A stretch of DNA of 64,000 bases, taken from a virus (Duplodnaviria > Heunggongvirae > Uroviricota > Caudoviricetes). This document shows, piece by piece, positions 1 to 64,000 of the stretch (positions are counted from its first letter, which is position 1; each line of letters starts with the position of its first letter). The notes below the pieces were generated by a model, which searched no databases, was not told where the DNA came from, and was given only the letters and a program-made list of their open reading frames with translations. Both the position numbers and the translations under genes were made by a program. The stretch lies in IMG/VR virus record IMGVR_UViG_3300027125_000001; one strand, written 5' to 3'.

Positions 1-88
1 GACGTCGCTTTGCCCGCAATTCCTAAAATTAAATATTTCATGCAATATTATAATCTTTGTTTAAAAGATTTGCAACGTAAATATTTGT

Positions 89-640
89 ATGACAGCAAAT
101 GTCAATCTAACAAGCATATCAGCAATCAGTGGGACGTCGCCTATAACTGTAACGTTCTTAATGTCCACACTTCCACCCGCAAATCTTGCAAAGGTATATT
201 TTGATTTTGGGGATGGTTCGTCTAGGACCGTTTTTTGGTTTGCTTCGTCTGCACCTGCTTCGGCCGTCTCAGCACTTCCAGTTTCGGCAGATCCCGGGAA
301 TGTGCGTAATTATAATATTTCCAAAACATATACAAGACAGAGCATATTAGATCAAAAAACATTCACGGTCCGCATTTCTGCATACAGCGTCACTACTTTC
401 CAACCAACCGCATACGCCGTGCCGGTGGGCCCGATACGTCTAGATTCAGCATCATCTATCAATGGAAGCACAACAAGACTAATCAAAACAAGGTACATCA
501 ACAAAAATGAAATGCTCTTAGTTTTTGAAAATCAAACAACAGGGAAAATATATACAGTAATAGCAGATCCAAATTTTGACAGTTCGATTACTTCAGACAG
601 CACATATCGCTCTTTATGTGCAAAGTATTTCAATGATTAA
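89..640 (+). CDS. hypothetical protein, probably virion-associated (first gene of structural block)
   Basis: 183-aa ORF co-oriented and contiguous with downstream giant structural genes; no recognisable motif. Confidence 0.35.
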   Translation: MTANVNLTSISAISGTSPITVTFLMSTLPPANLAKVYFDFGDGSSRTVFWFASSAPASAVSALPVSADPGNVRNYNISKTYTRQSILDQKTFTVRISAYSVTTFQPTAYAVPVGPIRLDSASSINGSTTRLIKTRYINKNEMLLVFENQTTGKIYTVIADPNFDSSITSDSTYRSLCAKYFND

Positions 641-661
641 ACTATACCCCTAAATAAATCT

Positions 662-3600
662 ATGGCAGTAAAATACATCGACTGGAAACCAGTTAGCGTT
701 AGCTATATCAATAATAAGCTAGATTTAAGCGATGCCGTTATTGGTACCAGCGATGGGTTAATTTTCTCAGAAAATAATCTTGCATCATGTATTCGTAGTT
801 TGGATTTTAACGAAAATAGTCTTGTATTTTTAACTGATCTTATAGAGGCACCAACCATTGAAACAAAAAGAGATGAGGTCAAATACCAAAACAATTTAAT
901 ACGCAACTGTATTATGACCTCAGCGAGTGGGTATTATTTAACAAGAACTCGGTATGATTCTGCAAATATCGCAACATCTGCGGAATCTACGAATAATATA
1001 TTCCAATTAGAGTTTGACACAAACGATGATGCACTAAGCATTGTTTCGGAAGATTTAAATCAGCGCTTATATCTAACAGTCGACGCCACTGGAGCATGTG
1101 CTTATTTTGATGTATATAACTCCGACATAGAACATCTTCAAAAATTCAAATATATTCTGAATACAGACACAAACACTCTTGTATTATTTTGTAGCACGTG
1201 CGACACTAGTGGGTATCGTGTGGTTTCATATGACGAATCAACACCAGGAACATCATTGGTGACCTTTGAAACCTACAACCCATTATCTGCCAATAGCTGC
1301 TATTCATATTTGTTCAAGCTTAAAAATGTAGATTTGTCTATCAAGCCATATACATTAAATTCGAGCCGCTATGTAAAATATGAAAGTGTAATTGATAATA
1401 ATGACACAATTTACGGAGACATGGAAATCGCATCGAGTCAATCGTTTCCTAATAACTATTTAATCGCCACATCGTTCAAAGATAGTGGCACATACACACC
1501 AACCACAGACTATACAGGACAGCTAAAATCAAATGCGGTATCTCTAAAGAATCTTTTCACACCAGAATACAAATATAGTAAAAGAAATGATGTAGTGTTA
1601 AATCGGGACTACCAAACAGTTACTCTAGGTGATAATATTGTCGATGACGCTTATAATAAAGTCACTACATCATATAGTGCATCAACGAAACAATTTAATT
1701 TAGAACCAGATAAGCTGACATACTTCCATTATCCATATGGTACATCAACGGTACCAATTTCGTCATCTGGTTTGATTGAAGCTGGTGCTATAGCTGGCCT
1801 ATCTCCTATAAAAGCAGATCGTATTTGGAAATCACAATTCGGATACGAAACGAGCACAAACAATGGCAATTCTACAACACGAAACGGCACATGGCTTTGC
1901 AGTTGGCTGAGTGGCAATAATTGTCAGTCTATATGGGTTGATAGATGGTATAATCCACAACAGATTGAATATAAGCTAGCACTAACTGCAGATGAACCAA
2001 ATCCGTATATTTCAGACGCGCCATCAACATTGACATTCGAGGCTGGTGTTTTGTACAAATATTTTCATATCGGCGCAGAGTATAGCTTAAAGCTAATTGA
2101 AGATGCTGATTTCAATAATTGTGACAAGGTCCTTGAAATTAAAAATTGGACTAAAGCCAATCTTGAAAACGCAACAAATAGTACCGAAGATAACATAACC
2201 TATACAAGGTTTAATAACTCGGAATTTACATTTACAGGCAGTGAGTATATTTCGTATTCCGCAAGCGAATCATTCTTTGCAAAATACAACCTGACCGTGG
2301 CTGCGTGGGTTTATTTTGACAACTGGTCAAATGCAGCAGCAGATCAAATAATTGGAAATTATTATAATGGTGGTTATGGTTTATCATATCACACAGGAAT
2401 TAAAGATGATTTCTTGATTTATACTGATAGCACATACGGTCATATTTTCGTAACAAATACAGAAGGAAGATATCTTTTTGATAAAGCAATTCCAGGCACA
2501 AATGCAGCGGTTACAGATATGAGCGTTGATGGCGAAGGACGTGCTTGGATATTGGACGATAATCAGAATAAAATATTTGTCTATAATCCAATTAATAATG
2601 TATTTGAGAATATTATTGACCTCCCGGCAACGACATACAAATATGCCAGACATGACAAATACAACAATTTTTACGTGTATAGCAGTAACAAGGTATTTAA
2701 AAAATATGACCGAAATGGCGACCTTCTGACTACTAAACCTTTAGCATTTCTCACAAATACTTTCTTGCCATTATCAACACTGCAGGGATTTGATATTACT
2801 GGATTTTTTATAGACAGTGCATCAAATATACAACCATATATTGGTACTACAGCATTTGAGGATTTAAGCGGGAACTACTGGCATCATTTTGGAAGCAACC
2901 TGATCAAAAATAACATTAATTACATTTTGCATATTACATCACCAGACGATCTGAAAGTAGATGGTGATCTTAATTTGTGGATGATCAAAGATGATACACT
3001 TTACCATTTTGACAAAGACGGTAGTATTTTACTAAAAAGAACATACCCGTATATATCCTCCGGGCCTAAAAAATTAGCAATAACTCGTGAACTCACCAAT
3101 TCTGGTTGGAAGGATTTCATTTGGGTTATGGACAAACAATCGATCATAAAATATTCTTCGTCTGGCAGATTTGAGAAAATAATTAAACCAACCGATTATT
3201 TCAGCACAGGCAATTATCCAGGCAGAGATCGTAACAAATTGAATTTGACTTTCGCAAAATATTGCACAAAATATAATTTTTATCGCGATGCCAAATTGTT
3301 AAATCCTGGCTTGGATGACAAAAATTATATTACAGCCAATTTCAAAATTACAAACGGAACATCCGTATCGGCAAAAGAACTTATAGCACCTACAAACGCA
3401 TTGTCGAGAGGATGGCACCACTTAGCACTTACTTTTGATTCTGCTAATGGAGTCGCCAGACTATATGTCGATGGGCAAACAATAGATAGTATTTCATTTG
3501 CGGAGGGCCAATACATGTTGGATTATACTAATAAAAATACATTTTATATTGGCAACACAAACGATAGTCACGATACAAAGGAATATACATGGCTTTTAGA

Positions 3601-3934
3601 TAAAAAACCAACTATGGTGGGCAAGATCGATGACATTAGAGTTTATTCCTGCGCACTATCTGAAAGAGATGTCTTGGTGTTATCTAGAAAGAAACTTAAA
3701 TTCACCCCAGTCGAATTTAACGTCACGGCACCGACAAGGCAATATATAGAGACGATTGATAGGTTCAATACGCACAGGACTCCTGGGTTTAAGTCAAATA
3801 TTTTCAACATACGCATTTTGAATAGCGACTTGGATAGTGAAGATTTAAAAGAATCAATTGAGGACGCTATTTGCAAGGCATTGACGAAGATAACACCCGT
3901 TGGTGCTAAACTAAACAAAATCGTGTGGGAATAA
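662..3934 (+). CDS. large structural / host-recognition protein with C-terminal LamG/ConA-like lectin domain
   Basis: 1090-aa ORF; C-terminal segment ...GWHHLALTFDSANGVARLYVDGQTIDSISF... matches the LamG/pentraxin-type jelly-roll signature; sits in the structural block. Confidence 0.55.
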   Translation: MAVKYIDWKPVSVSYINNKLDLSDAVIGTSDGLIFSENNLASCIRSLDFNENSLVFLTDLIEAPTIETKRDEVKYQNNLIRNCIMTSASGYYLTRTRYDSANIATSAESTNNIFQLEFDTNDDALSIVSEDLNQRLYLTVDATGACAYFDVYNSDIEHLQKFKYILNTDTNTLVLFCSTCDTSGYRVVSYDESTPGTSLVTFETYNPLSANSCYSYLFKLKNVDLSIKPYTLNSSRYVKYESVIDNNDTIYGDMEIASSQSFPNNYLIATSFKDSGTYTPTTDYTGQLKSNAVSLKNLFTPEYKYSKRNDVVLNRDYQTVTLGDNIVDDAYNKVTTSYSASTKQFNLEPDKLTYFHYPYGTSTVPISSSGLIEAGAIAGLSPIKADRIWKSQFGYETSTNNGNSTTRNGTWLCSWLSGNNCQSIWVDRWYNPQQIEYKLALTADEPNPYISDAPSTLTFEAGVLYKYFHIGAEYSLKLIEDADFNNCDKVLEIKNWTKANLENATNSTEDNITYTRFNNSEFTFTGSEYISYSASESFFAKYNLTVAAWVYFDNWSNAAADQIIGNYYNGGYGLSYHTGIKDDFLIYTDSTYGHIFVTNTEGRYLFDKAIPGTNAAVTDMSVDGEGRAWILDDNQNKIFVYNPINNVFENIIDLPATTYKYARHDKYNNFYVYSSNKVFKKYDRNGDLLTTKPLAFLTNTFLPLSTLQGFDITGFFIDSASNIQPYIGTTAFEDLSGNYWHHFGSNLIKNNINYILHITSPDDLKVDGDLNLWMIKDDTLYHFDKDGSILLKRTYPYISSGPKKLAITRELTNSGWKDFIWVMDKQSIIKYSSSGRFEKIIKPTDYFSTGNYPGRDRNKLNLTFAKYCTKYNFYRDAKLLNPGLDDKNYITANFKITNGTSVSAKELIAPTNALSRGWHHLALTFDSANGVARLYVDGQTIDSISFAEGQYMLDYTNKNTFYIGNTNDSHDTKEYTWLLDKKPTMVGKIDDIRVYSCALSERDVLVLSRKKLKFTPVEFNVTAPTRQYIETIDRFNTHRTPGFKSNIFNIRILNSDLDSEDLKESIEDAICKALTKITPVGAKLNKIVWE

Positions 3935-3959
3935 ACAATACGTCATCTAAATATTAGAG

Positions 3960-6900
3960 ATGTTTGTAGAAGTTTCGACATTAACTGCTTGGCCAAATGA
4001 ATCGTTCAGAGTAACGCATTCAGCACTATCGACTACTGGTTCGGGCCCCATTTATTCAATTGCGGGATATACGCCTCTTACGATTGCGATTAATATTGAC
4101 GGAATACACAATTCCGCATCTTTAAATGCAGTAATTGTGCCGCGACTTACATATACAACAGGTGCAACAGTCGAAGCTGTTATTACAGAATTGGCACAGT
4201 CAACACTATCTGGGGTGCCGTCGTTTACAATCAAATCAACAACAAGCGGGCTTTATTTGCCGTTTAACGATCATTCGACTTTTACTAGTAGAATATTTAA
4301 TAAATCGATATTTACATTTTCAGGAACAGAAGGGCAGCAACAAGATCAGTTGGCATCTATGGCACTAACGGCAGGGTCTGCATATTACATTATACCATCG
4401 CATTTAACATATACAGACAATAGGGAACCATCAGCAATTATTGCATCGGGTCGTCTCGATTTATCTGCGAGATTAAGAAATTGGGAATATGACTTATTTA
4501 CAAGTAGCACTTTAGAAACAGGCCAAGCAAATACATCGCCATATAATTTTGCATTTTTGAATTATGCAGTTTCGCCTGCATCTTATACACCAATTACAAC
4601 GAATCAAATCAGTGCGTTAAGTGCTATTATCAACACACCAAAAGTATATCGCCATGTTGATGTAAATGTAGCAACCACAGTAGACGGTGCGTCGTCTTTC
4701 TCGAATAACTTATTATCAGTAGCAGGTGCGTCACAATCACTAGGCGAAGAATTGCTGCCTGGTAGCATTGTTCTAGAATTTTCATACGACAGCCCTCTCT
4801 ATAAAGATAGTGAGTATACGTTCGATGAAATACCTGCAACATATGGATATAGTTCGGGATATCGCGAAACATTGCTAAAAGAATTGTCATCCGTTACAGT
4901 CCCTGTTATCAGCTCTGGAACTGCATTTGTGCGGGACATTCCTATGACGGGAGCTAATCCAGTCTCTGGTAACCTTGTAGGGAGGGACCCAATTTTCAAT
5001 GAATATTTTGTTAACAGCGCAACAAGTGTTATTAATTATCAAACTGGTGCGTTTGCTCTTTTCTTAAACACGGGATATAAACTTACAGGAAATGCGCTGT
5101 TGCGTGGATTTTACGATAACAAGTATGACGATTTTGCTGGCTATCCTACGTATCAAGTAATTGGCCAATCTCCTAACGATCATGAATTGAGCCTGATTGA
5201 TAAAAGTGTACGAACTGTAGGCAATAATGTATTTGCAAGATACGATGTTAGCGTATATAATTTGTCATCGATTGTAGACAGAAACGACTACCCAACATAT
5301 CCATCAACAATCACATCGATTAAGGCGTATAATTACGCATCATCGATACAAATTGGTTTGAATGCATTAACTTCATTTAATGCCGTTTCGTCGATTTCAT
5401 TCAGCTCGACAAATACGCCACTGTGGCTATTCACATACACAAGTACAATAACTTCAAATACCAATACATCAAAAGTCAACGGGCTTCAAATGGTGTTTAA
5501 CACCCTAAGTGCTAGAACAGCTGTGACAAGCAATTCTGCTTTTATTACACCACATATAGTTAGCAATTACGGCACTACAATACTACCATTCGCTTCAAGC
5601 GATGCATATTATGGCTACTTGCAATTCAATTGCTTGGGTGCGGTTACTAAAGTAGACAATAGAACTCAAACACCGACTCTATCTGTATATAAAATTGAAT
5701 CAAACGGGCAATTAACACCATATGAAGTGTCTATGAATGTGTATGACATAACATATCCATACGAACTAAGAAGATCTGCAAACCAAACATATCAAGTCGA
5801 AACTAGTGCGATTTCAGCTCAAACTGCATTCTTGTCAGGAGATCTGTCAATGTCATTAAGAGATGTTGCATTGTTCTATGAAACAGATGCATCTGATTTA
5901 TACGATGATAATAAAATTGCATTACAATTGTACGGATTAAATACCGCAATTAAAACATCTATATTTGATCAATCTATATCATTTATTAATGGCGGTGCTA
6001 AAGTATTCATTAATCTCATACAGCAAACAATAAAAGAATTGGCTGGAGTATCGAGATCGAGCATATCCCTGGATGATTTCGATACTGAAATATTCTACAA
6101 GCTCACCACAACAGGCAATTATTTCAAAAATGTACAGACCACGTTTAATGAAGAGTGTCGTGCATATATCTTGCAGTCGACGTCGAGTAGTACTGCGAAT
6201 GAATTTAAGACTCCAATTGAAAGTCTGTGTGCGGAACTGAGCCCCGTTCTCTCATCTCTAGCAGCTGCAGGGTCTACTGGAAATGATACTCTCAGCTTTG
6301 TATTGACAAATGATTTATTCAGTATTGGCAAATTAATCGGAAGCACAAGTATTACTGCAGAGGAATATAACGTTATCATAGATTTGTTGACCAAGAGCTT
6401 TGTCTTTGCAGCCTGGCCTGCCGCATATGATGTTGCTTCGTCATTAACATTAAGTAATCCTGCATATTTGGGTACCAATTTGAATATTGTTAAATTGATA
6501 TTCAGTCTTGGTCTTGAGACTGTATTTGATTTGTATGTCAAGGCATTTAAAGACACACTGCGCCGCGGTGCCATAACACAAACGAAATATGACGAAATTC
6601 TTAAATACTACGCCGATCAAAACTACGCTAGATTCAATTATGAGATATCGCTAATCAAAACTGCGATTGATTATCCAACGCTAATCAAAGGGACGTTGAA
6701 TCCAAATTATAGTAGCACAAATTACATATCGATTGCGTATTATCTTGCAACTGCAGAAAAAGAACTTGGCACATTGTTTGAGTATGTATATGCATTTAAC
6801 ACCAATGCGAATGAGACTGTATTTAATAACTTTTTCCGCAATTTTAACCTGATCGATAATAAAGTCGGTATGCTGAATATTCGTTATTCGACAGGCAATA

Positions 6901-9900
6901 CAATTTACGACAAAACCATAGGCGCGACTATTGAGCCATATGACGGCAGAATTTTAACACTCAACCCACAAACACATCGATTCACCTCCGCGCTTGTCCC
7001 TCTATCATCTAAATTCTGCATCATCACACCACCAGATTCGCCAGTAGAAGTTGATTATGAATTGAAGATGTACTCACAAGTTATTGGATGCCAATATGAT
7101 GATATCACCACACCAATCAAAGAATCAAAAACATATATCTATAAATCACCTAAATTAGGCAGACAGCTACAATATAGAGCGGATCCGTTTACTGTGTATC
7201 CAACAGCAGCATATAATTCAATGGTGTTGAATTTTTATCATACAACAGATGATGATGCTACGGACTCTGTCAGAATTAAAGCATTACCTGCGATCGAAGA
7301 TATGCTTGCATCCAGTAGTGCGAGCGCGTGCTCTATTATTTGGAATGTTCAATTCTTAGATATTGACGGAACGTATGCAACAACGAAATTTATACCAATA
7401 ACCGCAGCAGCAGGCACATCAAATGTAGTGAATATGTCTGCGATGCCATATGTAAGTTTCCAAACATTACCTCTATACACTAATGTTGTAGAGTATGCGC
7501 TCGAGCCTACAGAAATACCAAATACATTCACCAGAACACCAATTGTAAAAACAATTGCATCGCATAGCAAAACACAAGCAACATATGCTAATGAAATTAT
7601 AATTGATAAAATTGGAGTTAATCCAATAACTGTCAGTGTTTCTGTTACAGGAGCTTCCTTGTCAAACTATGGAGTTACTAATAATATCTTGACAGGGCAA
7701 ATGATATATTACCCGGATTTAGGTCAAGACAACACAACAAATCTATTAACACCTCAATACAGTTACAGCAGTACTGTTGTTAGCAGACTTAGTGTTGTAT
7801 CATATGATAGTGATATTGATAATAGTCTTCTATTAAGAAACTACTTCATCAAAAACAATAGAATCTATAATCCGCCAGTATACGAGAATACCACATTTAA
7901 TGTCGACAGCATCCGAGGTGTTTCGCTTTTATTTAAATGTGACAATAACGGAAATAATGAGCAAGAAATTCCTTTGGGTGTTGACAATAGAAACACGGCC
8001 TATTACAAAGTCAAAACATTGATGCCTAAAACTCTCAATGTAGTTGCACCAGAAAAAGATCGACTTACTATTCAAACATTCCACACCCCAGCATGTATTG
8101 CACCAACGCAAGTAATACAATTGCCAGTTAATTATTTCCCAAGTCAAGATATATTCTATTCTAAATTTAATATTGCAATCGCAGGTACTGCCGGATCTGC
8201 ATTCTATATTGGCAATATTGATACAATTAATACGCTTGTCGTATTGAGCTCAATAACACAACCATTTACAGCAGAATTAACTCCGTTGACTGTACCACAA
8301 GTCGAACATGGATGGATATCAACATCTGCATTATCTACTACATACTCAGTCGCATCTGCGACGCAAAAATTGGTATTTACATCCTCTACACTATCTGGAT
8401 TATCCGCCGGCATTGGTACGTTTAATTTATCATCAAAATTTACATATCAAAATGGAGAGTATGCTATTCTGAAGTCAAAACCACTCTATGTATATGTATC
8501 ACCACAAGCATCTGTCAATGAGCTCAGTGCAAAGGTGTGGACGGTTAATACATTTACCAACCAAGGACCGTCAGCAGTCAACACTCTAAACTCAATAACA
8601 GTTAATACACAATTAACAACCGTTGGAAATGGCCATACAGAAACACTTGTGTTAAGCTCGTTCGGAACACGATATAAAACATATGCATGGACCATTGGAA
8701 ACGAAAAGGAATATGTAACCAATTCACCAATTGCATCAGCCACAATCAAAGGAACTGCGGGTACATTATCTGCTATATCTGTCAAGGGGTATTATCTACA
8801 GCTAGATGTAGTCCCTTCATTAACTGCTCTTACATCGAGAGCGGATTATGATGATAATAAAACTGCATATGTCAATGTTAAAAATGCAATTAACTTACTA
8901 CAAGATCGCAATAATGTAATTTATACAGCAAACTCTAGCGTCACGTCTGATTATTTCAAGCCATTGCAATTTATCGATTTGGCAACGCCTGTGATATCAG
9001 CAGAGCCTGCAGATGTATATTTTTATTCGGATTCAATTAGTAGTTTATATGATGCAGCTGTATTTACTTCAAATAATAAAGGCGAATATGTTGTTGGGGG
9101 TACTACTACCTCATATGTAAACATTCGTAGTCTGGATACACAACAATCAATAACATATGGACCGATTGAGTATAGCTTAGTCTCTGGATTTAACAATAAC
9201 ACCATTACAATTCCTGATAATATCATCACAGATCCAGACTCATACAACTGTGCCGTCTTGGCTATCACATCTACAGATACAATAGTAACTAATGCGTACA
9301 ATTCTGTAGAAATTGGTAAAACAACAACATCTACAAGAGTAGACACAATTACGGCGATTAAGATACCAACATTCAATCTATTCTGGGATGAAGATTATTA
9401 TGCTATTGGGTCTGCATTGACAATCAAAAATTATTACAAAAATACAAACTGTGGTGGTGCTGATTATGGATTGGGCTCGATATCAATAACATTTAATGGC
9501 CAGACACAAGTATATCCAGCATCAACTGAAACGTTTGCGTTTAACAACCTTAATGACATTGGTGTATATTCTATCTCCGTATCTGCGAATACATACGGGC
9601 TCCTATCATCAATTCAAACGACAATTGAATCGAAATATGATAGAGCTATCAATGTAGTTAATGCATTTGACACGTTTGACAAAAATGCACGAACATACAA
9701 CGAACAATTAATATTCCCTTATAGTTTGGATCAAATCTATGTAGCACCAAACGAGATTGCCAATGCTAATAATATTAATAGTTCACTCAAGAAATTGCTT
9801 GCTAATTTTGATTATTTGATCAATAAATCAAAACTTAATGATACCAAGTTGCCAGTATTGTTTAATAAATGGTTAGGAGCGGAGAATAGCAAAGGCCATC

Positions 9901-11432
9901 GTTGGAATGATGTATCCGAATCAGATTGGGTTAATGTTTTCCCAGAATTCGACGCTACTGAATTTCATGACGTACAAGATGCCAAGATATACAATGATAG
10001 ATTAATTGTAATTGATCGGAATACAGATAATACAATCACGGATAGTATTAAAATATATGATTTGGATCGACTTTCGAGAAAATTAAACGATACTAATCTC
10101 GTCGGAGAAAAAGATTACGTAGGGAAGCTAGACTCCATTGCTATTAATGACGATGGAGAAATATACATAACAGACACCGCGAATCATTGCGTATATGTCT
10201 ACAGCATCGAATATAGTACTGGAACGTTTACATTTTTAAACAAAATCGGTGGTTTGGGCAATGCTCATCGCCCATATCGATTTAACACCCCGACTGATAT
10301 CCATTATAATCTAGGCAAGATATACGTGATTGACAAGAATAATGATGTCATTAAAGTTTATAATGATAAGATGCAATACTTCTATAACATTTCTCACGGG
10401 GAATGGGTAATGAAGAATAATTTAGTATCCATCACTACAGATACTGCAGCGAATGTATATGTATTAACAGCAGATGGCCAGATATACACATTCAATAACA
10501 CAGGCGAATATGTTAGCACAATATCAGGCATCGCCAATCCTTTTGCAGGCACTCCTGTTAAAATACATGCTAATAATATTGATGATGGTATAATTTATAT
10601 CGTATATAATACACACATATCCAAGATTACGTCTCAGGGGTATTATCTCGGATATTTTATGCCTTTATATACGCCATATGTAACTCAACTCAATAGCATC
10701 TGTCAGTATGGTAGAGGCGTTTATATTATCGACACCCGATCAATCTATAAAAATACAGATTTTGTTTCAATCAAGAGCATTATAAATGATATTGAAGGTG
10801 CACTATGGAAAGCTGATGATATTTTGATCGAAGAACAAGATTTGATTCAAGACTGGGTATATAATGTCGTATTTAACAGAATCAAAGATAATTTCGAATT
10901 GCTCGCCAAAAACATACATTCCAAATATGTGAGAAGCATCGATCTTGCTGGTAATATATCTATTGATATGGAACCGATGTTGACAGCAGAACTACCGCAA
11001 TTCGATTTCAGCCAATGTTTCATTGGACAAAATGAGCTTGTATTTACAGACGTTATCAATCGGGTAATTAAGCATCTGTATGCAAATCTTGATAAACTAA
11101 GAGTATCTCTTGACACAATCATTGGATCTGATATGTGTAAAAATAGCTGGTGCTGGTCTTGGGCATCGATGGGATCTTATGATCCAGTTAAAAAGAATTG
11201 TATCGTAAATCCAATTTCATTTATTGAATTGAGATCAGATAGTCCTGGTATTGGTGGTAGAACATGGGAACAGATGTCATCTGTTGGTAGTGGTTGTTGC
11301 GAAGTGGTAACACTTAGCGGCACACGCATTCCAGAAATACATCAAGGTTATATGGCACTTTCTCCGAATGGGTCTGTTCTTTCCTTGGGTGGTAATTCTA
11401 GTATTTTGTCACTTTATTCTTTGTCAAGCTAA
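3960..11432 (+). CDS. giant virion structural protein (tail fibre / adhesin-like, 2490 aa)
   Basis: Uninterrupted 7.4 kb ORF rich in Thr/Ser/Asn beta-strand-like repeats; NHL/beta-propeller-like segments (YITDTANHCVYVYS..., IYVIDKNNDVIKVY...). Confidence 0.55.
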   Translation: MFVEVSTLTAWPNESFRVTHSALSTTGSGPIYSIAGYTPLTIAINIDGIHNSASLNAVIVPRLTYTTGATVEAVITELAQSTLSGVPSFTIKSTTSGLYLPFNDHSTFTSRIFNKSIFTFSGTEGQQQDQLASMALTAGSAYYIIPSHLTYTDNREPSAIIASGRLDLSARLRNWEYDLFTSSTLETGQANTSPYNFAFLNYAVSPASYTPITTNQISALSAIINTPKVYRHVDVNVATTVDGASSFSNNLLSVAGASQSLGEELLPGSIVLEFSYDSPLYKDSEYTFDEIPATYGYSSGYRETLLKELSSVTVPVISSGTAFVRDIPMTGANPVSGNLVGRDPIFNEYFVNSATSVINYQTGAFALFLNTGYKLTGNALLRGFYDNKYDDFAGYPTYQVIGQSPNDHELSLIDKSVRTVGNNVFARYDVSVYNLSSIVDRNDYPTYPSTITSIKAYNYASSIQIGLNALTSFNAVSSISFSSTNTPLWLFTYTSTITSNTNTSKVNGLQMVFNTLSARTAVTSNSAFITPHIVSNYGTTILPFASSDAYYGYLQFNCLGAVTKVDNRTQTPTLSVYKIESNGQLTPYEVSMNVYDITYPYELRRSANQTYQVETSAISAQTAFLSGDLSMSLRDVALFYETDASDLYDDNKIALQLYGLNTAIKTSIFDQSISFINGGAKVFINLIQQTIKELAGVSRSSISLDDFDTEIFYKLTTTGNYFKNVQTTFNEECRAYILQSTSSSTANEFKTPIESLCAELSPVLSSLAAAGSTGNDTLSFVLTNDLFSIGKLIGSTSITAEEYNVIIDLLTKSFVFAAWPAAYDVASSLTLSNPAYLGTNLNIVKLIFSLGLETVFDLYVKAFKDTLRRGAITQTKYDEILKYYADQNYARFNYEISLIKTAIDYPTLIKGTLNPNYSSTNYISIAYYLATAEKELGTLFEYVYAFNTNANETVFNNFFRNFNLIDNKVGMLNIRYSTGNTIYDKTIGATIEPYDGRILTLNPQTHRFTSALVPLSSKFCIITPPDSPVEVDYELKMYSQVIGCQYDDITTPIKESKTYIYKSPKLGRQLQYRADPFTVYPTAAYNSMVLNFYHTTDDDATDSVRIKALPAIEDMLASSSASACSIIWNVQFLDIDGTYATTKFIPITAAAGTSNVVNMSAMPYVSFQTLPLYTNVVEYALEPTEIPNTFTRTPIVKTIASHSKTQATYANEIIIDKIGVNPITVSVSVTGASLSNYGVTNNILTGQMIYYPDLGQDNTTNLLTPQYSYSSTVVSRLSVVSYDSDIDNSLLLRNYFIKNNRIYNPPVYENTTFNVDSIRGVSLLFKCDNNGNNEQEIPLGVDNRNTAYYKVKTLMPKTLNVVAPEKDRLTIQTFHTPACIAPTQVIQLPVNYFPSQDIFYSKFNIAIAGTAGSAFYIGNIDTINTLVVLSSITQPFTAELTPLTVPQVEHGWISTSALSTTYSVASATQKLVFTSSTLSGLSAGIGTFNLSSKFTYQNGEYAILKSKPLYVYVSPQASVNELSAKVWTVNTFTNQGPSAVNTLNSITVNTQLTTVGNGHTETLVLSSFGTRYKTYAWTIGNEKEYVTNSPIASATIKGTAGTLSAISVKGYYLQLDVVPSLTALTSRADYDDNKTAYVNVKNAINLLQDRNNVIYTANSSVTSDYFKPLQFIDLATPVISAEPADVYFYSDSISSLYDAAVFTSNNKGEYVVGGTTTSYVNIRSLDTQQSITYGPIEYSLVSGFNNNTITIPDNIITDPDSYNCAVLAITSTDTIVTNAYNSVEIGKTTTSTRVDTITAIKIPTFNLFWDEDYYAIGSALTIKNYYKNTNCGGADYGLGSISITFNGQTQVYPASTETFAFNNLNDIGVYSISVSANTYGLLSSIQTTIESKYDRAINVVNAFDTFDKNARTYNEQLIFPYSLDQIYVAPNEIANANNINSSLKKLLANFDYLINKSKLNDTKLPVLFNKWLGAENSKGHRWNDVSESDWVNVFPEFDATEFHDVQDAKIYNDRLIVIDRNTDNTITDSIKIYDLDRLSRKLNDTNLVGEKDYVGKLDSIAINDDGEIYITDTANHCVYVYSIEYSTGTFTFLNKIGGLGNAHRPYRFNTPTDIHYNLGKIYVIDKNNDVIKVYNDKMQYFYNISHGEWVMKNNLVSITTDTAANVYVLTADGQIYTFNNTGEYVSTISGIANPFAGTPVKIHANNIDDGIIYIVYNTHISKITSQGYYLGYFMPLYTPYVTQLNSICQYGRGVYIIDTRSIYKNTDFVSIKSIINDIEGALWKADDILIEEQDLIQDWVYNVVFNRIKDNFELLAKNIHSKYVRSIDLAGNISIDMEPMLTAELPQFDFSQCFIGQNELVFTDVINRVIKHLYANLDKLRVSLDTIIGSDMCKNSWCWSWASMGSYDPVKKNCIVNPISFIELRSDSPGIGGRTWEQMSSVGSGCCEVVTLSGTRIPEIHQGYMALSPNGSVLSLGGNSSILSLYSLSS

Positions 11433-11454
11433 TCCATTAAGTAAATACAATTAT

Positions 11455-13641
11455 ATGGCATGTATTGTTAATTTTACGGATCTATCTTCGTTAGCGTCTT
11501 TGTCCTCATCGGCCCAGATGTTGATTTATCGTGATAATGGCCAGCCAGGGGCAGATGGATTTGGTCGAGTTACATTGTTGAATTTAAATAATAGTCTGCC
11601 TCTATTTTCGTTAGTTAGTTCTAATTCTAGCTTTTGGGCCGGCGGGTCGCAGGCATTTGTTACGACGTATGACGAACTCATAGCAGCTAAAAACAACTCA
11701 TCAATTCAGACTATAATTCTAGGCAAAGATATTTCCTTTAGCGCGCCGGGCAATCTTTCAATTCCAGCGCGATGTTCTATCATTTTTAATGGATATAAGT
11801 TCATCAGAACAGGTTTAACTATTTTGTTTATCGAGGGCGAGGTGGTAGCCCCTCGGGTGCAAATATTTAGCAACTGGCCGGCTAGTACTATAAAAGGCAC
11901 AATGAGAAATAGTGAAATATTTCCGGAGTGGTGGGGTCTACAGGGGTCTACAGTGCACGACGGTAGACATGATATTGCAATAAATTGCGCTATTCGTACA
12001 TCAGATCCGTCCTTTAGTATCGGCAGAACTATCAGCTTTGCTGCTGGTATTTATTATGTCGGAAGGCCGCTAGATGCTACAGAATTAGCAATTCGATTTA
12101 AGGGTGCTGGTTCTAATGCTACTAAAATAATCGCATCCAAATTATGGACATCTGATACTTGGCAACCAACGACCCGATTCAGATTTTGGAGTAATTTCAT
12201 GAAATACAGCGGGACTACCAACTTTACTGCTGCATGTTCTGTCCCTGGTGGCACTAAATTAATTACCCCAACCGGTGGCTCATTTGAATTTTTAAGCGGC
12301 GGCCAGGCACGCATAACAAATTCGCCACTGTATAACGGCACCCATACAGTTAGCGGTACAACAGCAGCAGTGGCATTAACATCAATAGTTCTTTCTGGGA
12401 CTACATTTGTAGGTACAACTACAGGATTCGCCACACCAATCACATTAGATACTGAAATGGAAACAGCCAGCTGTGCTTCTTCTCTATTTTGGATTGGGGG
12501 TGGAAACGGGAGCTACTGGTCTGGGGTAGCTCCGATGTCTGGTGGGGGCGGGGCGCGATACTGGAGTGGTGTAGAAGGCATGACCATCGTTGCTGCGGAG
12601 GCTACAATTAATAATCCAACTAAAAGAATTAGCGGAATTTCATGGAAACATAATGTCGAAGAGAATACTATTATCCGTGATGTGGATATTCAGTATTTTT
12701 CCGGCATGGGAATTGGCGGCGGCATGTATGACACTTGGCGTAATGCTGGCGACGCGACGAAACAAGATGGTGGTATTATCAATGGATTGCAAATTCAGAA
12801 TTTCTGGATTAAAGAAGCAACCCGTCGTGGAGCGATACCTATCTTTATTAATAAAAATACATCAGTTTGTAATATTAAAACTGGGACAATAGATTGTTCT
12901 ACCACATCAGCAGCGCTAACTGCATCTTTCCCATACATAAGAACTTGGCCATTATTTGGAATATTAATTTATCAAGGTGACGGGGTGTCTGTGGACAGCG
13001 TCCATTTCGAGGGCATGGGCACTGGTATTCATATAGGAACAACAAACGATGGAGGTTCAATGACCAGACTTGCTTCATTGGAGAGCGAACGATTGATGGA
13101 CTTTGGTGTGACTGATACAGACAGACAAGCTTTAATTCCACTGTCATCCAAGATAGTGCCTTTAGCTACACAAATGACCCAGCAATCTTTTGGATACCTT
13201 AATCACTTATCTTCTGTTAATAATGGATTTTTCTCTGATTTAGGTTCTTACCTATTTAGATATAGTGCATTAGTTACAATCGGTACTTCATTTGAATATG
13301 CCGCATTTATCAGTACATATCCTAATAATCAGTTTTCGACTATCGATATAACTAACCTAGCAGGCTATACTCAATATCTTTTGAGAGATTTACAATATGG
13401 CATTGATATCCCTGGGTATGGGGGTGGCGGCAGCAATTATGCGGAGTACAACAGCCGAATTTGTCGATATTCGAGAGGAATTGCATATGTTCCTGCTTCT
13501 ACTGCACCTGGGGTGTATCCTCCGTCTGGATCCGGTCAAGTTTTCAATGGATATAGGCAATCAACGAGTTCAGGCACATGGATTACTAACGCCAAACCAG
13601 TAGGTTCTTGGGAGAAAACATATTACCAATTAATTTTATAA
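11455..13641 (+). CDS. tail-spike-like protein (Gly-rich, possible parallel beta-helix)
   Basis: ORF frame open from 11368 and overlapping the upstream gene; first ATG after the upstream stop at 11455 chosen; Gly-rich GGG(N/A)xxYWSGV repeats, structural-block context. Confidence 0.4.
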   Translation: MACIVNFTDLSSLASLSSSAQMLIYRDNGQPGADGFGRVTLLNLNNSLPLFSLVSSNSSFWAGGSQAFVTTYDELIAAKNNSSIQTIILGKDISFSAPGNLSIPARCSIIFNGYKFIRTGLTILFIEGEVVAPRVQIFSNWPASTIKGTMRNSEIFPEWWGLQGSTVHDGRHDIAINCAIRTSDPSFSIGRTISFAAGIYYVGRPLDATELAIRFKGAGSNATKIIASKLWTSDTWQPTTRFRFWSNFMKYSGTTNFTAACSVPGGTKLITPTGGSFEFLSGGQARITNSPLYNGTHTVSGTTAAVALTSIVLSGTTFVGTTTGFATPITLDTEMETASCASSLFWIGGGNGSYWSGVAPMSGGGGARYWSGVEGMTIVAAEATINNPTKRISGISWKHNVEENTIIRDVDIQYFSGMGIGGGMYDTWRNAGDATKQDGGIINGLQIQNFWIKEATRRGAIPIFINKNTSVCNIKTGTIDCSTTSAALTASFPYIRTWPLFGILIYQGDGVSVDSVHFEGMGTGIHIGTTNDGGSMTRLASLESERLMDFGVTDTDRQALIPLSSKIVPLATQMTQQSFGYLNHLSSVNNGFFSDLGSYLFRYSALVTIGTSFEYAAFISTYPNNQFSTIDITNLAGYTQYLLRDLQYGIDIPGYGGGGSNYAEYNSRICRYSRGIAYVPASTAPGVYPPSGSGQVFNGYRQSTSSGTWITNAKPVGSWEKTYYQLIL

Positions 13642-13942
13642 TATAGGTGGCAATAAAATAAAGACACCCGGTAAATAGGTTATATGGGGATTGAAGAAAT
13701 AGTCCGAACTGCATGGCGACATGTAGAAGCAAAGTTTAAACGGCTTTGCGATAACAATACTTGCTGCTGCGCAGGGTTATCACGGCCCATATCGGGTGAA
13801 TTCAAGGGACAACTCTTCGGAGTCAATCTTGAGCCAACTCTAATAAAAGTCCCAGTATTATTAGAAAGGTGCAGAGACTAGATGGTGAGCCGACTTAGCA
13901 ATACTCTATCCACGAGCGCCCGACAATCCCCATTATAATTTT

Positions 13943-14743
13943 ATGCCGACATTTAGCGAATCTATTACATCAATTGACCCGCGCATCTGTGCAGGCAATA
14001 CCCTGTCGACAATTAATCAAAATTTTGCGTTGCTTGATTACAAGCTAACCAATATTTCTCTATCGGCTGATTTATATTGGAATGCTTTATACACAATAGC
14101 CAAAGAGACTTCCAGCACATGGGCGGATGTTGCAACTGTTGTAAAATCAAACTCTGCAAATTGGAACGATGCGTATACCACCGTATCTTCATATAGTGCT
14201 TGTTGGTTAAGACCAATATCTCTTATTTTCCCATTGACACCAGATAATAATGCCATTAATCAAACTACATTCATTAACAGCATTTCATCGTGGTTAAATT
14301 CTAACTTCCCTGTTACGGCTACTATTGATTCGAATACAGTAACGAATTATTGCAAAGGCCAAGAAATATTTGTCTTTACATTGGGGTTCTATAAAGATCT
14401 AGAAACAATCGCACCAGATACAAGATACCTGACAGCTAAGTGCCGAGCTGCTGTTACCTGGAGCTATCGTAGCTGCAGTATTCGAGGTCGTTGCGTAACT
14501 AATACAAGAACAGTAATCGGCCATGACCGCAATAACGTGGCAAGCAGACGCGATAATAAAGCTACAGGATTTGATGCAGCAGGAGGCACCTCGGTATCAT
14601 TATTAGCGCAAATTGCAGGTCTTGAAAATCTGAATTCATCTATAGTGAATTACATTCCAGCCGTTTACCAAAATTACTATAAATTTGTAAACAATAGCGG
14701 ATCTCGCTGGCAGTATGTTACGACCACTCCTTTAAGTAGCTAA
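13943..14743 (+). CDS. hypothetical structural protein
   Basis: 266-aa ORF, start within 2 nt of the next structural gene (operon-like). Confidence 0.35.
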   Translation: MPTFSESITSIDPRICAGNTLSTINQNFALLDYKLTNISLSADLYWNALYTIAKETSSTWADVATVVKSNSANWNDAYTTVSSYSACWLRPISLIFPLTPDNNAINQTTFINSISSWLNSNFPVTATIDSNTVTNYCKGQEIFVFTLGFYKDLETIAPDTRYLTAKCRAAVTWSYRSCSIRGRCVTNTRTVIGHDRNNVASRRDNKATGFDAAGGTSVSLLAQIAGLENLNSSIVNYIPAVYQNYYKFVNNSGSRWQYVTTTPLSS

Positions 14744-14744
14744 C

Positions 14745-17360
14745 ATGTCATGTTCGTATCCACAAATTAAAGACACTGAAAGCGCAGGTTCGGCCATTGT
14801 GCTTATCAATGATCATTTTAAGTGGATAGATAAACAAACGGGTGTTATATACACACAGACAAAAAAAATATCTGAAGCTGTTCCGATTCTGCAGGATATT
14901 GTAGCAACAACTGCATATTTGCTTGATACATCTACAGGTAAAGAAAAATACAAATCGTTAAACGATATGGTGTCGATAACCAGATCGACTTCATGTTTCG
15001 CAGTAAAGCCTGTAACAGTATTTTGCCCAATCAAAATAACAGACCGGTCCACCTTCGCAACAACTATTTCAAAATGGCTCGAAACTACGTTTCCAGCAGA
15101 ATCTGCAGACTGCCGTTTGAATGATTTATATGTATTTGCATTAAGACAATATGCAGATGAAACAAATAGACCGAATCCTATCCTGGCACCGTATTTTGTA
15201 TCCAAATTTAATGCGGTTAACAATAACGAAAGATTCTTAATGGGTCGATTTATCAAGACAGGATACCCCATACTCAAATGGGAATACTGGCCTACAATGA
15301 ATCCTTTTTATTGCCCAGAGTCCGTCATTGAGGTTTGTGAACCAGAACCAGAAGGTTTTAGCTATTATTATAAATTTGCATCTTGTTCAGTTCCTGGTCT
15401 TGCTTTTTATTCATCTAATGATTATAGCCATTTAGTAGGTCTTGGGGTTGTTCTGGACAAATACCCAGATCAAAGATTCTTAGTAAGTAAAGTATCGGTT
15501 GCAGATAAAGCAATCACTACAAATCTTAATCCTATTTTCACAACAAAGAAAGGTTGTAGTGATACTTGTTATATCCTAACCAATACGTTTACTCAGGAAA
15601 AAATCGTAGCAACAAATGATGAATTCCAATTTTATGCTGGATCTGATACTACAGTGCAAATAGATGGTCTTGCTGGTGACTGGACTGTAGTAGCATCATC
15701 TGAAGATTGCGAATGTGGGTGTGAATATAGAATCAATAGAGCAGCACCCGTTATAATCAAATTGACAAATTGCTGTTGGAAATATCAGCCATGCCCAGAT
15801 GTTGTTAACGGAACTCTTCGAAAAGAATTATTTGTCATTGATAATAAACGCATTTTAATCCCAGGCAAGGCTGTTACTCTTGCAGAGTATCCAGGAGTAA
15901 GATGGTATATTGAAAAGGTAGTTTACGATAATCAGCAGATAACAGAAGAGTATACTGTTGTAGATCTTTATGAAGATTGTAATTCACAAGAAATCCCAAA
16001 ACCTAAAGATACACTGCTTTACAAATTAACACCGTCGTGTTTTAATACATCAAAGACTGTATTGTATTCTAAGAATCCATTACTCAAACCATATCTAGGA
16101 TCTGTCGTATATATCAATCTCGATAATCGAAATTACTATTATGTGTCGATAGTTCCTCAAACATCCCAGTTGATTGAAAATGTCACCATAATAGATGTAT
16201 ATCAATATGGATATGAATTACCAGAATATCAAGCAGGCGAAAAAATAAAACAAGCCACTGTTCTATTCTCTGTATCTGCACTGCCTGATTACAGCGTTAG
16301 AGGTGCCGAGTATTATGTTCGTCCTAATATCAACTATACTAATAAGCCAGTAGAAACATGTAAGCGCAGATATTCATTTTGGAATATTGCCGTTGCTAAT
16401 GTATTAAGCTCACAAACATTTGCCGCTGATGCCCAAAAATCAAGAAGCTGGAATTTTAACTATGTTGAAAATTATTCGAAAATATTAGATGAATGGTATG
16501 TAGGGGATTCGTGGTTTAATTTTGCAAACGATCAATTAGACGAATTAGCATCCATTGTAATGGGTAAAACTGCATCAGAGACCGATACATACCTAAAAGA
16601 AAATAATCTCTATTTTGAAATTGAAGTCGAGTTTAAAAGGTATCGCAAAACATTGAGAGGTTCAAGAAACCAATTATACGGAGAAGAAACAGATTCAATT
16701 GCTTATATCGGTCCGGTTACATTATATCCAGCAACTATAACCAATGCTAGTGTTGGATTTGGTGATTGTGGTGAAATTTTAGTTATGCAAATGTGCGGCT
16801 CTACTATCAAATACGGGGTAGATGCAGCAGATGGATTTGTATACAGCGGTCAGTATCTTATTTATAACGGTGAATATTACGCCGTTACATATGGATTGCG
16901 CTCAGATATCGCTACCATCATAACCCTGACAACAGGAAATACTACTATCATCGATAGCGCAACATATAACTCGTATTGCAATGATGTCTTGATTACGCCA
17001 ACCGCCACACCAACAGCCACGCCAGTTGTACCAATTGTACCAATTGTGCCTACAATCCCAACGACGATACCGTCAATAACATACGATACTAGCAATACTT
17101 TAGCTGCACTTTACTTCACAGTACCATATGATGGCGGATCGCCGATCACAATATACCAATACACACTAAGTGATCCACTTGATCCTTATACAATTTGGAC
17201 AGATGCAGTGGAGACTGAACCTCCTCTACTTATTGATGTAGGAAGCTATGGTGTATACACGATTTACGTCCGCGCAGTAAATGAGGTTGGTCCTGGCGGA
17301 TACACATCAGTAGAAGTAACTACATCACCGTCGCCGACACCTACCCCGACGCCCGTGTAA
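14745..17360 (+). CDS. structural protein with Pro/Thr-rich linker and FN3-like C-terminal domain
   Basis: 871-aa ORF; C-terminal TPTATPTATPVVPIVPIVPTIPTT linker followed by a ~90-aa beta-sandwich-like segment ending SPSPTPTPTPV. Confidence 0.45.
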   Translation: MSCSYPQIKDTESAGSAIVLINDHFKWIDKQTGVIYTQTKKISEAVPILQDIVATTAYLLDTSTGKEKYKSLNDMVSITRSTSCFAVKPVTVFCPIKITDRSTFATTISKWLETTFPAESADCRLNDLYVFALRQYADETNRPNPILAPYFVSKFNAVNNNERFLMGRFIKTGYPILKWEYWPTMNPFYCPESVIEVCEPEPEGFSYYYKFASCSVPGLAFYSSNDYSHLVGLGVVLDKYPDQRFLVSKVSVADKAITTNLNPIFTTKKGCSDTCYILTNTFTQEKIVATNDEFQFYAGSDTTVQIDGLAGDWTVVASSEDCECGCEYRINRAAPVIIKLTNCCWKYQPCPDVVNGTLRKELFVIDNKRILIPGKAVTLAEYPGVRWYIEKVVYDNQQITEEYTVVDLYEDCNSQEIPKPKDTLLYKLTPSCFNTSKTVLYSKNPLLKPYLGSVVYINLDNRNYYYVSIVPQTSQLIENVTIIDVYQYGYELPEYQAGEKIKQATVLFSVSALPDYSVRGAEYYVRPNINYTNKPVETCKRRYSFWNIAVANVLSSQTFAADAQKSRSWNFNYVENYSKILDEWYVGDSWFNFANDQLDELASIVMGKTASETDTYLKENNLYFEIEVEFKRYRKTLRGSRNQLYGEETDSIAYIGPVTLYPATITNASVGFGDCGEILVMQMCGSTIKYGVDAADGFVYSGQYLIYNGEYYAVTYGLRSDIATIITLTTGNTTIIDSATYNSYCNDVLITPTATPTATPVVPIVPIVPTIPTTIPSITYDTSNTLAALYFTVPYDGGSPITIYQYTLSDPLDPYTIWTDAVETEPPLLIDVGSYGVYTIYVRAVNEVGPGGYTSVEVTTSPSPTPTPTPV

Positions 17361-17418
17361 CTCAGCAGAATAATTTAGAGTGAAATAGAATATATTGAAT
17401 ATAATTTAATATACTATC

Positions 17419-18672
17419 ATGTCTAGTCGCATTTTTATTCAGATAGCGTCGTATAGAGACCCTCAATTGCGCCATACCCTTAAATCGTGTATCGACAATT
17501 CAAAATTTCCTGAAAATTTAGTATTTGCAATCGCACGGCAATATCATCCTGCGGACAAATTCGATGATTTGAGTGAGTATAAAAACGATACTCGCTTTAA
17601 AATTATAGATATTCCATATGAACAATCAAAGGGTGTGTGCTGGGCGCGCAATTCAGTACAGCAACTTTATGATTCGGAAGAATATACTTTGCAAATTGAT
17701 TCTCATATGCGGTTTGAAAAGAATTGGGATTTCGAAATGATAGAAATGATAGAAGATTTAAAGAAAAGAGGATATAAAAAACCTCTATTAACCGCATATG
17801 CGTCATCATTTAATCCCGCCAATGACCCTGAGGGAAGAGTGCGTGTGCCTTGGCGAATGTCATTTGACAGATTTTCCCCAGAAGGTGTTGTATTCTTCGT
17901 GCCGGAGGTGATGCCTGATTGGGAAAAACTAAAAGAACCAGTCCCCGCAAGATTTTACTCCGCTCATTTTTGCTTCACGTCTGGCGAATTTGCAAAGGTA
18001 GTACAACATAACCCCGATTACTATTTTCACGGAGAAGAAATTTCAATAGCAGCAAGGGCGTATACTCACGGGTATGATTTGTTTCACCCACATCGGGTAT
18101 TGATATGGCACGAATATACGAGAAAAGAAAGAACAAAGCATTGGGACGATGATAAAAAATGGGCCGAAAAGAATATTAAATCACATGCCACCAATCGCAA
18201 ACTGTTTGGTATAGACGGCATCACGCAAGAAGGTCATGATGGTGTATACGGATTTGGCAAATCAAGAACTCTGAGAGATTATGAAAAATATGCAGGTATT
18301 CTTTTTGAAAAAAGATCTGTACAGAAGCATACTTTAGAAAAACATAATCCACCAGACCCAACTGAGTATATCAGTGAGAAATTATGGCTCGATAGCTTTA
18401 AATCGATTTTTAAGCATTGTATTGATATTAGTTGCAGTCAGTTCGCCGAAGACGATTATGATTTTTGGTCGATTACATTCCACAGCACAAATAACGACGT
18501 CCTTTATCGCAGCGATGCCAATATAGATGAAATCGCATTAATGCGAAGAGATCCCGACGGGTATTGTAAAATATGGCGCGAATTTTCAACAGACACAAAA
18601 CCCGCATATTGGGCTGTTCATCCTCATTCAAAATCAAAAGGATGGTGTAGAAGAATAATAGGTAAATTGTAA
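17419..18672 (+). CDS. putative glycosyltransferase (GlcNAc-transferase-like GT-A family)
   Basis: N-terminus IFIQIASYRDPQLRHTLKSC resembles the Glyco_transf_GlcNAc family start; DxH/DSH-like motifs present; family assignment from memory only. Confidence 0.4.
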   Translation: MSSRIFIQIASYRDPQLRHTLKSCIDNSKFPENLVFAIARQYHPADKFDDLSEYKNDTRFKIIDIPYEQSKGVCWARNSVQQLYDSEEYTLQIDSHMRFEKNWDFEMIEMIEDLKKRGYKKPLLTAYASSFNPANDPEGRVRVPWRMSFDRFSPEGVVFFVPEVMPDWEKLKEPVPARFYSAHFCFTSGEFAKVVQHNPDYYFHGEEISIAARAYTHGYDLFHPHRVLIWHEYTRKERTKHWDDDKKWAEKNIKSHATNRKLFGIDGITQEGHDGVYGFGKSRTLRDYEKYAGILFEKRSVQKHTLEKHNPPDPTEYISEKLWLDSFKSIFKHCIDISCSQFAEDDYDFWSITFHSTNNDVLYRSDANIDEIALMRRDPDGYCKIWREFSTDTKPAYWAVHPHSKSKGWCRRIIGKL

Positions 18673-18730
18673 CTAAAATTGGAAAAGAATTTTGATTTGA
18701 ATATGTATACCTGCTGTTCTAAATAGCATC

Positions 18731-19459
18731 ATGGATATCGTACAATATGAAGAATATTTAAAAGAAAAAAATATTCATGTCATACCATCTAGCTATTGGG
18801 AATCCGACTATCCCAATTCTTTCACGCTCATAAAACCTTTTGACCCCACAGTATTTCAAAAAAATTATAATTCGTCTTATATCGACTCTAAGCACACCTT
18901 TAATATTACGTTTTTATTCCAAAAGGAAGAATATTACGACACTAGCGACACTTTGGCGCTGATTAAATATATTTTAAAATCAGGCTTATCTCAAAAATAT
19001 ACAGTCACATTTAAATTCAATTACGATCCGCATCCTAATATTGTAAAAACTATGCCAATTGCTAATATTAGATATATTGGCAAGCTTCCGACAGAGGAAT
19101 ATTATGGACTGTTACAAAATAGTCATTTAATTTGTTCTAATCATCGTACTAATTATTCTGGTAGGTATCTAGCAGAAGCCGCTATGTTTTCTGTGCCGAT
19201 TTTATCATCCCCTTCTGGAGGCAGTATGCAATTTTTGACTGACGACAATAGCTTGTTTTTCAAGACCAAGAATATGGATGGTCCTGAAAATTTTGTGCCT
19301 TGTGAAGAATGTTACGCAGGATTGTTTGGCGTTGTTGAGAAAAATTATAATAACCTGATTCGATTCGCTTATAGGTGTCGTGCGGTGGTTTCGCGATTAT
19401 ATTCGCAGTCATATTACACAGACACCCTAAAATATATTCAGGAGGCAACAGAATTATGA
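18731..19459 (+). CDS. hypothetical protein
   Basis: 242-aa ORF, no motif recognised. Confidence 0.4.
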   Translation: MDIVQYEEYLKEKNIHVIPSSYWESDYPNSFTLIKPFDPTVFQKNYNSSYIDSKHTFNITFLFQKEEYYDTSDTLALIKYILKSGLSQKYTVTFKFNYDPHPNIVKTMPIANIRYIGKLPTEEYYGLLQNSHLICSNHRTNYSGRYLAEAAMFSVPILSSPSGGSMQFLTDDNSLFFKTKNMDGPENFVPCEECYAGLFGVVEKNYNNLIRFAYRCRAVVSRLYSQSYYTDTLKYIQEATEL

Positions 19460-20109
19460 AATATATATTTTTCGGATTACCAACTTACATGTCCGACCGA
19501 ATATTAAACATATTTGGATCACTAAGCAATGTGGCTAGTTCTACTAATATTATTGGTACTCCGGCAGAATCATTAGATGTTGGTACTGTTATCAATATCA
19601 AAGAGAGAATCAAAGCATCTCCGCATACAGCAGTATATCTACCAGCATATCCTCTCAATATGTTGCCTGTGTTTTCAAAGTTGCCTCCTGGAGATTTTCG
19701 ATATACATTGATTTATTTGAAATATAGCATTTATGATTATATTCTATACAAGACCATTGAATCAATGCAAAGTGCATCTTTGTCTCTTCAGGATATTAAT
19801 CGGTTTATTTTGACGAATGATTCGCATGTAAGAAGTTGGAAATCTCAATTCGAACAAGCAAGCAGAACTGGTGTTTTTGATTTGTCGTTTGCTCTTCAAT
19901 TTGATGTAGCGAGATACGTTAAAGATCCATCCAAATACATTAAGGAATTTACGGATGTATCGGAATCTGTTATTAGTGGATCTGTGGCAAACAATAAAAT
20001 TGATAATCCTCTTTATCTGAATAGATATAATGTACCTGAACACTATTATAACTCGACCAAAGACATCATGCTTGGTGATAATACATTACAACATATACTA
20101 GAACTCTAA
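19457..20109 (+). CDS. hypothetical protein
   Basis: ORF listed from 19375; start moved to ATG 19457, which has a GGAGG spacing upstream and avoids an 80-nt overlap. Confidence 0.4.
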
Positions 20110-20588
20110 TGCCTCTTACTATTCCAAAATTTCAACGTAACGCAGACGCCATCGTGGCATATGTCCAACAACCGCATATAGCAGAACTTTTTAGACCAAG
20201 AGAAGGTCATCTTTCTCACGGAGATACCTATGGCCATAGCTCACGATTCTCTAGTCTTCTAAGTGAAGACATGCCAAAAGAATTAGTTAATTTAATCTTT
20301 TCAGGGGGCGGATGGGATGAAGACCTGAAGGACTTCTATCAGTTTATTCAAATTCAACGTTACATGCCGGGCGATTATATTGCACCACACCAAGACAAGT
20401 ATGCAATTAAAAAATTGCATCTCGTATGCCTTACCACAAGTCAAAGTAACGGATTCTACGTCTTTGAGGACGATCGTTTGCACCGCATAGACGACGAAGC
20501 GGGTGCAAAAATCGAATTTGAATACGACGCCGTGCACTTTGTACCCACTTGCAATTATGAAAGATATTCATTAGTTATAGCCGAATAA
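20109..20588 (+). CDS. hypothetical protein, possible 2OG-Fe(II) oxygenase fold
   Basis: H-x-D (APHQDK) and a distal His (AVHFVP) about 70 aa apart, as in P4H-like dioxygenases; weak. Confidence 0.25.
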   Translation: MPLTIPKFQRNADAIVAYVQQPHIAELFRPREGHLSHGDTYGHSSRFSSLLSEDMPKELVNLIFSGGGWDEDLKDFYQFIQIQRYMPGDYIAPHQDKYAIKKLHLVCLTTSQSNGFYVFEDDRLHRIDDEAGAKIEFEYDAVHFVPTCNYERYSLVIAE

Positions 20589-20593
20589 AGATT

Positions 20594-21070
20594 ATGGATA
20601 ATAACTTATACGCCCTTTTCAATAAAACAAATAAAAAATTTGTATGCTTTTCTATTGGTAGTGAAAATTTGCCACCCGGCTCATTATATCGAAAGATTGA
20701 AATAGAGGGAGGCTTTAATCTAGACGCATACGAATGGATAGGAGATTATGATGATGGCCAATTTGTAGACAAAAGCCAACAGCCGTTTAAGATATCGGAA
20801 GTCGATTTGCAAAAGCAAATGTATGATGTCTTTTTCCGAAAATTCGAACCAGTATACGTATTGATGAATATTATCAACACCTTACTGATCCAATACGAAA
20901 AAGACCAATTGCCTTGGGTGGATGAGCCAATGGAAGAAATGTTGCAATTTTACCGAAAGCTCCTTATTAGAACAGAAACGGATGCTAAGTTTTACCAGAA
21001 TTCAAAATTCCATACATATGTAACTAAGCAGCAGATAGAGGATGACTTCCAGTCTCGTTTGGAGAACTGA
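20594..21070 (+). CDS. hypothetical protein
   Basis: 158-aa ORF, tightly packed in a + strand operon. Confidence 0.4.
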   Translation: MDNNLYALFNKTNKKFVCFSIGSENLPPGSLYRKIEIEGGFNLDAYEWIGDYDDGQFVDKSQQPFKISEVDLQKQMYDVFFRKFEPVYVLMNIINTLLIQYEKDQLPWVDEPMEEMLQFYRKLLIRTETDAKFYQNSKFHTYVTKQQIEDDFQSRLEN

Positions 21071-21525
21071 TGAAAAAATACGCACAATTCAAACAAGGAG
21101 TATATAAACCACTTAACAGGGCGAAGTGCACAAACTCTGGTAATATTATCTACCGTAGTTTTCTGGAAAGAAAATTTATGATCTGGTGTGATAAGAACGC
21201 CAATGTCATTGAATGGGGCTCTGAGAATGTGATAGTCCCGTACGTTTCTCCTATTGATAATGCAGTTCATCGTTATATCGTCGATATGTACGTTAAAGTC
21301 CGCGAACGCGATAAGATCTGCAAATACCTCATTGAAATCAAGCCTTATAAGCAAACCATTCAGCCTACTATTACTAAAAAGAAAAAAGAATCAACTATCA
21401 TTCATGAGCATGCAACATGGGTGGTAAACAATGCCAAATGGGAAGCAGCAAAAGGCTTTGCAAACAAGTACGGCATGAAATTTATTATCATCACAGATAA
21501 AGATTTGGATAATACGTGTAAGTAA
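21070..21525 (+). CDS. hypothetical protein (possible TnsA-N / restriction-endonuclease-like fold)
   Basis: YRSFLERKFMIWCDKN...VIEWGSE...IVPYVSP...YIVDMYV pattern resembles small phage nuclease-fold proteins; low confidence. Confidence 0.25.
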   Translation: MKKYAQFKQGVYKPLNRAKCTNSGNIIYRSFLERKFMIWCDKNANVIEWGSENVIVPYVSPIDNAVHRYIVDMYVKVRERDKICKYLIEIKPYKQTIQPTITKKKKESTIIHEHATWVVNNAKWEAAKGFANKYGMKFIIITDKDLDNTCK

Positions 21526-21531
21526 TTTTAC

Positions 21532-22269
21532 ATGTCCAAGAAAAAGCGACTTCGGCACCCCGAAGAAACTGATGAGCTTGCCAGAGTATATTTTGGCAGG
21601 GAAATTGACGGTCTAAATTTTAAAATCTATTGCAAATTTGATTTCAACGAAACACACAAAAGATTTTTACAGCTATTAGACGATGTAGACACAAAAATGG
21701 TCATGGTAGATGGCCCCGCTGGATCAGGTAAAACATATCTATCTGTTCTTGCAGGACTAAAGCACCTATCACAGAGACACTTCGAAAAAATTGTATATAT
21801 TCGAAGCATAGCAGAATCCGCAGCGAAAAGTATTGGATCATTGCCTGGTGAATTGGATGAAAAATTCAAACCATGGTCAATTCCGTTAATGGAAAAATTA
21901 TCAGAGCTAATTGATCGCACTACTATCGCAAATTTAATGGAAGACAATAGAATCGAGTGTGTTCCTGTTAACTTTGTAAGAGGCATGACATTCCACGATA
22001 GCTTTGTCATTATTGACGAAGCTCAGAATCTTGACTTCAAAGAATTGACCAGTTGTTTAACACGATTTGGTAACAACACTCAATATGTTGTTATTGGAGA
22101 TGCCAAGCAAGCCGACATCGGCGAGCGTTCTGGATTTACACGTGCTACAAAGGCTTTTGCTGATGTTGAATGTATCGAAAACGGTATTTATTCGTTCAAA
22201 TTTACTGAGGATGATATTGTTCGTTCTGCAATCCTTAAACTCATAGCACGCAAGCTAGGAGCTGTATAA
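21532..22269 (+). CDS. phoH: PhoH-like ATPase
   Basis: Walker A VDGPAGSGKTYLSVLAGL, Walker B VIIDEAQN, 245 aa, typical phage PhoH architecture. Confidence 0.7.
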   Translation: MSKKKRLRHPEETDELARVYFGREIDGLNFKIYCKFDFNETHKRFLQLLDDVDTKMVMVDGPAGSGKTYLSVLAGLKHLSQRHFEKIVYIRSIAESAAKSIGSLPGELDEKFKPWSIPLMEKLSELIDRTTIANLMEDNRIECVPVNFVRGMTFHDSFVIIDEAQNLDFKELTSCLTRFGNNTQYVVIGDAKQADIGERSGFTRATKAFADVECIENGIYSFKFTEDDIVRSAILKLIARKLGAV

Positions 22270-22281
22270 TAACGCAATGAT

Positions 22282-22312
22282 GGCACGATAACCTAGCTAA
22301 AGTTATCGTGCC
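22282..22312. terminator. candidate bidirectional hairpin between convergent genes
   Basis: 11-bp perfect inverted repeat GGCACGATAAC/GTTATCGTGCC with 9-nt loop between phoH (+) stop and the stop of the minus-strand gene. Confidence 0.4.
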
Positions 22313-22334
22313 ATCCTATAGTTATCGTTCTGTA

Positions 22335-22775
22335 TTATTTGTCGTATTTCACTTTATAGTGAGATACTAGCATTTCATAGAATCTTTCATTTGGGTTTGC
22401 GATAGACTGGCCTGCGTGTTCGTATTTGGTTCTTGAATGTGGTTTATACAAATAAGATAGCCATTGATATCCTAAACACTCTTCGCAGAACTTTGCAATC
22501 GCGCATGAATTATACTCGCCACTATGGCAGTCGATAATAATATTTTTCTTTGCATTTGCAATAAAATTGATAATTGCATCAACACATTGCAGTTCATGAG
22601 AGTCTTCTTTTAGCACCACAGACAGTTTAGGATACTGATCCAATATATTGTTTGCGGTAATTGTATCAAGTGTAGCATCTTGGATAGATATCCATGAATA
22701 ATTAATAACATTCAGGCTCCACTTTTCGGCTACCTTTCTTGATATGTTTAGTACCTTTGGAGGCGGCTTGATCAT
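22335..22775 (-). CDS. hypothetical protein
   Basis: 146-aa ORF; a CHSGEY segment lacks the Arg of a phosphatase CX5R loop. Confidence 0.4.
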   Translation of the reverse strand: MIKPPPKVLNISRKVAEKWSLNVINYSWISIQDATLDTITANNILDQYPKLSVVLKEDSHELQCVDAIINFIANAKKNIIIDCHSGEYNSCAIAKFCEECLGYQWLSYLYKPHSRTKYEHAGQSIANPNERFYEMLVSHYKVKYDK

Positions 22776-22778
22776 GTG

Positions 22779-22985
22779 TCATTTTAAAGTATTGCGGTCT
22801 AAAGAAAGATCGTAATTTTTATCACACAGCAATGAATTTTTTAAGTCATCTCCATTAATTTCGAATTCTTTTTTATTATCCTCAACGAAAACTAACATAT
22901 TGCCTTTTTCTTTTTTGCGAACGTAGCTATATATTGTCTTTTTATTGTCTTTTCGGATTGAAAGATAGTATTTTGGAGATTTCAT
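22779..22985 (-). CDS. hypothetical small protein
   Basis: 68-aa ORF abutting the nrdB stop. Confidence 0.3.
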   Translation of the reverse strand: MKSPKYYLSIRKDNKKTIYSYVRKKEKGNMLVFVEDNKKEFEINGDDLKNSLLCDKNYDLSLDRNTLK

Positions 22986-24076
22986 TACAGGGCGATTTTC
23001 TTTAAACGGGACTTATCAATAGTACTATTCCGACTACCGATTTGGTATGTAGTAAGATTTTGTTCCTGTGGAGCTGATTGTGATAGAGTTGGGTCGAGAT
23101 ATTCGACTAACCAAGAACCGATTGGATTTTTCTTGCTAGCAAAAATCTTTTCATAGCCCAAACTCGAAAGTCGGTTATTCGCCAACCATTCGATATATTG
23201 GTGTACATTCTCCTCATTGAATCCAATCAAACTGCCCTTTGAGAACAAATAGCTAGCCCAATCCTTTTCACATTGAACTGCCGTTTTATACATCTCATAA
23301 ACCAAGTCAGTATTCTTTTCTACTAGGTCTTGGAAACCTTCATCTGGATTGGTCTTCCAAAGCTTGATGATGTTTTGCGTAATTGCAACGTGAAGCGATT
23401 CATCTTTATTGATCAGGCGAATAATTTTCGCCATTTGAGGTGCCTTTCCTTGTTTGCCAAACCAGAAGGAGAACAGGAACGATACATGAAAATTAAGTCC
23501 TTCTGCAATCTGCGTTGACAAAACAGTCTTAAAGATTTGCTCTTGAACATTTCTATCCGAATCTTTGGTGCCTAAAAGATCATCAAATGCTTTAGTTACT
23601 TCGACAGATCTCTTATTGATTTCTTCATTGACTACGATTGAGTCAAAAAATTCCTCTGGCTTCTTGGTAAGGCCTTTAAGCGCATGCGTATAAGATTCAC
23701 TATGAAGAACTTCACAGAATTGCCAATACGAACAGGCTGCTTCCAATTCAGGTAGCGTAATGTATTTGGTAATTTCATTAATGCCTCTGCTCAGCACTGA
23801 GTCTGTTGCCGTTTGCCACATTAGATTATTCTCAAAGATCCATTTCTCTGTAGCACTCATTGTGTCAATTTTCGACGCTTCGCCAGAAAAATCAATCTCC
23901 TCTGGATTCCAGAATGCAGACTTTTGATCTTGATATAAATCATAAAATTTCTTATACTTGAAAACATCGAACCGTTGTAGGTTGAGTTCAGGTCCTAAGA
24001 ACATTTTACGTTCATGTGGTGGAATATTAGATTTGTTGTATACGCTTTTCATAGTGAGCAAAATCCGGTAGCACAT
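22985..24076 (-). CDS. nrdB: ribonucleotide reductase small (beta) subunit
   Basis: 363 aa; ferritin-like diiron/tyrosyl-radical motifs (…EVLHSESYTHAL…, …ESLHVAIT…); immediately downstream of the nrdA fragments. Confidence 0.8.
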   Translation of the reverse strand: MCYRILLTMKSVYNKSNIPPHERKMFLGPELNLQRFDVFKYKKFYDLYQDQKSAFWNPEEIDFSGEASKIDTMSATEKWIFENNLMWQTATDSVLSRGINEITKYITLPELEAACSYWQFCEVLHSESYTHALKGLTKKPEEFFDSIVVNEEINKRSVEVTKAFDDLLGTKDSDRNVQEQIFKTVLSTQIAEGLNFHVSFLFSFWFGKQGKAPQMAKIIRLINKDESLHVAITQNIIKLWKTNPDEGFQDLVEKNTDLVYEMYKTAVQCEKDWASYLFSKGSLIGFNEENVHQYIEWLANNRLSSLGYEKIFASKKNPIGSWLVEYLDPTLSQSAPQEQNLTTYQIGSRNSTIDKSRLKKIAL

Positions 24077-24642
24077 CCAGAATCGTCCGAAGACTCGGCT
24101 TTTTCTGATGTATCATTTTCTGAGACTTCTTCCGCAGCAAGACTTGTGTCTGCTGAGACTATTTGTTTGTTCTTCGCATAATAAAGAGTCTTCAGACCGT
24201 ATTTGTATGATAAAAGAATATCATACGCAACGTCTGTAGTTTCAAGTTTATTATTCTCATAATTGCCGTAGTTGTAGTAATGATTGGTACTAGCGGCCAT
24301 GCACAGCCATTTCGTAATAGCTGCAGCACATTTGATAATTCCTTCATTTGTACAATCATACGCCGATTTATAATACTTACCGTATTTCTTTGCACCTGGT
24401 GCAATCCATGCCGCACTTCCTTGACGATCATCTTTGAATTGGAAGAGACTGACAATTGGTTCCATACCATTAGTCGAATTCTGGGTTAAAGAACTATTGT
24501 GCGATATAATCTTGCTTTTTCCCGAGTCGATTACATAAGAATGGACATTTGGAGATTCTACGTCGTACGTTGGACAAATTTCGTTAGATTTTGTTATTCT
24601 GTTGATTTTCATATTCGTTATATATTTTATACAATTCGTCAA
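24049..24642 (-). CDS. nrdA: ribonucleotide reductase alpha subunit, C-terminal fragment fused to a C-terminal split-intein segment
   Basis: N-terminal ~49 aa end ...TYDVESPNVHSYVIDSGKSKIISHN (intein blocks F/G, terminal HN) followed by SSLTQNSTNGMEP, which aligns with E. coli NrdA SSQISNATNGIEP; C-terminus KTLYY...DSGCATGFCSL matches the NrdA KTLYYQNTRDG...GCESGACKI redox tail. Confidence 0.75.
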   Translation of the reverse strand: MTNCIKYITNMKINRITKSNEICPTYDVESPNVHSYVIDSGKSKIISHNSSLTQNSTNGMEPIVSLFQFKDDRQGSAAWIAPGAKKYGKYYKSAYDCTNEGIIKCAAAITKWLCMAASTNHYYNYGNYENNKLETTDVAYDILLSYKYGLKTLYYAKNKQIVSADTSLAAEEVSENDTSEKAESSDDSGCATGFCSL

Positions 24643-25672
24643 TACTGATGCTTGACTTGCTTTGTTTTGAACAATTTTTTGATCTCTCTAAAATTTCTAA
24701 ATTGACAACAGACCCAATCACTCTCGGTGATATGTCGTTTATATATCCTTGCTTCTGTGAATATCGATGGTCTACATGATATTCCTTGCTTCTTTTTTCA
24801 AAAAGTACTTCATTATCATTGATTGATTGGGATGTCCAAAATCCTACTTCCATTTTGTATTTCTTCCAGTCATCTAATTTGTCAAGAGTTAGCCACACAC
24901 CTTTTTTTTCCATTGTCTCTCTTAACTTATTATTAATCTCTTGATGATGTGCAAGCCATTCATCACCAAATATGCGTTGGAGATTGGTTGGGTTTCTTGT
25001 GTTGTTGAATATACGTTTGGCATTTATTTTTTCCAAAATAATATCAATATCCTCATCCGTATACCCTTTGTCGTAATATACAGAGCTCAGTAGCCCACAC
25101 TTTTGAAAATAGTATTCTCGTGCTAATTTACTAGCTTCCTCTTCGGTGCAATCTTGTCTTGACAAATAATACTCTTTGCACCATTTGGATTTGCGGCGCA
25201 TGTAATTACTATATTCACATTTCCATGTATGTGGATATTTTTGTTTATACTCATTCAATATATTAACTGAGGATTTCTTGCTTGACAACTGAAATTTTTT
25301 AAATAATGCTTCGCCTTTTTCTTTGCCGTGTCTCGCACAAAACCCTTCTAAAGATGTAGTCTTTTGAGATTTTAAATTGGCTATTTTTAATTCCGCTTCA
25401 ATTAATGTAATACCGAATTTGAGAGATGCTGTGAGTGGATCATACATAACCGGAATTTTGTTTTGAAGACAATATTTGACTCGGGTATTCCATTTGTAAA
25501 ATCCATCTTTTGACCATTTGTCTTTTATCGCCATTGCGAAAACTTTTATAGTTTTGCCTTGAAATCCCTCGCCATATAATTCATCTACATCTTTTTTGGC
25601 ATTTATATTCGATGAAAATGCATTTAAAAAATCGATAATACTACTCTTTAGATTAGAACGTTTAGTTGCCAT
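24584..25672 (-). CDS. free-standing HNH-type homing endonuclease-like protein between the nrdA fragments
   Basis: 362-aa basic protein with EYHVDHRYSQKQGYINDISPRV (His-Me/HNH-like) located exactly between the N-intein and C-intein genes. Confidence 0.5.
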   Translation of the reverse strand: MATKRSNLKSSIIDFLNAFSSNINAKKDVDELYGEGFQGKTIKVFAMAIKDKWSKDGFYKWNTRVKYCLQNKIPVMYDPLTASLKFGITLIEAELKIANLKSQKTTSLEGFCARHGKEKGEALFKKFQLSSKKSSVNILNEYKQKYPHTWKCEYSNYMRRKSKWCKEYYLSRQDCTEEEASKLAREYYFQKCGLLSSVYYDKGYTDEDIDIILEKINAKRIFNNTRNPTNLQRIFGDEWLAHHQEINNKLRETMEKKGVWLTLDKLDDWKKYKMEVGFWTSQSINDNEVLFEKRSKEYHVDHRYSQKQGYINDISPRVIGSVVNLEILERSKNCSKQSKSSISIDELYKIYNEYENQQNNKI

Positions 25673-25721
25673 AATGCGTATAGATTTTACTTATCGCATT
25701 ATGGCAACTAAATTGGGTAGA

Positions 25722-27929
25722 TTATTCGATTTCCATAATTTCTTCGTCAACTGAAAGTTCTTCCACTGTCTTCCACCCATCCTTGGTCAGGAATCTATGA
25801 TCTTTAGTCGCTTTGATAATATCACCATTTTCAAGCTCAATATCAAATACTTCGCTAGTGCCATTGTAATAAATTCTATTCGTCTCAACCGGCCCGTCTT
25901 TTGTTTCGAGTGTAATAGTTTTATCAGACTCATGCCAGCCTTTCATATCATGCATTTCAATATTCTTCCACGAAAACCCAAGTTGTTCGCAAATTTCATG
26001 GAAGTTCATAGGTTTGCCATCAACAAAGACTTTGGTATCCCATTTTAGGCACTTTTCGCACGGCATCTGTGAGGAGACCGTCATGTTTCTCATGCCGTCA
26101 CGACGAATATTTGACATCAGGGCATCCCAGTCCATTGAAGGCTTTCTGGTAATAAATTCATCCACATCCTTCTTGTATAGATCAAGCTTGGAATATCCTT
26201 GAGCGTATTTGGATTTAGACCAGTCAGGCGCTGGTCCCTTTTCTTTGGCAAGCAACCAAGATGCCTCCATTAGGTAATATTGCTGGCGTTCCATGAACTC
26301 ATCGATAGCATTAGGTGCTTCTGGTGAATCATGATTCAAGCCTTGTGTCGCTAACCATCCTGCTAGATTAGTAATGCCAATACCAAGCGATCTTTTATTC
26401 TTAGTGAATCTTTCGGCAGCAGGTGCAAAGTATAATTGGCGATCTACCATATCATCTAGCATGCGTACGGCCTGATGGCATACCTCACGGTGTTCATTTG
26501 CCGATCTGATATTGAGCATATTGACCGCCGCAAGCAAACACGTACCAATTTCACCATTAGGATCATCTAGGGATTGACATGGTTTCGTTGGTTGTAGGAT
26601 TTCTACACAAAGATTCGTCATGTTGACACGCTCAGTCCATGGAGAAAAATCATTAGCAAGATCGATATTAAGAATATAAATTCTGTTCGTTTCGATTCTT
26701 TCTTTGATCAAAGAATCAAAGATATCATCTGCAGGAATAGACTTTTTAAATTTAATCTCTGGGTTTGCTTCTGCCTTGAGATAAAGCTCGTCAAATTCAG
26801 GCATACCAAACGAATCAAATAATTCAGGAACCTCATGATTCGAGAATAGAGTAATGTTTCCGCCTTCATTCCAGCGTTCATAGAAGATTTTAGAAATACC
26901 AATTACATAGTCAAGATGTCTTACACGATTATATTCGGTACCACCAACATTTCGCAATTGGAGAATAGATTCAATCTCCCAATGGAAAATAGGTGCATTG
27001 GCTGTACCGGCACCACGTCTAGCACCACCTTGTTGCTGAGACTTGATCGCATCTTGGAACACTTTGAGATATGGAATAACCCCACCATGAATAGTCTCGC
27101 CATTCTTAACAGGAGACCCAACACCACGAATCTTGCCGAAATCTAATCCAATGCCATATCCATAACTGGTAGCCCTCGCCATAATATGCGCAGACGAAAA
27201 GATCGAGTCTGCCGTATCATCGACTTGAATCAAGCAACAAGATGCACCTGTCTTAACGGGGGTTCTCCATCTTGTAAGCATTGGTGTTGGTATATTCAAA
27301 CGACGCTCAGATACATCGTCATAGAATTGGCGGATATATTGAATCCGTTTCTTGGATTCATAATTTGCATAGTGAGACATACCAATACACATGAACGCAA
27401 ATTGAGGAGTCTCATATACTTTATGATTGACTCGATCTTGAACTAAGCCAGTGCGCACGAGATGCTTCATGCCAGCAAAATCGAACATAGTCTCGTCTCT
27501 TTCGTGGTCAATATAACTGCCAATCTTATTGATCTCTTCTTCACTGAACTTGTTAATTAGCTCATCTGTATAGACTCCGAGGTCTACACATTTCTTGATG
27601 TGGTCATATAGTCTTGGTGGTGTATTACCACCCCACACTTCTTTACGAAGGCCATATACCAAAAGCCGTGCGGCTACAATTGAATAATTTGGATTTTCTA
27701 AAGAAATAAGATCTTCTGCTGACTTAACCAATGAGTCTTGAATTTCCGCTGAGGTGATGCCATCGTAGAAGTTAATCTTGGCATTCATAAGAATATCAAT
27801 TGCTGATGCTCCTGCTACGCCTTTTGTTGCATGGTAGACCATTCTATTGGCCTTTTCTGCATCGAAAATTTCTGTATCTCCTGTCCGTTTTTTGACTAAA
27901 ATGTCTTTCATGTAATGTTTATCGAGCAT
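25722..27929 (-). CDS. nrdA: ribonucleotide reductase alpha subunit, N-terminal fragment (ATP-cone plus catalytic barrel) fused to an N-terminal split-intein segment
   Basis: ATP-cone VKKRTGDTEIFDAEK; active-site TNLCVEI; extein ends ...RNMTVSSQMPCEK (E. coli ...RNSTLSALMPSET); then CLKWDTKVFVDGK (intein block A) and TKDHRFLT (block B); stop after ~105 aa of intein. Confidence 0.8.
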   Translation of the reverse strand: MLDKHYMKDILVKKRTGDTEIFDAEKANRMVYHATKGVAGASAIDILMNAKINFYDGITSAEIQDSLVKSAEDLISLENPNYSIVAARLLVYGLRKEVWGGNTPPRLYDHIKKCVDLGVYTDELINKFSEEEINKIGSYIDHERDETMFDFAGMKHLVRTGLVQDRVNHKVYETPQFAFMCIGMSHYANYESKKRIQYIRQFYDDVSERRLNIPTPMLTRWRTPVKTGASCCLIQVDDTADSIFSSAHIMARATSYGYGIGLDFGKIRGVGSPVKNGETIHGGVIPYLKVFQDAIKSQQQGGARRGAGTANAPIFHWEIESILQLRNVGGTEYNRVRHLDYVIGISKIFYERWNEGGNITLFSNHEVPELFDSFGMPEFDELYLKAEANPEIKFKKSIPADDIFDSLIKERIETNRIYILNIDLANDFSPWTERVNMTNLCVEILQPTKPCQSLDDPNGEIGTCLLAAVNMLNIRSANEHREVCHQAVRMLDDMVDRQLYFAPAAERFTKNKRSLGIGITNLAGWLATQGLNHDSPEAPNAIDEFMERQQYYLMEASWLLAKEKGPAPDWSKSKYAQGYSKLDLYKKDVDEFITRKPSMDWDALMSNIRRDGMRNMTVSSQMPCEKCLKWDTKVFVDGKPMNFHEICEQLGFSWKNIEMHDMKGWHESDKTITLETKDGPVETNRIYYNGTSEVFDIELENGDIIKATKDHRFLTKDGWKTVEELSVDEEIMEIE

Positions 27930-27992
27930 ACGTTTTAGTATTTAGATTCTTATAATGGCTGAATCTATACTATTCGTTTATTTATTTTTATA

Positions 27993-28259
27993 TTAATCTT
28001 CGTCTTCAATATCGACCGAAATCGTCTCATCTTCGAGAATGATTTCCTGGATTTTATCAAACAGGATCATCTCTGCTTTTTCGCTGTCGATGGGATTATC
28101 CGTCATAGATACCACAGTCTTAATCAGGTATGCGATGGCAACTGCACACTCTTCGATAGTTGTGTCTTTGCAAATTTTGACATCAAATGCTTCGTCGTCG
28201 CCAGACAATTGAACGAGAAATAATACATTTGAATCATTCGATGATTTCTTTACACTCAT
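27993..28259 (-). CDS. hypothetical acidic protein
   Basis: 88-aa ORF. Confidence 0.35.
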   Translation of the reverse strand: MSVKKSSNDSNVLFLVQLSGDDEAFDVKICKDTTIEECAVAIAYLIKTVVSMTDNPIDSEKAEMILFDKIQEIILEDETISVDIEDED

Positions 28260-28307
28260 ATCGATAATATGATATTGTGTGTATGCAAAATCAAGAAATG
28301 TATTGAA

Positions 28308-28670
28308 TTAAAATGGCATTACATCGACATCTTTTTTTGCCGCGTACTGATCTATTAGAGCTCGTTCTGCTTGTGCGTCTGCACTTATCTTGTAAATAAT
28401 CTGGACTGCATTTTGAACCTCTTTTAGCATATAGTCATTGATTATATTAAGTTCAATGTTTGTAACGTCTTCACTCTCCTCGTTATCCAAAAGACCAGAA
28501 TCAATTAATCCTTGTGCCCACGACTTTGCCAGGGCGTCGGCGATTTCTGGTATGTCTTTGGTACTAAACATAGACAGATATTTTTTGAAGAGATAGAAAA
28601 CAAGATAATTTGTTATATCCTCTCTAAATATTGACTTAATGTCTGAATCAAATTGGAAATCATCATTCAT
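28308..28670 (-). CDS. hypothetical protein
   Basis: 120-aa ORF overlapping the exonuclease gene by 4 nt. Confidence 0.4.
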   Translation of the reverse strand: MNDDFQFDSDIKSIFREDITNYLVFYLFKKYLSMFSTKDIPEIADALAKSWAQGLIDSGLLDNEESEDVTNIELNIINDYMLKEVQNAVQIIYKISADAQAERALIDQYAAKKDVDVMPF

Positions 28671-29206
28671 GGCAGTTTGAGATTCAAATGATTCAAGACG
28701 GCCAAAAGATGAGTCGCTTCATAAACCGCGTCAAAGAGTGCGTGGTGCAGTGGATGTTTTTCTGATCTTTCTTTTCGGAATTTGTTGTCAGGATCAAATT
28801 GAAGAATGGTTCTTACACATCTCTCTTTATTATATGGCCACGGTGATCTTTTGCCACAAAGCTTAAAGCTATCTTCGAGAATCGAGCAATCAAATGAAGG
28901 GCCGTGTCCCCAGATATAACTATTTGGCACTTTTCGAAACCACTCCTCGAATTTGGTAGTTGCGATGTCTAGTGTGACTGGATCAACAAGCAGCGCTTTT
29001 TGTATATTTTCTGGTTGTTTTTTCCACCAGTTCATTGTATTCACTTCAGTAGTAGCCCCTTTCTGAACCGAATCCAAAGGATCGACATTGGTATAGAATG
29101 TATCATACATTCCATTGCTATCAAATCTAACAGCACCTATAGAAATAATCGCTGCGTTGTGTTGTGTTGATAGCGTTTCGAGGTCTACTAAAACGTGATT
29201 TCTCAT
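28667..29206 (-). CDS. DEDDh-family 3'-5' exonuclease (DnaQ-like)
   Basis: Exo I VLVDLETLS, Exo III HHALFDAVYEA (Y-x3-D/H) motifs; 179 aa. Confidence 0.55.
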   Translation of the reverse strand: MRNHVLVDLETLSTQHNAAIISIGAVRFDSNGMYDTFYTNVDPLDSVQKGATTEVNTMNWWKKQPENIQKALLVDPVTLDIATTKFEEWFRKVPNSYIWGHGPSFDCSILEDSFKLCGKRSPWPYNKERCVRTILQFDPDNKFRKERSEKHPLHHALFDAVYEATHLLAVLNHLNLKLP

Positions 29207-29214
29207 TTATATAT

Positions 29215-29445
29215 CTAGGTTTGTTGATCTTTATTATCAACGAAGCGATCATATTTTTCAACAATAGATTTTTTAATTTCCTCACCATCTGCATTAACTG
29301 GCACCTTTGCCAATTTTCCCATAACAACTTCTGCAATAGAATGCTGGAGGTGATAATGAACGGGCTTGTTGTTATTGATAATTGCCAAAAGTAGGCAATG
29401 CTCGTCATCGGATAATTGCCTGATAAAATCAGTATGAAATGTCAT
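29215..29445 (-). CDS. hypothetical small protein
   Basis: 76-aa ORF. Confidence 0.3.
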   Translation of the reverse strand: MTFHTDFIRQLSDDEHCLLLAIINNNKPVHYHLQHSIAEVVMGKLAKVPVNADGEEIKKSIVEKYDRFVDNKDQQT

Positions 29446-29646
29446 ATATTCTATTTGATTGGTTGTTTTTTAATTCTGTTTCAAAGTGATGTAATTTATT
29501 AAGGACGTTATCTTTGAATCTTGACATTGCTGCTGCAAAAGCTATAATAATGATGGCAACTAAACCATACCCTAGAAAGTCGTAATAACCAAATGAAAAT
29601 GAGGACATATAAAATTATTTACAACAAGATGGAAGTCCTTTTGTTC

Positions 29647-29910
29647 TTATTTGGTGTAGTTTCGTCTCTCTATCAATCTGTATCTTTTGTCTGAATGCCA
29701 CACCTCTCCTTCTGTCTGAACTTCGTAGATTCCTTCTGTGGTTGGGATCTGAGTGCCTTTGATCGGTGTCAGAATCGATGGTTGGTAAATTTTAAGAGGT
29801 GTTACCGATGGCATGCTTTCCTGCTGCGAGTGTTTACACGCCAGTAGTTGTATTGCCAGTGCTATTAGGATTATCTTTGTTTTCATTCTTTTTTGGCGTA
29901 AAGTATTCAC
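29647..29910 (-). CDS. putative small lipoprotein
   Basis: N-terminal KTKIILIALAIQLLAC signal with lipobox-like LLAC; overlaps alternative ORF 29834..30133. Confidence 0.3.
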   Translation of the reverse strand: MNTLRQKRMKTKIILIALAIQLLACKHSQQESMPSVTPLKIYQPSILTPIKGTQIPTTEGIYEVQTEGEVWHSDKRYRLIERRNYTK

Positions 29911-30129
29911 TCATATCTGTCATGAACCTTTGCTCCGATAGGAGATAGGAATATATTAAATCTGCCATATCCGATGAGTCGGTTGTTTTTTGACCCCGAA
30001 GCATTTCGATTTGATCGGCATATTCTTTTTGCTTCTCTCTAGATTTAGAATGGATTTCATAGTAATAATACTTGCCCTTCCATTCTAAAAATAGAATAGT
30101 CGCATCCAGAAGTCTTTTGATGATCTCTA

Positions 30130-30351
30130 TCACTTTTCTTTACCAGTTTCTTTGGCGTGTAGAATGTTAAGTGCAAGAAAATCAATTACTTTGTATATTT
30201 TGGCAAGACCAGTTCCTTCTTTTGGTGTTGGAATGATGGCAGCAAGCGCAGAAGCAAATGTCACCAATGCCGAAAATACTTGGAAATATTGATTGTTGAT
30301 TAGCGGTTTAAGTAGTTCTTCCATGAATCTACTTACCTGTAGCATGTGCAT
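30130..30351 (-). CDS. hypothetical small protein
   Basis: 73-aa ORF. Confidence 0.3.
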   Translation of the reverse strand: MHMLQVSRFMEELLKPLINNQYFQVFSALVTFASALAAIIPTPKEGTGLAKIYKVIDFLALNILHAKETGKEK

Positions 30352-31231
30352 TTTCGCTAATATTCATCAAAAGTGCAGTTTGCAGGATTGATGTTCTAAT
30401 TGGTGTCAAAGATATACCATGATCGAGAGCGCATTGACTATCTAACGCACAATTTGCTCTTGGAATTGGGTCCATCTTTTTATATTCTTCCAATGTCATA
30501 TATTGCTTTTTGGGAATTTTATCTCCCATAGCAGAAGTCAATATGTCTATAATTTGTTTCGTTGTGATGTAACCCGGTTGTGTTAAATTGAATGTTTTAC
30601 GGCTCGTTTGCAAGCTGAATGTCTTGTAAGCTGCACGCACGAACTCGTATAAATCAGTATAAGAATTCGTTGTATTGATTAATTTTTTAAAGAGGATGAA
30701 TTTGCTGATAACGTTTTTTGGATGCGGTACTGAATTAAATGGGAGCCTCATTCTCCATATCAGCGCATCTGTATTTTTGAGCAATTTTTCACCAAGAGCC
30801 TTTGTTCCACTATACCAAGACGAGTTAGCATCATCAAAACAAAAGTTAGGTTCGTCTCTTTCGTTGTATAATTTCGTAGGTGATTCACCGATATCACACC
30901 GAGGATCGCTGTATATGCATCCCGTAGAAACATGCCCGAATTTGACATTGAGACTATCACATATTTCAGCTATTCTTAGAGGCATGAATGCATTAGCTTC
31001 GATGCATTCTGTTTTTGCATCAGGCAATTCACAAGCAGCGATGTTTGGAGATCCAGTGTACGCTGCGCAGTTAATCACTCTTTCTATGCCATTTTCAAGA
31101 AGATATTTTCTAAACTCTTCTTTGACTATAGGATGTCTGGCTGAATAGGTTTTGAGCTCTGGGGTTAAATCACTCAAATAACGGGCAAAAGCACTTCCAA
31201 CATAACCATTAGAACCCAACAACAACGTCAT
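30329..31231 (-). CDS. NAD(P)-dependent sugar-nucleotide epimerase/reductase (extended SDR family, RmlD/GDP-fucose-synthase-like)
   Basis: Rossmann LLLGSNGYVGSAF, catalytic YSGTKALGE (YxxxK), 300 aa. Confidence 0.65.
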   Translation of the reverse strand: MTLLLGSNGYVGSAFARYLSDLTPELKTYSARHPIVKEEFRKYLLENGIERVINCAAYTGSPNIAACELPDAKTECIEANAFMPLRIAEICDSLNVKFGHVSTGCIYSDPRCDIGESPTKLYNERDEPNFCFDDANSSWYSGTKALGEKLLKNTDALIWRMRLPFNSVPHPKNVISKFILFKKLINTTNSYTDLYEFVRAAYKTFSLQTSRKTFNLTQPGYITTKQIIDILTSAMGDKIPKKQYMTLEEYKKMDPIPRANCALDSQCALDHGISLTPIRTSILQTALLMNISENAHATGK

Positions 31232-31382
31232 GGTTTGACGCTGCCTCCTGGTTCATTCATGTCTTTTTTATTTTTTGAAGACCAATTAATCAAATCCCAG
31301 CCGTTGCTAAACTTTTTAGGATTTTCTCCTTTACGTCGCTTTGGTCCTTTGCCTGCTTGAAATTTGCTCATATGTTATATTA

Positions 31383-31712
31383 CTAACGTCTCAAAATGAA
31401 ATCAATGATTAATTGGGGCTTTTCGAAGAATTTTTTGAAAATCAAAATCACTCCTTCAATTACCTCGGGGCTTACAACCCCAACTATGCCGTAAATTAAT
31501 GCTTTAGTAAAGCTACTGAAATCTGATTGCTCGAGTATGAACCATGAAATGCTACTTGAAATTCCAGCGGCAAGGATTTTTCTCACATAAGAACCGATGC
31601 TATACTTTGCATTGCTGTGTAAGATTCTAGCCAGCATACCACCGGCTCCTATGAGAGAAACAATCCAACCGCCTTCGGCGAATCGATCAACAATAGTTTT
31701 TTCTGTATCCAT
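31383..31712 (-). CDS. small membrane protein
   Basis: 109 aa with two to three hydrophobic helices. Confidence 0.35.
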   Translation of the reverse strand: MDTEKTIVDRFAEGGWIVSLIGAGGMLARILHSNAKYSIGSYVRKILAAGISSSISWFILEQSDFSSFTKALIYGIVGVVSPEVIEGVILIFKKFFEKPQLIIDFILRR

Positions 31713-31762
31713 TTTATTATCAATACTTATTTAAGGTATTGATAACTATTTGGCTCGCCATA

Positions 31763-32779
31763 TCAATTATCGTAAATATTGATCACATTGTGCAGGAGTT
31801 GTGGTCCGTTGATGAACATTTCGCCAGCAACCTTATTAAGACCCAACGCGGTATTGGTGCCAATTTCATCTCGGTGATGGCTCGAGAGAGCCGTAGCCAA
31901 ATTGAAGACATCGTAGTTATTGACTTTCGTATAAACCAAACGCTGTTGCTTTGCTGGCATTTCGCTAAGATCGATACCACGATTCTTATGTTCGATGATA
32001 GTATCGAGATACCAATCAGGCATCAGGACATCTTGTTGGTCTGTAGTCAATACATCAGCAACTGCTTCCATTTCGTAGAATGATGCACGATGGTTCTTCA
32101 TCTTTTCTACCCGCGGGGCAATCAAAGAAGATGCATTGTTTTCTTTGATGAAGTTAAGGAACTGACGCCCAACATTCTTTGTTTTATGGGCTTGGCGGTA
32201 AACAAGATTCTCACGAGTTGTCATCCCATTCGTGCACAGCAAACGGAGGAAATAATTTGAATATTTCTGTGATACGAGACCGATCTGAGTAGTCACACCA
32301 AATTTCCAAAGATCACCATCACCACAATTGATTTCATCAGATCCAGTAGTGTCAATGAAGAAGGTTGCATTCTCTGGACTGAAATAGGCACGGCTAATGC
32401 TATTTTCAGAGGCGATGATGCTATTCACCAAATCATCAATACGATCATCGTAGTCTAGCTGGGTCGCTTCAGATGGTCCGTCTTTGATCACACAGGTAAT
32501 ATTCTCTTTCTTGTCCGCAATATAACCAAACCGCTTGTTGCGATCGATGGTCTGCAGAGCCTCTTGCAACGGCTTCCAATTTTGATCTGGTTCCTTGAGC
32601 ACACCATTAGTAAGGCGAGCTCGAAGGCCAATCACATCCATGAGATCGTTGAACTGTGTCGTATTGATCTTATTGTCGTGGATGTAAACGCCATCTTTGC
32701 TGCAATTAAGATCTGCCGCACTGAATGGCCGAACGTTGTAGGATTTGATTTCTGATTTGAGGTCGTCGATGATTTGCAT
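31763..32779 (-). CDS. hypothetical protein
   Basis: 338-aa ORF, no motif recognised. Confidence 0.45.
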   Translation of the reverse strand: MQIIDDLKSEIKSYNVRPFSAADLNCSKDGVYIHDNKINTTQFNDLMDVIGLRARLTNGVLKEPDQNWKPLQEALQTIDRNKRFGYIADKKENITCVIKDGPSEATQLDYDDRIDDLVNSIIASENSISRAYFSPENATFFIDTTGSDEINCGDGDLWKFGVTTQIGLVSQKYSNYFLRLLCTNGMTTRENLVYRQAHKTKNVGRQFLNFIKENNASSLIAPRVEKMKNHRASFYEMEAVADVLTTDQQDVLMPDWYLDTIIEHKNRGIDLSEMPAKQQRLVYTKVNNYDVFNLATALSSHHRDEIGTNTALGLNKVAGEMFINGPQLLHNVINIYDN

Positions 32780-32814
32780 GTTTTAATATCGCCGCTGGCG
32801 TGTACGCAATCAAC

Positions 32815-33396
32815 TCAATTCTCAATCAGCACATACGTAAATGTTTCTTTTGCAAAGTCTTGTCCATATAAGCGGATCGCTTCTGTTTTGGCCGCATTAT
32901 AGAACGCAGTCCATTGGCTAGGTGGAAATGTTTGACATCCTTCGGATGACGTTCCATTAATACCTCCCCTATGAATGTTGATTCCAAACCATCCAGTGTC
33001 CAATACACCACCATCTCTTTTAACTGTTACCTCACCCCTGCGTTGGCAGATCGCTGGATGTGGTCTACTTCCATTGTGTGTATCAAAGGCATATACAGGC
33101 CACACCCCTGGTTGCAGCACAGCAATCCCTTTACGTGTGCGTGTTTGCTTGCGATAGACTGATGGGTCAGTATTTGCGTTGTATGAAGCAAATACATTAG
33201 GAGAAATGATGAAAATAGCATCATCATAGATTCCTCGATCGTTTGATAATGGATTACCCATAGTCTTCTTATAGTAACCTCGAACTCCGCAAAACCACAG
33301 ATTATCTCCTGGTTTGAAGTCTGGATACTTTGCAGCTACTTGGCTTAGTAGCTCTTCCTTCGTGATTTGAGGTCTGCTTGCTGGTATAAATGGCAT
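32815..33396 (-). CDS. YkuD-like L,D-transpeptidase catalytic-domain protein
   Basis: GINIHRGGINGTSSEGCQTF matches the L,D-transpeptidase H...G...S.GC(I/Q) catalytic motif. Confidence 0.45.
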   Translation of the reverse strand: MPFIPASRPQITKEELLSQVAAKYPDFKPGDNLWFCGVRGYYKKTMGNPLSNDRGIYDDAIFIISPNVFASYNANTDPSVYRKQTRTRKGIAVLQPGVWPVYAFDTHNGSRPHPAICQRRGEVTVKRDGGVLDTGWFGINIHRGGINGTSSEGCQTFPPSQWTAFYNAAKTEAIRLYGQDFAKETFTYVLIEN

Positions 33397-33445
33397 GTAA
33401 AATACTTATGCCACAAATAGAAGGATATAAGTGTATGAAGTAAAA

Positions 33446-33522
33446 TGGTGGCTATAACAGGACTCGAACCTGCAAAACTTGCATCCTCAATGCAATACGT
33501 TTACCAATTACGTCATATAGCC
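33446..33522 (-). tRNA. tRNA, anticodon GAG (Leu-type) on a class I (short variable arm) body
   Basis: Hand-folded cloverleaf: acceptor GGCTATA/TATAGCC, D-arm ACGT-AATTGGTAA-ACGT, anticodon loop TTGAGGA, T-arm GCAGG-TTCGAGT-CCTGT, A73, encoded CCA. Confidence 0.6.
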
Positions 33523-33528
33523 ATGAAA

Positions 33529-33609
33529 TGGTAGGAGCGACAGGATTCGAACCTGTGATGATTGCCAGTGTGTAAAACTGGTGCGTTCGGCCGCTACGCT
33601 AACACTCCC
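33529..33609 (-). tRNA. tRNA-Val (UAC)
   Basis: Anticodon stem CCAGT/ACTGG, loop TTTACAC; T-arm ACAGG-TTCGAAT-CCTGT; G1-U72; CCA encoded. Confidence 0.6.
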
Positions 33610-33616
33610 ATAAAAA

Positions 33617-33691
33617 GTACCCGCAGAGGGATTCGAACCCCCAACCTCTTGATCCTAAGTCAAGTGCCTCTACCGATTGGGCTATGCGGGC
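33617..33691 (-). tRNA. tRNA, anticodon UAG (Leu-type) on a class I body
   Basis: Anticodon stem CTTGA/TCAAG, loop CTTAGGA; T-loop TTCGAAT; 5-nt variable region; 3' end encodes only A73-C74. Confidence 0.6.
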
Positions 33692-33919
33692 ATATGTAAA
33701 TTGTCGAGACCTGATCCATCGTGTGCACTCGAACACACCTCCCGCACCGATTAACTGCGGTGTTCAACCTATAAACTTCGAAATGGGGGTCTCAGTTAGT
33801 CTTTAGTATCTTTCGAACGATACCATTAACTATTCGCGAATTGGTTCCCTGGGATGGAATTGCACCATCTTCGTTCGCTTCACAGGCGAAGACATTAACT
33901 AAATATGCTACACAGGGCA

Positions 33920-33996
33920 TGGTAGCCACGATGGGACTCGAACCCATAGAAAACAGTTTTTGAGACCGTCACGTTTACCAATTACATCACGTGGCT
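33920..33996 (-). tRNA. tRNA, anticodon CAA (Leu-type) on a class I body
   Basis: Clean cloverleaf: D-arm ATGT-AATTGGTAA-ACGT, anticodon stem ACGGT/ACTGT, loop CTCAAAA, T-arm ATGGG-TTCGAGT-CCCAT, A73 CCA; 77 nt. Confidence 0.65.
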
Positions 33997-34006
33997 ATAT
34001 GGAAAA

Positions 34007-34081
34007 TGGTACCCAGTAGAGGAATCGAACCTCTATTCGCGGTTTAGAAGACCGCTGTCCTATCCGTTGAACGAACTGGGC
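34007..34081 (-). tRNA. tRNA-Arg (UCU)
   Basis: Anticodon stem GCGGT/ACCGC, loop CTTCTAA; T-arm AGAGG-TTCGATT-CCTCT; CCA encoded. Confidence 0.65.
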
Positions 34082-34084
34082 ATA

Positions 34085-34159
34085 TGGTGGGCAGTAGAGG
34101 AATCGAACCCCTGTCTCAACGTCCGTAGCGTTGCGTACTATCCGTTATACGAACCACCC
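34085..34159 (-). tRNA. tRNA-Arg (ACG)
   Basis: Anticodon stem CAACG/CGTTG, loop CTACGGA; T-loop TTCGATT; CCA encoded. Confidence 0.65.
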
Positions 34160-34231
34160 AAATTAACGAGGCCGTCTCTCCGGCTGTCACGCACTTTACC
34201 AGGTGGCGTTCGCCTATTCAGATCAGTATAA

Positions 34232-34720
34232 TCAGAACTTAAACCCAACACCTGCTCGAATTGCAACGACGCCATCCTTGGCATCATTCTCTACAAGGAA
34301 ATTGTAGGTTGCATCTGCAAACAGATTGAGGGTATTAGTAAGACTATAACTTAGACCGCCACCGGTTCGTACGGTCCATTGATCTGTATCGAATTCATAA
34401 GCACCGCCCGCCAAGCCATATACAGAAAGCTTCTCTCCTACGGGGACGTAATAGAGAAGATTACCACCTACGGTATAAAGGTCATCTGCTACACCAACAG
34501 TAAGTTCTGCTTTCAGATCGCCTACAACTGGAGCTTCAAGACTCAAACCTCCACCGACTGTTTCATCACCATTGTCAAGGACCACAGTTGTGAATGCCTT
34601 TGAAACCCATCCTGTGGATCCAACTTCTGGTGTAGCAGGGGTTGGAGGTGTTACAGGAGAGCCTGCAAATGCCATTTGTGTTGCGAGTGCCATTACTAGT
34701 GATAGTAGTTTTGTTTTCAT
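34232..34720 (-). CDS. outer-membrane beta-barrel protein (Ail/Lom/OmpX-like, ~8 strands) with signal peptide
   Basis: N-terminal MKTKLLSLVMALATQMAFA signal; alternating amphipathic strands; C-terminal ...AGVGFKF (terminal Phe as in OMP beta-signals); 162 aa. Confidence 0.55.
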   Translation of the reverse strand: MKTKLLSLVMALATQMAFAGSPVTPPTPATPEVGSTGWVSKAFTTVVLDNGDETVGGGLSLEAPVVGDLKAELTVGVADDLYTVGGNLLYYVPVGEKLSVYGLAGGAYEFDTDQWTVRTGGGLSYSLTNTLNLFADATYNFLVENDAKDGVVAIRAGVGFKF

Positions 34721-34819
34721 AATTTGATTTTGTTGAAGATGTTATCTTCGTTTATATTATACTTTGTGGTGTGTGTTAAATCAACATCTTATTGTTTGTT
34801 TTTTAAAAATCAAAAGAAA

Positions 34820-35164
34820 TTAATGCCTCTTTCTTTTCATCATAACTGCTACCCCCGCTGCTGTCATCAGGACTCCTGGGTTCGTTGGTTCGGGTGCGCT
34901 AATATGTTGCCCATAGCAATCCCATTGATTTCCATTCCGCACACAAATACCATCAGGCCCGTCAGAACCTAATGTATTTAATCGAAAAGAATTTTGCCCA
35001 TTAACTCCCTGCACTAAAAGGAACCCGATGCTTAAAATTAGTGCCATGTTGAATTTGCTTTTACACCAAATATAGAATTTAGTAGGAGCTACCATCAAAG
35101 AAGTGCGTTGGGGCTCTTCTTGTTTAGATTGATTGTTTGTAGTGGTTGTATGTATAGTGTGCAT
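34820..35164 (-). CDS. hypothetical protein
   Basis: 114-aa ORF. Confidence 0.3.
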   Translation of the reverse strand: MHTIHTTTTNNQSKQEEPQRTSLMVAPTKFYIWCKSKFNMALILSIGFLLVQGVNGQNSFRLNTLGSDGPDGICVRNGNQWDCYGQHISAPEPTNPGVLMTAAGVAVMMKRKRH

Positions 35165-35341
35165 GTTTTAAAATTGGAGGATGGCTTGAGAATCGCACTC
35201 AACAACAAACGTTTTGCAGACGTAGCCCTTCACTAGCCGGGTCGCCATCCAAATTGTGCGGTTCTCTCCCGCAGTCACTAGTTGAACTGATGTTGGATAT
35301 CCTCGACATGCGTCCGTCTAGTCGTCCATGCCAAATTTAAA

Positions 35342-35863
35342 TTAGTAGCTCAATACGTATCTGATAGTCACCCTCTCACCAGGAATCTCGAAGCTTGAGA
35401 CGTGTTCTGGAGGATCTCCATCTTCGCCTTCCAATTCGATGTCATCTGTACCGTTATAACCTTCAAGGTCATCATACAAGTCAGAGATAGCTGATTCGAT
35501 ATATGACGGAAGATAACGCGAATTGTCTTCTTCTGGATTGATGTATCTTCGCCCTCGTTTAATATATGCATCATATTCAACTACAGTCTTGTCACCTGAA
35601 GGTCGTGTATATACACCCCCGGGAGTTAATGCTATTGCACCATTTCGATCATATCGTTTGAGAATGTTTTCAAATGCTTGAATTGCTTTGGATGTCTTCG
35701 CTGGTGCAGTTAGTTCTGCTTCGATAAAAATCGAATATTCTTCAGAGTCGGATGCATTTGATGCGATTTGATCTGCGTACGCTTCACAGATGAGAGATTG
35801 GTCGTTAGTGGGCATAAGAGTATTTAAGGTTAAGTAAGTTGATGTTCTGCAAGTTTGGTACAA
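35342..35863 (-). CDS. hypothetical protein
   Basis: 173-aa ORF. Confidence 0.4.
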   Translation of the reverse strand: MYQTCRTSTYLTLNTLMPTNDQSLICEAYADQIASNASDSEEYSIFIEAELTAPAKTSKAIQAFENILKRYDRNGAIALTPGGVYTRPSGDKTVVEYDAYIKRGRRYINPEEDNSRYLPSYIESAISDLYDDLEGYNGTDDIELEGEDGDPPEHVSSFEIPGERVTIRYVLSY

Positions 35864-36126
35864 AAATCCTTGATTGCTTTGTTATATAGTTCCCTGAATG
35901 TATCTTCTCCAATATCTCCTTCAACAAGATAATCGATATGATGTACTATATCTGCAGCAGTATCTAATATAATCATTGCTACTTCAAACTTATCTAAAAT
36001 ATCAGTAGGATACTTCCGAGCCTGCCTGAATTCATTTGGAACTTCATTGCTATTAATAAGGGACATGATTTCCCTCGAAATGTCAGTCAATCGAAATTGA
36101 TTGTAATCAAAATGCCCTCCACTCAT
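35830..36126 (-). CDS. hypothetical protein
   Basis: 98-aa ORF. Confidence 0.35.
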   Translation of the reverse strand: MSGGHFDYNQFRLTDISREIMSLINSNEVPNEFRQARKYPTDILDKFEVAMIILDTAADIVHHIDYLVEGDIGEDTFRELYNKAIKDFCTKLAEHQLT

Positions 36127-36293
36127 ATTTTAGAAATCAATGATTGCATCGAGTGCGATAACCAATGCTTTGATAATCAATGCAAAGTACAATATAACTA
36201 AAAATCCAATGCTTGTGAAATAAATCAATTTTGGTATTGTAGTGATAATTGAGTCTATATCCATTATGTTGATTTGGTTGATTTGGTTGAATG

Positions 36294-36369
36294 TGGTGCG
36301 GTAGACAGGACTCGAACCTGCAACATTCTGAGTGGAAGTCAGACGCCCTACCAATTGAGCTACTACCGC
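36294..36369 (-). tRNA. tRNA-Gly (UCC)
   Basis: Acceptor GCGGTAG/CTACCGC, anticodon stem TCTGA/TCAGA, loop CTTCCAC, T-arm GCAGG-TTCGAGT-CCTGT, CCA encoded. Confidence 0.7.
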
Positions 36370-36393
36370 GTAAACAATTATACAACGGGGCTG

Positions 36394-36786
36394 TTAGCCT
36401 ATCAAGTCTTTTGTTGATGCTCTTGCGTAAAATGTGAACGTAATCGGAATTAGTTTCCATGTGTCGAGTACTTTTATAATCGGTCTCGTTTCACAATATC
36501 CGTCCCACCCCTCGACTACTTCAAATTCATCAGTTTCTTCCATGTCATATTCTTTCTTGCGAAGAATGAAAGAACCCGATTCTTCGTCATAAGATATTGC
36601 TTTGTTGTATTCTTCCAGAAACCACAGATCAGCATCAACATACAGAGTGTTTGTGCCTTTAAAAAATTTAAGAAGGTTTTGTTTGAATCTACACTCCCGA
36701 ACATCAGTACAGTCAGGATGCTTGTATTTTACTATAAACCTTGGATCTGATAATAGTTTATGGAAATGATTAAAAGATATATTCAT
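36394..36786 (-). CDS. hypothetical protein
   Basis: 130-aa ORF directly upstream (same strand) of the ligase gene. Confidence 0.4.
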   Translation of the reverse strand: MNISFNHFHKLLSDPRFIVKYKHPDCTDVRECRFKQNLLKFFKGTNTLYVDADLWFLEEYNKAISYDEESGSFILRKKEYDMEETDEFEVVEGWDGYCETRPIIKVLDTWKLIPITFTFYARASTKDLIG

Positions 36787-36788
36787 AC

Positions 36789-37925
36789 TTAGAATCCTTC
36801 ATATCTTACGATTTTCATTTTACCAAATCTAGGAATCCCCTGTGCAGTCTTTCCTTGGTATTTTACTGTGGCTAGCATCCCTTTGACTTTTTCGCGGTCA
36901 TTAAATAAGCCACGTGCATATTCTTCGTTGCCAATAACTCCAGTAGAAAAAGCTCTACCGTCTTCAAGAGCCAATACTGCTTCTGTGGCTAGTCCGGTGC
37001 GATTACCTTGACCTTCTTTGATTTCGACAATATTGAATTCTTCGTCTTGGAATTGTTTGAGTTTCAGAAGTCCTTTCGATCTTTTATTCTCATAGATAGA
37101 TGTAGTATCACGAATCATGATACCTTCATATCCATCTTCCACACACTCACTTTCATACTCCGCAATAGCATCGCTGCCATTTACGAACAATGTAGTAACC
37201 ATGTTTATATGCTCATTATTACAAAGCCGTAATTGCTTTGTAACCAATTGCCAATTTCTTTCGTCGAAAGTTAGTTGTCGGTTATTTAGATCAACAAGAT
37301 CATAAACATGATATTGAATATCTTTGCATTCCGCAGTGTGTTCAATTTGACGAACTAACCCCGAAATCTTTTCAAACGGAATGGTATGATTGTAAAGCTC
37401 ACCATCTAGAATAAAAGATTGATTTTCTTTGAATAAATCTTCAAGAGCATTTTCAATATGGGTGCATGAAGTGATCTGTTTGCCCTTTCGACTTTGGAGA
37501 TATACTTTACCATCTTTAAGATACGCAATGCATCTATGTCCGTCTAGTTTGGGCTGAAGAGCCAATGGTGTACCAGGTGCTAGAGGGTGCTGATCCCATT
37601 TATGAGCAAGCATCGGTTCAAAGAAATTCGCACCAGATGATTCCAATGTCTCGCTGAATCCGGCGTCCTTTTTCTTGCGATAGATAGATTCAGCCTTTTT
37701 CAGAGCTTGTTCTTCTGCCGTAGTTGCGTTTGCCTTACCAACATTCTTTGCGAAACAAATAGTCCATTGCGAAGTAGTCAGCTTGCCTCCTACTTGCCCT
37801 TCAATCGTTCGATACTTGTCACCTTCTACTTCAATGCTCCACTGAAGAGGTGCGCCTTTGGTACTGTATTTGTAAAGTGTTTGCATTGGATTTAATATGT
37901 TGAAATTGAATTGCGAGGACTCCAT
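36789..37925 (-). CDS. ATP-dependent DNA ligase
   Basis: Nucleotidyltransferase motif I KLDGHRC, 378 aa, OB-like C-terminal half. Confidence 0.65.
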   Translation of the reverse strand: MESSQFNFNILNPMQTLYKYSTKGAPLQWSIEVEGDKYRTIEGQVGGKLTTSQWTICFAKNVGKANATTAEEQALKKAESIYRKKKDAGFSETLESSGANFFEPMLAHKWDQHPLAPGTPLALQPKLDGHRCIAYLKDGKVYLQSRKGKQITSCTHIENALEDLFKENQSFILDGELYNHTIPFEKISGLVRQIEHTAECKDIQYHVYDLVDLNNRQLTFDERNWQLVTKQLRLCNNEHINMVTTLFVNGSDAIAEYESECVEDGYEGIMIRDTTSIYENKRSKGLLKLKQFQDEEFNIVEIKEGQGNRTGLATEAVLALEDGRAFSTGVIGNEEYARGLFNDREKVKGMLATVKYQGKTAQGIPRFGKMKIVRYEGF

Positions 37926-38119
37926 TCGTTTAAATCTACTATTTCATACCAATCACATGGCATATCTCCAATAGTATAACCACACCTACCGTAGTTATTT
38001 TCTTCCATTGTTTCAACCATATTGAGAGCCTCTTCGTATGAATCATACGAATCAACCCAATTGCTTGTACCCGCACCAGGATAATAGTCGTGGCCTGCTA
38101 TCAAAAGATATCTTTTCAT
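37892..38119 (-). CDS. hypothetical small protein
   Basis: 75-aa ORF. Confidence 0.35.
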   Translation of the reverse strand: MKRYLLIAGHDYYPGAGTSNWVDSYDSYEEALNMVETMEENNYGRCGYTIGDMPCDWYEIVDLNEWSPRNSISTY

Positions 38120-38141
38120 TTTTAGTATTGGTTATTGAAAT

Positions 38142-38216
38142 TGGTTGTCCCGACTGGAATCGAACCAGCTACCTATTCCTTATCAGGGAAGTGCTCTACC
38201 GATGAGCTACGAGACA
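38142..38216 (-). tRNA. tRNA-Ile (GAU)
   Basis: D-arm GCTC-ATCGGTA-GAGC, anticodon loop CTGATAA, T-loop TTCGATT, U1-A72 acceptor, CCA encoded. Confidence 0.6.
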
Positions 38217-38222
38217 ATAAAG

Positions 38223-38317
38223 TGGCGGAGTGCACTGGACTCGAACCAGATGGCTTTTTAGCAAAACCACAATCTGTTTAGCAAACAGTTCCAACGCGCC
38301 TGTTTGGTTTACACTCC
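38223..38317 (-). tRNA. tRNA-Ser (GCU), class II with long variable arm
   Basis: 95 nt; anticodon stem CTGT/ACAG, loop TTGCTAA; variable-arm hairpin GGTTTT-GCTA-AAAAGCC; T-arm CTGG-TTCGAGT-CCAG; G73 CCA. Confidence 0.55.
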
Positions 38318-38327
38318 GTATTGAAAT

Positions 38328-38402
38328 TGGTATCGCCGAGGGGAATCGAACCCCCATTTGAGGAATGAAAATCCTCCGTCCTAACCATTAGACGACGGCG
38401 AC
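38328..38402 (-). tRNA. tRNA-Glu (UUC)
   Basis: Anticodon stem GAGGA/TCCTC, loop TTTTCAT; T-arm GGGGG-TTCGATT-CCCCT; G1-U72; CCA encoded. Confidence 0.65.
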
Positions 38403-38407
38403 ATAAG

Positions 38408-38483
38408 TGGTGGGTTGACTCGGATTCGAACCGAGATGATCTGTTCTTCAGACAGACGCATGAACCATCATTGCTATCAACCC
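38408..38483 (-). tRNA. tRNA-Phe (GAA)
   Basis: Acceptor GGGTTGA/TCAACCC, anticodon stem TCTGT/ACAGA, loop CTGAAGA, T-loop TTCGAAT, CCA encoded. Confidence 0.7.
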
Positions 38484-38764
38484 GAAATTGGTTTGTCTTT
38501 CATGATTTCTATTAGACCTTCATCGATAAGCTTATTGAATATCTCTTTGAATTGTTTTTCAAATTCTATTTGATCTTTCTCGGCAATATAATCAAGGAAC
38601 ATGTTGTATACAGAAGCACATGCGCACGCAACGTAATAAGTATTAAAATTTAATCCCGAGTCAGGTGCTTGAAATCTAATTAACGGTCTATTCCCTTGTT
38701 TGCCATTTTTATCTGTAACTTTGACATTTGCAATGTAGCAGAATGGTTCTATTAGTTGTTCCAT
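38477..38764 (-). CDS. hypothetical protein
   Basis: 95-aa ORF. Confidence 0.35.
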   Translation of the reverse strand: MEQLIEPFCYIANVKVTDKNGKQGNRPLIRFQAPDSGLNFNTYYVACACASVYNMFLDYIAEKDQIEFEKQFKEIFNKLIDEGLIEIMKDKPISG

Positions 38765-39013
38765 TTAATTGAACAATGGCGAGGTTTCTACTTTTTCAAA
38801 TTTAGTGATGTACTCATCCAGTACACTAATATATTCTCGAGCACTTTGAATGTCCCGTTGCAATTCTTCAATTCTGGTTTTATCCTCTGTGCCACATGCC
38901 ATCCATTCACTATTTTCAATGCGAAGAAGATATTCTGACTTGATGTGAATAAGTTCTTTACGAATGATGTAGTTGACTAAGTCGTCTGCACATTGGCGTT
39001 GAGTTTTCTTCAT
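38765..39013 (-). CDS. hypothetical protein
   Basis: 82-aa ORF. Confidence 0.35.
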   Translation of the reverse strand: MKKTQRQCADDLVNYIIRKELIHIKSEYLLRIENSEWMACGTEDKTRIEELQRDIQSAREYISVLDEYITKFEKVETSPLFN

Positions 39014-39077
39014 GTTATATATTCACATCGGGTGTTGTTATTAGCAACTGCTTTGTGTTTTGATCGCAGTTATAAAT

Positions 39078-39152
39078 TGGCTCCTCAGGAAGGTTACGCT
39101 CCTTCATAATCCCGATTAACAGTCGGGTGCATTGCTAGTCTGCCACTGAGGA
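39078..39152 (-). tRNA. tRNA-Asn (GUU), atypical T-loop
   Basis: Anticodon stem CCCGA/TCGGG, loop CTGTTAA; T-arm GAAGG-AGCGTAA-CCTTC (non-canonical loop); U1-A72; CCA encoded. Confidence 0.5.
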
Positions 39153-39221
39153 ATATTAAAAATTAAATTAAATTATTACTTATATACTATAGCAATATAT
39201 CAGAGCGTTGACTGTATAAAT

Positions 39222-39296
39222 TGGTGCCTCCGATGGGACTCGAACCCATAACCTTCAGATTAAAAGTCTGTTATTCTACCATTGAATTACAGAGGC
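39222..39296 (-). tRNA. tRNA-Lys (UUU)
   Basis: Acceptor GCCTCTG/CGGAGGC, anticodon loop CTTTTAA, T-arm ATGGG-TTCGAGT-CCCAT, CCA encoded. Confidence 0.65.
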
Positions 39297-39305
39297 ATGT
39301 GCAGG

Positions 39306-39629
39306 TTAAACTTCTATTGAAATTTGATTGTGTGTAGGCCAGAATCTTTTTTTGTTATCTACCTGAATGTCGCGATCTACTTTAATGTAAGATCTACCCC
39401 AGCCTCTCCATATATGCCCTTGATTCATTTTCCTAGCATGTACTTTGAATGGTTTTTTTGGTGTCATCTTTCTGCTGATGGCGTAATGATAACACCCGAT
39501 TTGAATTCCAGGATGGCCGTTTAGTTGATCGGCGTTGTCTAAACAATATGCATATAAAGAGTAATATGCTTCACCAGCATTTACATCAATCCACTCATAT
39601 GTGGGTTTGTTGCGATCTTTTTTAGTCAT
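39306..39629 (-). CDS. hypothetical protein inside the tRNA array
   Basis: Listed ORF 39306..39872 runs across two tRNA genes; trimmed to internal Met (MTKKDRNKPTYEW...), 107 aa. Confidence 0.35.
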   Translation of the reverse strand: MTKKDRNKPTYEWIDVNAGEAYYSLYAYCLDNADQLNGHPGIQIGCYHYAISRKMTPKKPFKVHARKMNQGHIWRGWGRSYIKVDRDIQVDNKKRFWPTHNQISIEV

Positions 39630-39647
39630 TTTTGTTTTCGTTGAAAT

Positions 39648-39742
39648 TGGTACTCCTGGCCGGATTCGAACCGACAACCGCGCCCTAATCTGGGGCATAC
39701 GAAAGGTATAAGCTTTCCGCTCTACCAATTGAGCTACAGGAG
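39648..39742 (-). tRNA. atypical class II tRNA, anticodon UAU, with long hairpin variable arm
   Basis: 95 nt; D-arm GCTC-AATTGGTA-GAGC; anticodon stem GAAAG/CTTTC, loop CTTATAC (U33, A37); variable hairpin TGCCC-CAGATTA-GGGCG; T-arm GTCGG-TTCGAAT-CCGGC; G1-U72, A73 CCA. Confidence 0.5.
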
Positions 39743-39757
39743 CACATATGTTGAAAT

Positions 39758-39832
39758 TGGTTGCGGGAGATGGACTTGCACCACCGACCTCCTGGTTATG
39801 AGCCAGTTGAGCTACTACTGCTCTATCCCGCA
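39758..39832 (-). tRNA. tRNA with anticodon CAU (Met, fMet or Ile-lysidine type)
   Basis: D-arm GAGC-AGTAGTA-GCTC, anticodon loop CTCATAA, T-arm GGTGG-TGCAAGT-CCATC (variant T-loop), U1-A72, CCA encoded. Confidence 0.6.
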
Positions 39833-39889
39833 ATGTGTAGTTAATATTAACACGTGGTTGTGTTGTTATCAACTTGTTTATTTATAAAT

Positions 39890-39965
39890 TGGTCTGGATG
39901 GTGGGATTCGAACCCACGACCTTTTGATCCCAAATCAAATGTTCTACCAAGCTGAACTACATCCA
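39890..39965 (-). tRNA. tRNA-Pro (UGG)
   Basis: C1-G72 acceptor (CTGGATG/CATCCAG) typical of bacterial tRNA-Pro, anticodon loop TTTGGGA, T-loop TTCGAAT, CCA encoded. Confidence 0.7.
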
Positions 39966-40661
39966 GATAAAATTATTTTTGCAATACTCATTAATTACTC
40001 TCATGTCTGGCCACGTGATCGTTTGCGACTTCCACGAAATTGGCCTGTACCATATGAATTCAATGTTGTTATTGACACAATCACTTAACGAGAAATTCAA
40101 TATATTTCTTATTTCTTCTTTAGTTAGATTTGTTTTATTTGAGTAATTTTCTATTAAAAATTTTTCATAGTACCTAACATCATAGTTTGGCTGCAATGCG
40201 AAAAATTTAAGCATCTCATCAATTTTCCCACCTATAATAATATCTAAAAAATAAGTGGTAGATGTCTCTATGCCAGCGATAGCTGTTAGCTTTTCGCGAT
40301 ACGACTTCGCCAGTATCTCTAAATATCTATCATAATCTTGACATAGTATATCAAAACGAGTCCTTAATACATATTCATATCCGTTTTCTTTAAGATACTT
40401 CAACCCATTATGTACAGTAATAAACTGTGGTTTATATATTTCTTGTTGTTTTACACTATTGTAAATGATTTTAAAATTGTTGTTTTTTAATTTGTCGACA
40501 TATTCAGGTGATTCATTTTCCCATATTGATGCTATTTTATTTGTCTGATTTTTGGTCTGTTCAATTAGAACATCAATGGTGTCACCGTGTACGTTTCCTG
40601 TGAATAAAATTGCAGTGTTTGGCATATAAATTAGTACCTCCGGAAGGACTTGCACCTTCAC
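39957..40661 (-). CDS. hypothetical protein inside the tRNA array
   Basis: 234-aa ORF between tRNA-Pro and the next tRNA. Confidence 0.4.
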   Translation of the reverse strand: MKVQVLPEVLIYMPNTAILFTGNVHGDTIDVLIEQTKNQTNKIASIWENESPEYVDKLKNNNFKIIYNSVKQQEIYKPQFITVHNGLKYLKENGYEYVLRTRFDILCQDYDRYLEILAKSYREKLTAIAGIETSTTYFLDIIIGGKIDEMLKFFALQPNYDVRYYEKFLIENYSNKTNLTKEEIRNILNFSLSDCVNNNIEFIWYRPISWKSQTITWPDMRVINEYCKNNFIWM

Positions 40662-40706
40662 CGTGTTGCTTATGAAACAACCATTCTACTTTTGAATTAC
40701 AGAGGC
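40634..40706 (-). tRNA. tRNA with anticodon CAU (second copy; Met/fMet/Ile2 type)
   Basis: 5' 15 nt identical to the tRNA-Lys gene (GCCTCTGTAATTCAA); anticodon stem GTTGT/GCAAC, loop TTCATAA; T-arm GAAGG-TGCAAGT-CCTTC; G1-U72; only A73-C74 encoded. Confidence 0.55.
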
Positions 40707-40709
40707 GTG

Positions 40710-40785
40710 TGGGGCTCAAAGTGGGAATCGAACCCACATCCCTTCCATACCAAGGAAATACACTCACCATTGTGCTATTCGAGCC
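40710..40785 (-). tRNA. tRNA-Thr (GGU)
   Basis: Anticodon loop TTGGTAT, T-arm GTGGG-TTCGATT-CCCAC, C73 CCA encoded. Confidence 0.6.
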
Positions 40786-40794
40786 AAAAGAAAT

Positions 40795-40868
40795 TGGAAG
40801 TCCCTGATGGAATTGAACCATCATAGTCGGAATCAAAATCCGATGCATTACCATTATGCTAAAGGACC
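40795..40868 (-). tRNA. tRNA-Gln (UUG)
   Basis: Anticodon stem TCGGA/TCCGA, loop TTTTGAT, T-arm GATGG-TTCAATT-CCATC, U73 CCA. Confidence 0.6.
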
Positions 40869-40876
40869 ATATAAAA

Positions 40877-40969
40877 TGGCGGGTAGCTGAGGACTTGCAC
40901 CCCAACCTAGGTTCGCTAGATCAATCCGCTTTCGAGACGGTTGCAGTACGCTTGTCTGCTTAACTACCC
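40877..40969 (-). tRNA. tRNA-Ser (CGA), class II
   Basis: 93 nt; anticodon loop CTCGAAA; variable hairpin CTAG-CGAAC-CTAG; variant T-loop TGCAAGT; G73 CCA; one of three near-identical paralogs. Confidence 0.55.
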
Positions 40970-40971
40970 AT

Positions 40972-41048
40972 TGGTGCGGCTGACAGGATTCGAACCTGCG
41001 ACAATATCCTTGGCAAGGATGCGCTCTACCAAATTGAGCTACAACCGC
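40972..41048 (-). tRNA. tRNA-Gly (GCC)
   Basis: D-arm GCTC-AATTTGGTA-GAGC, anticodon loop TTGCCAA, T-arm GCAGG-TTCGAAT-CCTGT, CCA encoded. Confidence 0.7.
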
Positions 41049-41054
41049 ATAAGA

Positions 41055-41128
41055 TGGAGGCCTATCCCAGAATTGAGCTGGGGACTATTCATTACGAGTA
41101 AATTGTTTTACCACTAAACTAATAGGCC
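41055..41128 (-). tRNA. tRNA-Thr (CGU)
   Basis: Acceptor GGCCTAT/ATAGGCC, anticodon stem ATTTA/TGAAT, loop CTCGTAA, T-arm CCCAG-CTCAATT-CTGGG, CCA encoded. Confidence 0.55.
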
Positions 41129-41133
41129 GAAAT

Positions 41134-41209
41134 TGGCACGTGCTGTCAGAATCGAACTGACCCAGTCGGATTTGGAGTCCAACTCGCCTGCCTTGGGACA
41201 TTAGCACGT
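41134..41209 (-). tRNA. tRNA-Trp (CCA)
   Basis: Anticodon stem TTGGA/TCCGA, loop CTCCAAA, T-arm GTCAG-TTCGATT-CTGAC, G73 CCA. Confidence 0.6.
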
Positions 41210-41218
41210 AAAAAGAAA

Positions 41219-41292
41219 TGGAGGTCCTGTCCGGAGTCGAACCGGAATCAACGCATTACAAGTGCGTCGTTTTACCATTAAACTAAAAGACC
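41219..41292 (-). tRNA. tRNA-Thr (UGU)
   Basis: Anticodon stem ACGCA/TGCGT, loop CTTGTAA, T-arm TCCGG-TTCGACT-CCGGA, CCA encoded. Confidence 0.6.
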
Positions 41293-41436
41293 GAAATGTG
41301 CTCCACTAAGAGTTAGCTATTTTCCAGTGAGCACTGTTATCATCTACAAACATGCACAAGCCCATGTTTGACCAGAGCCATATAAGGGATAGCTTGTGAG
41401 GATTTCCTCATAAAGTGTGGATAGTTGATGCTTAAT

Positions 41437-41529
41437 TGGCGGGTAACTGAGGACTTGCACCCCAACCTAGGATCACTAGATCAATCCGCTTTCAAGGCGG
41501 TTACAGCGCGCTTGTCTGTTTAGCTACCC
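41437..41529 (-). tRNA. tRNA-Ser (UGA), class II
   Basis: Paralog of 40877..40969 differing mainly in the anticodon hairpin (loop CTTGAAA). Confidence 0.55.
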
Positions 41530-41535
41530 ATAAAT

Positions 41536-41611
41536 TGGCGGTGCTGACGGGATTCGAACCCGCATCATCTATCGTGACAGGATAGCAATTTGCCGATTAA
41601 AATACAACACC
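41536..41611 (-). tRNA. tRNA-Asp (GUC)
   Basis: Anticodon stem CTATC/GATAG, loop CTGTCAC, T-arm GCGGG-TTCGAAT-CCCGT, G73 CCA. Confidence 0.65.
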
Positions 41612-41617
41612 AGAAAG

Positions 41618-41710
41618 TGGCGGATGAATGAGGACTTGCACCCCAACCTAGGATCACTAGATCAATCTGTCTTCCAAACAGATGCAGCACGCTTGTCTGC
41701 TTAATCATCC
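41618..41710 (-). tRNA. tRNA-Ser (GGA), class II
   Basis: Paralog of the two other Ser genes; anticodon stem ATCTGT/ACAGAT, loop TTGGAAG. Confidence 0.55.
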
Positions 41711-41714
41711 AAAT

Positions 41715-41791
41715 TGGTGGAGATGGTGGGAATCGAACCCACAACAGTCTGATTGCAAATCAGTCTCGCTAGCCTTAGTACATGCACCCCC
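41715..41791 (-). tRNA. tRNA-Ala (UGC)
   Basis: Acceptor GGGGGTG/CATCTCC gives the G3-U70 Ala identity pair; anticodon loop TTTGCAA; T-arm GTGGG-TTCGATT-CCCAC; A73 CCA. Confidence 0.65.
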
Positions 41792-41800
41792 ATTTGAAAT

Positions 41801-41889
41801 TGGTGGGTCCTCAAGGAGTTGAACCTTCTGCCGAACCGCCTGACATAACACGGCAATGGATTTACAGTCCACCGTCAGGAAAAGAACCC
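41801..41889 (-). tRNA. tRNA-Tyr (GUA), class II
   Basis: 89 nt; anticodon stem GTGGA/TCCAT, loop CTGTAAA; long variable arm; T-loop TTCAACT; A73 CCA. Confidence 0.55.
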
Positions 41890-42287
41890 TAAAAAAAGAT
41901 ATGTTATTCAGTGTACTACACTAGGAAACATCAAGCATTTGCTTTACTGGACCCTTGATATCAAGACATTTGATATCTGTAAAAATACTTCATACACTAT
42001 CAGCTTTTAACTGATGTCACTTTCTGTGATCGCTTGGGCGCTTCAGGTGCTCCCTTGTCGTGAACCTCGTTGTTTATTTTAACTTTTTTATTATAACTGC
42101 GGCGTGTTACACCTGCAAGTCTTTTTTAAAGTTTTTTTCAACTCGCGGATGATCGCTGAGCATCGAGGAGACGCCACTTGCAACCACCCGCAGCCATTCG
42201 ATTGGCTGTTGGAGTTGTATAAAAGAAATTAATCTCTGGCGTCTGTGTATTCACGTTAAAATTATTTATATTCGAGATTTACTATTT

Positions 42288-42584
42288 CTACTCTTTATAG
42301 TAAAGTTTTTCAAAATTCTTTAAGGCTTCACTATTAGAATTAAAGGTAGTCATTGCCAAATTATACATCTGGGTGCAAGTTTCCCAAACGGCATCAATGG
42401 ATCCGTCGCCAGTGTCTTGATAAAGGTTCATCATTTGTTTCAAAGAGGATTGGGTGTTGTCAATTGCGTCCTTGAGTGTCGTTTCAAGGCTAGCTACATT
42501 GGCGGCACAGGATTGGAGATCCACCTCCTCATTGATTGTTCCTAGATACTGGCGCTGTATTGTTTCGAATTTGGATTTGCTCAT
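42288..42584 (-). CDS. hypothetical protein
   Basis: 98-aa ORF. Confidence 0.4.
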   Translation of the reverse strand: MSKSKFETIQRQYLGTINEEVDLQSCAANVASLETTLKDAIDNTQSSLKQMMNLYQDTGDGSIDAVWETCTQMYNLAMTTFNSNSEALKNFEKLYYKE

Positions 42585-42757
42585 ATACTTATTTATATAG
42601 TTACAAACAAAATACTATCCATATGCTTTAGAACCTAGCGACTTCATCGTTACTATCACTACAGAAATCTAAAAATCAAGGGGCTAGATGAGAATTGCCT
42701 AAAAATATCTCATCTAGCCCCCTTAAGGATGGTTCTTCGATTGCTTAATTATTCCTA

Positions 42758-43111
42758 TTAGTAAAGATCTTGATCGTTGTCAAATTGATCCTTCAATTCA
42801 GATAGTAGAAATTTTTCTACTTCCGGAGTAATTTGTCCTGTGACATCTACCTCTTGTGGGTTATCACTATCATCGAAGTAATACACCCTGTCAATAGAAC
42901 CATCTTGCCACTCAGGAACACTCAATGGTTCGCCACCACCACCTTCATCAGAATAAGAGGAGTATTCGACAGTACCCTCTACATAGAAAGGACCTCCAGA
43001 CATTCCAGGAATTTCCTCTACTACAAATTCATATTGCTCAGACATGCCGTTGCTTTCGTTTAGAACTTTACGATATTGCTCAAAGATTAATTGATTTTCA
43101 CGATATTTCAT
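42758..43111 (-). CDS. hypothetical acidic protein
   Basis: 117-aa ORF. Confidence 0.4.
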   Translation of the reverse strand: MKYRENQLIFEQYRKVLNESNGMSEQYEFVVEEIPGMSGGPFYVEGTVEYSSYSDEGGGGEPLSVPEWQDGSIDRVYYFDDSDNPQEVDVTGQITPEVEKFLLSELKDQFDNDQDLY

Positions 43112-43130
43112 ATACCTTTATTTAGTCCAT

Positions 43131-43670
43131 TCAATGGACTAAATCCTTTGGCCAGTGGCATATAAATCTTTTGCCCTTAGATATGGCTGCTTTCATATCG
43201 TCAATCATGAGATCTGCTTCATCGTGTCTATTATTGTCACGAAGTGCCTTCGCAATTTTGTGCGCTCGCACTCGCCCAGTGAGTTTATATTTCTTAGCCC
43301 GCTGATGGTCATCAGTAACCTGATACCCATAAATTCGAAATATATCAGCAGCAGTGTAAGGTTCTTGTTCTAATCGCCAAATGGCATGATACTTCTTTTT
43401 ATTGTCGTCCATCATATAATTCATACAATAGACACTTCGACCATCAGGACCTGTCATATTTATACGATAACGACCAATGCCTTTTCGGTTATTGCCAGTT
43501 GTATGAAAGATGGTTCTTTGCGTAATTTCAATTGGTTCATCAGTGACCGCATCAAATACAAATGCACCCTCTGGTGCAGACACCTGCATCCCCTTTAAAA
43601 TTTGCTGAGAGCAATTTTCAAGTTTGATAAAAGCCATATTAGATACTGCAAATATATACTTGCTTACCAC
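43131..43670 (-). CDS. hypothetical protein co-transcribed with the macro-domain gene
   Basis: 179-aa ORF overlapping the upstream macro-domain gene by 32 nt. Confidence 0.4.
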   Translation of the reverse strand: MVSKYIFAVSNMAFIKLENCSQQILKGMQVSAPEGAFVFDAVTDEPIEITQRTIFHTTGNNRKGIGRYRINMTGPDGRSVYCMNYMMDDNKKKYHAIWRLEQEPYTAADIFRIYGYQVTDDHQRAKKYKLTGRVRAHKIAKALRDNNRHDEADLMIDDMKAAISKGKRFICHWPKDLVH

Positions 43671-44082
43671 TGGATCCGAATGTCTTGGTGATCATTTCGA
43701 GAACATAATCCCAGTCTCCACCACCAAGCCCACAACCAATCCGATATGGGATGTAGATATCACGATGGGCGGACTTTTCGATCAGCTGGAATCCCTTAGC
43801 AAGGGCGATGTAATCAGTTTGTCTCGACCCCAGACCAATATTATATTGACCAAATAGATTGCAAATATGAAGTTTAGGCGCAACTTGCACCCACAAGACA
43901 TCACCAAGAAGACTCTTTGATCTTCCTTCTCGTTTGACTTTTTCTTTATAGACACGAACATTGGTAGGCCATAGGCGACCAATTGCACCAGCCAACCCTC
44001 CCACGGCACCAATGCAGTTGACGGAATGAACAATTGTTCCCTCTTTAACAGTCAAGATGTTTTTATTGATTTGTGAGACCAT
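43639..44082 (-). CDS. macro-domain (ADP-ribose binding/hydrolase-like) protein
   Basis: IVHSVNCIGAVGGLAGAIGRLWP resembles the macro-domain (I/V)VNAAN...GGGGV(D/A)GAIHRAAG core; 147 aa. Confidence 0.4.
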   Translation of the reverse strand: MVSQINKNILTVKEGTIVHSVNCIGAVGGLAGAIGRLWPTNVRVYKEKVKREGRSKSLLGDVLWVQVAPKLHICNLFGQYNIGLGSRQTDYIALAKGFQLIEKSAHRDIYIPYRIGCGLGGGDWDYVLEMITKTFGSSGKQVYICSI

Positions 44083-44097
44083 GATTTAATATATTAC

Positions 44098-44622
44098 GTG
44101 CGGGTGTTGGAAGCCGCAACTGATTATATCAAACACCAAATCACAAAATGTAGTTGTCACCAGCAACACCCGATAGTATTTTATTGCATGCCGAAAAAAG
44201 CAAAACCATTCGTGTTGGACATTGACAAAGTCAAAGCCGATCACCAAAAAGGTAAATTCCCATACAAGATTCCATGTTCTTCATGCAACAAACTCTGCGG
44301 GAACACCTCAATGGAAATTTTTAATACTAGGATCAAATCGTACGGGAGCATCGATAAACTGTACGCCAACTATGTTTGTACAGACTGTCGAAAAAATAAG
44401 CAAATCGCCCCAATTAAAGAAAATTCAACACCAGCGATCGTATCACAAGCAAACAACAACAACCCAATTCCTATAGAGAGCCTGGGGAGGATGCCTGATG
44501 GATCAATCAATTACTGGTTTCGACATCCATTGTACCGACTGCCAGCGGTTCAACGAAAAATGGTTGAAACGTACGATGGGTATGTTACCTTTGTGAAAAC
44601 CGGCGTCGAAGACGATAATTAA
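44098..44622 (+). CDS. hypothetical Cys-rich (zinc-ribbon-like) protein
   Basis: CSSCNKLC...CTDCRKNK pairs; 174 aa. Confidence 0.4.
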   Translation: MRVLEAATDYIKHQITKCSCHQQHPIVFYCMPKKAKPFVLDIDKVKADHQKGKFPYKIPCSSCNKLCGNTSMEIFNTRIKSYGSIDKLYANYVCTDCRKNKQIAPIKENSTPAIVSQANNNNPIPIESLGRMPDGSINYWFRHPLYRLPAVQRKMVETYDGYVTFVKTGVEDDN

Positions 44623-44633
44623 TATATTAAGCA

Positions 44634-45005
44634 ATGAAAAAGCTATCTCAAAAGGAAAGAATGGAGATTACTCTCAGAATGTATGGGGACAAACACAAAG
44701 AATTTCGCAAATCAGATCCAACACCGAAAGAAGTAAGAGCGGCAAACATTAAAGTAGTTGTCGCACAACCCGAGTGGCAAAAAATTAGACATAGCTTTAT
44801 CGGCACATGGAATAATACGCCAGAAGAAAATATTAGGACGATGCGACGGTATGTAGGTAATATGAAAGATCCCATCAAGGTTCGCCAAGTTCTTAATTAT
44901 GTTACGTCGTCAGGATTTCGCATTGGCATTATTGATCATCCTGACATTACTAAATTCAGAGAAGAGGTAAGGGATGCTTGGAAAGAACTAAACAACAACG
45001 AATAA
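44634..45005 (+). CDS. hypothetical protein
   Basis: 123-aa ORF. Confidence 0.4.
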   Translation: MKKLSQKERMEITLRMYGDKHKEFRKSDPTPKEVRAANIKVVVAQPEWQKIRHSFIGTWNNTPEENIRTMRRYVGNMKDPIKVRQVLNYVTSSGFRIGIIDHPDITKFREEVRDAWKELNNNE

Positions 45006-45124
45006 TGAGATGAATATAACACACTGGCACAACTTAATCCCACCGCCGATACTCCCACCATTTATAATTTTGCTTATCTTGGTGGTCTACAGCTGGTACT
45101 TTTACATGATCAATCTGCGATAAT

Positions 45125-45592
45125 ATGAACAAAATATCAAACGAATTGGCAACCATCAATGAGACCAATGAACATATCAATCAAGTCCGAAATGTTCTTT
45201 ATGGTTTGATAAATCAATTAAGTGGCAGAGCATTAGATCACGACAAATCAAAACTATGTTCACCAGAGTTAGAGGCATTTGCTGCAACACAAGGCGAGTT
45301 GAAAGAAGTCGAATATGGCACCCCAGAATACGACCAACTGAAAGGCAAAGTAAAACTGGCGATTGATCACCATTACAAGAACAATAGGCATCACCCAGAA
45401 CACTTCGCTGGTGGTGTAAATGATATGAATTTGGTGGATATTATTGAAATGTTCGCTGACTGGGTTGCAGCAACTAAGCGCACAAAAAATGGGAACATTT
45501 TAACAAGCATTGAGAAAAATACCATTCGCTTTAAAATGGATGAACAGCTTACGCAAATCTTTTTGAATTCGGCTAAAGATTTTTCAGAGTAA
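45125..45592 (+). CDS. hypothetical protein (His-rich HHxxNNRHHPEH segment)
   Basis: 155-aa ORF. Confidence 0.4.
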   Translation: MNKISNELATINETNEHINQVRNVLYGLINQLSGRALDHDKSKLCSPELEAFAATQGELKEVEYGTPEYDQLKGKVKLAIDHHYKNNRHHPEHFAGGVNDMNLVDIIEMFADWVAATKRTKNGNILTSIEKNTIRFKMDEQLTQIFLNSAKDFSE

Positions 45593-45630
45593 CCACTTGA
45601 TTACATACACACCGCCCGCGATATTCAATT

Positions 45631-45864
45631 ATGATTGAATTCGCAATTAAAGTCACGACGCCAGGAGGTGCTGTAATCGTTTCTCGGCTTGAGAAAATTG
45701 AACCAGAAAAATATGCCCAATTTAGATTCGATCTTCGCAAGGCGATTGGTGAAGGCAATTTTTCAGTAATCGATGAAGATGGTGACATGGTGATTCTCCC
45801 AGAAAAAATCATGAAGGAAAGCATCGTGCAAATCGTCCAAACAAACGAAGTTAAATATTCATGA
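45631..45864 (+). CDS. hypothetical protein
   Basis: 77-aa ORF. Confidence 0.35.
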   Translation: MIEFAIKVTTPGGAVIVSRLEKIEPEKYAQFRFDLRKAIGEGNFSVIDEDGDMVILPEKIMKESIVQIVQTNEVKYS

Positions 45865-46220
45865 AGTACAAAATTCATTGTGCAGCTACTGGCGACGAGG
45901 TTTCAGCAAGGCCTGATGTATGGGAAAAAAGATTTGAGAAAATGGGAACCACAGCCGAAGGTGCCAAATATAACTATATCTCCAAAAAAGGCTTAAAAGA
46001 GATTAAGGAGGTTATGGTTTCAAATGATCTTAGCGCCGACAAAGCATTGGCGTATGTTCAAAATTTCCATGCTCTTTTGGAAGATCCAATCAGCACCCCC
46101 ATCTGGCCTTATTACTTGAGTCTCCTTGAAGGGAAGACTCTAGTTGAAGATTTTGAGATTGAAAACAAACCAAGCAGCACCGGACACATCAAAGAACAAA
46201 TTGAAACAATTGAAGTATGA
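45861..46220 (+). CDS. hypothetical protein
   Basis: 119-aa ORF, 4-nt overlap with neighbours (operon). Confidence 0.4.
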   Translation: MKYKIHCAATGDEVSARPDVWEKRFEKMGTTAEGAKYNYISKKGLKEIKEVMVSNDLSADKALAYVQNFHALLEDPISTPIWPYYLSLLEGKTLVEDFEIENKPSSTGHIKEQIETIEV

Positions 46221-46474
46221 ATATTGAAACACTCAAAAGCAAAATCCAAAAATGGAATAATGGACTTGAGACACTTGCAGAGTATCGCAAAGGATTACAA
46301 CTACCGTCTAATGCTTTCAGCAAAGATGAAATTATTGGATATCAAGCAGATTATCTATCAGCATTGCGAAATGACATTCTTGGTATTGCATATAGTTTTG
46401 ATAGGGTGAATGAACTACCTTCTGATCTCGGTGAGGCAGTTAAAGAAATCAAAAATACAGCAATTGCTAGTTGA
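46217..46474 (+). CDS. hypothetical protein
   Basis: 85-aa ORF. Confidence 0.35.
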   Translation: MNIETLKSKIQKWNNGLETLAEYRKGLQLPSNAFSKDEIIGYQADYLSALRNDILGIAYSFDRVNELPSDLGEAVKEIKNTAIAS

Positions 46475-46508
46475 TATACACAGCACCACACTTTACATTA
46501 AAACACAT

Positions 46509-46730
46509 ATGAAAACACGAAAGAACCTAAATCGCCAATGGTACAATAGCAACGACGTCCGCCCCAAGACGTTCCACCTCGAGGTCGAACGAACCCCGAA
46601 TGGTGGTTATCGAATTTTGGGTGCAGAGATTGTCAATGTCATTAACCAGCACGAACAAATCTGTCAGCGGATCGACGTTAGAGACCTTGCATCTGACGTC
46701 AAGCGCAAGGGTGGAATTTACGCACTCTAA
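46509..46730 (+). CDS. hypothetical small basic protein
   Basis: Listed ORF 46410..46730 trimmed to internal ATG (MKTRKNLNRQWYN...) to avoid overlap. Confidence 0.3.
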   Translation: MKTRKNLNRQWYNSNDVRPKTFHLEVERTPNGGYRILGAEIVNVINQHEQICQRIDVRDLASDVKRKGGIYAL

Positions 46731-46749
46731 CACATACGGAAGTAAGCAA

Positions 46750-46779
46750 AAAGCCGGAGGGAGACCTCCGGCTTTTTTT
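46750..46779 (+). terminator. rho-independent terminator
   Basis: AAGCCGGAGG-GAGA-CCTCCGGCTT followed by TTTTTTT. Confidence 0.7.
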
Positions 46780-46870
46780 GTTGTTAAACATCAAGCACAA
46801 GCTAGTTGATTGCAGCACAACCCACATCCATATTAAAGAGTAATCAAACACCAAACACAAACAAACAATA

Positions 46871-47774
46871 TATGAAGCTTAGTTATCAAAAGTCCAGCAT
46901 GGTTCGTGTTTCTGAAATCAAAATTCCTGATGTGTTCTTCCGTCGGATGCACACAGGCATTGAAGTGGTTGATAAACTTTTTGGTGGTGAGGGAATCCTT
47001 CCGGGCATGGTATTCACTCTATCCGCCGCCGCAGGAGTTGGTAAGACTACGCTGATGCTTCAAATCTGCGAGGCTCTCGCCGATCAAGGATATGAAGCGG
47101 GATACGTGACTGGTGAAGAAACTACCACGATGCTCGCGTACAGCTGCCGCCGGTTGGGTTTGAAATCCGTTCAAGTATGTCACGAGACGGATGTGGAAGA
47201 AATCTGCAAGATGATGAAGCAAATGGACTTTCTGATCGTCGACAGCTTTGCTACACTTCAATTCGATGATAAGCGCATGGGAGATGCGGACGCAATTAAC
47301 AAAATCGTCTCCGCAGCCAAAGAGAGCGAATGTGCGGTTGGTATCATCCTCCATCAAACCAAAAACGGAAACTTCAAAGGAAGCACTGTGATTACTCATG
47401 CGGTTGATTGTAATATCGCAATCAGCATCAATGATGAATCTGATGATCATCGAGACATCCAAACCTCGAAAAACCGTTATGGTACCCCGTATAGTGGTGT
47501 GTTGAGAATCAGTCCAAGCGGATACGATTTGTCTGCGCTCGCTGATATGTCTGCATTCACTACCGCGTCCGCGAAATCGAAAAAATCACGCAAGGAAGAC
47601 CAGATCCTTTCTATGAAGGAACCGCCGAACATTACGATCGATCGCGTGGTTCAAGAACTGAATGTCAGCGAAGCATATGCTCGGCAGATGCTTTACAAGC
47701 TCAATAAGGAAAACAAACTCGTGAAGATCGGTTCGGGTTCGGATGCTGTTTGGAAATTCCCAATCAACAAATAA
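46871..47774 (+). CDS. RecA-superfamily ATPase (RadA/KaiC/DnaB-C-like fold) with C-terminal winged-helix-like region
   Basis: Walker A LSAAAGVGKTTLMLQI, Walker B FLIVDSF; ORF open from 46806, start ATG at 46871 chosen. Confidence 0.45.
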
Positions 47775-47811
47775 TGAGTGATTAAAATGTCACCACACTG
47801 TATAATATTGT

Positions 47812-48411
47812 ATGATCTCAAAGAGACCAATTTTAAAGCTCAATGCTAACTATCAACCACTAGAACCGGCTAGTTGGTCTGATATCATGGTTGGTATTTT
47901 CTCCAAATCTTTTGTCCCACTGGATATTAGCTACACCCAGAATGAGGATGGGTCGTACGATACTACGCAAATAGAATCGTTCATCGCAATCAAGGACTGG
48001 AAGCAATGGATCAAGCTACCTATTCGTCCTTGTGATGATTATGTACAAACATCCAAAGGACCAGTGCGGTTGCCCTCCATTGTGATCTGTAGCAGATTCG
48101 ACCGAATGGTCATTAAGAAGGGCAAATTTCCTACTAAGCAAAACATTTTTCGGAGAGATAACTATACTTGTGCATACACCGGAAAGAAACTACAAAAGAG
48201 TGAACTCAGTGTTGATCATATCATTCCTTCTAGCAGAGGTGGTACCAACACTTGGGATAATTTGGTCTGCTGTGATCGCGAAGTGAATAACGCTAAAGCA
48301 GATAGGACTCCGTCTGAATGTGGGTTGAAGTTGCTATGGAAACCCACCAAACCAAAAGATGGTGTAGTATTTGATATTTTGCGTGATGATTGGCAGATGT
48401 TCGTAAAATAA
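47812..48411 (+). CDS. HNH endonuclease
   Basis: CAYTGKK...DHIIPSSRGGTNTWDNLVCCDREVNNAK (Cys4 plus H-N-H). Confidence 0.6.
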   Translation: MISKRPILKLNANYQPLEPASWSDIMVGIFSKSFVPLDISYTQNEDGSYDTTQIESFIAIKDWKQWIKLPIRPCDDYVQTSKGPVRLPSIVICSRFDRMVIKKGKFPTKQNIFRRDNYTCAYTGKKLQKSELSVDHIIPSSRGGTNTWDNLVCCDREVNNAKADRTPSECGLKLLWKPTKPKDGVVFDILRDDWQMFVK

Positions 48412-48682
48412 ATAATGTCACAATGACACAAGATCCTCGCCTCCAACAAATTCGCAAGATCAGAAAACATATCGACAGTGACTCATTCCTGAAGTATGGT
48501 TTCTGGTATACAATACCAGACGATTACAAAATCTATAGTCAAAAAGAACAACTCTTATTCAACACATATCTGAAGTGTCGATTCTATATTCAGTATCTGT
48601 TTCGGAATATATGCAATCCATCTGCTTGGTGATGTATGATAAAAACTGTTGATTCACACATAACCCTATTTTATATTAATTC

Positions 48683-49474
48683 ATGGAAGTCAGACTTGTA
48701 ACAAAAACAACAGGCGTCGCCGAATTCACAGACAAGAGCATCGATGAGATCCTTGTCGGGATTGCTAGAATCTCCTCTTCAAGAGAAGTCAATGAACTGT
48801 TTACGGAGCCGCACAAGCTCCTAAGGCATTGTCTCCGAGAAGGTCATTGGTCGGTATTCGCAATGGCAAACTTGGGTATCGAAATCATCACCAGCAGAGC
48901 AATCGGTCGGGAACTACTTCGTCATTGGAGTCTTCAACCACAAGAGCTCAGCCAGCGATATAAGGCAGTCTCTGAATTCGAACCAATCGAGATTAGAGCG
49001 CAATGCACTAACAATAGGCAATCATCGACGGATCTCATCAATCCAGTATTGTTTAAGAGTGCAGATGATATGTATACAGATGAGAGTAGACATGCGTCAG
49101 AAGCGATTGAAGATCATCTCAACCAAACACGAGAGCTATACCAGGAACTCATTAAGAATGGAGTAGCGAAGGAATGTGCACGAATGGTGATGCCAGAGGC
49201 AACACAGACAAAGATTGTCTTCAATGGCAAAGTGCGAGATTGGATTACGACACTCAACAAACGCCTATACAAGACTACACAAAAAGAATGCCGTGAAGTA
49301 GCAGAAGCCATCCGGGATCTTTTCATTGCAGAGTGCCCTGTCATCTCAAAGATGCTTTGGAATTTCGAGGATGCCCATGATATCGAAATCCTTGAACGCC
49401 TCATCCTCGACAGATACGGTGTATATGATATGGTAAAGAAAAACAACTTCAAACGACTTAATCTGGCTGCTTGA
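48683..49474 (+). CDS. thyX: flavin-dependent thymidylate synthase
   Basis: ThyX signature region RHWSLQPQELSQRY (RH(R)x7S...SQRY) and HxSVFAMANL segment; 263 aa. Confidence 0.7.
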   Translation: MEVRLVTKTTGVAEFTDKSIDEILVGIARISSSREVNELFTEPHKLLRHCLREGHWSVFAMANLGIEIITSRAIGRELLRHWSLQPQELSQRYKAVSEFEPIEIRAQCTNNRQSSTDLINPVLFKSADDMYTDESRHASEAIEDHLNQTRELYQELIKNGVAKECARMVMPEATQTKIVFNGKVRDWITTLNKRLYKTTQKECREVAEAIRDLFIAECPVISKMLWNFEDAHDIEILERLILDRYGVYDMVKKNNFKRLNLAA

Positions 49475-49475
49475 T

Positions 49476-50180
49476 ATGACAAAAGATAAAATTATTATTG
49501 CTGGAGACATTCACGGAGATGTTGGTCTTTTTGCTATTAAGCTTAAGCGAAATCAAATCGAGAATGCTCATATCATCCATGTGGGGGATTTTGGTATTGG
49601 TTTCTTTGAGGATCATGAGTACCCAAAATTACTCAAACCACTTCACAAGTTCCTTGCTGAATCGAATAGTCACTTGTATGTCATTCGTGGAAACCATGAT
49701 GACCCAGGATACTTTAATACTAGGAAGACAATAGGAGGGTATGACAATATCGAATTGCTCCCCGACTATACTGTTCTTGAATTGCTTGGTAAGAAAATTC
49801 TTCTTGTAGGCGGTGCAGTATCGATTGATCGGATTGATAGATATAATACTAGCATTCCTACTTGGTGGAAAAATGAAACGTTCTATCTTAATGAGAATTT
49901 TGCATACGAAACATACGATGCTGTAGTAACTCATACCCGCCCCCCGATCTCGGGTCTTTTTGGTATTAATAACTTTGTCAAATCGATGATGGTGGCTGAT
50001 AAAGATCTGGAACAGGATCTCAAGATTGAAAATGAAGATATGGATAAGCTGTATCAACTAACTAAACCAAAGCATTGGTTCTTTGGTCACTTCCATGAAT
50101 CAGCAACCGCATTCGTTGAGAATACCAAATTCCGCTGCGTTGATTGCCATGAAGCGTATATGTACCACTACACTGAATAA
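49476..50180 (+). CDS. calcineurin-like metallophosphoesterase
   Basis: GDIHGD, HVGDFGIG, VIRGNHDDP motifs. Confidence 0.6.
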   Translation: MTKDKIIIAGDIHGDVGLFAIKLKRNQIENAHIIHVGDFGIGFFEDHEYPKLLKPLHKFLAESNSHLYVIRGNHDDPGYFNTRKTIGGYDNIELLPDYTVLELLGKKILLVGGAVSIDRIDRYNTSIPTWWKNETFYLNENFAYETYDAVVTHTRPPISGLFGINNFVKSMMVADKDLEQDLKIENEDMDKLYQLTKPKHWFFGHFHESATAFVENTKFRCVDCHEAYMYHYTE

Positions 50181-50280
50181 TTATGATTGAACTAACACTG
50201 AACGTGCTCTTGCAACTATGTCCTCTGGATATTAGTATCTTCGGTCCCATCATGGATAAGATGTTGGACACGATTTATAT

Positions 50281-50517
50281 ATGCTAAACACACTTCACAA
50301 ATGGAATGCAGATACTTTGGATCGGTTAGAAGCGATTATTCAACAAATTCGCATTGACCACACAGATCCAAAATCTGCATCCATTTGTGATCTTATTTTG
50401 TCAAATATCAAAATAGCAAAGGTGAATGATGTCGAATACTATGGAGATGATATTGAATATATTCACATGACAAACGATCAATTAAAGAACCTCACAAATT
50501 TGCTTATTCCTAAATGA
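50281..50517 (+). CDS. hypothetical protein
   Basis: 78-aa ORF. Confidence 0.35.
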   Translation: MLNTLHKWNADTLDRLEAIIQQIRIDHTDPKSASICDLILSNIKIAKVNDVEYYGDDIEYIHMTNDQLKNLTNLLIPK

Positions 50518-51272
50518 AATCAACATTCACACTTCTTCTGTGCTCGCTTCTAATAGGTTGCAGCACAGTAAGCCCAAAACCAGAGTATCGTACACCCTCA
50601 CCATCAGCGAAGGTGTACAAACCAACATCGTGGCATATTAATGATTCGAGGGATTTGAAAGAAGCAGAAAAAACATTAGACACAAAAGCAATTAACAAAG
50701 ACGGTGTATACATTCTAGACTTGAAAGGAGGTATCTTAGATGGGACTAAGCAACGAGGAGATGGAGGACAAAGTGAAACACAGGAACCGCTATTTGTAGC
50801 AAATATCCCTCTTGTTGTTAAAAACGGATTCGTCCGAAACAATAAGAATGCGGCGATGTTTGCTAAACCAAATTCAGGTATTGAGTATGTGACATTTCTT
50901 AATGTAGGCGAAGATGCGGTCTCTACAAGCATCAAAGCAAAGAACTTCAAAGTATCTTATTGTGAATTCATGAACAGCAACAAAGGAGATAAGTCAATTC
51001 AACTCAACCAGGCAGATGGTGCAGTGATTAACAACAACATAATCTATGGTGGTATCACTGGAGTTCGAGTTCATGAATCGTCTTGGGCGAACAGCGATAG
51101 CTTAGCTACATGCAGTAAGAACACGTTTATTGGCACGGATACTGCATGGAATGTTTCCAAAGGAATTCTAGAAGTAAAGGATAGTAACACATACAATAAT
51201 GTTCGGATTCCATTCAAAACAAGCAAGGGGGCTACCATCAAAAATGCAGATGGCAAAGTTGTTGAGGACTGA
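50514..51272 (+). CDS. lipoprotein with parallel-beta-helix-like repeats (possible polysaccharide lyase/hydrolase)
   Basis: Signal plus lipobox LLIGC; repeated NNxIxYGGITGV-type segments. Confidence 0.4.
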   Translation: MKSTFTLLLCSLLIGCSTVSPKPEYRTPSPSAKVYKPTSWHINDSRDLKEAEKTLDTKAINKDGVYILDLKGGILDGTKQRGDGGQSETQEPLFVANIPLVVKNGFVRNNKNAAMFAKPNSGIEYVTFLNVGEDAVSTSIKAKNFKVSYCEFMNSNKGDKSIQLNQADGAVINNNIIYGGITGVRVHESSWANSDSLATCSKNTFIGTDTAWNVSKGILEVKDSNTYNNVRIPFKTSKGATIKNADGKVVED

Positions 51273-51322
51273 GCAAACACCTGTTGATTTGAAAACAACC
51301 ACAATTTATAGTAAGTAAACAT

Positions 51323-51598
51323 ATGAGCAAGCTAATTCTGATGCTAATCACTGCACTGACATTGTCAAGTTGTAACACTATTAAACCAACAGTCGAGGGA
51401 CTCGCCGACGAAGCAAAGGTCAACGGATCGATCGATGCGAAGATAGGACAGACAGATAATGGATACGGTGCATCAGTTGGTGCATCTACAAAGATTTATC
51501 GGGTCAAGCCATACTTTAATATCGGCATTGGGTTCTCATGGATTCCAAAAGCAATCACCCCTCTGCCAGAAGATCCGCTTCCACTTCCCACCAAGTGA
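51323..51598 (+). CDS. small lipoprotein
   Basis: MSKLILMLITALTLSSC lipoprotein signal; 91 aa. Confidence 0.4.
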   Translation: MSKLILMLITALTLSSCNTIKPTVEGLADEAKVNGSIDAKIGQTDNGYGASVGASTKIYRVKPYFNIGIGFSWIPKAITPLPEDPLPLPTK

Positions 51599-51642
51599 AT
51601 TAAATGTTATAAAGACATTTGATGACAGGTGCAAATAAATAA

Positions 51643-52179
51643 ATGTTAGAACGCCTAATTGACGCCCTAATAAGTTGCTGGTATTATCTAAAGCCAGCGG
51701 TAGTTATACCTGCGTACAGCGAAGCAGTTGTATTTCGTTTAGGGAAATATCACAGAACACTCAAACCCGGAATACACTTTAAGTTCCCCGTAATTGATGA
51801 AATACATGAGTACTACACTGTCATCACTACAATTAGTTTGCCACCCCAATCCCTTTTCATTCAAAAAAGTAAAACAAATTTAGTTGTCAAGGGTGTTATA
51901 AAATATAAAATTGTCGATGGCAAAACATTCTTCTTAACAGCGAACGCCGCGAAGGATGCACTCGCTGATGTGACACAAGGTATTATTAAAAGAGTTCTTA
52001 CAGAATCGAATCTAGACGAATGTTTCAGTAATACTATTGATCGGCAGCTTACAAAACATGCAGCGTCAGAAGCAAAGAAATGGGGTGTTGAGGTTCAAGC
52101 AGTTACGTTAACTGACATAGCACCTATCCGCAGCTACAGACTGTTTAATGAAACGTCTCCAGATTTCAAATATGATTAA
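51643..52179 (+). CDS. SPFH/Band-7 (prohibitin-like) domain protein
   Basis: N-terminal TM segment followed by EAVVFRLGKYHRTLKPGIHFKFPVIDEI, as in SPFH domains. Confidence 0.45.
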   Translation: MLERLIDALISCWYYLKPAVVIPAYSEAVVFRLGKYHRTLKPGIHFKFPVIDEIHEYYTVITTISLPPQSLFIQKSKTNLVVKGVIKYKIVDGKTFFLTANAAKDALADVTQGIIKRVLTESNLDECFSNTIDRQLTKHAASEAKKWGVEVQAVTLTDIAPIRSYRLFNETSPDFKYD

Positions 52180-52184
52180 AAATT

Positions 52185-52640
52185 ATGAAGAGTATATTAT
52201 TATCATTAGTGTTGGCGATATCTTCGCTGTCATGCAACGGAGCTGATATCCACATTAAGACGACTGCGTATACTCATACAGAAAAGGATCATATTAGGTA
52301 CAAAAGTAAAACAGCATTAGGAACTCCTCTTGGCGTTACATCTGCTGCATCTGACTGGTCTGTCTTTCCAGCAGGAACTATTTTATTGATTGACAATAAA
52401 AGATATGTCATCACCGACTATGGGTCTGCATTGGTAAAGCCTGTTGGCGCAACGCCAGTGGTTGATATCTATCAGCCTTCAAAAAGTGCTATGCGCCGAT
52501 GGGGTGTAAAGTTCTTTAATATCAAAGTGCTTAAATGGGGTAGCCTAAAAGCATCCGCAGATATCCTGAAATCACGCCTTAGATATAGACATTGTAGAAT
52601 AATGTACGAACGCATATTATCCAAGATTCGACGGAAGTAA
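52185..52640 (+). CDS. secreted 3D-domain protein (MltA/RlpA-like peptidoglycan-binding or -cleaving fold)
   Basis: Signal peptide; GTILLIDNKRYVITDYGSAL...VDIY matches the 3D-domain conserved-Asp pattern. Confidence 0.45.
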   Translation: MKSILLSLVLAISSLSCNGADIHIKTTAYTHTEKDHIRYKSKTALGTPLGVTSAASDWSVFPAGTILLIDNKRYVITDYGSALVKPVGATPVVDIYQPSKSAMRRWGVKFFNIKVLKWGSLKASADILKSRLRYRHCRIMYERILSKIRRK

Positions 52641-52812
52641 GTAGTTTCTATAATGAAACTTTTCCTTGCTTCGATTTTATTTTTCCTAACCAGTTGTAGT
52701 GCTATCCATAAAATGGAATACAACAAATTGTCTGAAACAAACAAACAGGTTTACGATTGTTTGAATGACAATTTTCACCATAATGAAAAAATACAAATAA
52801 TTAAATACTTCA

Positions 52813-53163
52813 ATGAATCCCCTTAATGATTTCGGAAATGCAACGATATATGTCTATCATGAAGATGGGCACTATGCCGAACGAAGTTTCTCCAGAAGAA
52901 GCTACGACACATTAACAGCACGATATGATAGGTTCCAAGGCTGGGTGTCTCCATATAGAGATATTGTATATTGGAATCGAGTCTATCGCATAGGCAATAA
53001 CAGACCAACAGTGGTGCCCGACCATATCGTCGTATGGAAACAAGGGGATGCAACTGAGTATAAATACAACAAAGTTGTCATGTCGTTTGTCAATAAAATT
53101 TTGTCATGGATCCCACGAAAATGGGCAGTTCGACATAAAAGATGGCGCTGGCTTAAATGCTAA
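52813..53163 (+). CDS. hypothetical protein
   Basis: 116-aa ORF. Confidence 0.35.
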   Translation: MNPLNDFGNATIYVYHEDGHYAERSFSRRSYDTLTARYDRFQGWVSPYRDIVYWNRVYRIGNNRPTVVPDHIVVWKQGDATEYKYNKVVMSFVNKILSWIPRKWAVRHKRWRWLKC

Positions 53164-53203
53164 AATAGTTGATACACATCACACCTCGAGCTATATTAAC
53201 TAC

Positions 53204-54229
53204 ATGAAGCTCGCCTCTATTGAAACCATCGCTGCTGTCAAACATCATCCCAATGCAGATTCGTTGGATCTCGTTGGAGTTCTAGGATATGAATGCATCA
53301 CTCTTAAAGACAAATATAAGGTAGGTGATCGTGTAGTCTTTATCCAGCCCGATACTGTTCTTCCAGATAAGCCCTGGGCTGAAATCTTTAAGAAAAAGTC
53401 GTCGCGAGTCAAAGCTATCAAGCTTCGAGGCGAATGGTCGTTTGGTATTATCATGGGACTTACCGAAGTAGACTCGTTATTCGATCTTCAAAATGTCGAA
53501 GTTGGTACTGAGATTAGTTCCCATATTGGGGTATATAAGTACGACCCACCTGCTCCAACCTCTCTGGATGCTAAAGGGAATCTGCCGTATAGTCTGGTGA
53601 AGACTGACGAAGAACGATTCCAGAACCTTATCGGGTTTCTCCCGTATGGTGAAAAGGTTGATGTCACCCTGAAGATTGATGGGCAAAGTGCTACTTACTA
53701 CGCACGCAAAGATCCGTCGACCGGAGAATGGTCTACTGGTGTTACTAGTCGCAATCTAGAAATCAAACCAGAAACTAATAACAACTATACCAAGATCGTG
53801 AAGAAATACAATATTCTCGAGAAGCTTCTTGAGTATTGCAAACGGAACGACGTATCACTTGCTCTTCGAGGTGAAATCTATGGAGGCAATATCCAAAATT
53901 TCAGCAAGAACCCACACAGCAAAGGTCCCTTGGACTTTGCCGTATTCAGTGTCTTCAATCTTAATACCCTGAAGTATGAAAAGGAAGGCGACGCTGATTA
54001 CTCCCCGAACGTGGCGGCTGTATTACAAATTCCTCATGTGCCGTTTGTAAACGACAATTACACTGTTGACTTTGAACACTCTGTGAGGCCGTTGCTATCC
54101 GAAGATATGATTAACTTCTACCAAAAAGGAATCAATCAAATCGATGGCAAACCCTTTGAAGGTGTAGTAGTTCGACACAGCAAAGGTTCGTTCAAGATCA
54201 TCAATCTCGATTACGACTCAAACAAATAA
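53204..54229 (+). CDS. KxDG nucleotidyltransferase-family ligase (putative RNA ligase) with N-terminal tRNA-binding-like OB domain
   Basis: N-terminal AAVKHHPNADSLDLVGV...KVGDRVVFIQPDTVLP resembles Myf/EMAP tRNA-binding OB domains; motif I VTLKIDGQSATYYA; ORF open from 53048, start ATG 53204 chosen. Confidence 0.4.
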   Translation: MKLASIETIAAVKHHPNADSLDLVGVLGYECITLKDKYKVGDRVVFIQPDTVLPDKPWAEIFKKKSSRVKAIKLRGEWSFGIIMGLTEVDSLFDLQNVEVGTEISSHIGVYKYDPPAPTSLDAKGNLPYSLVKTDEERFQNLIGFLPYGEKVDVTLKIDGQSATYYARKDPSTGEWSTGVTSRNLEIKPETNNNYTKIVKKYNILEKLLEYCKRNDVSLALRGEIYGGNIQNFSKNPHSKGPLDFAVFSVFNLNTLKYEKEGDADYSPNVAAVLQIPHVPFVNDNYTVDFEHSVRPLLSEDMINFYQKGINQIDGKPFEGVVVRHSKGSFKIINLDYDSNK

Positions 54230-54391
54230 GCATAAATGTTTGCTGATAAGCAAACCCGATTGTATTGTATTAAACAGAAAAGCAATGCCAACCACAATAC
54301 CAACAAAGCCGCCGGCACCAACTAAACCAGCGAAACCGTTCAATCCAATCCGTAAACCAAGCCCAGGGCAACACCCGAAACCAAAAGCGTA

Positions 54392-55459
54392 ATGAATACT
54401 AAAAATACATTTGAGTCGATGACCACTAACGTCAAGTATAGTTATGCAAACAGCGAGCGGCTGGCTCTTGTTTCCGAACACGAGTCCAAGCGCTACGGGA
54501 TTGATCCTATGCTGATGGCGTCGAAGCATTACACCGATCTCGTCAATAAAGTTCTACACTACTCGAAGGCTCCAAGCATCAATCTCATGGAAATGCTTTT
54601 CCAGATGAAGAATGGAGTCAAGATCGCTTACGATCGAGAGAAGGAACATCGTGATGAGCTTTCTCGACTTGCATTGAATACGATTCTAAACATGGAAGAG
54701 TTCAAGTTCATTCGGGATATGATTCAGGATGGAGATCTCAAGATCGATGCGAAGCTTGTAGATATGGATGCACTCGATATCAATGCTGACATGGATGAAC
54801 TTCCGGAGAAAGAAGAAGATCCGGAGATTCGGTTTAGTCTGGCGGAAGTGATGTTTGATGATGATGAGCGGAAAGCTCGGAAAGTCCTCGCAAACAGCAT
54901 TGCTCAAGGCTCAGCACTCAATACACAATATGCGTTTCACTTGGTTGAAGATGAACTAGAACGGCTTGGTTGTGCTTCACCGAATGTATATGGGTTTGTC
55001 ATGTCATACGCAACACTGCTGTATTACACCATGCCAGATGGAATGCCTCCTATGGGAGCCGAACAAGGCGGTCAAGTCGATGTGGCAGAAGATGAAGAAG
55101 GGACGTATGTGATCAAAGCCCGTGGTGTGATCTTCCCAGTACTCCTTCAAGAAATTGTCAAAGGTATTTATCAATATGTTTCTTTGACGGATGGATTGCG
55201 TGATGCAGAAGAAGGAGATGTAGCTTCGGAAATCAACGATATCATCGTGGGGCCTGAAATTGCTAACCTGTTCCGCAAATATATCAAGGAAGACGAATTG
55301 AAATACGTGGTCCCAGCGTTTCAGCAGATGCTCATTACACTGGATTCGGATGAGATCAAGGAAATCTTTACAGCTGAATGCGATAAGAATCCCCTCCGTG
55401 CTATCATCGATAGCATGAAGGAAGAGGAAGAAGATTGTGGTCGCCAATTTGATAGTTGA
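54392..55459 (+). CDS. hypothetical acidic protein
   Basis: 355-aa ORF. Confidence 0.45.
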   Translation: MNTKNTFESMTTNVKYSYANSERLALVSEHESKRYGIDPMLMASKHYTDLVNKVLHYSKAPSINLMEMLFQMKNGVKIAYDREKEHRDELSRLALNTILNMEEFKFIRDMIQDGDLKIDAKLVDMDALDINADMDELPEKEEDPEIRFSLAEVMFDDDERKARKVLANSIAQGSALNTQYAFHLVEDELERLGCASPNVYGFVMSYATLLYYTMPDGMPPMGAEQGGQVDVAEDEEGTYVIKARGVIFPVLLQEIVKGIYQYVSLTDGLRDAEEGDVASEINDIIVGPEIANLFRKYIKEDELKYVVPAFQQMLITLDSDEIKEIFTAECDKNPLRAIIDSMKEEEEDCGRQFDS

Positions 55460-55490
55460 GCAACAACACACCACGTAGTATATTTGTTAT

Positions 55491-55745
55491 ATGAAATGCA
55501 ACTGCGGCAATCCAATCGAACAAGAGCGTCTTGAATTCAAATTGAGCACCTGCGTCCGATGTGCTCGAAGTCAACCTCAAGAGCGACCTCGCGGCATTAT
55601 GTTGTACGGTCACAAGACCGCCGGAGAAATCCAGATTGTCTCTCAAGAGGCATTTCAGGATTATCGAAAGTATAATCCTTGTGGTCGGTATACTGGTCGT
55701 GGATCGGGGCTTCACCGTGTTTCTAGATCCACAGCCAGTATTTAA
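55491..55745 (+). CDS. TraR/DksA-type C4 zinc-finger protein
   Basis: CNCGNPIEQERLEFKLSTCVRCA. Confidence 0.35.
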   Translation: MKCNCGNPIEQERLEFKLSTCVRCARSQPQERPRGIMLYGHKTAGEIQIVSQEAFQDYRKYNPCGRYTGRGSGLHRVSRSTASI

Positions 55746-55749
55746 TAAT

Positions 55750-56004
55750 ATGAATAATATGAATGATGCAAAGGTGTTTACAACTGAGGAATTGATAGGC
55801 AAAGAACTTACGACAAAACTCAAGAAGGACATTGATAAATACGAGATTCGAGGTGAGAAGGCAGACCAGATCATGCAGTGGGCATTACTGACTTTGATAA
55901 ACGCAAACATGCTCGAGATGATCCGCTCTGGTGAAGTAGATGTCGTTAATATAGAACCAGTCGAAATCCAAACATACGAAGCGGTAATAGCCAATCCAAT
56001 ATGA
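55750..56004 (+). CDS. hypothetical protein
   Basis: Listed ORF 55561..56004 trimmed to ATG 55750 to avoid overlap. Confidence 0.35.
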   Translation: MNNMNDAKVFTTEELIGKELTTKLKKDIDKYEIRGEKADQIMQWALLTLINANMLEMIRSGEVDVVNIEPVEIQTYEAVIANPI

Positions 56005-56372
56005 AATACGATCCTGTTGATTATGCTAGAGACGGTGTCGATAACGCATTTCGTTATCTCGGTCAAAAGGTAAATGGCGAATTTGCTTACACCATTTTCG
56101 ATCCAGTGCCGACAATTGGTCGAGATGAAATGTCTCGCAAATTTATTAACCATCTTGCTGAAACAGGAACACTCTATTGTGATCCACAAACCCTAAAAGA
56201 AAGTAAGTATCGTCGCCATCCATTCTTTGAATGGCTTCGAGATGCAATGCCAGATCTTAAATTCATGATGGTAACCTTTATGGACCCGTACTCATACCTC
56301 GTTACTGATGACGATGACATGCAAGAAATCACAAATGAAGCTGTCGACGAAGAAACAGAAGATGAGGATTGA
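56001..56372 (+). CDS. hypothetical protein with acidic C-terminus
   Basis: 123-aa ORF. Confidence 0.4.
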   Translation: MKYDPVDYARDGVDNAFRYLGQKVNGEFAYTIFDPVPTIGRDEMSRKFINHLAETGTLYCDPQTLKESKYRRHPFFEWLRDAMPDLKFMMVTFMDPYSYLVTDDDDMQEITNEAVDEETEDED

Positions 56373-56402
56373 TTAAAACACAACCCACTATTATAATATA
56401 AC

Positions 56403-56705
56403 ATGACAAACATCCGCATCATTCTCAACAACAAAGTCTACGAAGAAAATCAAAGAGACTACCAGATTGTGACGCAGGAATTTGAGTTTAATCTTCCTGC
56501 CAAATATGATGGAGAAGACGCTTGCGAAGCTGCATTTGCCATTACTAATGCACCCGAAGATGCACTAAGTGAGGAATGGGCTGCGATCGCGAGAGAGTAT
56601 CGTCCGTTGCGTTCGGTATCAATTGGCGATGCTGTAGTGGTCAATGGCGTTAAATACTTCTGCATGAATGTCGGGTGGAGGCCGCTGACGAAATCGTCAG
56701 ATTGA
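56403..56705 (+). CDS. hypothetical protein
   Basis: 100-aa ORF. Confidence 0.4.
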   Translation: MTNIRIILNNKVYEENQRDYQIVTQEFEFNLPAKYDGEDACEAAFAITNAPEDALSEEWAAIAREYRPLRSVSIGDAVVVNGVKYFCMNVGWRPLTKSSD

Positions 56706-56942
56706 GAATTGTGCTTAGCTAGTCGCCATGCTGTTAAGTAACAGTATATGGATTACGAAAGCATAAGCCAATTCTTAATGGAAACCTTTCATCTTACTGA
56801 TTTCGAAAGAACTTGGTTGGAATCTAGATTCTCGCTGAGTGAAGACGATGAATCGATATGGTATAAAATCCTCAAGAAATATTATCTGACAAACTAAACA
56901 ATATTTGATTAGATAACAACCACGAGGTATTGTATTATACAC

Positions 56943-57368
56943 ATGACACCAACAAACGATATCGTAGAGATTGCCAAACGCATTGCAATAAAGGCTCACG
57001 AAGGGCAATTTCGGCGAGATGGTGTTACTCCTTATATTAAACATCCCGAAGCTGTTGCATCGAGACTCACAGACAATCCAGGTGTCGAAGCAGTGGCATG
57101 GCTTCATGATGTTCTGGAAGATACGTCAGTGACAGTCGAAGATCTACGAGATCAAGGGATTTCGAACCAAATCATCGATATCGTCATCATGTTGACAAAA
57201 AAGAAAGACATTCCATACGACGAGTATATTAAAACCATTGCGTCGAACCGATTCGCAACAGAAGTCAAAATTGCAGACATGCTAGCAAATCTTAGTGATA
57301 GCCCAACAGAGGACCAAGTACTAAAGTATATGAAATCATTGCTTTATCTTCTCGACTCAAATAAATAA
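56943..57368 (+). CDS. HD-domain (p)ppGpp hydrolase-like protein (small alarmone hydrolase, RelA/SpoT-HD type)
   Basis: KAHEGQFRRDGVTPYIKHPEAVASRL...AWLHDVLEDTSVTVEDL matches the SpoT/Mesh1 HD hydrolase core (H...HD...D). Confidence 0.6.
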   Translation: MTPTNDIVEIAKRIAIKAHEGQFRRDGVTPYIKHPEAVASRLTDNPGVEAVAWLHDVLEDTSVTVEDLRDQGISNQIIDIVIMLTKKKDIPYDEYIKTIASNRFATEVKIADMLANLSDSPTEDQVLKYMKSLLYLLDSNK

Positions 57369-57386
57369 ATCTATCACACGAAACAT

Positions 57387-57462
57387 GGCCACGTAGTCCA
57401 ATGGCAGAGGCAACGGACTTAAAATCCGTAGAGTGTCGGTTCGAGTCCGACCGTGGCTACCA
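57387..57462 (+). tRNA. tRNA, anticodon UAA (Leu-type) on a class I body
   Basis: Acceptor GGCCACG/CGTGGCT (G1-U72), anticodon stem ACGGA/TCCGT, loop CTTAAAA, T-arm GTCGG-TTCGAGT-CCGAC, A73 CCA; 76 nt. Confidence 0.6.
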
Positions 57463-57463
57463 T

Positions 57464-57652
57464 TTATCGAAACGATATAACCTCCCAAGTTACTTTAAGT
57501 ACGCGAATGTCACTGCTACTACCAAGCTCCCCACAAACTCTTGATGCATGTGAATCATATAATTCTTTTGCTTCACGATGGCTATAAGCCTTGTCAATAG
57601 GTTTCCAATCGTCCATGTGATCTCGTCGTTCAATCCAATATTCAGTAATCAT
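57464..57652 (-). CDS. hypothetical small protein
   Basis: 62-aa ORF. Confidence 0.3.
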   Translation of the reverse strand: MITEYWIERRDHMDDWKPIDKAYSHREAKELYDSHASRVCGELGSSSDIRVLKVTWEVISFR

Positions 57653-57819
57653 TATTAATACTTATCACATGAAAAATAAAATTTCAATTAGCTTGCCCGT
57701 TAAAGAATGGATTGCAATCGTTGCACTTCTTGCGTTAAACCTCAAAGATGACATCCGGGAAAAAATTGAAAAGCAATTATTCGAACAGCACGACGAATAA
57801 ACATAAGTAAGTATTATCC

Positions 57820-58344
57820 ATGAGACATTATACCGAGAACAATCGTCTTTGGGAATCATACTCCCAGACTGTACAGATCGCAGAAGCAAGAGAGCTTTAT
57901 GCGGGACAAATTAGACAACTCATTGAGCAATACATTGCTGATCCATCAAGAATCGATGAAGCTTGGTGGGATAAACTCAAGGGCGCTGTTAGTGGCTTGG
58001 GAAGTGCTGCAGGAAGTGCAGTAGGGAGCGCGGCGAAGGCAGTAGGAAGAGGTGCTGCGCAAGTCGGTGCAAACATTAGCAATATTGCCAAGACGGGGGC
58101 AGCTGCAGCAGAGGCGAAGGCACAGGCAAGACAACTGACCAAACTTTTAACACAAGCAGATCAAATTATTCAAAAATTAGTGAGTCTTGACAGTAATTGG
58201 GAAGGTCTTCTAAATACAAGTCTTTCTCTTGATGATTTGAATGACGCAGCATCAAGTATTGTAGGATCGACCGCAGCGTCAGCAGGCGCAGCCCAGGCAG
58301 ACGGCTTTACTAAAGGCGCGATGAATGCAATGAGAACACCATAA
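57820..58344 (+). CDS. hypothetical Ala/Gly-rich protein
   Basis: 174-aa ORF followed by a strong terminator. Confidence 0.4.
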   Translation: MRHYTENNRLWESYSQTVQIAEARELYAGQIRQLIEQYIADPSRIDEAWWDKLKGAVSGLGSAAGSAVGSAAKAVGRGAAQVGANISNIAKTGAAAAEAKAQARQLTKLLTQADQIIQKLVSLDSNWEGLLNTSLSLDDLNDAASSIVGSTAASAGAAQADGFTKGAMNAMRTP

Positions 58345-58380
58345 GATTCAAATTCATTTTCCGAATCATATTTCATAGCA

Positions 58381-58411
58381 AAAAAGCACACTAAAACAGT
58401 GTGCTTTTTTG
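58381..58411 (+). terminator. rho-independent terminator
   Basis: AAAAGCACAC-TAAAAC-AGTGTGCTTTTTTG. Confidence 0.7.
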
Positions 58412-58445
58412 TTGAATCTATACACACCATCATTGATAATAATAT

Positions 58446-58952
58446 ATGCAAGCAACCACAATCAAGAGACCAAAGTTCAGCGAAGATCAAATTGATTATA
58501 CTGCCCCTGATGTTCAGAGGCTCATTGGTAGGTATTGTGATTGGCTAGATGCTTGCAATGAAGGTTCTTCTGATGAAGAATGCATCTCTGATATAAAAAA
58601 GGTTTTCGGAAGGATCTCAAGATATGGGGTATTTACTGATGATGGCTTCAGTCTGGCTAAGTACATGGAAGACCATCTATATTTAACAGGAGATTCTAAT
58701 CTAGTAGAAATCCTCGATGATGCACCAGATATTGCACGGTCACATCATCGGGCTGCTGTTCTCAAGTGGACCACTGAAAACAATTTAATCATACCGGAAA
58801 ATATTGTAGGAAGTAAGTGCATTACCAGTGGAACATATAAGGGGATGTATGTAGTAGGGATCAGGGGTGATGAATATAAGGTAGTGTTGAACGAAAACCA
58901 AAATAAATCCGGGGGATACATTGTTGAATTTGAAAGCATCCAGTTTGAGTAA
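58446..58952 (+). CDS. hypothetical protein
   Basis: 168-aa ORF. Confidence 0.45.
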   Translation: MQATTIKRPKFSEDQIDYTAPDVQRLIGRYCDWLDACNEGSSDEECISDIKKVFGRISRYGVFTDDGFSLAKYMEDHLYLTGDSNLVEILDDAPDIARSHHRAAVLKWTTENNLIIPENIVGSKCITSGTYKGMYVVGIRGDEYKVVLNENQNKSGGYIVEFESIQFE

Positions 58953-58970
58953 TCTTTAGAAAAAATTTAT

Positions 58971-59253
58971 GGGGGTGTAGCTTAAGGGTCAAAGCAGCCG
59001 ACTTTAACGGGTCTTCTTATTAGAAATAGTAAGTTAGCAGAACTTAAATTCAGGGAACGCTTAACGGATAATGCCGATGCCAATCCTGAGCGAAGCCTCG
59101 AAAGAGGAACGTGCAGAGACTATAATAGTTCAATCTTACCGAGTCATGTCGAAGATTAAGGGATAGTCCAGACCACAAACTATACAGGCGGCGAAAGCCG
59201 TAGTGGTAAGCATAATCGGTTGATTGTGGGTTCGAATCCCTCCGCCCCTACCA
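58971..59253 (+). tRNA. tRNA (anticodon CAU after splicing) interrupted by a group I intron in the anticodon loop
   Basis: 5' exon GGGGGTG-TA-GCTT-AAGGGTCA-AAGC-A-GCCGA-CT; 3' exon CATAA-TCGGT-TGATT-GTGGG-TTCGAAT-CCCTC-CGCCCCT-A-CCA; the two exons give a complete 76-nt cloverleaf. Confidence 0.65.
59004..59210 (+). ncRNA. group I self-splicing intron (~207 nt)
   Basis: Exon ends in U, intron ends in G; candidate P1 GACU/GGUC; R-like CAGAGACTATAA and S-like GATAGTCC elements able to form P7 (GACUA/UAGUC); two GAAA-tetraloop hairpins; no ORF. Confidence 0.6.
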
Positions 59254-59327
59254 TATCACTAACATAAGCAGTTGAGTAAACAAACACCACGTTGTATAGT
59301 TATTAACAACCAAAGCATATAATAACT

Positions 59328-59846
59328 ATGATCGATCTGCGTAAGAACACTAAGGTGTCTATGAATAGGCAACCTTTGAAATCTTCTTCTATCTTTGCCT
59401 GTAGAGGTACTAATGTTAAATGGCCAACAATTCGCAAGGCATATCTTAATGATGCGAATGTAGATGCACTGAAAGAACATGCTACCACCAAAGGAAGATC
59501 TATTGTCTTTCTCGACGGCGAGTATATCACGAAGCTTAATAGATATGTAGGCAAGGCCCCGGAAGAAAGAGCAGTGTTCTTCGAATACATGGTTAGTGAC
59601 AAGAATGTGAAAGGAGCGATATTTCTTCTCTGCTGGATTGGTAATTTCCATAATGGTTCAATAGCACACTTTGCGCCTCAATATCCTCAAATGAATTGTT
59701 GGATCGAGACAATGGGATTCGAAGCAGCGACCGCCTTTTTCGAAAAGAAAGCATTTGAATTATACAAAATCATTGTGAGTATTCTTCACGAAGGCAAACC
59801 AATCATCGACGACGAAGTTCGCAAATTTATTTTAGCAAATCAGTAA
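59328..59846 (+). CDS. hypothetical protein
   Basis: 172-aa ORF. Confidence 0.45.
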   Translation: MIDLRKNTKVSMNRQPLKSSSIFACRGTNVKWPTIRKAYLNDANVDALKEHATTKGRSIVFLDGEYITKLNRYVGKAPEERAVFFEYMVSDKNVKGAIFLLCWIGNFHNGSIAHFAPQYPQMNCWIETMGFEAATAFFEKKAFELYKIIVSILHEGKPIIDDEVRKFILANQ

Positions 59847-59908
59847 CACATATCGGTTGATCGAACAAACACCAAGTGGTATAGTTATAAACACCAACGC
59901 ACTTAATT

Positions 59909-60766
59909 ATGAATCTTATCTCAATCGAGCCAATCATCGAAGCAGTTAATAAAGTCACCAAAATCAAAGGCATTGACAATGAAGTGATCACTCAATGGCT
60001 GGTCAAGGCGGAGAAGCGCTTCTTCGAAAGTTCCGGCGAAATGTGCCGACATGAATTGCAAAACATTGTACGTAAATACAATCCAGCGAAAGGCGACGAG
60101 GATTGGAAAAAGAATGCTTATGTCGTGGTATATGATAATGGTCGCATTGATTTCCTTCTTCATGTGTGCGACTTCCTCTTGACCAAAGATGAAAAATATT
60201 TGTCGAAGCTCTACAAGAAGACTCCAGAAGATATCTACTGCAATGAGATTGAAGTCTGGGACGAGCAGATGGCTAACTCCGGGGCGTCTGTCGATAAGAA
60301 TCAATTGGTCGAGGGTGTCGACTATAAGGTGATCCATGTGTTTGAAAACGGACATAAGATCATCGGTGCTCTTACCGCAAAGGTGTGTCAATATGAGGGA
60401 GAGTCAATGGGCCACTGTGCGAAAAATGAATCGTACAAAGTCAAGCCAACTTCAATCATCAGCCTATGGGATCGAGGTAATAATCCTCACGTTACTATGG
60501 AACTCTCCCCACCATCCTCAAAGACCATTGTGCAAATCAAAGGCAAACAAAACCGGGCGCCAGTTGAAAAGTATAAACAATATATCGTTGACTTCATCCA
60601 GAGCGAGAAATATAAGGTCACCCGTGATGGGGAGAACCTTGGAATGGTTTCTTTTGATAATGTGTACTACTTTAAAAATTCCGAAGAATTTGCGAAGGTT
60701 TACGAGACTGAAATTATTCCTCGCCAAAATGAGGCATTCGAGAAAATCAAAAAAATGATCAAGTAA
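59909..60766 (+). CDS. hypothetical protein
   Basis: 285-aa ORF. Confidence 0.45.
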   Translation: MNLISIEPIIEAVNKVTKIKGIDNEVITQWLVKAEKRFFESSGEMCRHELQNIVRKYNPAKGDEDWKKNAYVVVYDNGRIDFLLHVCDFLLTKDEKYLSKLYKKTPEDIYCNEIEVWDEQMANSGASVDKNQLVEGVDYKVIHVFENGHKIIGALTAKVCQYEGESMGHCAKNESYKVKPTSIISLWDRGNNPHVTMELSPPSSKTIVQIKGKQNRAPVEKYKQYIVDFIQSEKYKVTRDGENLGMVSFDNVYYFKNSEEFAKVYETEIIPRQNEAFEKIKKMIK

Positions 60767-60771
60767 GAAGT

Positions 60772-60975
60772 ATGGAGTCCAGCACTTTAGACAGTAAATT
60801 TAAAAAGAACCATTTTTTCCATTTGATCGAACGGATGGTTGCCGTTTATGTCGAAAAGAATGAAAAAGAATATGGTGCAGAGTATTGGGATAAATTTCAA
60901 GATGGGGTAGATGCCGCGGAAGACTTTATTGTCTTTTGGGAAAAGCCCAAGCAACACAATGAAGACAAATTGTAA
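60772..60975 (+). CDS. hypothetical small protein
   Basis: 67-aa ORF. Confidence 0.35.
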   Translation: MESSTLDSKFKKNHFFHLIERMVAVYVEKNEKEYGAEYWDKFQDGVDAAEDFIVFWEKPKQHNEDKL

Positions 60976-61246
60976 GAACTACGTAGAAGATCCATTCATT
61001 TGTGATTCGATGGGCGAACCAAAAGGTCAGTGTAGCAATTGTGGGTATAAGTGGTACGACCACGATCCAGCCGTTATTCCACCCGAACCAACTGCACACG
61101 AATACGTATTAGCAAAAGCAGTAGACTATTTAGCACAGAGCAAAAGACCAAAGGAGAATTGGCCTCAGTTCCTAAACTTAGTCAAAAGTACTAATATCTT
61201 TCGAGAGTCACAAATCAAACGATGGAATGACGAATATAACGCTTGA
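60958..61246 (+). CDS. hypothetical Cys-containing protein
   Basis: Listed ORF 60911..61246 trimmed to ATG 60958; CSNCGYKWYDHD segment. Confidence 0.3.
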
Positions 61247-61276
61247 TGAATAGAGAGCACTGATTTATAATATACT

Positions 61277-61906
61277 ATGGAGAAGGTTATTAACGGCAAT
61301 GTAATTCTTGATGAATTGGTTCTTTTTAAATTGCCGGAATTTCTCAATGGTGCTGTAGTCAATGGGATGTTTTCATGTATAGAAAATTATCTTTATACAT
61401 TAGAGAATAGCCCAAGAGTAGTACAAACATTTGATTGTTATTCAAATAGGCTTAAATCATTAAAAGGAGGCCCCGAGAAAGTAAAAGGATCCTTTGACTG
61501 CTCTTGCAACTCTCTCACTACTCTAGAAGGAGGTCCAATAGAAGTAGGGACAGATTACGATTGTGGTATTAACTCACTCGTGTCATTAGAAGGAGCCCCC
61601 GATGAAGTAGATGGGATTTTCTATTGCAATGATAATAAACTTTCTACACTAGAGGGAGCTCCTAAGAGAGTAGGTGGGGATTTCTATTGCTATAACAACA
61701 ATCTCACCTCTTTGAAAGGTGCACCGAGAATAGTAAAATATTCATTTTCATGCATTGACAATCCTCTGGTTTCATTAGAGGGCATACCATCAGAAATTGG
61801 CGAAGATTTTTATATTCCTTTGAAATTGAAAGAATTTTTCCCAGAAACAGAAATTAGGAAACGGTCGAAAATCCGAGGGTTTGTTAAATATATTAAGGAC
61901 CGGTAA
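61277..61906 (+). CDS. paralog 1 of a tandem repeat-protein family (21-aa Cys-containing repeats)
   Basis: About seven units of a 21-aa repeat (e.g. CYNNNLTSLKGAPRIVKYSF); conserved C-terminal block EFFPETEIRKRSKIRG. Confidence 0.5.
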   Translation: MEKVINGNVILDELVLFKLPEFLNGAVVNGMFSCIENYLYTLENSPRVVQTFDCYSNRLKSLKGGPEKVKGSFDCSCNSLTTLEGGPIEVGTDYDCGINSLVSLEGAPDEVDGIFYCNDNKLSTLEGAPKRVGGDFYCYNNNLTSLKGAPRIVKYSFSCIDNPLVSLEGIPSEIGEDFYIPLKLKEFFPETEIRKRSKIRGFVKYIKDR

Positions 61907-61921
61907 TCCGAATATTTTTAT

Positions 61922-62422
61922 ATGTCGAAAGAAATTCATGGAAGTGTTAATGTTAGTAAATTATACATCACTAAAATACCAGACTTCATGAAAGAGGTTA
62001 TGGTTGTACATGGCATGTTCCATTGCGCTTTCAACTTCCTATCCTCTCTAGAAGGTGCTCCAGAGAAAGTAGGTCGTGGTTTCTATTGCTACAACAACTC
62101 CCTCACATCCTTAGAAGGAGCCCCAGAGAAAGTAGGTGGAAATTACAACTGTACATATAACAGTCTCAAGACCCTAAATGGAGCTCCAGCCAAAGTATAT
62201 GGATATTTTGATTGCTCTTATAACTCTCTCACTTCCTTAGAAGGTGCTCCAGAGGAAGTAGGAGGAAATTTCAGTTGTATTTACAATCCTCTCATTTCAC
62301 TAGAAGGATTACCTAAAAAGATTGGTGAAGATCTTTATATCTCTTCTGCTAAAGGGATCTATTTCACGAAGGAGGAAATTAGAAAAGTGTCAAATATTAA
62401 AGGCAGAATCATCAATGTATAA
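61922..62422 (+). CDS. paralog 2 of the tandem repeat-protein family
   Basis: Five units (FYCYNNSLTSLEGAPEKVGGNYNC...); conserved C-terminal ...GIYFTKEEIRKVSNIKGRIINV. Confidence 0.5.
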   Translation: MSKEIHGSVNVSKLYITKIPDFMKEVMVVHGMFHCAFNFLSSLEGAPEKVGRGFYCYNNSLTSLEGAPEKVGGNYNCTYNSLKTLNGAPAKVYGYFDCSYNSLTSLEGAPEEVGGNFSCIYNPLISLEGLPKKIGEDLYISSAKGIYFTKEEIRKVSNIKGRIINV

Positions 62423-62457
62423 GTTGAGATCGACTACGCCCTAAGCTATAGTATTGT

Positions 62458-62835
62458 ATGATCAAAGTGATCCAAGGAGATGTCGATCTTAGTGATTTGT
62501 ACCTCGAGAAACTACCAGATTTCTTGGAAGATGTGATAGTGAAGGGTGATTTCTTTTGCGGCAACAACTCTCTCACATCCTTAGAAGGGGCTCCAAAGAA
62601 AGTAGGTGGTAATTTCTATTGCCCCTACAACTCTTTCACATCCTTAGAAGGAGCACCGGAGAAAGTAGGTGGTAATTTCTTTTGCCACGACAACAAACTT
62701 ACATCTTTAGAAGGTTTACCTAAAGAGATTGGTAGAATTCTTTGGATCTCTTTTGCAAAAGGGATCCATTTCACAGAAGAGGAAATCAGAAAAGTATCCA
62801 AGATCAAAGGGAGAGTTTATATCATTGAAGAATAA
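62458..62835 (+). CDS. paralog 3 of the tandem repeat-protein family
   Basis: Three to four units; N-terminal MIKVIQGDVDLSDLYLEKLPDFLEDVIVKG and C-terminal ...EEIRKVSKIKGRVYIIEE shared with paralogs 4 and 5. Confidence 0.55.
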   Translation: MIKVIQGDVDLSDLYLEKLPDFLEDVIVKGDFFCGNNSLTSLEGAPKKVGGNFYCPYNSFTSLEGAPEKVGGNFFCHDNKLTSLEGLPKEIGRILWISFAKGIHFTEEEIRKVSKIKGRVYIIEE

Positions 62836-62858
62836 GACGCCCTAATCTATAGTATTGT

Positions 62859-63485
62859 ATGATCAAAGTGATTCAAGAAAACGTCGATCTTAGTGCTTTG
62901 TACCTAGACCGATTGCCAGATTTCTTGGAAGATGTGATAGTGAAGGGTAATTTCCTTTGCTACAACAACTCCCTCACATCCTTGGAAGGGGCGCCAGAGA
63001 AAGTAGAAGGTCATTTCTCTTGCACCAACAACTCCCTCACTTCTCTGAAAGGGGCGCCAAAGGAAGTAGGACGTTATTTCCATTGCTACAACAACTCTCT
63101 GACTTCCCTGAAAGGAGCACCAGAGAAAGTAGGAGGCAGTTTCCATTGCTACAACAACTCTCTCACTTCCTTGGAAGGTGCTCCAGAGAAAGTAGAAGGC
63201 GATTTCTTTTGTGACCAAAACCCTCTCACTTCTCTAGAAGGGTCACCAATGGAAGTAGGTGGTGATTTCTATTGCTACAACAACTCTCTGGCTTCCCTGA
63301 AAGGTGCTCCAGAGAAAGTAGGCGGTGATTTCTCGTGCTACAACTCTCTCACTTCCTTAGAAGGCCTACCTAAAGAGATTGGTGGAAATCTTTGGATCTC
63401 TTTTGCAAAAGGAATCTATTTCACAGAAGAGGAAATTAGAAAAGTATCTAAGATCAAAGAGTATGTTTATATCCTTGAAGAATAA
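62859..63485 (+). CDS. paralog 4 of the tandem repeat-protein family
   Basis: Seven units of FxCYNNSLTSL(E/K)GAP(E/K)(K/E)V(G/E)Gx; N- and C-terminal blocks nearly identical to paralog 3 at the nucleotide level. Confidence 0.55.
   Translation: MIKVIQENVDLSALYLDRLPDFLEDVIVKGNFLCYNNSLTSLEGAPEKVEGHFSCTNNSLTSLKGAPKEVGRYFHCYNNSLTSLKGAPEKVGGSFHCYNNSLTSLEGAPEKVEGDFFCDQNPLTSLEGSPMEVGGDFYCYNNSLASLKGAPEKVGGDFSCYNSLTSLEGLPKEIGGNLWISFAKGIYFTEEEIRKVSKIKEYVYILEE
62944..63363 (+). repeat. in-frame tandem array of ~63-nt repeats inside paralog 4
   Basis: Units such as TTGCTACAACAACTC(C/T)CTCAC(A/T)TCC(T/C)T(G/A)GAAGG(G/A)GC(G/A)CCAGAGAAAGTAG(A/G)AGG... repeated about 6.5 times; similar arrays near 61430-61830, 62020-62340, 62550-62750 and 63600-63920. 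Confidence 0.6.
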
Positions 63486-63508
63486 GACGCCCTAAGCTAT
63501 AGTATTGT

Positions 63509-64000
63509 ATGCCAAAAGTGATTCAAGAAGATGTCGATCTTAGGAGTTTGCACCTAGACCGATTGCCAGATTTTCTCGAAGATGTGATAGTAAAGGGTGA
63601 GTTCTATTGCACCAACAACTCTCTCACATCTTTGGAAGGAGCACCAATGGAAGTGGGTGGGCATTTCTATTGCTCCAACAACTCCCTCACATCCTTGGAA
63701 GGAGCACCAAAGAAAGTAGGTGGGCATTTCTTTTGCTCCAACAACTCCCTCACATCTTTGGAAGGAGCACCAGAGAAAGTAGGTGGAAGTTTCTATTGCT
63801 ACAACAACTCTCTCACTTCCTTGGAAGGAGCTCCAAAGAAAGTAGGTCGTGATTTCTATTGCGACCATAACTCTCTCACTTCCTTAGAAGGCCTACCTAA
63901 AGAGATTGGTGGAAATCTTTGGATCTCTTTTGCAAAAGGAATCTATTTCACAGAAGAGGAAATTAGAAAAGTATCTAAGATCAAAGGGAAAGTTTATATC
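63509..64000 (+). CDS. paralog 5 of the tandem repeat-protein family (runs off the window end)
   Basis: ATG at 63509 preceded by the same conserved GACGCCCTAAGCTATAGTATTGTATG leader as paralogs 3 and 4; same repeat units; no stop before window end. Confidence 0.5.
   Translation, partial: MPKVIQEDVDLRSLHLDRLPDFLEDVIVKGEFYCTNNSLTSLEGAPMEVGGHFYCSNNSLTSLEGAPKKVGGHFFCSNNSLTSLEGAPEKVGGSFYCYNNSLTSLEGAPKKVGRDFYCDHNSLTSLEGLPKEIGGNLWISFAKGIYFTEEEIRKVSKIKGKVYI

Follow-up and report, generated by a model that had tools for sequence, protein, structure and literature searches.

In Azoarcus, the tRNA-Ile(CAU) gene is interrupted by a group I intron (subgroup IC3) of about 205 nt that is inserted at 36/37 of the tRNA. 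A group I intron in another CAU tRNA, the tRNA-fMet(CAU) of cyanobacteria, is inserted at 33/34, as is that in tRNA-Met(CAU) of Patescibacteria, and some of the cyanobacterial copies encode a PD-(D/E)XK endonuclease (PMC13011429). Phages, too, carry group I introns, in protein genes such as T4 td and nrdB, beta22 thyA, the RIO-1 primase gene and pVa5 thyA. According to a 2014 review, all phage introns then known were located in protein-coding genes, despite the many tRNA genes that phages encode (PMC3984707). Two surveys of bacterial tRNA introns left out phages (Williams 2020 preprint; PMC13011429), and a literature search, with most subscription journals outside its coverage, returned no paper that describes a group I intron in a tRNA gene of a phage.

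Here we analyzed a stretch of 64,000 nt of viral DNA (hereafter the window). We estimate the probability at roughly 85% that it contains a 207-nt, ORF-less, compact group I intron of the bacterial-tRNA type that splits an elongator tRNA(CAU) gene between U33 and C34, in DNA that is likely from a phage; catalysis, expression and the phage origin are the inferred parts of this reading. Like the introns of phage protein genes, this one would be a phage-borne group I intron, but those often carry or adjoin homing endonucleases, whereas here the host is a tRNA gene and no homing endonuclease was recognized inside the intron or beside it, the flanking ORFs having no Pfam or PHROG match. The kind of intron is known; what appears to be new is its host context, a phage tRNA. 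The gene is made up as follows.

58971..59003, + strand: 5' exon, 33 nt, tRNA(CAU) positions 1-33 (ARAGORN on the joined exons)
58971-58977, + strand: acceptor, 5' strand
58980-58995, + strand: D-arm
58997-59001, + strand: anticodon stem, 5' strand (GCCGA)
59002-59003, + strand: anticodon-loop C32 and U33
59004..59210, + strand: group I intron, 207 nt, between tRNA positions 33/34 (Rfam RF00028, core model R1)
59211..59253, + strand: 3' exon, 43 nt, tRNA(CAU) positions 34-76 (ARAGORN; an intron-less homologue is continuous over the junction)
59211-59213, + strand: anticodon CAU, followed by A37 and A38
59216-59220, + strand: anticodon stem, 3' strand (UCGGU)

The 5' exon reads GGGGGTG-TA-GCTT-AAGGGTCA-AAGC-A-GCCGA-CT, and the 3' exon reads CATAA-TCGGT-TGATT-GTGGG-TTCGAAT-CCCTC-CGCCCCT-A-CCA, its remainder after the anticodon arm comprising the variable loop, T-arm, 3' acceptor strand, discriminator A and encoded CCA. 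When 58971-59003 and 59211-59253 were joined, ARAGORN identified a 76-nt tRNA(CAU) whose cloverleaf has seven nucleotides in the anticodon loop, together with T-loop and discriminator, and so agreed to the exact coordinate with the original prediction, in which the two ends of the segment build a complete cloverleaf with anticodon CAU. That prediction had also described the segment as ORF-free, and we found no ORF in the intron interior and none longer than 43 aa overlapping the segment on either strand. Its insert of 207 nt, following a U and ending in G, is likewise borne out at 59004-59210: excision at 59003|59004 and 59210|59211 is the sole 207-nt excision preserving the 7-nt loop that has both a U before the 5' splice site (U(-1)) and a terminal G (omega-G). 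Three uninterrupted viral homologues (L128, L223 and L140) are identical to the joined exons at 68-70 of the 76 positions (70/76 for L128) and run continuously through the junction with the loop CUCAUAA. They also share the two oddities of the tRNA, G1.U72 and, in the T-stem, the mismatched U50.U64.

Run with intron detection (-i), ARAGORN placed the boundaries elsewhere, reporting both the window element and its nearest relative (L284/L308) as 'tRNA-Stop(tta) i(37,207)'. On that reading the tRNA, with anticodon UUA, would suppress ochre codons and be interrupted at 37/38, the canonical position, its 5' exon ending in ...GACUUUA and its intron in ...GCAU. These boundaries leave an A before the 5' splice site and a U at the end of the intron, which breaks the U(-1)/omega-G rule, and the first intron helix, P1, pairs GACU and not UUUA. 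Moreover, the bases that follow GACU differ among relatives (CGAUA in L009, UAGUA in L017), so that the 'anticodon' of the suppressor frame varies while the CAU reading is constant in all of them, and the CUCAUAA loop of the intron-less homologues also argues against a suppressor. Boundary shifts of two to four bases are a documented artefact of ARAGORN and tFind (PMC13011429), and we regard a suppressor tRNA as very unlikely. Such mis-assignment of anticodons is of wider concern, as ARAGORN gave a stop suppressor here and tRNA-Gln for bacterial tRNA(CAU) genes. Phage tRNA inventories are under-counted because standard tRNA finders overlook or mislabel split genes.

With the CAU reading, the split tRNA is of the elongator type, and both Met and lysidine-dependent Ile are possible identities. 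In place of the 1-72 mismatch of initiator tRNA-fMet there is G1.U72 (A1-U72 in L284); the anticodon stem (G27.U43, C28-G42, C29-G41, G30-C40 and A31-U39) lacks the three G-C pairs of initiators; and the D-stem GCUU/AAGC puts a C at position 11, where initiators have A11-U24. The joined exons had a tRNA-Ile(CAU) gene as their best E. coli match in 5424/5426 genomes, and global identity was 51/76 to E. coli Ile2 versus 49/77 to Met. The anticodon arm resembles that of E. coli tRNA-Ile2; pairs 4-69 and 5-68 are G-C here and C-G in E. coli Ile2. A separate fMet-like gene is located at 39758-39832 of the window. Compared by description with the cyanobacterial tRNA-fMet intron, the locus has the same anticodon, the same U33/C34 insertion, the same exon ends (...CU and CAUAA) and the same U.G pair and omega-G. 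It differs in that the window tRNA lacks initiator features, the genome is phage-like and the intron lacks an ORF such as the endonuclease-encoding cyanobacterial copies contain.

That a compact group I intron splits a tRNA(CAU) in its anticodon loop, the central claim of the original prediction, is upheld by covariance models, by covariation, by the intron-less allele and by homologues. A 421-nt search with permissive filters matched the Rfam Intron_gpI model (RF00028) over its full length (model positions 1-253) at E 5.4e-9, which rescales linearly to ~1e-6 for the 64-kb window. The score of this match was 40.3 bits against a gathering score of 50 bits in the Rfam copy used, and a search of the whole 64-kb window at the gathering score reported no Intron_gpI. 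The lack of a covariance-model hit had been named beforehand as counting against an intron, and here the outcome is divided: there is a match, and it lies below the gathering score. Scores are 42-50 bits throughout the compact lineage and 65-104 bits in longer relatives that share its core; the sub-threshold score arises because the peripheral helices are short, and not because the core is missing. A model of the core derived from the window type of intron (R1) matched once in the window and 78 times in related loci, and it recovered introns that exceed the Rfam cut-off (L001-L003 at 90-104 bits, L047 at 97 and L085 at 83). The window contains a single copy of the conserved 3' module, versus an expectation of 0.00 from shuffles. 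In addition, blastn of the core retrieved annotated phage group I introns (RIO-1 primase, and the thymidylate synthases of beta22 and pVa5), which match the window's P4'-P6-P7 core at 78-88% identity across stretches of 47-77 nt.

The same searches bear on whether the segment could instead be a tmRNA or another tRNA-like structured RNA, in which case there would be no split tRNA at all. It does start with GGGG and end in a tRNA-like 3' end with CCA, where the Rfam tmRNA model scores 13 bits. This match, however, covers the acceptor and T-arm only and skips 312 model positions, ARAGORN found no tmRNA in the window, and neither a tag-peptide frame nor a resume codon nor tmRNA pseudoknots are present, whereas it is the group I core that the interior matches, and the ends give a cloverleaf with an anticodon arm. 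The original prediction was therefore right to discard this reading, which we consider extremely improbable.

The group I structure, element by element, is as follows.

59000..59013, + strand: P1, exon GACU (59000-59003) with guide GGUC (59010-59013), from the sequence
59016..59033, + strand: P2 hairpin, CUUAUUA/UAGUAAG with GAAA loop 59023-59026, from the minimum free energy (MFE) fold
59040..59131, + strand: P3, 59040-59044/59127-59131, enclosing P4-P6, from covariation
59050-59055/59084-59089, + strand: P4
59059-59060/59079-59080, + strand: P5
59065-59067/59074-59076, + strand: P5a
59090-59091/59111-59112, + strand: P6
59096-59099/59104-59107, + strand: P6a, with GAAA loop 59100-59103 (L6a)
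59116..59169, + strand: P7, a pseudoknot with P3, GACUAU (59118-59123)/AUAGUC (59163-59168), from sequence and covariation
59133..59156, + strand: P8 hairpin, outer stem AUCUU/AAGAU and inner stem CGA/UCG, from covariation
59172..59210, + strand: P9 region, from MFE folds of 11 phage copies with one common shape
59172-59176/59203-59207, + strand: P9 base helix, ACCAC/GUGGU
59188-59192/59197-59201, + strand: P9 hairpin, with GAAA loop 59193-59196 (L9)

In the window, each of the 35 core pairs proposed is canonical. Across 59 distinct homologues, in an alignment fitted to the model structure (P7 excepted), 94.0% of the cells of P3-P8 are paired versus 24-46% with slid partners, 25 of the 35 pairs have changed on both sides, and the covariation score is 0.313 versus at most 0.052 for slid partners (reached in 0/500 shuffles). 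Both-side changes were found at 5/5 pairs of P3 and 8/8 pairs of P8, P4 is paired in 99.7% of cells, and P5a and P6a covary. P7, which lies outside the model, pairs in 77.8% of cells, with both-side changes at 4/6 pairs. The unconstrained MFE fold contains P2, P4, P5, P5a, P6, P6a, P7, P8 and P9, with an MFE z-score of only -1.93. It also pairs the guide GGUCU with an AGACC 3' of P7, a pairing that we rejected as coincidence, since AGACC is unchanged where the guides of relatives differ.

P1 holds the U33.G wobble at the 5' splice site (U59003 with G59010), just as predicted from exon GACU and intron GGUC, and its loop UUAACG (59004-59009) varies freely in sequence among relatives. The R-like and S-like elements noticed at the outset do make P7, through the strands CAGAGACTAT (59114-59123) and ATAGTCC (59163-59169). 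In group I introns, the guanosine-binding site is a P7 G-C pair beside a bulged nucleotide, and the corresponding arrangement in the window (G59116-C59169, bulged A59117, G59118-C59168) is a candidate for this site. The GAAA-capped hairpin that corresponds to P2 differs in its stem sequence in the 12 phage copies that were examined, the inner stem of P8 occurs in three haplotypes (CGA/UCG, CAG/CUG and UGG/CCA), and the P9 base helix covaries (ACUAC/GUAGU, GUAAC/GUUAU), with a hairpin stem that is different in every copy. Two GAAA-tetraloop hairpins had been predicted; such hairpins are present, but they number three (L2, L6a and L9). The intron ends in UAAG, with G59210 as omega-G, and this end (...UAGUGGUAAG|) is kept with its omega-G in at least 118 viral contigs. 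For P10, we found no pairing with the 3' exon that is conserved in register, as the register differs by haplotype.

J7/3 is 3 nt long, and P5 contains a receptor-like CUUAAC/GAUG internal loop. The helix inventory, compact and lacking P7.1/P7.2, P2.1 and P5abc, with GAAA at L2 and L9, fits IC3, and the intron may belong to this subgroup; IC introns make up 81% of bacterial tRNA introns (PMC13011429). Size, the set P1-P9 without P7.1/7.2 or P5abc, and GAAA on P2 and P9 are shared with the Azoarcus type, a comparison made by description; a pairwise alignment to the Azoarcus intron was mis-registered and discarded. The P3-P7 core pattern is common to 62 bacterial loci, mostly tRNA(CAU) genes of Gammaproteobacteria in which the intron follows CAU. 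The predicted resemblance to the Azoarcus intron thus stands for anticodon, size and core lineage but not for the site, which is 36/37 with guide GUG(A) in the proteobacterial copies and 33/34, three bases upstream, with guide GGUC in the window. The core lineage is that of the proteobacterial tRNA(CAU) introns, whereas the 33/34 site is that of the cyanobacterial tRNA-fMet intron.

We propose that a precursor would be transcribed from the + strand and that its intron would fold into P2-P9 with the P3/P7 pseudoknot, the guide GGUC pairing with the last four exon bases GACU to form P1 and to set U33 in a U.G wobble. A free guanosine at the P7 G-C pair would then attack after U33. The terminal G59210 would next move into that P7 site, with the 3'-OH of U33 attacking the bond before C34, a step that would ligate the exons and free the intron. 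Ordinary end-processing could follow, with the CCA already encoded.

A different view is that the intron is real by descent but has lost splicing, leaving the locus as a relic in a dead tRNA gene. The sub-threshold Rfam score, the lack of an endonuclease and the weak P10 would fit such a relic, G1.U72 and the T-stem mismatch U50.U64 could mark decay, and the copy may be dispensable, as the window also encodes two more tRNA(CAU) genes and one tRNA-Ile(UAU). Against this, the 35/35 canonical core pairs are accompanied by an intact U(-1), omega-G and bulged-A/G-C site in P7, and where the window copy departs from L284, L009 and L017, the changes are overwhelmingly compensatory. Compared with its nearest relative, L284/L308, which also has a 207-nt intron, compensatory changes are found in P4, P5a, P6a, P8 and P9 of the intron and, in the exons, at pairs 1-72, 6-67 and 28-42. 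Compensatory differences in both intron and exons indicate continuing selection on structure. The intron-less homologues have the two oddities too and L284 repairs them in part, and the intron is better conserved among relatives (83-89% identity) than the exons (76-80%). We therefore find a relic decidedly unlikely and favor an intron that still splices.

Gene content and IMG/VR relatives point strongly to a large virulent phage genome as the most likely source of the window. Its 64 kb contain 30 tRNA genes, the alpha and beta subunits of ribonucleotide reductase (RNR), thymidylate synthase, a DNA ligase, an RNA ligase and many ORFans without a family match. The best matches of the RNR are in T4-like cyanophages, and the ORF downstream of the intron (59328-59846) has 11 relatives on IMG/VR viral contigs of 90-227 kb. 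These 11 loci have no further local similarity to the window, and neither a tRNA nor an intron is found close to them, so that they offer no empty-site comparison, and the ORF upstream of the tRNA gene had no relatives. If the window were instead bacterial or mis-binned, the intron would be a further bacterial tRNA intron. Consistent with this, none of the window ORFs tested was recognized as a capsid, portal, terminase or tail gene, a megablast search of 14 kb of the window gave no match to sequenced phages, and bacterial chromosomes commonly carry this intron core. A density of 30 tRNAs per 64 kb together with RNR, ThyA, ligases and ORFans is, however, the make-up of a large virulent phage, and the RNR and downstream-ORF relatives likewise argue for a virus, as do cultured jumbo phages in which a tRNA of this kind contains a related intron. 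A bacterial origin is thus unlikely in our view.

At least 16 independent viral contigs share the intron architecture of the window, and at least 118 have the compact intron with retargeted guides, mostly in tRNA-Leu(UAA), tRNA(CAU) and tRNA-Arg(UCU). Related introns were also found in seven sequenced phage records, including cultured Klebsiella and E. coli jumbo phages. Klebsiella phages Muenster (MT708547, in the gap 302,709-303,223), KP13-7, RCIP0023 and phiKp_21 and E. coli phages TH47 and Turkey5 contain unannotated intron-split tRNA(CAU) genes. Their introns have a homologous core (R1 ~60 bits, Rfam 90-104 bits) but differ from that of the window in their 36/37 site, their length of 228-231 nt and their longer P8 and P9; these phages are cultured, and they infect enterobacteria. 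We lean towards the view that phage tRNA genes host a large radiation, as yet undescribed, of compact group I introns without endonucleases, and that the window element is one of its members. The window, at least 118 viral contigs and the seven phage records indicate that one compact intron lineage has a regular home in phage tRNA genes. If true, the radiation would overturn the textbook view of phage introns as confined to protein-coding genes and offer cultured systems (Klebsiella Muenster, E. coli TH47) for studying mobility without an endonuclease and any bearing of splicing timing on phage tRNA supply. Among the related cultured jumbo phages, the intron is polymorphic, being present in some and absent from others (PBECO4 and A4 are intron-less sisters), and such sister phages would make a tractable system for the spread of endonuclease-free introns.

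Across the related phage introns, the guide follows the insertion site: GGUC at 33/34, GAGU at 34/35, GCAG at 35/36 and GUGA at 36/37. Most probably, the window intron is a selfish passenger from a lineage in which a change of guide allows spread from one phage tRNA gene to another. A 17-mer spanning the 5' junction gave only chance matches among viral contigs (L005-L008). The P7-P9 module and core also occur in tRNAs for Asn(GUU), Thr(UGU) and Ile(UAU), and in two contigs the intron appears to be inserted at about 25/26, outside the anticodon loop.

The letters of the segment at 58971-59253, read from the sequence, agree exactly with the original prediction, and we conclude with a probability of about 0.9 that this element is a tRNA(CAU) gene split by a group I intron. 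Our confidence that the intron would also splice, as predicted from sequence, is somewhat lower. The gene is divided as follows:

58971-59003, +, 5' exon, 33 nt
59004-59210, +, intron, 207 nt
59211-59253, +, 3' exon, 43 nt

When the two exons were joined, ARAGORN called the 76-nt tRNA(CAU) that had been claimed; its cloverleaf is normal and the CCA is encoded. A U precedes the insert and G is its last base, again as predicted, and among 207-nt excisions that keep a 7-nt anticodon loop only 59004-59210 satisfies the rule of U(-1) and terminal G. The standard ARAGORN run on the window called 29 other tRNAs and missed the split gene because that run ignores introns. In intron mode ARAGORN labels it 'tRNA-Stop(UUA), intron at 37', a frame that violates the U/G rule and yields inconsistent anticodons in two related intron-bearing haplotypes (L009 and L017), where the intron starts differ; boundary shifts of such tRNA-finding tools are a documented weakness (PMC13011429). 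On both strands, the ORFs that overlap the segment reach 43 aa at most. Scanning viral contigs for the spliced anticodon arm turned up many tRNA(CAU) genes without an interruption, including L128 (70/76 identical to the joined exons of the window) and L223 and L140 (68/76 each), which run unbroken through CUCAUAA and share the unusual G1.U72 and U50.U64 of the window tRNA. The nearest intron-bearing relative (L284/L308) carries the same 207-nt intron, with an identical P1 loop; its differences from the window are compensatory and lie in P4 (G-C to A-U), P5a, P6a, P8 and P9 of the intron and at pairs 1-72 (G.U to A-U), 6-67 and 28-42 of the tRNA; therefore, both the tRNA and the intron evolve under structural constraint. 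Among three haplotypes, identity is higher in the intron (83-89%) than in the exons (76-80%).

The intron contains the following elements:

59000-59003 / 59010-59013, +, P1, exon GACU with GGUC, U33.G at the splice site, loop UUAACG
59016-59022 / 59027-59033, +, P2, GAAA loop
59040-59044 / 59127-59131, +, P3
59050-59055 / 59084-59089, +, P4
59059-60 / 59079-80, +, P5
59065-67 / 59074-76, +, P5a
59090-91 / 59111-12, +, P6
59096-99 / 59104-07, +, P6a, GAAA loop
59116-59123 / 59163-59169, +, P7, G59116-C59169, bulged A59117, GACUAU 59118-23 with AUAGUC 59163-68
59133-42 / 59149-56, +, P8
59172-76 / 59203-07, +, P9 base, ACCAC with GUGGU
59188-92 / 59197-201, +, P9 hairpin, GAAA loop
59210, +, omega-G, the end of the intron (UAAG)

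The proposed P1, with its U.G at the splice site, is present, and the two GAAA-tetraloop hairpins of the original prediction become three (P2, P6a and the P9 hairpin). P5 and P5a flank a receptor-like CUUAAC/GAUG internal loop, and we take the arrangement of P7 to be the group I guanosine-binding site. Across a dozen phage copies the stems of the P2 and P9 hairpins differ considerably under conserved GAAA loops, and the base of P9 varies from ACCAC/GUGGU to ACUAC/GUAGU or GUAAC/GUUAU; this comparison supports P2 and P9 as predicted helices. No convincing P10 pairing was found, and P7.1/7.2, P2.1 and P5abc are all absent from the window intron; this helix inventory fits the small introns of bacterial tRNAs in subgroup IC3, to which the intron may belong.

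At the gathering score, an Rfam search of the whole window returned tRNAs only and no Intron_gpI. With permissive filters on 58900-59320, Intron_gpI (RF00028) gave a full-length match of 40.3 bits (E = 5.4e-9), under the 50-bit cut-off, so that the proposed Rfam check gave a match to the complete model but at a score short of the threshold. Three lines of evidence show that this low score is due to compactness and not to a missing core. The core (~59047-59123) is 77-88% identical by blastn to annotated group I introns of phage protein genes, including those of the RIO-1 primase and the beta22 and pVa5 thymidylate synthases. In Rfam, 42-50 bits are reached by introns of 207-215 nt that share the P3-P6 sequence pattern, and 65-104 bits by relatives with this pattern and longer peripheral helices. 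A core covariance model (P3, P4, P5, P5a, P6, P6a and P8), derived from three haplotypes (the window and two relatives) whose 35 proposed pairs are all canonical, matched once in the window and 78 times in the other searched loci, including introns that pass the Rfam cut-off. In the resulting alignment, which has 59 distinct sequences and includes P7 as a pseudoknot, standard pairs occupy 94.0% of cells versus 24-46% with partners slid by 1-3 columns, 25 of the 35 pairs show both-sided changes, and the covariation score is 0.313 versus at most 0.052 for slid partners (reached by 0 of 500 shuffles); these values come from an alignment fitted to the core model, which biases it in favour of the structure. 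P7 lies outside that model and is still 78% paired. The unconstrained minimum-free-energy fold of the window intron yields P2, P4, P5, P5a, P6, P6a, P7, P8 and P9, with a modest z-score of -1.93. Overall, the reading as a group I intron-split tRNA(CAU) is supported, with three corrections: the site is 33/34 and not that of Azoarcus, the GAAA loops number three and not two, and the Rfam score falls under the threshold.

The split gene is an elongator tRNA(CAU), either Met or Ile2. An initiator tRNA was ruled out by the G1.U72 first pair, the lack of a GGG/CCC run in the anticodon stem and the C at position 11. In essentially every E. coli genome the best match is the tRNA-Ile(CAU) gene, whose anticodon arm is very like that of the split tRNA; overall identity (51/76 to Ile2 and 49/77 to elongator Met) is too close to separate the two. 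Another tRNA of the window is a tRNA-Ile(UAU), which is relevant to a possible need of the phage for a lysidine tRNA-Ile2. This 96-nt tRNA (39648-39743, -; Rfam tRNA 58 bits) has a long extra arm (…CUUUCG-UAUGCCCCAGAUUAGGGCGCGG-UUGUC…), and for an isoleucine UAU tRNA a type-II-like variable arm is, to our knowledge, unusual. The other two tRNA(CAU) genes of the window are the fMet-like gene at 39758-39832 (-; A11-U24, 59/77 versus E. coli fMet) and one at 40634-40706 (-), whose loop is UU-CAU-AA and whose first pair is G1.U72. The T-loop of both reads UGCAAGU, in which G replaces the near-universal U of the pseudouridine-55 site. An Rfam tRNA match at 39081-39152 (-; 47.9 bits, no ARAGORN call) is a possible thirty-first tRNA.

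The same intron lineage is found elsewhere among viruses: its conserved 3' module, GTCCAGACCACAAAC...TAGTGGTAAG up to the 3' splice site, was located in at least 118 viral contigs of IMG/VR. We classified the host tRNAs of 128 occurrences (the listed viral contigs, the loci fetched earlier and the window) by fixing the 3' splice site and trying every upstream U. Among the matches listed, about 60 of the 128 lie in tRNA-Leu(UAA) at 34/35, about 19 in tRNA(CAU) at 33/34 and 14 in tRNA-Arg(UCU) at 34/35. At each site the guide fits the exon that ends there (GGUC with GACU, GAGU with ACUU, GCAG with CUGU, GUGA with UCAU), the fit that a working, retargeted intron would require. Two viral contigs (L024 and L041) carry three copies each within ~6 kb (179-307, 5430-5560 and 5914-6053 in L024, and the same set in L041), hosted by tRNA-Asn(GUU) at 35/36, tRNA-Leu(UAA) at 34/35 and tRNA(CAU) at 33/34. 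In L032 (~10333-10554, +) and L035 (-, oriented coordinates 4370-4591), the same intron type lies in tRNA-Leu(UAA) between the D-arm and the anticodon arm, at ~position 25/26 and outside the anticodon loop; ...GGUAGACAU precedes the intron, which ends in G and is followed by A-ACAGACUUAAAAUCUGU. Removing it leaves a complete tRNA-Leu by ARAGORN. A bacterial survey reports group I introns solely within the anticodon loop.

The core pattern also occurs on 62 bacterial genome contigs (L043-L104), inside tRNA genes in 51. ARAGORN in intron mode labels 40 of these 51 as tRNA-Gln(CUG), which looks like a systematic mis-assignment of proteobacterial split genes: the copies examined (L045, L064 and L085), read under the U(-1)/omega-G rule, are tRNA(CAU) genes interrupted just behind CAU, at 36/37, which we take to be the Azoarcus tRNA-Ile arrangement. 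Since its core is shared with these introns, the window intron belongs to the lineage named in the original prediction; the likeness to Azoarcus holds for this lineage but not for the site, as the window intron sits three bases upstream, at 33/34. It shares this site with the cyanobacterial tRNA-fMet intron, for which 33/34 is classical, and the site is also used in tRNA-Met of Patescibacteria (PMC13011429). Group I introns at 33/34 of bacterial tRNA(CAU) are already known. One Pseudomonadota MAG contig (L047) additionally has a group II intron domain match over the cut-off (RF00029, 46 bits; 1121-1236, -) ~770 nt from its group I intron-split tRNA.

Among cultured phages, an intron-split tRNA(CAU) at 36/37 is present in Klebsiella phages Muenster, KP13-7, RCIP0023 and phiKp_21, E. 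coli phages TH47 and Turkey5, and record OU509535. These jumbo-phage introns measure 228-231 nt and score 90-104 bits in Rfam, and sister phages (PBECO4, A4, the Salmonella SD-series and Erwinia Hallingskeid) carry the uninterrupted allele. The split tRNA falls in an unannotated gap of the tRNA cluster (in Muenster, L002, MT708547 302,709-303,223), so the published Muenster tRNA count (6) would be one short. The site bears no annotation in 5/5 annotated GenBank records of the seven, the other two being entirely unannotated. Two surveys of tRNA introns were confined to genomes of bacteria and archaea (Williams 2020, doi 10.1101/2020.01.27.920355; PMC13011429), and we found no report of phage tRNA introns in the full-text literature searched, jumbo-phage papers included and most subscription journals outside its scope. 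The phage host context appears unreported so far, and a prior description is possible. The mechanism is ordinary; the phage tRNA context is unexpected and apparently widespread, and the cultured phages make it directly testable.

We strongly infer a phage origin for the window. It encodes 30 tRNA genes, RNR alpha and beta (nearest to T4-like cyanophages, at <50% identity), thymidylate synthase, DNA ligase, RNA ligase, a helicase-like ATPase and many ORFs without a family match, and viral contigs of 90-227 kb carry relatives of the ORF at 59328-59846. No virion genes were identified among the tested ORFs of the window, and 14 kb of it gave no nucleotide-level match to sequenced phages. Four very large ORFs at 662-17360 (+; 1090, 2490, 757 and 871 aa), without PHROG matches at E <= 1e-5, may encode injected proteins or virion components of a novel lineage of jumbo phages. 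A few kb upstream of the split tRNA lie:

53048-54229, +, RNA ligase (PHROG 968, E 8e-52)
56943-57368, +, HD-domain phosphohydrolase
57387-57462, tRNA-Leu(UAA), between these two genes and the split tRNA

Together with the tRNAs, the RNA ligase and the HD phosphohydrolase may form a tRNA-repair module that counters anticodon nucleases.

What the first reader, a model, noticed from the sequence alone, without database searches (positions are those of the whole stretch)
61277..64000. Five tandem paralogs built from variable numbers of a 21-aa / 63-nt Cys-containing repeat, with near-identical leaders and termini
Consecutive + strand genes of 209, 166, 125, 208 and more than 164 aa share an N-terminal block (MIKVIQ(E/G)xVDLSxLYL(D/E)(K/R)LPDFLEDVIVKG) and a C-terminal block (LPKEIGGNLWISFAKGIYFTEEEIRKVSKIK...). 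Between these they contain 3-7 copies of F(Y/H/S)C(Y/T)NNSLTSL(E/K)GAP(E/K)(K/E)V(G/E)Gx. Intergenic leaders and the first ~100 nt of paralogs 3-5 are nearly identical at the DNA level (for example GACGCCCTAAGCTATAGTATTGTATGATCAAAGTGAT). That implies recent duplication or gene conversion, with repeat-number variation generated by slippage or recombination. Such a cassette could provide rapidly variable receptor-binding or anti-defence proteins. The repeat itself, with a conserved Cys and an NNSLTSLEGAP core, is not one I can assign to a known family.
Basis: seen in the sequence. Interest (0 to 1): 0.7.

Follow-up and report, generated by a model that had tools for sequence, protein, structure and literature searches.

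The report
Variable leucine-rich-repeat gene cassette in phage
A large freshwater phage carries a row of 9 to 13 or more small genes for leucine-rich-repeat binding proteins whose contact-surface residues are hypervariable and whose repeat and gene numbers change by recombination between near-identical genomes, so it looks like a phage-made library of protein binders, though its targets are unknown.

Summary
Five consecutive + strand genes (209, 166, 125, 208 and 167 aa, the last cut by the window end) are built from 3-7 copies of a 63-nt/21-aa Cys-containing unit between a shared head and tail.

The window shows only the start of the cassette. Near-identical ~195-kb phage contigs carry 9 to at least 11 paralogs, and joining overlapping contigs suggests about 13.
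- Paralogs 1-4 are invariant.
- From paralog 5 onward, assemblies differ by in-frame two-repeat deletions, gene fusions and a ~2.2-kb deletion.
- All of these are clean recombinants with 24-81-nt crossover zones.

Amino-acid variation sits at four positions (x in xFxCxxN), the concave-face ligand positions of LRRs. The framework is under purifying selection.

The proteins are soluble and acidic, lack signal peptides, have sigma-70-like promoter matches of their own, and lie in the replication/nucleotide-metabolism arm. A PcfJ-like gene lies just upstream, and other phages fuse that domain to the same LRR module.

Best reading: an intracellular, recombination-diversified binder family, possibly specificity modules for the PcfJ-like protein. 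The targets are unknown.

The parts
59909..60766 (+). PcfJ-like protein gene (285 aa), a possible functional partner of the LRR paralogs
   Evidence: Pfam PF14284 PcfJ, E 1.9e-6, 28.2 bits against a cutoff of 25. Its homologues are fused N-terminally to the same LRR module in at least 9 of the top 150 family representatives. One is P0194, on a 238.7-kb phage contig.
61243..61271 (+). sigma-70-like promoter match (TTGATG-17-TATAAT) ending 5 nt before the ATG of paralog 1; no Shine-Dalgarno
   Evidence: Consensus scan and upstream sequences. This is a consensus match only.
61277..61906 (+). LRR paralog 1, 209 aa, 7 units, diverged caps
   Evidence: NCBIfam gives partial hits to the LRR parts of SspH2 and InlJ. 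The protein is identical in 5 assemblies.
61922..62422 (+). LRR paralog 2, 166 aa, 5 units, diverged caps
62424..62452 (+). sigma-70-like promoter match (TTGAGA-17-TATAGT) ending 5 nt before the ATG of paralog 3
62458..62835 (+). LRR paralog 3, 125 aa, 3 units (the minimal form: N-cap, 3 LRRs, C-cap)
   Evidence: Used as the query for the family-size search.
62825..62853 (+). sigma-70-like promoter match (TTGAAG-17-TATAGT); the -35 hexamer lies in the end of the preceding gene
62859..63485 (+). LRR paralog 4, 208 aa, 7 units (the last unit is one residue short)
   Evidence: AlphaFold2 model with pLDDT 97.7 and pTM 0.92. LRR fold matches. The exact protein is indexed in 61 blocks of the collection; 24 contigs were read.
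63475..63503 (+). sigma-70-like promoter match (TTGAAG-17-TATAGT) before paralog 5
63509..64000 (+). LRR paralog 5, cut by the window end. It is 167 aa with 5 units in the identical contigs L008 and L009, and 125 aa with 3 units in L002.
   Evidence: Pfam LRR_4 (30.9 bits against 27) and LRRNT (32.6 against 25.8) are above their cutoffs.

Best explanation
The region is the 5' part of a tandem multigene family of small, soluble leucine-rich-repeat (LRR) proteins. It lies in a ~195-kb phage known only from metagenome contigs.

Anatomy. Each protein has three parts:
- an N-cap, which is a degenerate LRR (VDLSxLYLxxLPDFLEDVIVKG);
- 3-7 units of 21 residues (xFxCxxNxLTSLEGAPxxVGG), in which Cys occupies a core Leu position, a cysteine ladder as in internalin J;
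- a C-cap (LPKEIGGNLWISFAKGIYFTEEEIRKVSKIKG...).

How it diversifies. The solenoid framework is conserved. The four exposed residues of the concave beta-strand (positions 1, 3, 5 and 6 of the unit) are hypervariable, so each paralog presents a different binding surface. Homologous recombination between the 63-nt units and between paralogs adds and removes units, fuses genes and deletes blocks. The repertoire therefore differs between otherwise identical genomes.

Likely role. This part is inferred and was not tested. The proteins are made inside the infected cell, each from its own host-type promoter. They bind proteins of the host or of competing elements. They may act as stand-alone blockers, or as interchangeable specificity modules for the PcfJ-like protein encoded just upstream.
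For: Shown:
- Variability. Across 47 unique units, entropy is 1.8-3.0 bits at positions 1, 3, 5 and 6 and at most 1.3 bits elsewhere. A crude pN/pS is 4.8 at those four positions and 0.22 in the framework.
- Cassette content. It holds 9 paralogs in L008 and at least 11 in L009, although both are 100% identical to the window over 11,142 nt upstream.
- Recombinant variants. All variants are exact-prefix/exact-suffix recombinants with 24-81-nt crossover zones, shorter than the k=141 of the megahit contigs. The configurations recur in 3, 13 and 8 contigs.
- Recent exchange. Paralogs within one assembly share exact 325- and 345-nt stretches.
- Protein properties. No transmembrane segment or signal peptide; pI 4.8-7.6.
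- Expression signals. A -35/-10 match ends 5 nt before four of the five ATGs, with no Shine-Dalgarno.
- Neighbourhood. ThyX, phosphoesterase, RNA ligase, DNA ligase and RNR lie nearby, not structural genes.
- Fusions. PcfJ-like plus LRR fusions occur elsewhere. The linker of P0194 (IHLAGLFLKELPDFSDIIVKG) matches the window N-cap.
- Recurrence. Other huge phages hold clustered paralog families of the same unit.
Against: - No target, expression timing or phenotype is known.
- The promoters are consensus matches only.
- The pN/pS figure is crude. The units are paralogous and subject to gene conversion, and the synonymous counts at the variable codons are tiny.
- All population variants come from short-read metagenome assemblies, most of which break inside the cassette. 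Some configurations could be mis-joins, above all in the JGI contigs, whose k is unknown.
- The PcfJ link rests on gene fusion elsewhere and on adjacency here. No PcfJ-like gene was found within the fetched flanks of LRR genes in the other phages examined, and none by tblastn in 50,697 deposited phage genomes.
- Paralogs 1-4, the bulk of the stated coordinates, are invariant across assemblies.
Confidence: 0.6

Rival explanations
1. The paralogs are virion-associated host-recognition or adhesion proteins, such as tail-fibre accessories or decoration proteins. Their variable LRR faces bind cell-surface receptors, as internalins do.
For: LRRs of the internalin type bind surface receptors. InlJ is the best sequence-level structural relative. 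LRR/beta-helix domains are proposed for host recognition in Goslar DUF7941 proteins (bioRxiv 10.64898/2026.04.21.720040). Hypervariable binding faces are typical of receptor-binding proteins.
Against: The proteins are 125-209 aa and consist of caps and repeats only, with no anchor or trimerisation domain. They lie about 44 kb from the large tail-fibre-like genes (662-17360), among nucleotide-metabolism and small unknown genes. Each has its own sigma-70-like promoter match. Fusion partners elsewhere are PcfJ-like or other non-structural domains.
Confidence: 0.15
2. The differences in repeat and gene number between assemblies are assembly artefacts: short-read assemblers collapse or mis-join repeats. 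The cassette is in fact fixed.
For: Most contigs break inside the cassette. Paralogs share exact stretches of up to 345 nt, longer than any k-mer used. The one assembly that spans the cassette (L008) is also the shortest version.
Against: Each variant junction has only 24-81 nt of shared identity, less than k=141, so the junction k-mers must exist in reads of the megahit assemblies. Two different breakpoints give the 170-aa form of the last paralog. Each configuration recurs in several contigs (3, 13 and 8).
Confidence: 0.12
3. The variable codons are written by a targeted mutagenesis system such as a diversity-generating retroelement (DGR), rather than by selection on ordinary mutations plus recombination.
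For: At the three most variable codons (1, 3 and 5) almost only the first two bases vary and the third base is almost fixed: NNT TTC NNT TGC NNC NAC AAC. This resembles AAY-to-NNY diversification. PcfJ-like domains occur upstream of DGR variable regions in CPR bacteria (PMC5758913).
Against: Many adenines in the unit are invariant, including AAC at codon 7, the last two bases of codon 13 and codon 18. There are more than 47 distinct units in up to 13 genes, not one variable region beside a template. No reverse transcriptase was found among the window ORFs scanned.
Confidence: 0.03
4. The ORFs are decaying or selfish repeat DNA with no protein function.
For: No function is known. PHROGs and Pfam give only 'unknown' or sub-threshold hits for most paralogs.
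Against: All reading frames are intact in every assembly. The framework pN/pS is 0.22, with abundant synonymous change. All indels are in-frame multiples of 63 nt. The fold prediction is near-perfect. The family has 15,255 cluster representatives.
Confidence: 0.03

Closest known systems
Internalin J (InlJ) cysteine-ladder LRR domain, Listeria monocytogenes (PDB 3bz5)
   Different: InlJ is a secreted, cell-wall-anchored 851-aa adhesin with a signal peptide, an internalin cap and further domains. The phage proteins are 125-209 aa, have no signal peptide and carry their own caps. The NCBIfam InlJ model scores 20 bits against a cutoff of 1700.
LRR domains of type III effectors YopM, IpaH, SspH and SlrP (20-residue 'bacterial' LRR class)
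   Different: There is no NEL ubiquitin-ligase domain and no secretion signal. The unit is 21 residues, not 20, and has a Cys ladder. Here the LRR module is a free-standing gene present in many copies.
Highly internally conserved repeat arrays of fungal NLR genes (het-d/het-e WD40 repeats of Podospora) and lamprey variable lymphocyte receptors
   Same: Near-identical repeat units have a few hypervariable positions on the binding face. Repeat number and order are reshuffled by recombination between units and paralogs, and the caps are constant. This is what the cassette works like. The fungal case appears in PMC11761791 and PMC13449251, of which only titles and abstracts were seen. The VLR comparison rests on general knowledge.
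   Different: The repeat fold differs in the fungal case (WD40), and VLRs use somatic assembly. Those systems are host immune receptors, whereas this one is encoded by a virus of bacteria and its role is unknown.
LRR proteins annotated in dsDNA viruses and uncultured phages (BFVD entries A0A6J7X691, A0A6J7X9U5, A0A6J5LZF9; survey by Matsushima et al., Arch Virol 2021;166:43, cited in PMC10945359)
   Same: Viral LRR proteins with short units are already catalogued. The BFVD matches are all LRR proteins of phages and giant viruses.
   Different: None has a described function. I found no description of a tandem, recombining, hypervariable cassette or of the PcfJ link. The Matsushima paper could not be read.

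Membership tests
Leucine-rich repeat (LRR) superfamily | Tandem 20-30-residue units with the LxxLxLxxN/CxL core | tested here: met
   The unit xFxCxxNxLTSLEGAPxxVGG has F, C, N and L at the core positions and is invariant or nearly so in 47 unique units.
Leucine-rich repeat (LRR) superfamily | Curved solenoid fold with one beta-strand per unit on the concave face | tested here: met
Leucine-rich repeat (LRR) superfamily | Score above the Pfam LRR gathering thresholds | tested here: inconclusive
   Only paralog 5 passes (LRR_4 30.9 against 27; LRRNT 32.6 against 25.8). Paralogs 1, 2 and 4 score 14.7-17.4 bits and paralog 3 has no hit. The generic models fit this subtype poorly.
InlJ-type cysteine-ladder LRR | 21-residue unit with a conserved Cys at a core Leu position | tested here: met
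   The profile alignment to 3bz5 places Cys on Cys over about 10 units, E 3.6e-18.
Internalin family (class 1 internalin InlJ) | Signal peptide, internalin N-cap, inter-repeat region and cell-wall anchor | tested here: not met
   There is no hydrophobic N-terminus. The proteins end about 45 residues after the last unit. NCBIfam NF033187 scores 20 bits against a cutoff of 1700.
IpaH/SspH NEL E3 ligase effectors | C-terminal NEL ubiquitin-ligase domain after the LRR domain | tested here: not met
   Only the LRR part of NF011917 (SspH2) is matched, at 40.6 bits against 1243. The proteins are too short to hold a NEL domain.
Diversity-generating retroelement target | Reverse transcriptase and template repeat nearby; adenine-specific differences | tested here: not met
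   No reverse transcriptase among the 20 larger window ORFs scanned. Many adenines of the unit are invariant. The rest of the ~195-kb genome was not scanned.
Known anti-phage defence proteins (PADLOC-DB) | Match to a defence-system model | tested here: not met
   No hit at E <= 0.01 for paralogs 1-4.
PcfJ-like plus LRR fusion architecture | A PcfJ-like domain (PF14284) followed by the N-cap, 21-residue Cys LRRs and, in some members, the C-cap in one polypeptide | tested here: not met
   In the window the PcfJ-like gene (59909-60766) and the LRR genes are separate ORFs about 500 nt apart, with two small ORFs between them. Fused forms exist elsewhere (P0138, P0194 and others). Physical association of the split parts could not be tested.

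The most novel reading that the evidence does not exclude
Large phages keep a recombining repertoire of LRR 'specificity cassettes' that dock onto, or act alongside, a PcfJ-like effector. The phage population thereby carries many alternative binders against variable host proteins, for example defence sensors or surface-exclusion factors. This would be a virus-encoded, germline-recombining counterpart of LRR-based immune receptor repertoires. It would also give a first functional handle on the uncharacterised PcfJ-like domain, which is likewise found upstream of DGR variable regions.
Probability: 0.15. Interest if true: 0.85.

Novelty: new variant of a known kind. Interest (0 to 1): 0.55.

Why it matters
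LRR solenoids are the binding scaffold of innate and adaptive immune receptors and of bacterial effectors. Their use by phages is almost unexplored.

Several features of this case stand out:
- The framework is conserved and only the ligand-face residues vary.
- The repertoire differs between genomes that are otherwise 100% identical.
- The same module is fused in other phages to an uncharacterised domain (PcfJ-like) that also sits upstream of DGR variable regions.

The family is large: more than 15,000 clusters at 50% identity, nearly all unannotated. Assigning it a role would therefore annotate many phage genes. It would also point to what these phages need to recognise inside or on their hosts.

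The finding is directly testable, because the phage is abundant in a series of public freshwater-type metagenomes and two cultured Vibrio phages (VB_VaC_TDDLMA and SRILMA) carry relatives.

Tried and rejected
- Megablast of 57000-64000 against 50,697 phage records gave no match, so there is no close sequenced relative.
- PHROGs returned only families of unknown function.
- PADLOC gave no hit.
- NCBIfam matched only partial LRR stretches of SspH2, InlJ and SlrP.
- The search for related loci with the whole alignment failed because no stretch was conserved enough. With the single protein it found one weak Planctomycetaceae hit in 185,579 species genomes. That scan used query-specific peptides, so it says little about distant bacterial relatives.
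- The afdb50 fold library was unavailable.
- Literature searches for LRRs in jumbo phages, hypervariable phage LRR paralogs and phage LRR anti-defence found nothing on this family. Matsushima 2021 is not held.
- The PcfJ function searches were swamped by C. elegans pCFJ plasmids. 'PcfJ-like' gave one paper and PF14284 gave none.
- The PcfJ-like profile against PDB sequences gave nothing significant.
- tblastn of the PcfJ-like protein against phages gave no match.
- Homology between the PcfJ-like domain and a second N-terminal fusion domain (motif GxGTKWCI; PHROGs 28193 and 17056) was tested by hhalign and not supported (probability 0.8%).
- The non-LRR terminal regions of longer homologues (three C-terminal, two N-terminal) gave no Pfam hit above threshold.
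- The DGR idea was considered because of the NNY pattern and rejected.
Full report
**1. What is in the sequence**

The + strand of 61277-64000 holds five back-to-back ORFs:
- 61277-61906, 209 aa
- 61922-62422, 166 aa
- 62458-62835, 125 aa
- 62859-63485, 208 aa
- 63509 to the window end, 164 aa in the window

Tandem Repeats Finder reports period-63 arrays inside paralogs 2-5. It also reports a 401-nt period, which reflects duplication of whole genes. The proteins contain 7, 5, 3, 7 and 5 units of 21 residues.

The shared head (MIKVIQxxVDLSxLYLxxLPDFLEDVIVKG), the shared tail (LPKEIGGNLWISFAKGIYFTEEEIRKVSKIKG...) and the 23-nt spacers are common to paralogs 3-5. Their leader plus first 96 nt is 81-87% identical. 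The tails of paralogs 4 and 5 are 97% identical over 115 nt. Paralogs 1 and 2 are older, diverged versions with 47-57% identity in the same stretch.

The reverse-strand and off-frame ORFs listed inside the arrays are by-products of a stop-free repeat.

**2. What the repeat is**

It is a leucine-rich repeat (LRR).
- Pfam gives only weak LRR_4 and LRRNT hits. Only paralog 5 is above threshold.
- An AlphaFold2 model of paralog 4, built on 52 homologues, has mean pLDDT 97.7 and pTM 0.92. It shows short strands recurring every 21 residues, plus capping elements at both ends.
- Foldseek against the PDB returns the LRR domains of SspH1, IpaH7.8, IpaH1.4 and YopM.
- At sequence level the family profile hits internalin J (3bz5) at E 3.6e-18. 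The conserved Cys of the phage unit aligns with the Cys of InlJ's 'cysteine ladder'.

The unit xFxCxxNxLTSLEGAPxxVGG is therefore a 21-residue LxxLxCxxNxL-type LRR. The N-terminal block is a degenerate LRR that serves as a cap, and the C-terminal block is a strand-helix-strand cap.

The proteins are not internalins or NEL effectors. They lack a signal peptide, an anchor and a NEL domain.

**3. Genomic setting**

The window is from a large phage. It contains:
- 29 tRNA genes;
- ribonucleotide reductase large and small subunits, the large one with an intein-like end, plus ThyX, DNA ligase, RNA ligase, a glycosyltransferase and large lectin- or pectate-lyase-like proteins.

No deposited phage is similar at DNA level. 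The RNA ligase is at most 33% identical to any deposited phage protein.

Near-identical contigs of 193-196 kb occur in many JGI and ENA metagenomes. The cassette lies in the replication and nucleotide-metabolism arm, within a long run of small + strand genes. It is about 44 kb from the tail-fibre-like genes.

Four of the five paralogs are preceded by a -35/-10 match (TTGAxx-17-TATART). The -10 hexamer ends 5 nt before the ATG, and there is no Shine-Dalgarno sequence. The same layout is seen at several neighbouring genes. This suggests leaderless or non-SD translation and individual transcription. These are consensus matches only.

The proteins are acidic to neutral, soluble and without hydrophobic segments.

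**4. The cassette is larger than the window, and it varies**

Contigs that are 100% identical to the window over 11,142 nt (L008, L009) or 99.8-99.9% identical (L002, L010) continue differently. Gene sizes in aa are:

| Contig | Order of paralogs | Note |
|---|---|---|
| L008 | 209-166-125-208-167-146-125-125-170 | 9 genes; the only assembly that spans the cassette |
| L009 | 209-166-125-208-167-146-125-167-146-188-(>=164) | at least 11 genes |
| L010 | ...208-167-125-167... | one gene fewer through a fusion |
| L002 | ...208-125-146-125... | paralog 5 has 3 units instead of 5 |

The 3' end of the cassette appears as 146-188-188-125-170 (L003) or 188-188-125-212 (L004). Joining the overlapping parts gives about 13 genes in the long form. 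Gene sizes step by 21 aa: 125, 146, 167, 188 and 209, plus the 170/212-aa last paralog.

Paralogs 1-4 are identical proteins in all five assemblies. All variation starts at paralog 5.

Every variant is an exact-prefix/exact-suffix recombinant of other forms, with a shared crossover zone of only 24-81 nt. The 170-aa last gene arises from the 212-aa form by two different 126-nt deletions. The crossover zones are shorter than k=141 of the megahit contigs, and the three configurations recur in 3, 13 and 8 contigs. Most of this variation is therefore probably real, but only read-level or long-read evidence can settle it.

Within a single assembly, non-adjacent paralogs share exact 325- and 345-nt stretches. 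This is direct evidence of recent duplication or gene conversion. It also explains why assemblies break here.

**5. Where the proteins vary**

Across 47 unique 63-nt units of the young paralogs, F2, C4, L12, G14 and P16 are invariant. N7, L9, T10 and S11 are nearly so. Positions 1, 3, 5 and 6 carry 7-10 different residues each, with entropy 1.8-3.0 bits.

In the LxxLxLxxN register these are the x positions that flank the core residues on the beta-strand. In LRR proteins generally these are the solvent-exposed concave-face positions that contact ligands and that are hypervariable in plant R proteins and VLRs (established knowledge).

A crude Nei-Gojobori count gives pN/pS 4.8 at those four codons and 0.22 elsewhere. 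The framework shows plentiful synonymous change, so it is under purifying selection.

One oddity remains. At the three most variable codons (1, 3 and 5) the third base is almost fixed, giving NNT TTC NNT TGC NNC NAC AAC. I considered a DGR-like mechanism and rejected it for three reasons. Many adenines are invariant. There are dozens of distinct units in many genes. No reverse transcriptase was seen in the ORFs scanned. The pattern may reflect two-fold-degenerate codons plus recent common ancestry, but I count it as not fully explained.

**6. The wider family and a fusion clue**

The family is very large. There are 5,897 hits among the scored candidates in the 90%-identity clustered database, nearly all unnamed. 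There are 15,255 representatives at 50% identity with E <= 1e-3, and 8,247 with E <= 1e-10.

Relatives occur in Vibrio phages VB_VaC_TDDLMA and SRILMA (196 kb), in the 642-735-kb huge phages LR756501-3, in Lak phages, and on IMG/VR contigs of 84-597 kb. Clustered paralog families recur elsewhere: 12 paralogs in 16 kb of a 597-kb contig and 4 in tandem in LR756501, each family with its own caps.

Among the top 150 representatives, at least 9 carry an N-terminal PcfJ-like domain (PF14284) directly followed by the N-cap and LRRs. In the window, a free-standing PcfJ-like gene (59909-60766; 28.2 bits against a cutoff of 25) lies about 500 nt upstream of paralog 1.

P0194 is a fusion encoded on a 238.7-kb phage contig next to the terminase. 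Its linker, IHLAGLFLKELPDFSDIIVKG, matches the window N-cap VDLSDLYLEKLPDFLEDVIVKG.

PcfJ-like domains have no known function. The one paper found reports them upstream of DGR variable regions in CPR bacteria (PMC5758913), which is a second case of this domain joined to a diversified binding module.

Other homologues carry a different N-domain (GxGTKWCI motif; PHROGs 28193 and 17056, unknown function). Its relationship to PcfJ was not supported.

Taken together, the LRR unit behaves as a portable recognition module.

**7. Mechanism proposed**

Shown:
- capped LRR solenoids;
- hypervariable concave-face positions on a conserved framework;
- recombination between units and paralogs that changes unit and gene number among otherwise identical genomes.

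Inferred:
- The proteins act inside the infected cell, because they have no export signals, sit in a non-structural neighbourhood and have host-type promoter matches.
- They bind variable protein targets.
- They act either alone, as blockers or decoys, or as specificity modules for the PcfJ-like protein.

Rivals are a virion adhesin role (0.15), assembly artefact for the variation (0.12), DGR-type mutagenesis (0.03) and non-functional repeats (0.03).

**8. Novelty and verdict**

The fold and the mode of diversification are both known kinds: LRRs, and repeat shuffling with hypervariable binding positions as in fungal NLR repeats and VLRs. Viral LRR proteins are already catalogued.

I could not find any prior description of the following:
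- a phage-encoded, tandem, recombining LRR repertoire with variation confined to the ligand face;
- its link to the PcfJ-like domain.

I rate it a new variant of a known kind, interest 0.55. Its evolutionary inference is supported. Its statement that the repeat is unassignable is wrong. Its functional suggestion is plausible but untested, and the evidence leans toward an intracellular rather than a receptor-binding role.

Noticed in passing
window 33446-41791 (- strand) and 57387-57462 (+): A bank of 29 tRNA genes covers most amino acids, 28 of them in one minus-strand cluster. This is typical of jumbo phages.
   Followed up: no
window 25722-27929 (-), with 24584-25672 (-) and 24049-24642 (-) downstream: The ribonucleotide reductase large-subunit ORF ends in an intein-splicing-domain hit (aa 641-732). 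The next ORFs may be the rest of an intein or homing endonuclease and the C-terminal part of the RNR. The terminase of the unrelated phage contig L017 also shows a faint intein hit.
   Followed up: no
window 44098-63509, + strand gene starts: Most small + strand genes lack a Shine-Dalgarno sequence. Many have a TATAAT-like hexamer ending 4-6 nt before the ATG, for example at 47812, 48683, 56943, 58446, 59328, 61277, 62458, 62859 and 63509. This suggests leaderless mRNAs or a host that does not use SD initiation.
   Followed up: partly
window 59909-60766 (+): This is a PcfJ-like protein gene (PF14284). The domain has invariant E, M-x-x-C, S-x-x-D, P-H-x-T-x-E, Q-x-x-G and two Y residues across its LRR-fused homologues. 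It has no solved-structure relative by sequence, no match in 50,697 deposited phages and no function in the literature.
   Followed up: partly
63-nt repeat units of window 62458-64000 and loci L002-L010: In the xFxCxxN segment the third codon positions are almost invariant and position-specific (NNT TTC NNT TGC NNC NAC AAC), while the first and second positions vary freely. Third positions in the framework part vary normally. This is not fully explained.
   Followed up: partly
L013 (IMGVR_UViG_3300020045_008999, 597 kb) 50-15396; L015 (LR756501.1) 16986-20528: Other huge phages hold their own clustered families of 21-residue Cys-LRR proteins with family-specific caps. L013 has 12 paralogs in 16 kb on both strands, all ending ...KYQRHFEIWNDDLxLNxENFxxLLDEIxDGLE. 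L015 has 4 tandem paralogs.
   Followed up: partly
window 662-13641 (+): Three very large ORFs (1090, 2490 and 757 aa) carry Laminin_G_3/pentaxin and pectate-lyase-like adhesive domain hits. They are probably fibre or host-recognition proteins. A further pectate-lyase hit lies at 50514-51272.
   Followed up: no
L003-L008, downstream of the cassette (e.g. L004 3209-7881): The genes after the last LRR paralog include repeated sizes (108/145/108 aa and 107/107/186 aa) that may be further small paralog families. Some genes there differ between contigs, for example 145 against 156 aa and 162 against 173 aa.
   Followed up: no
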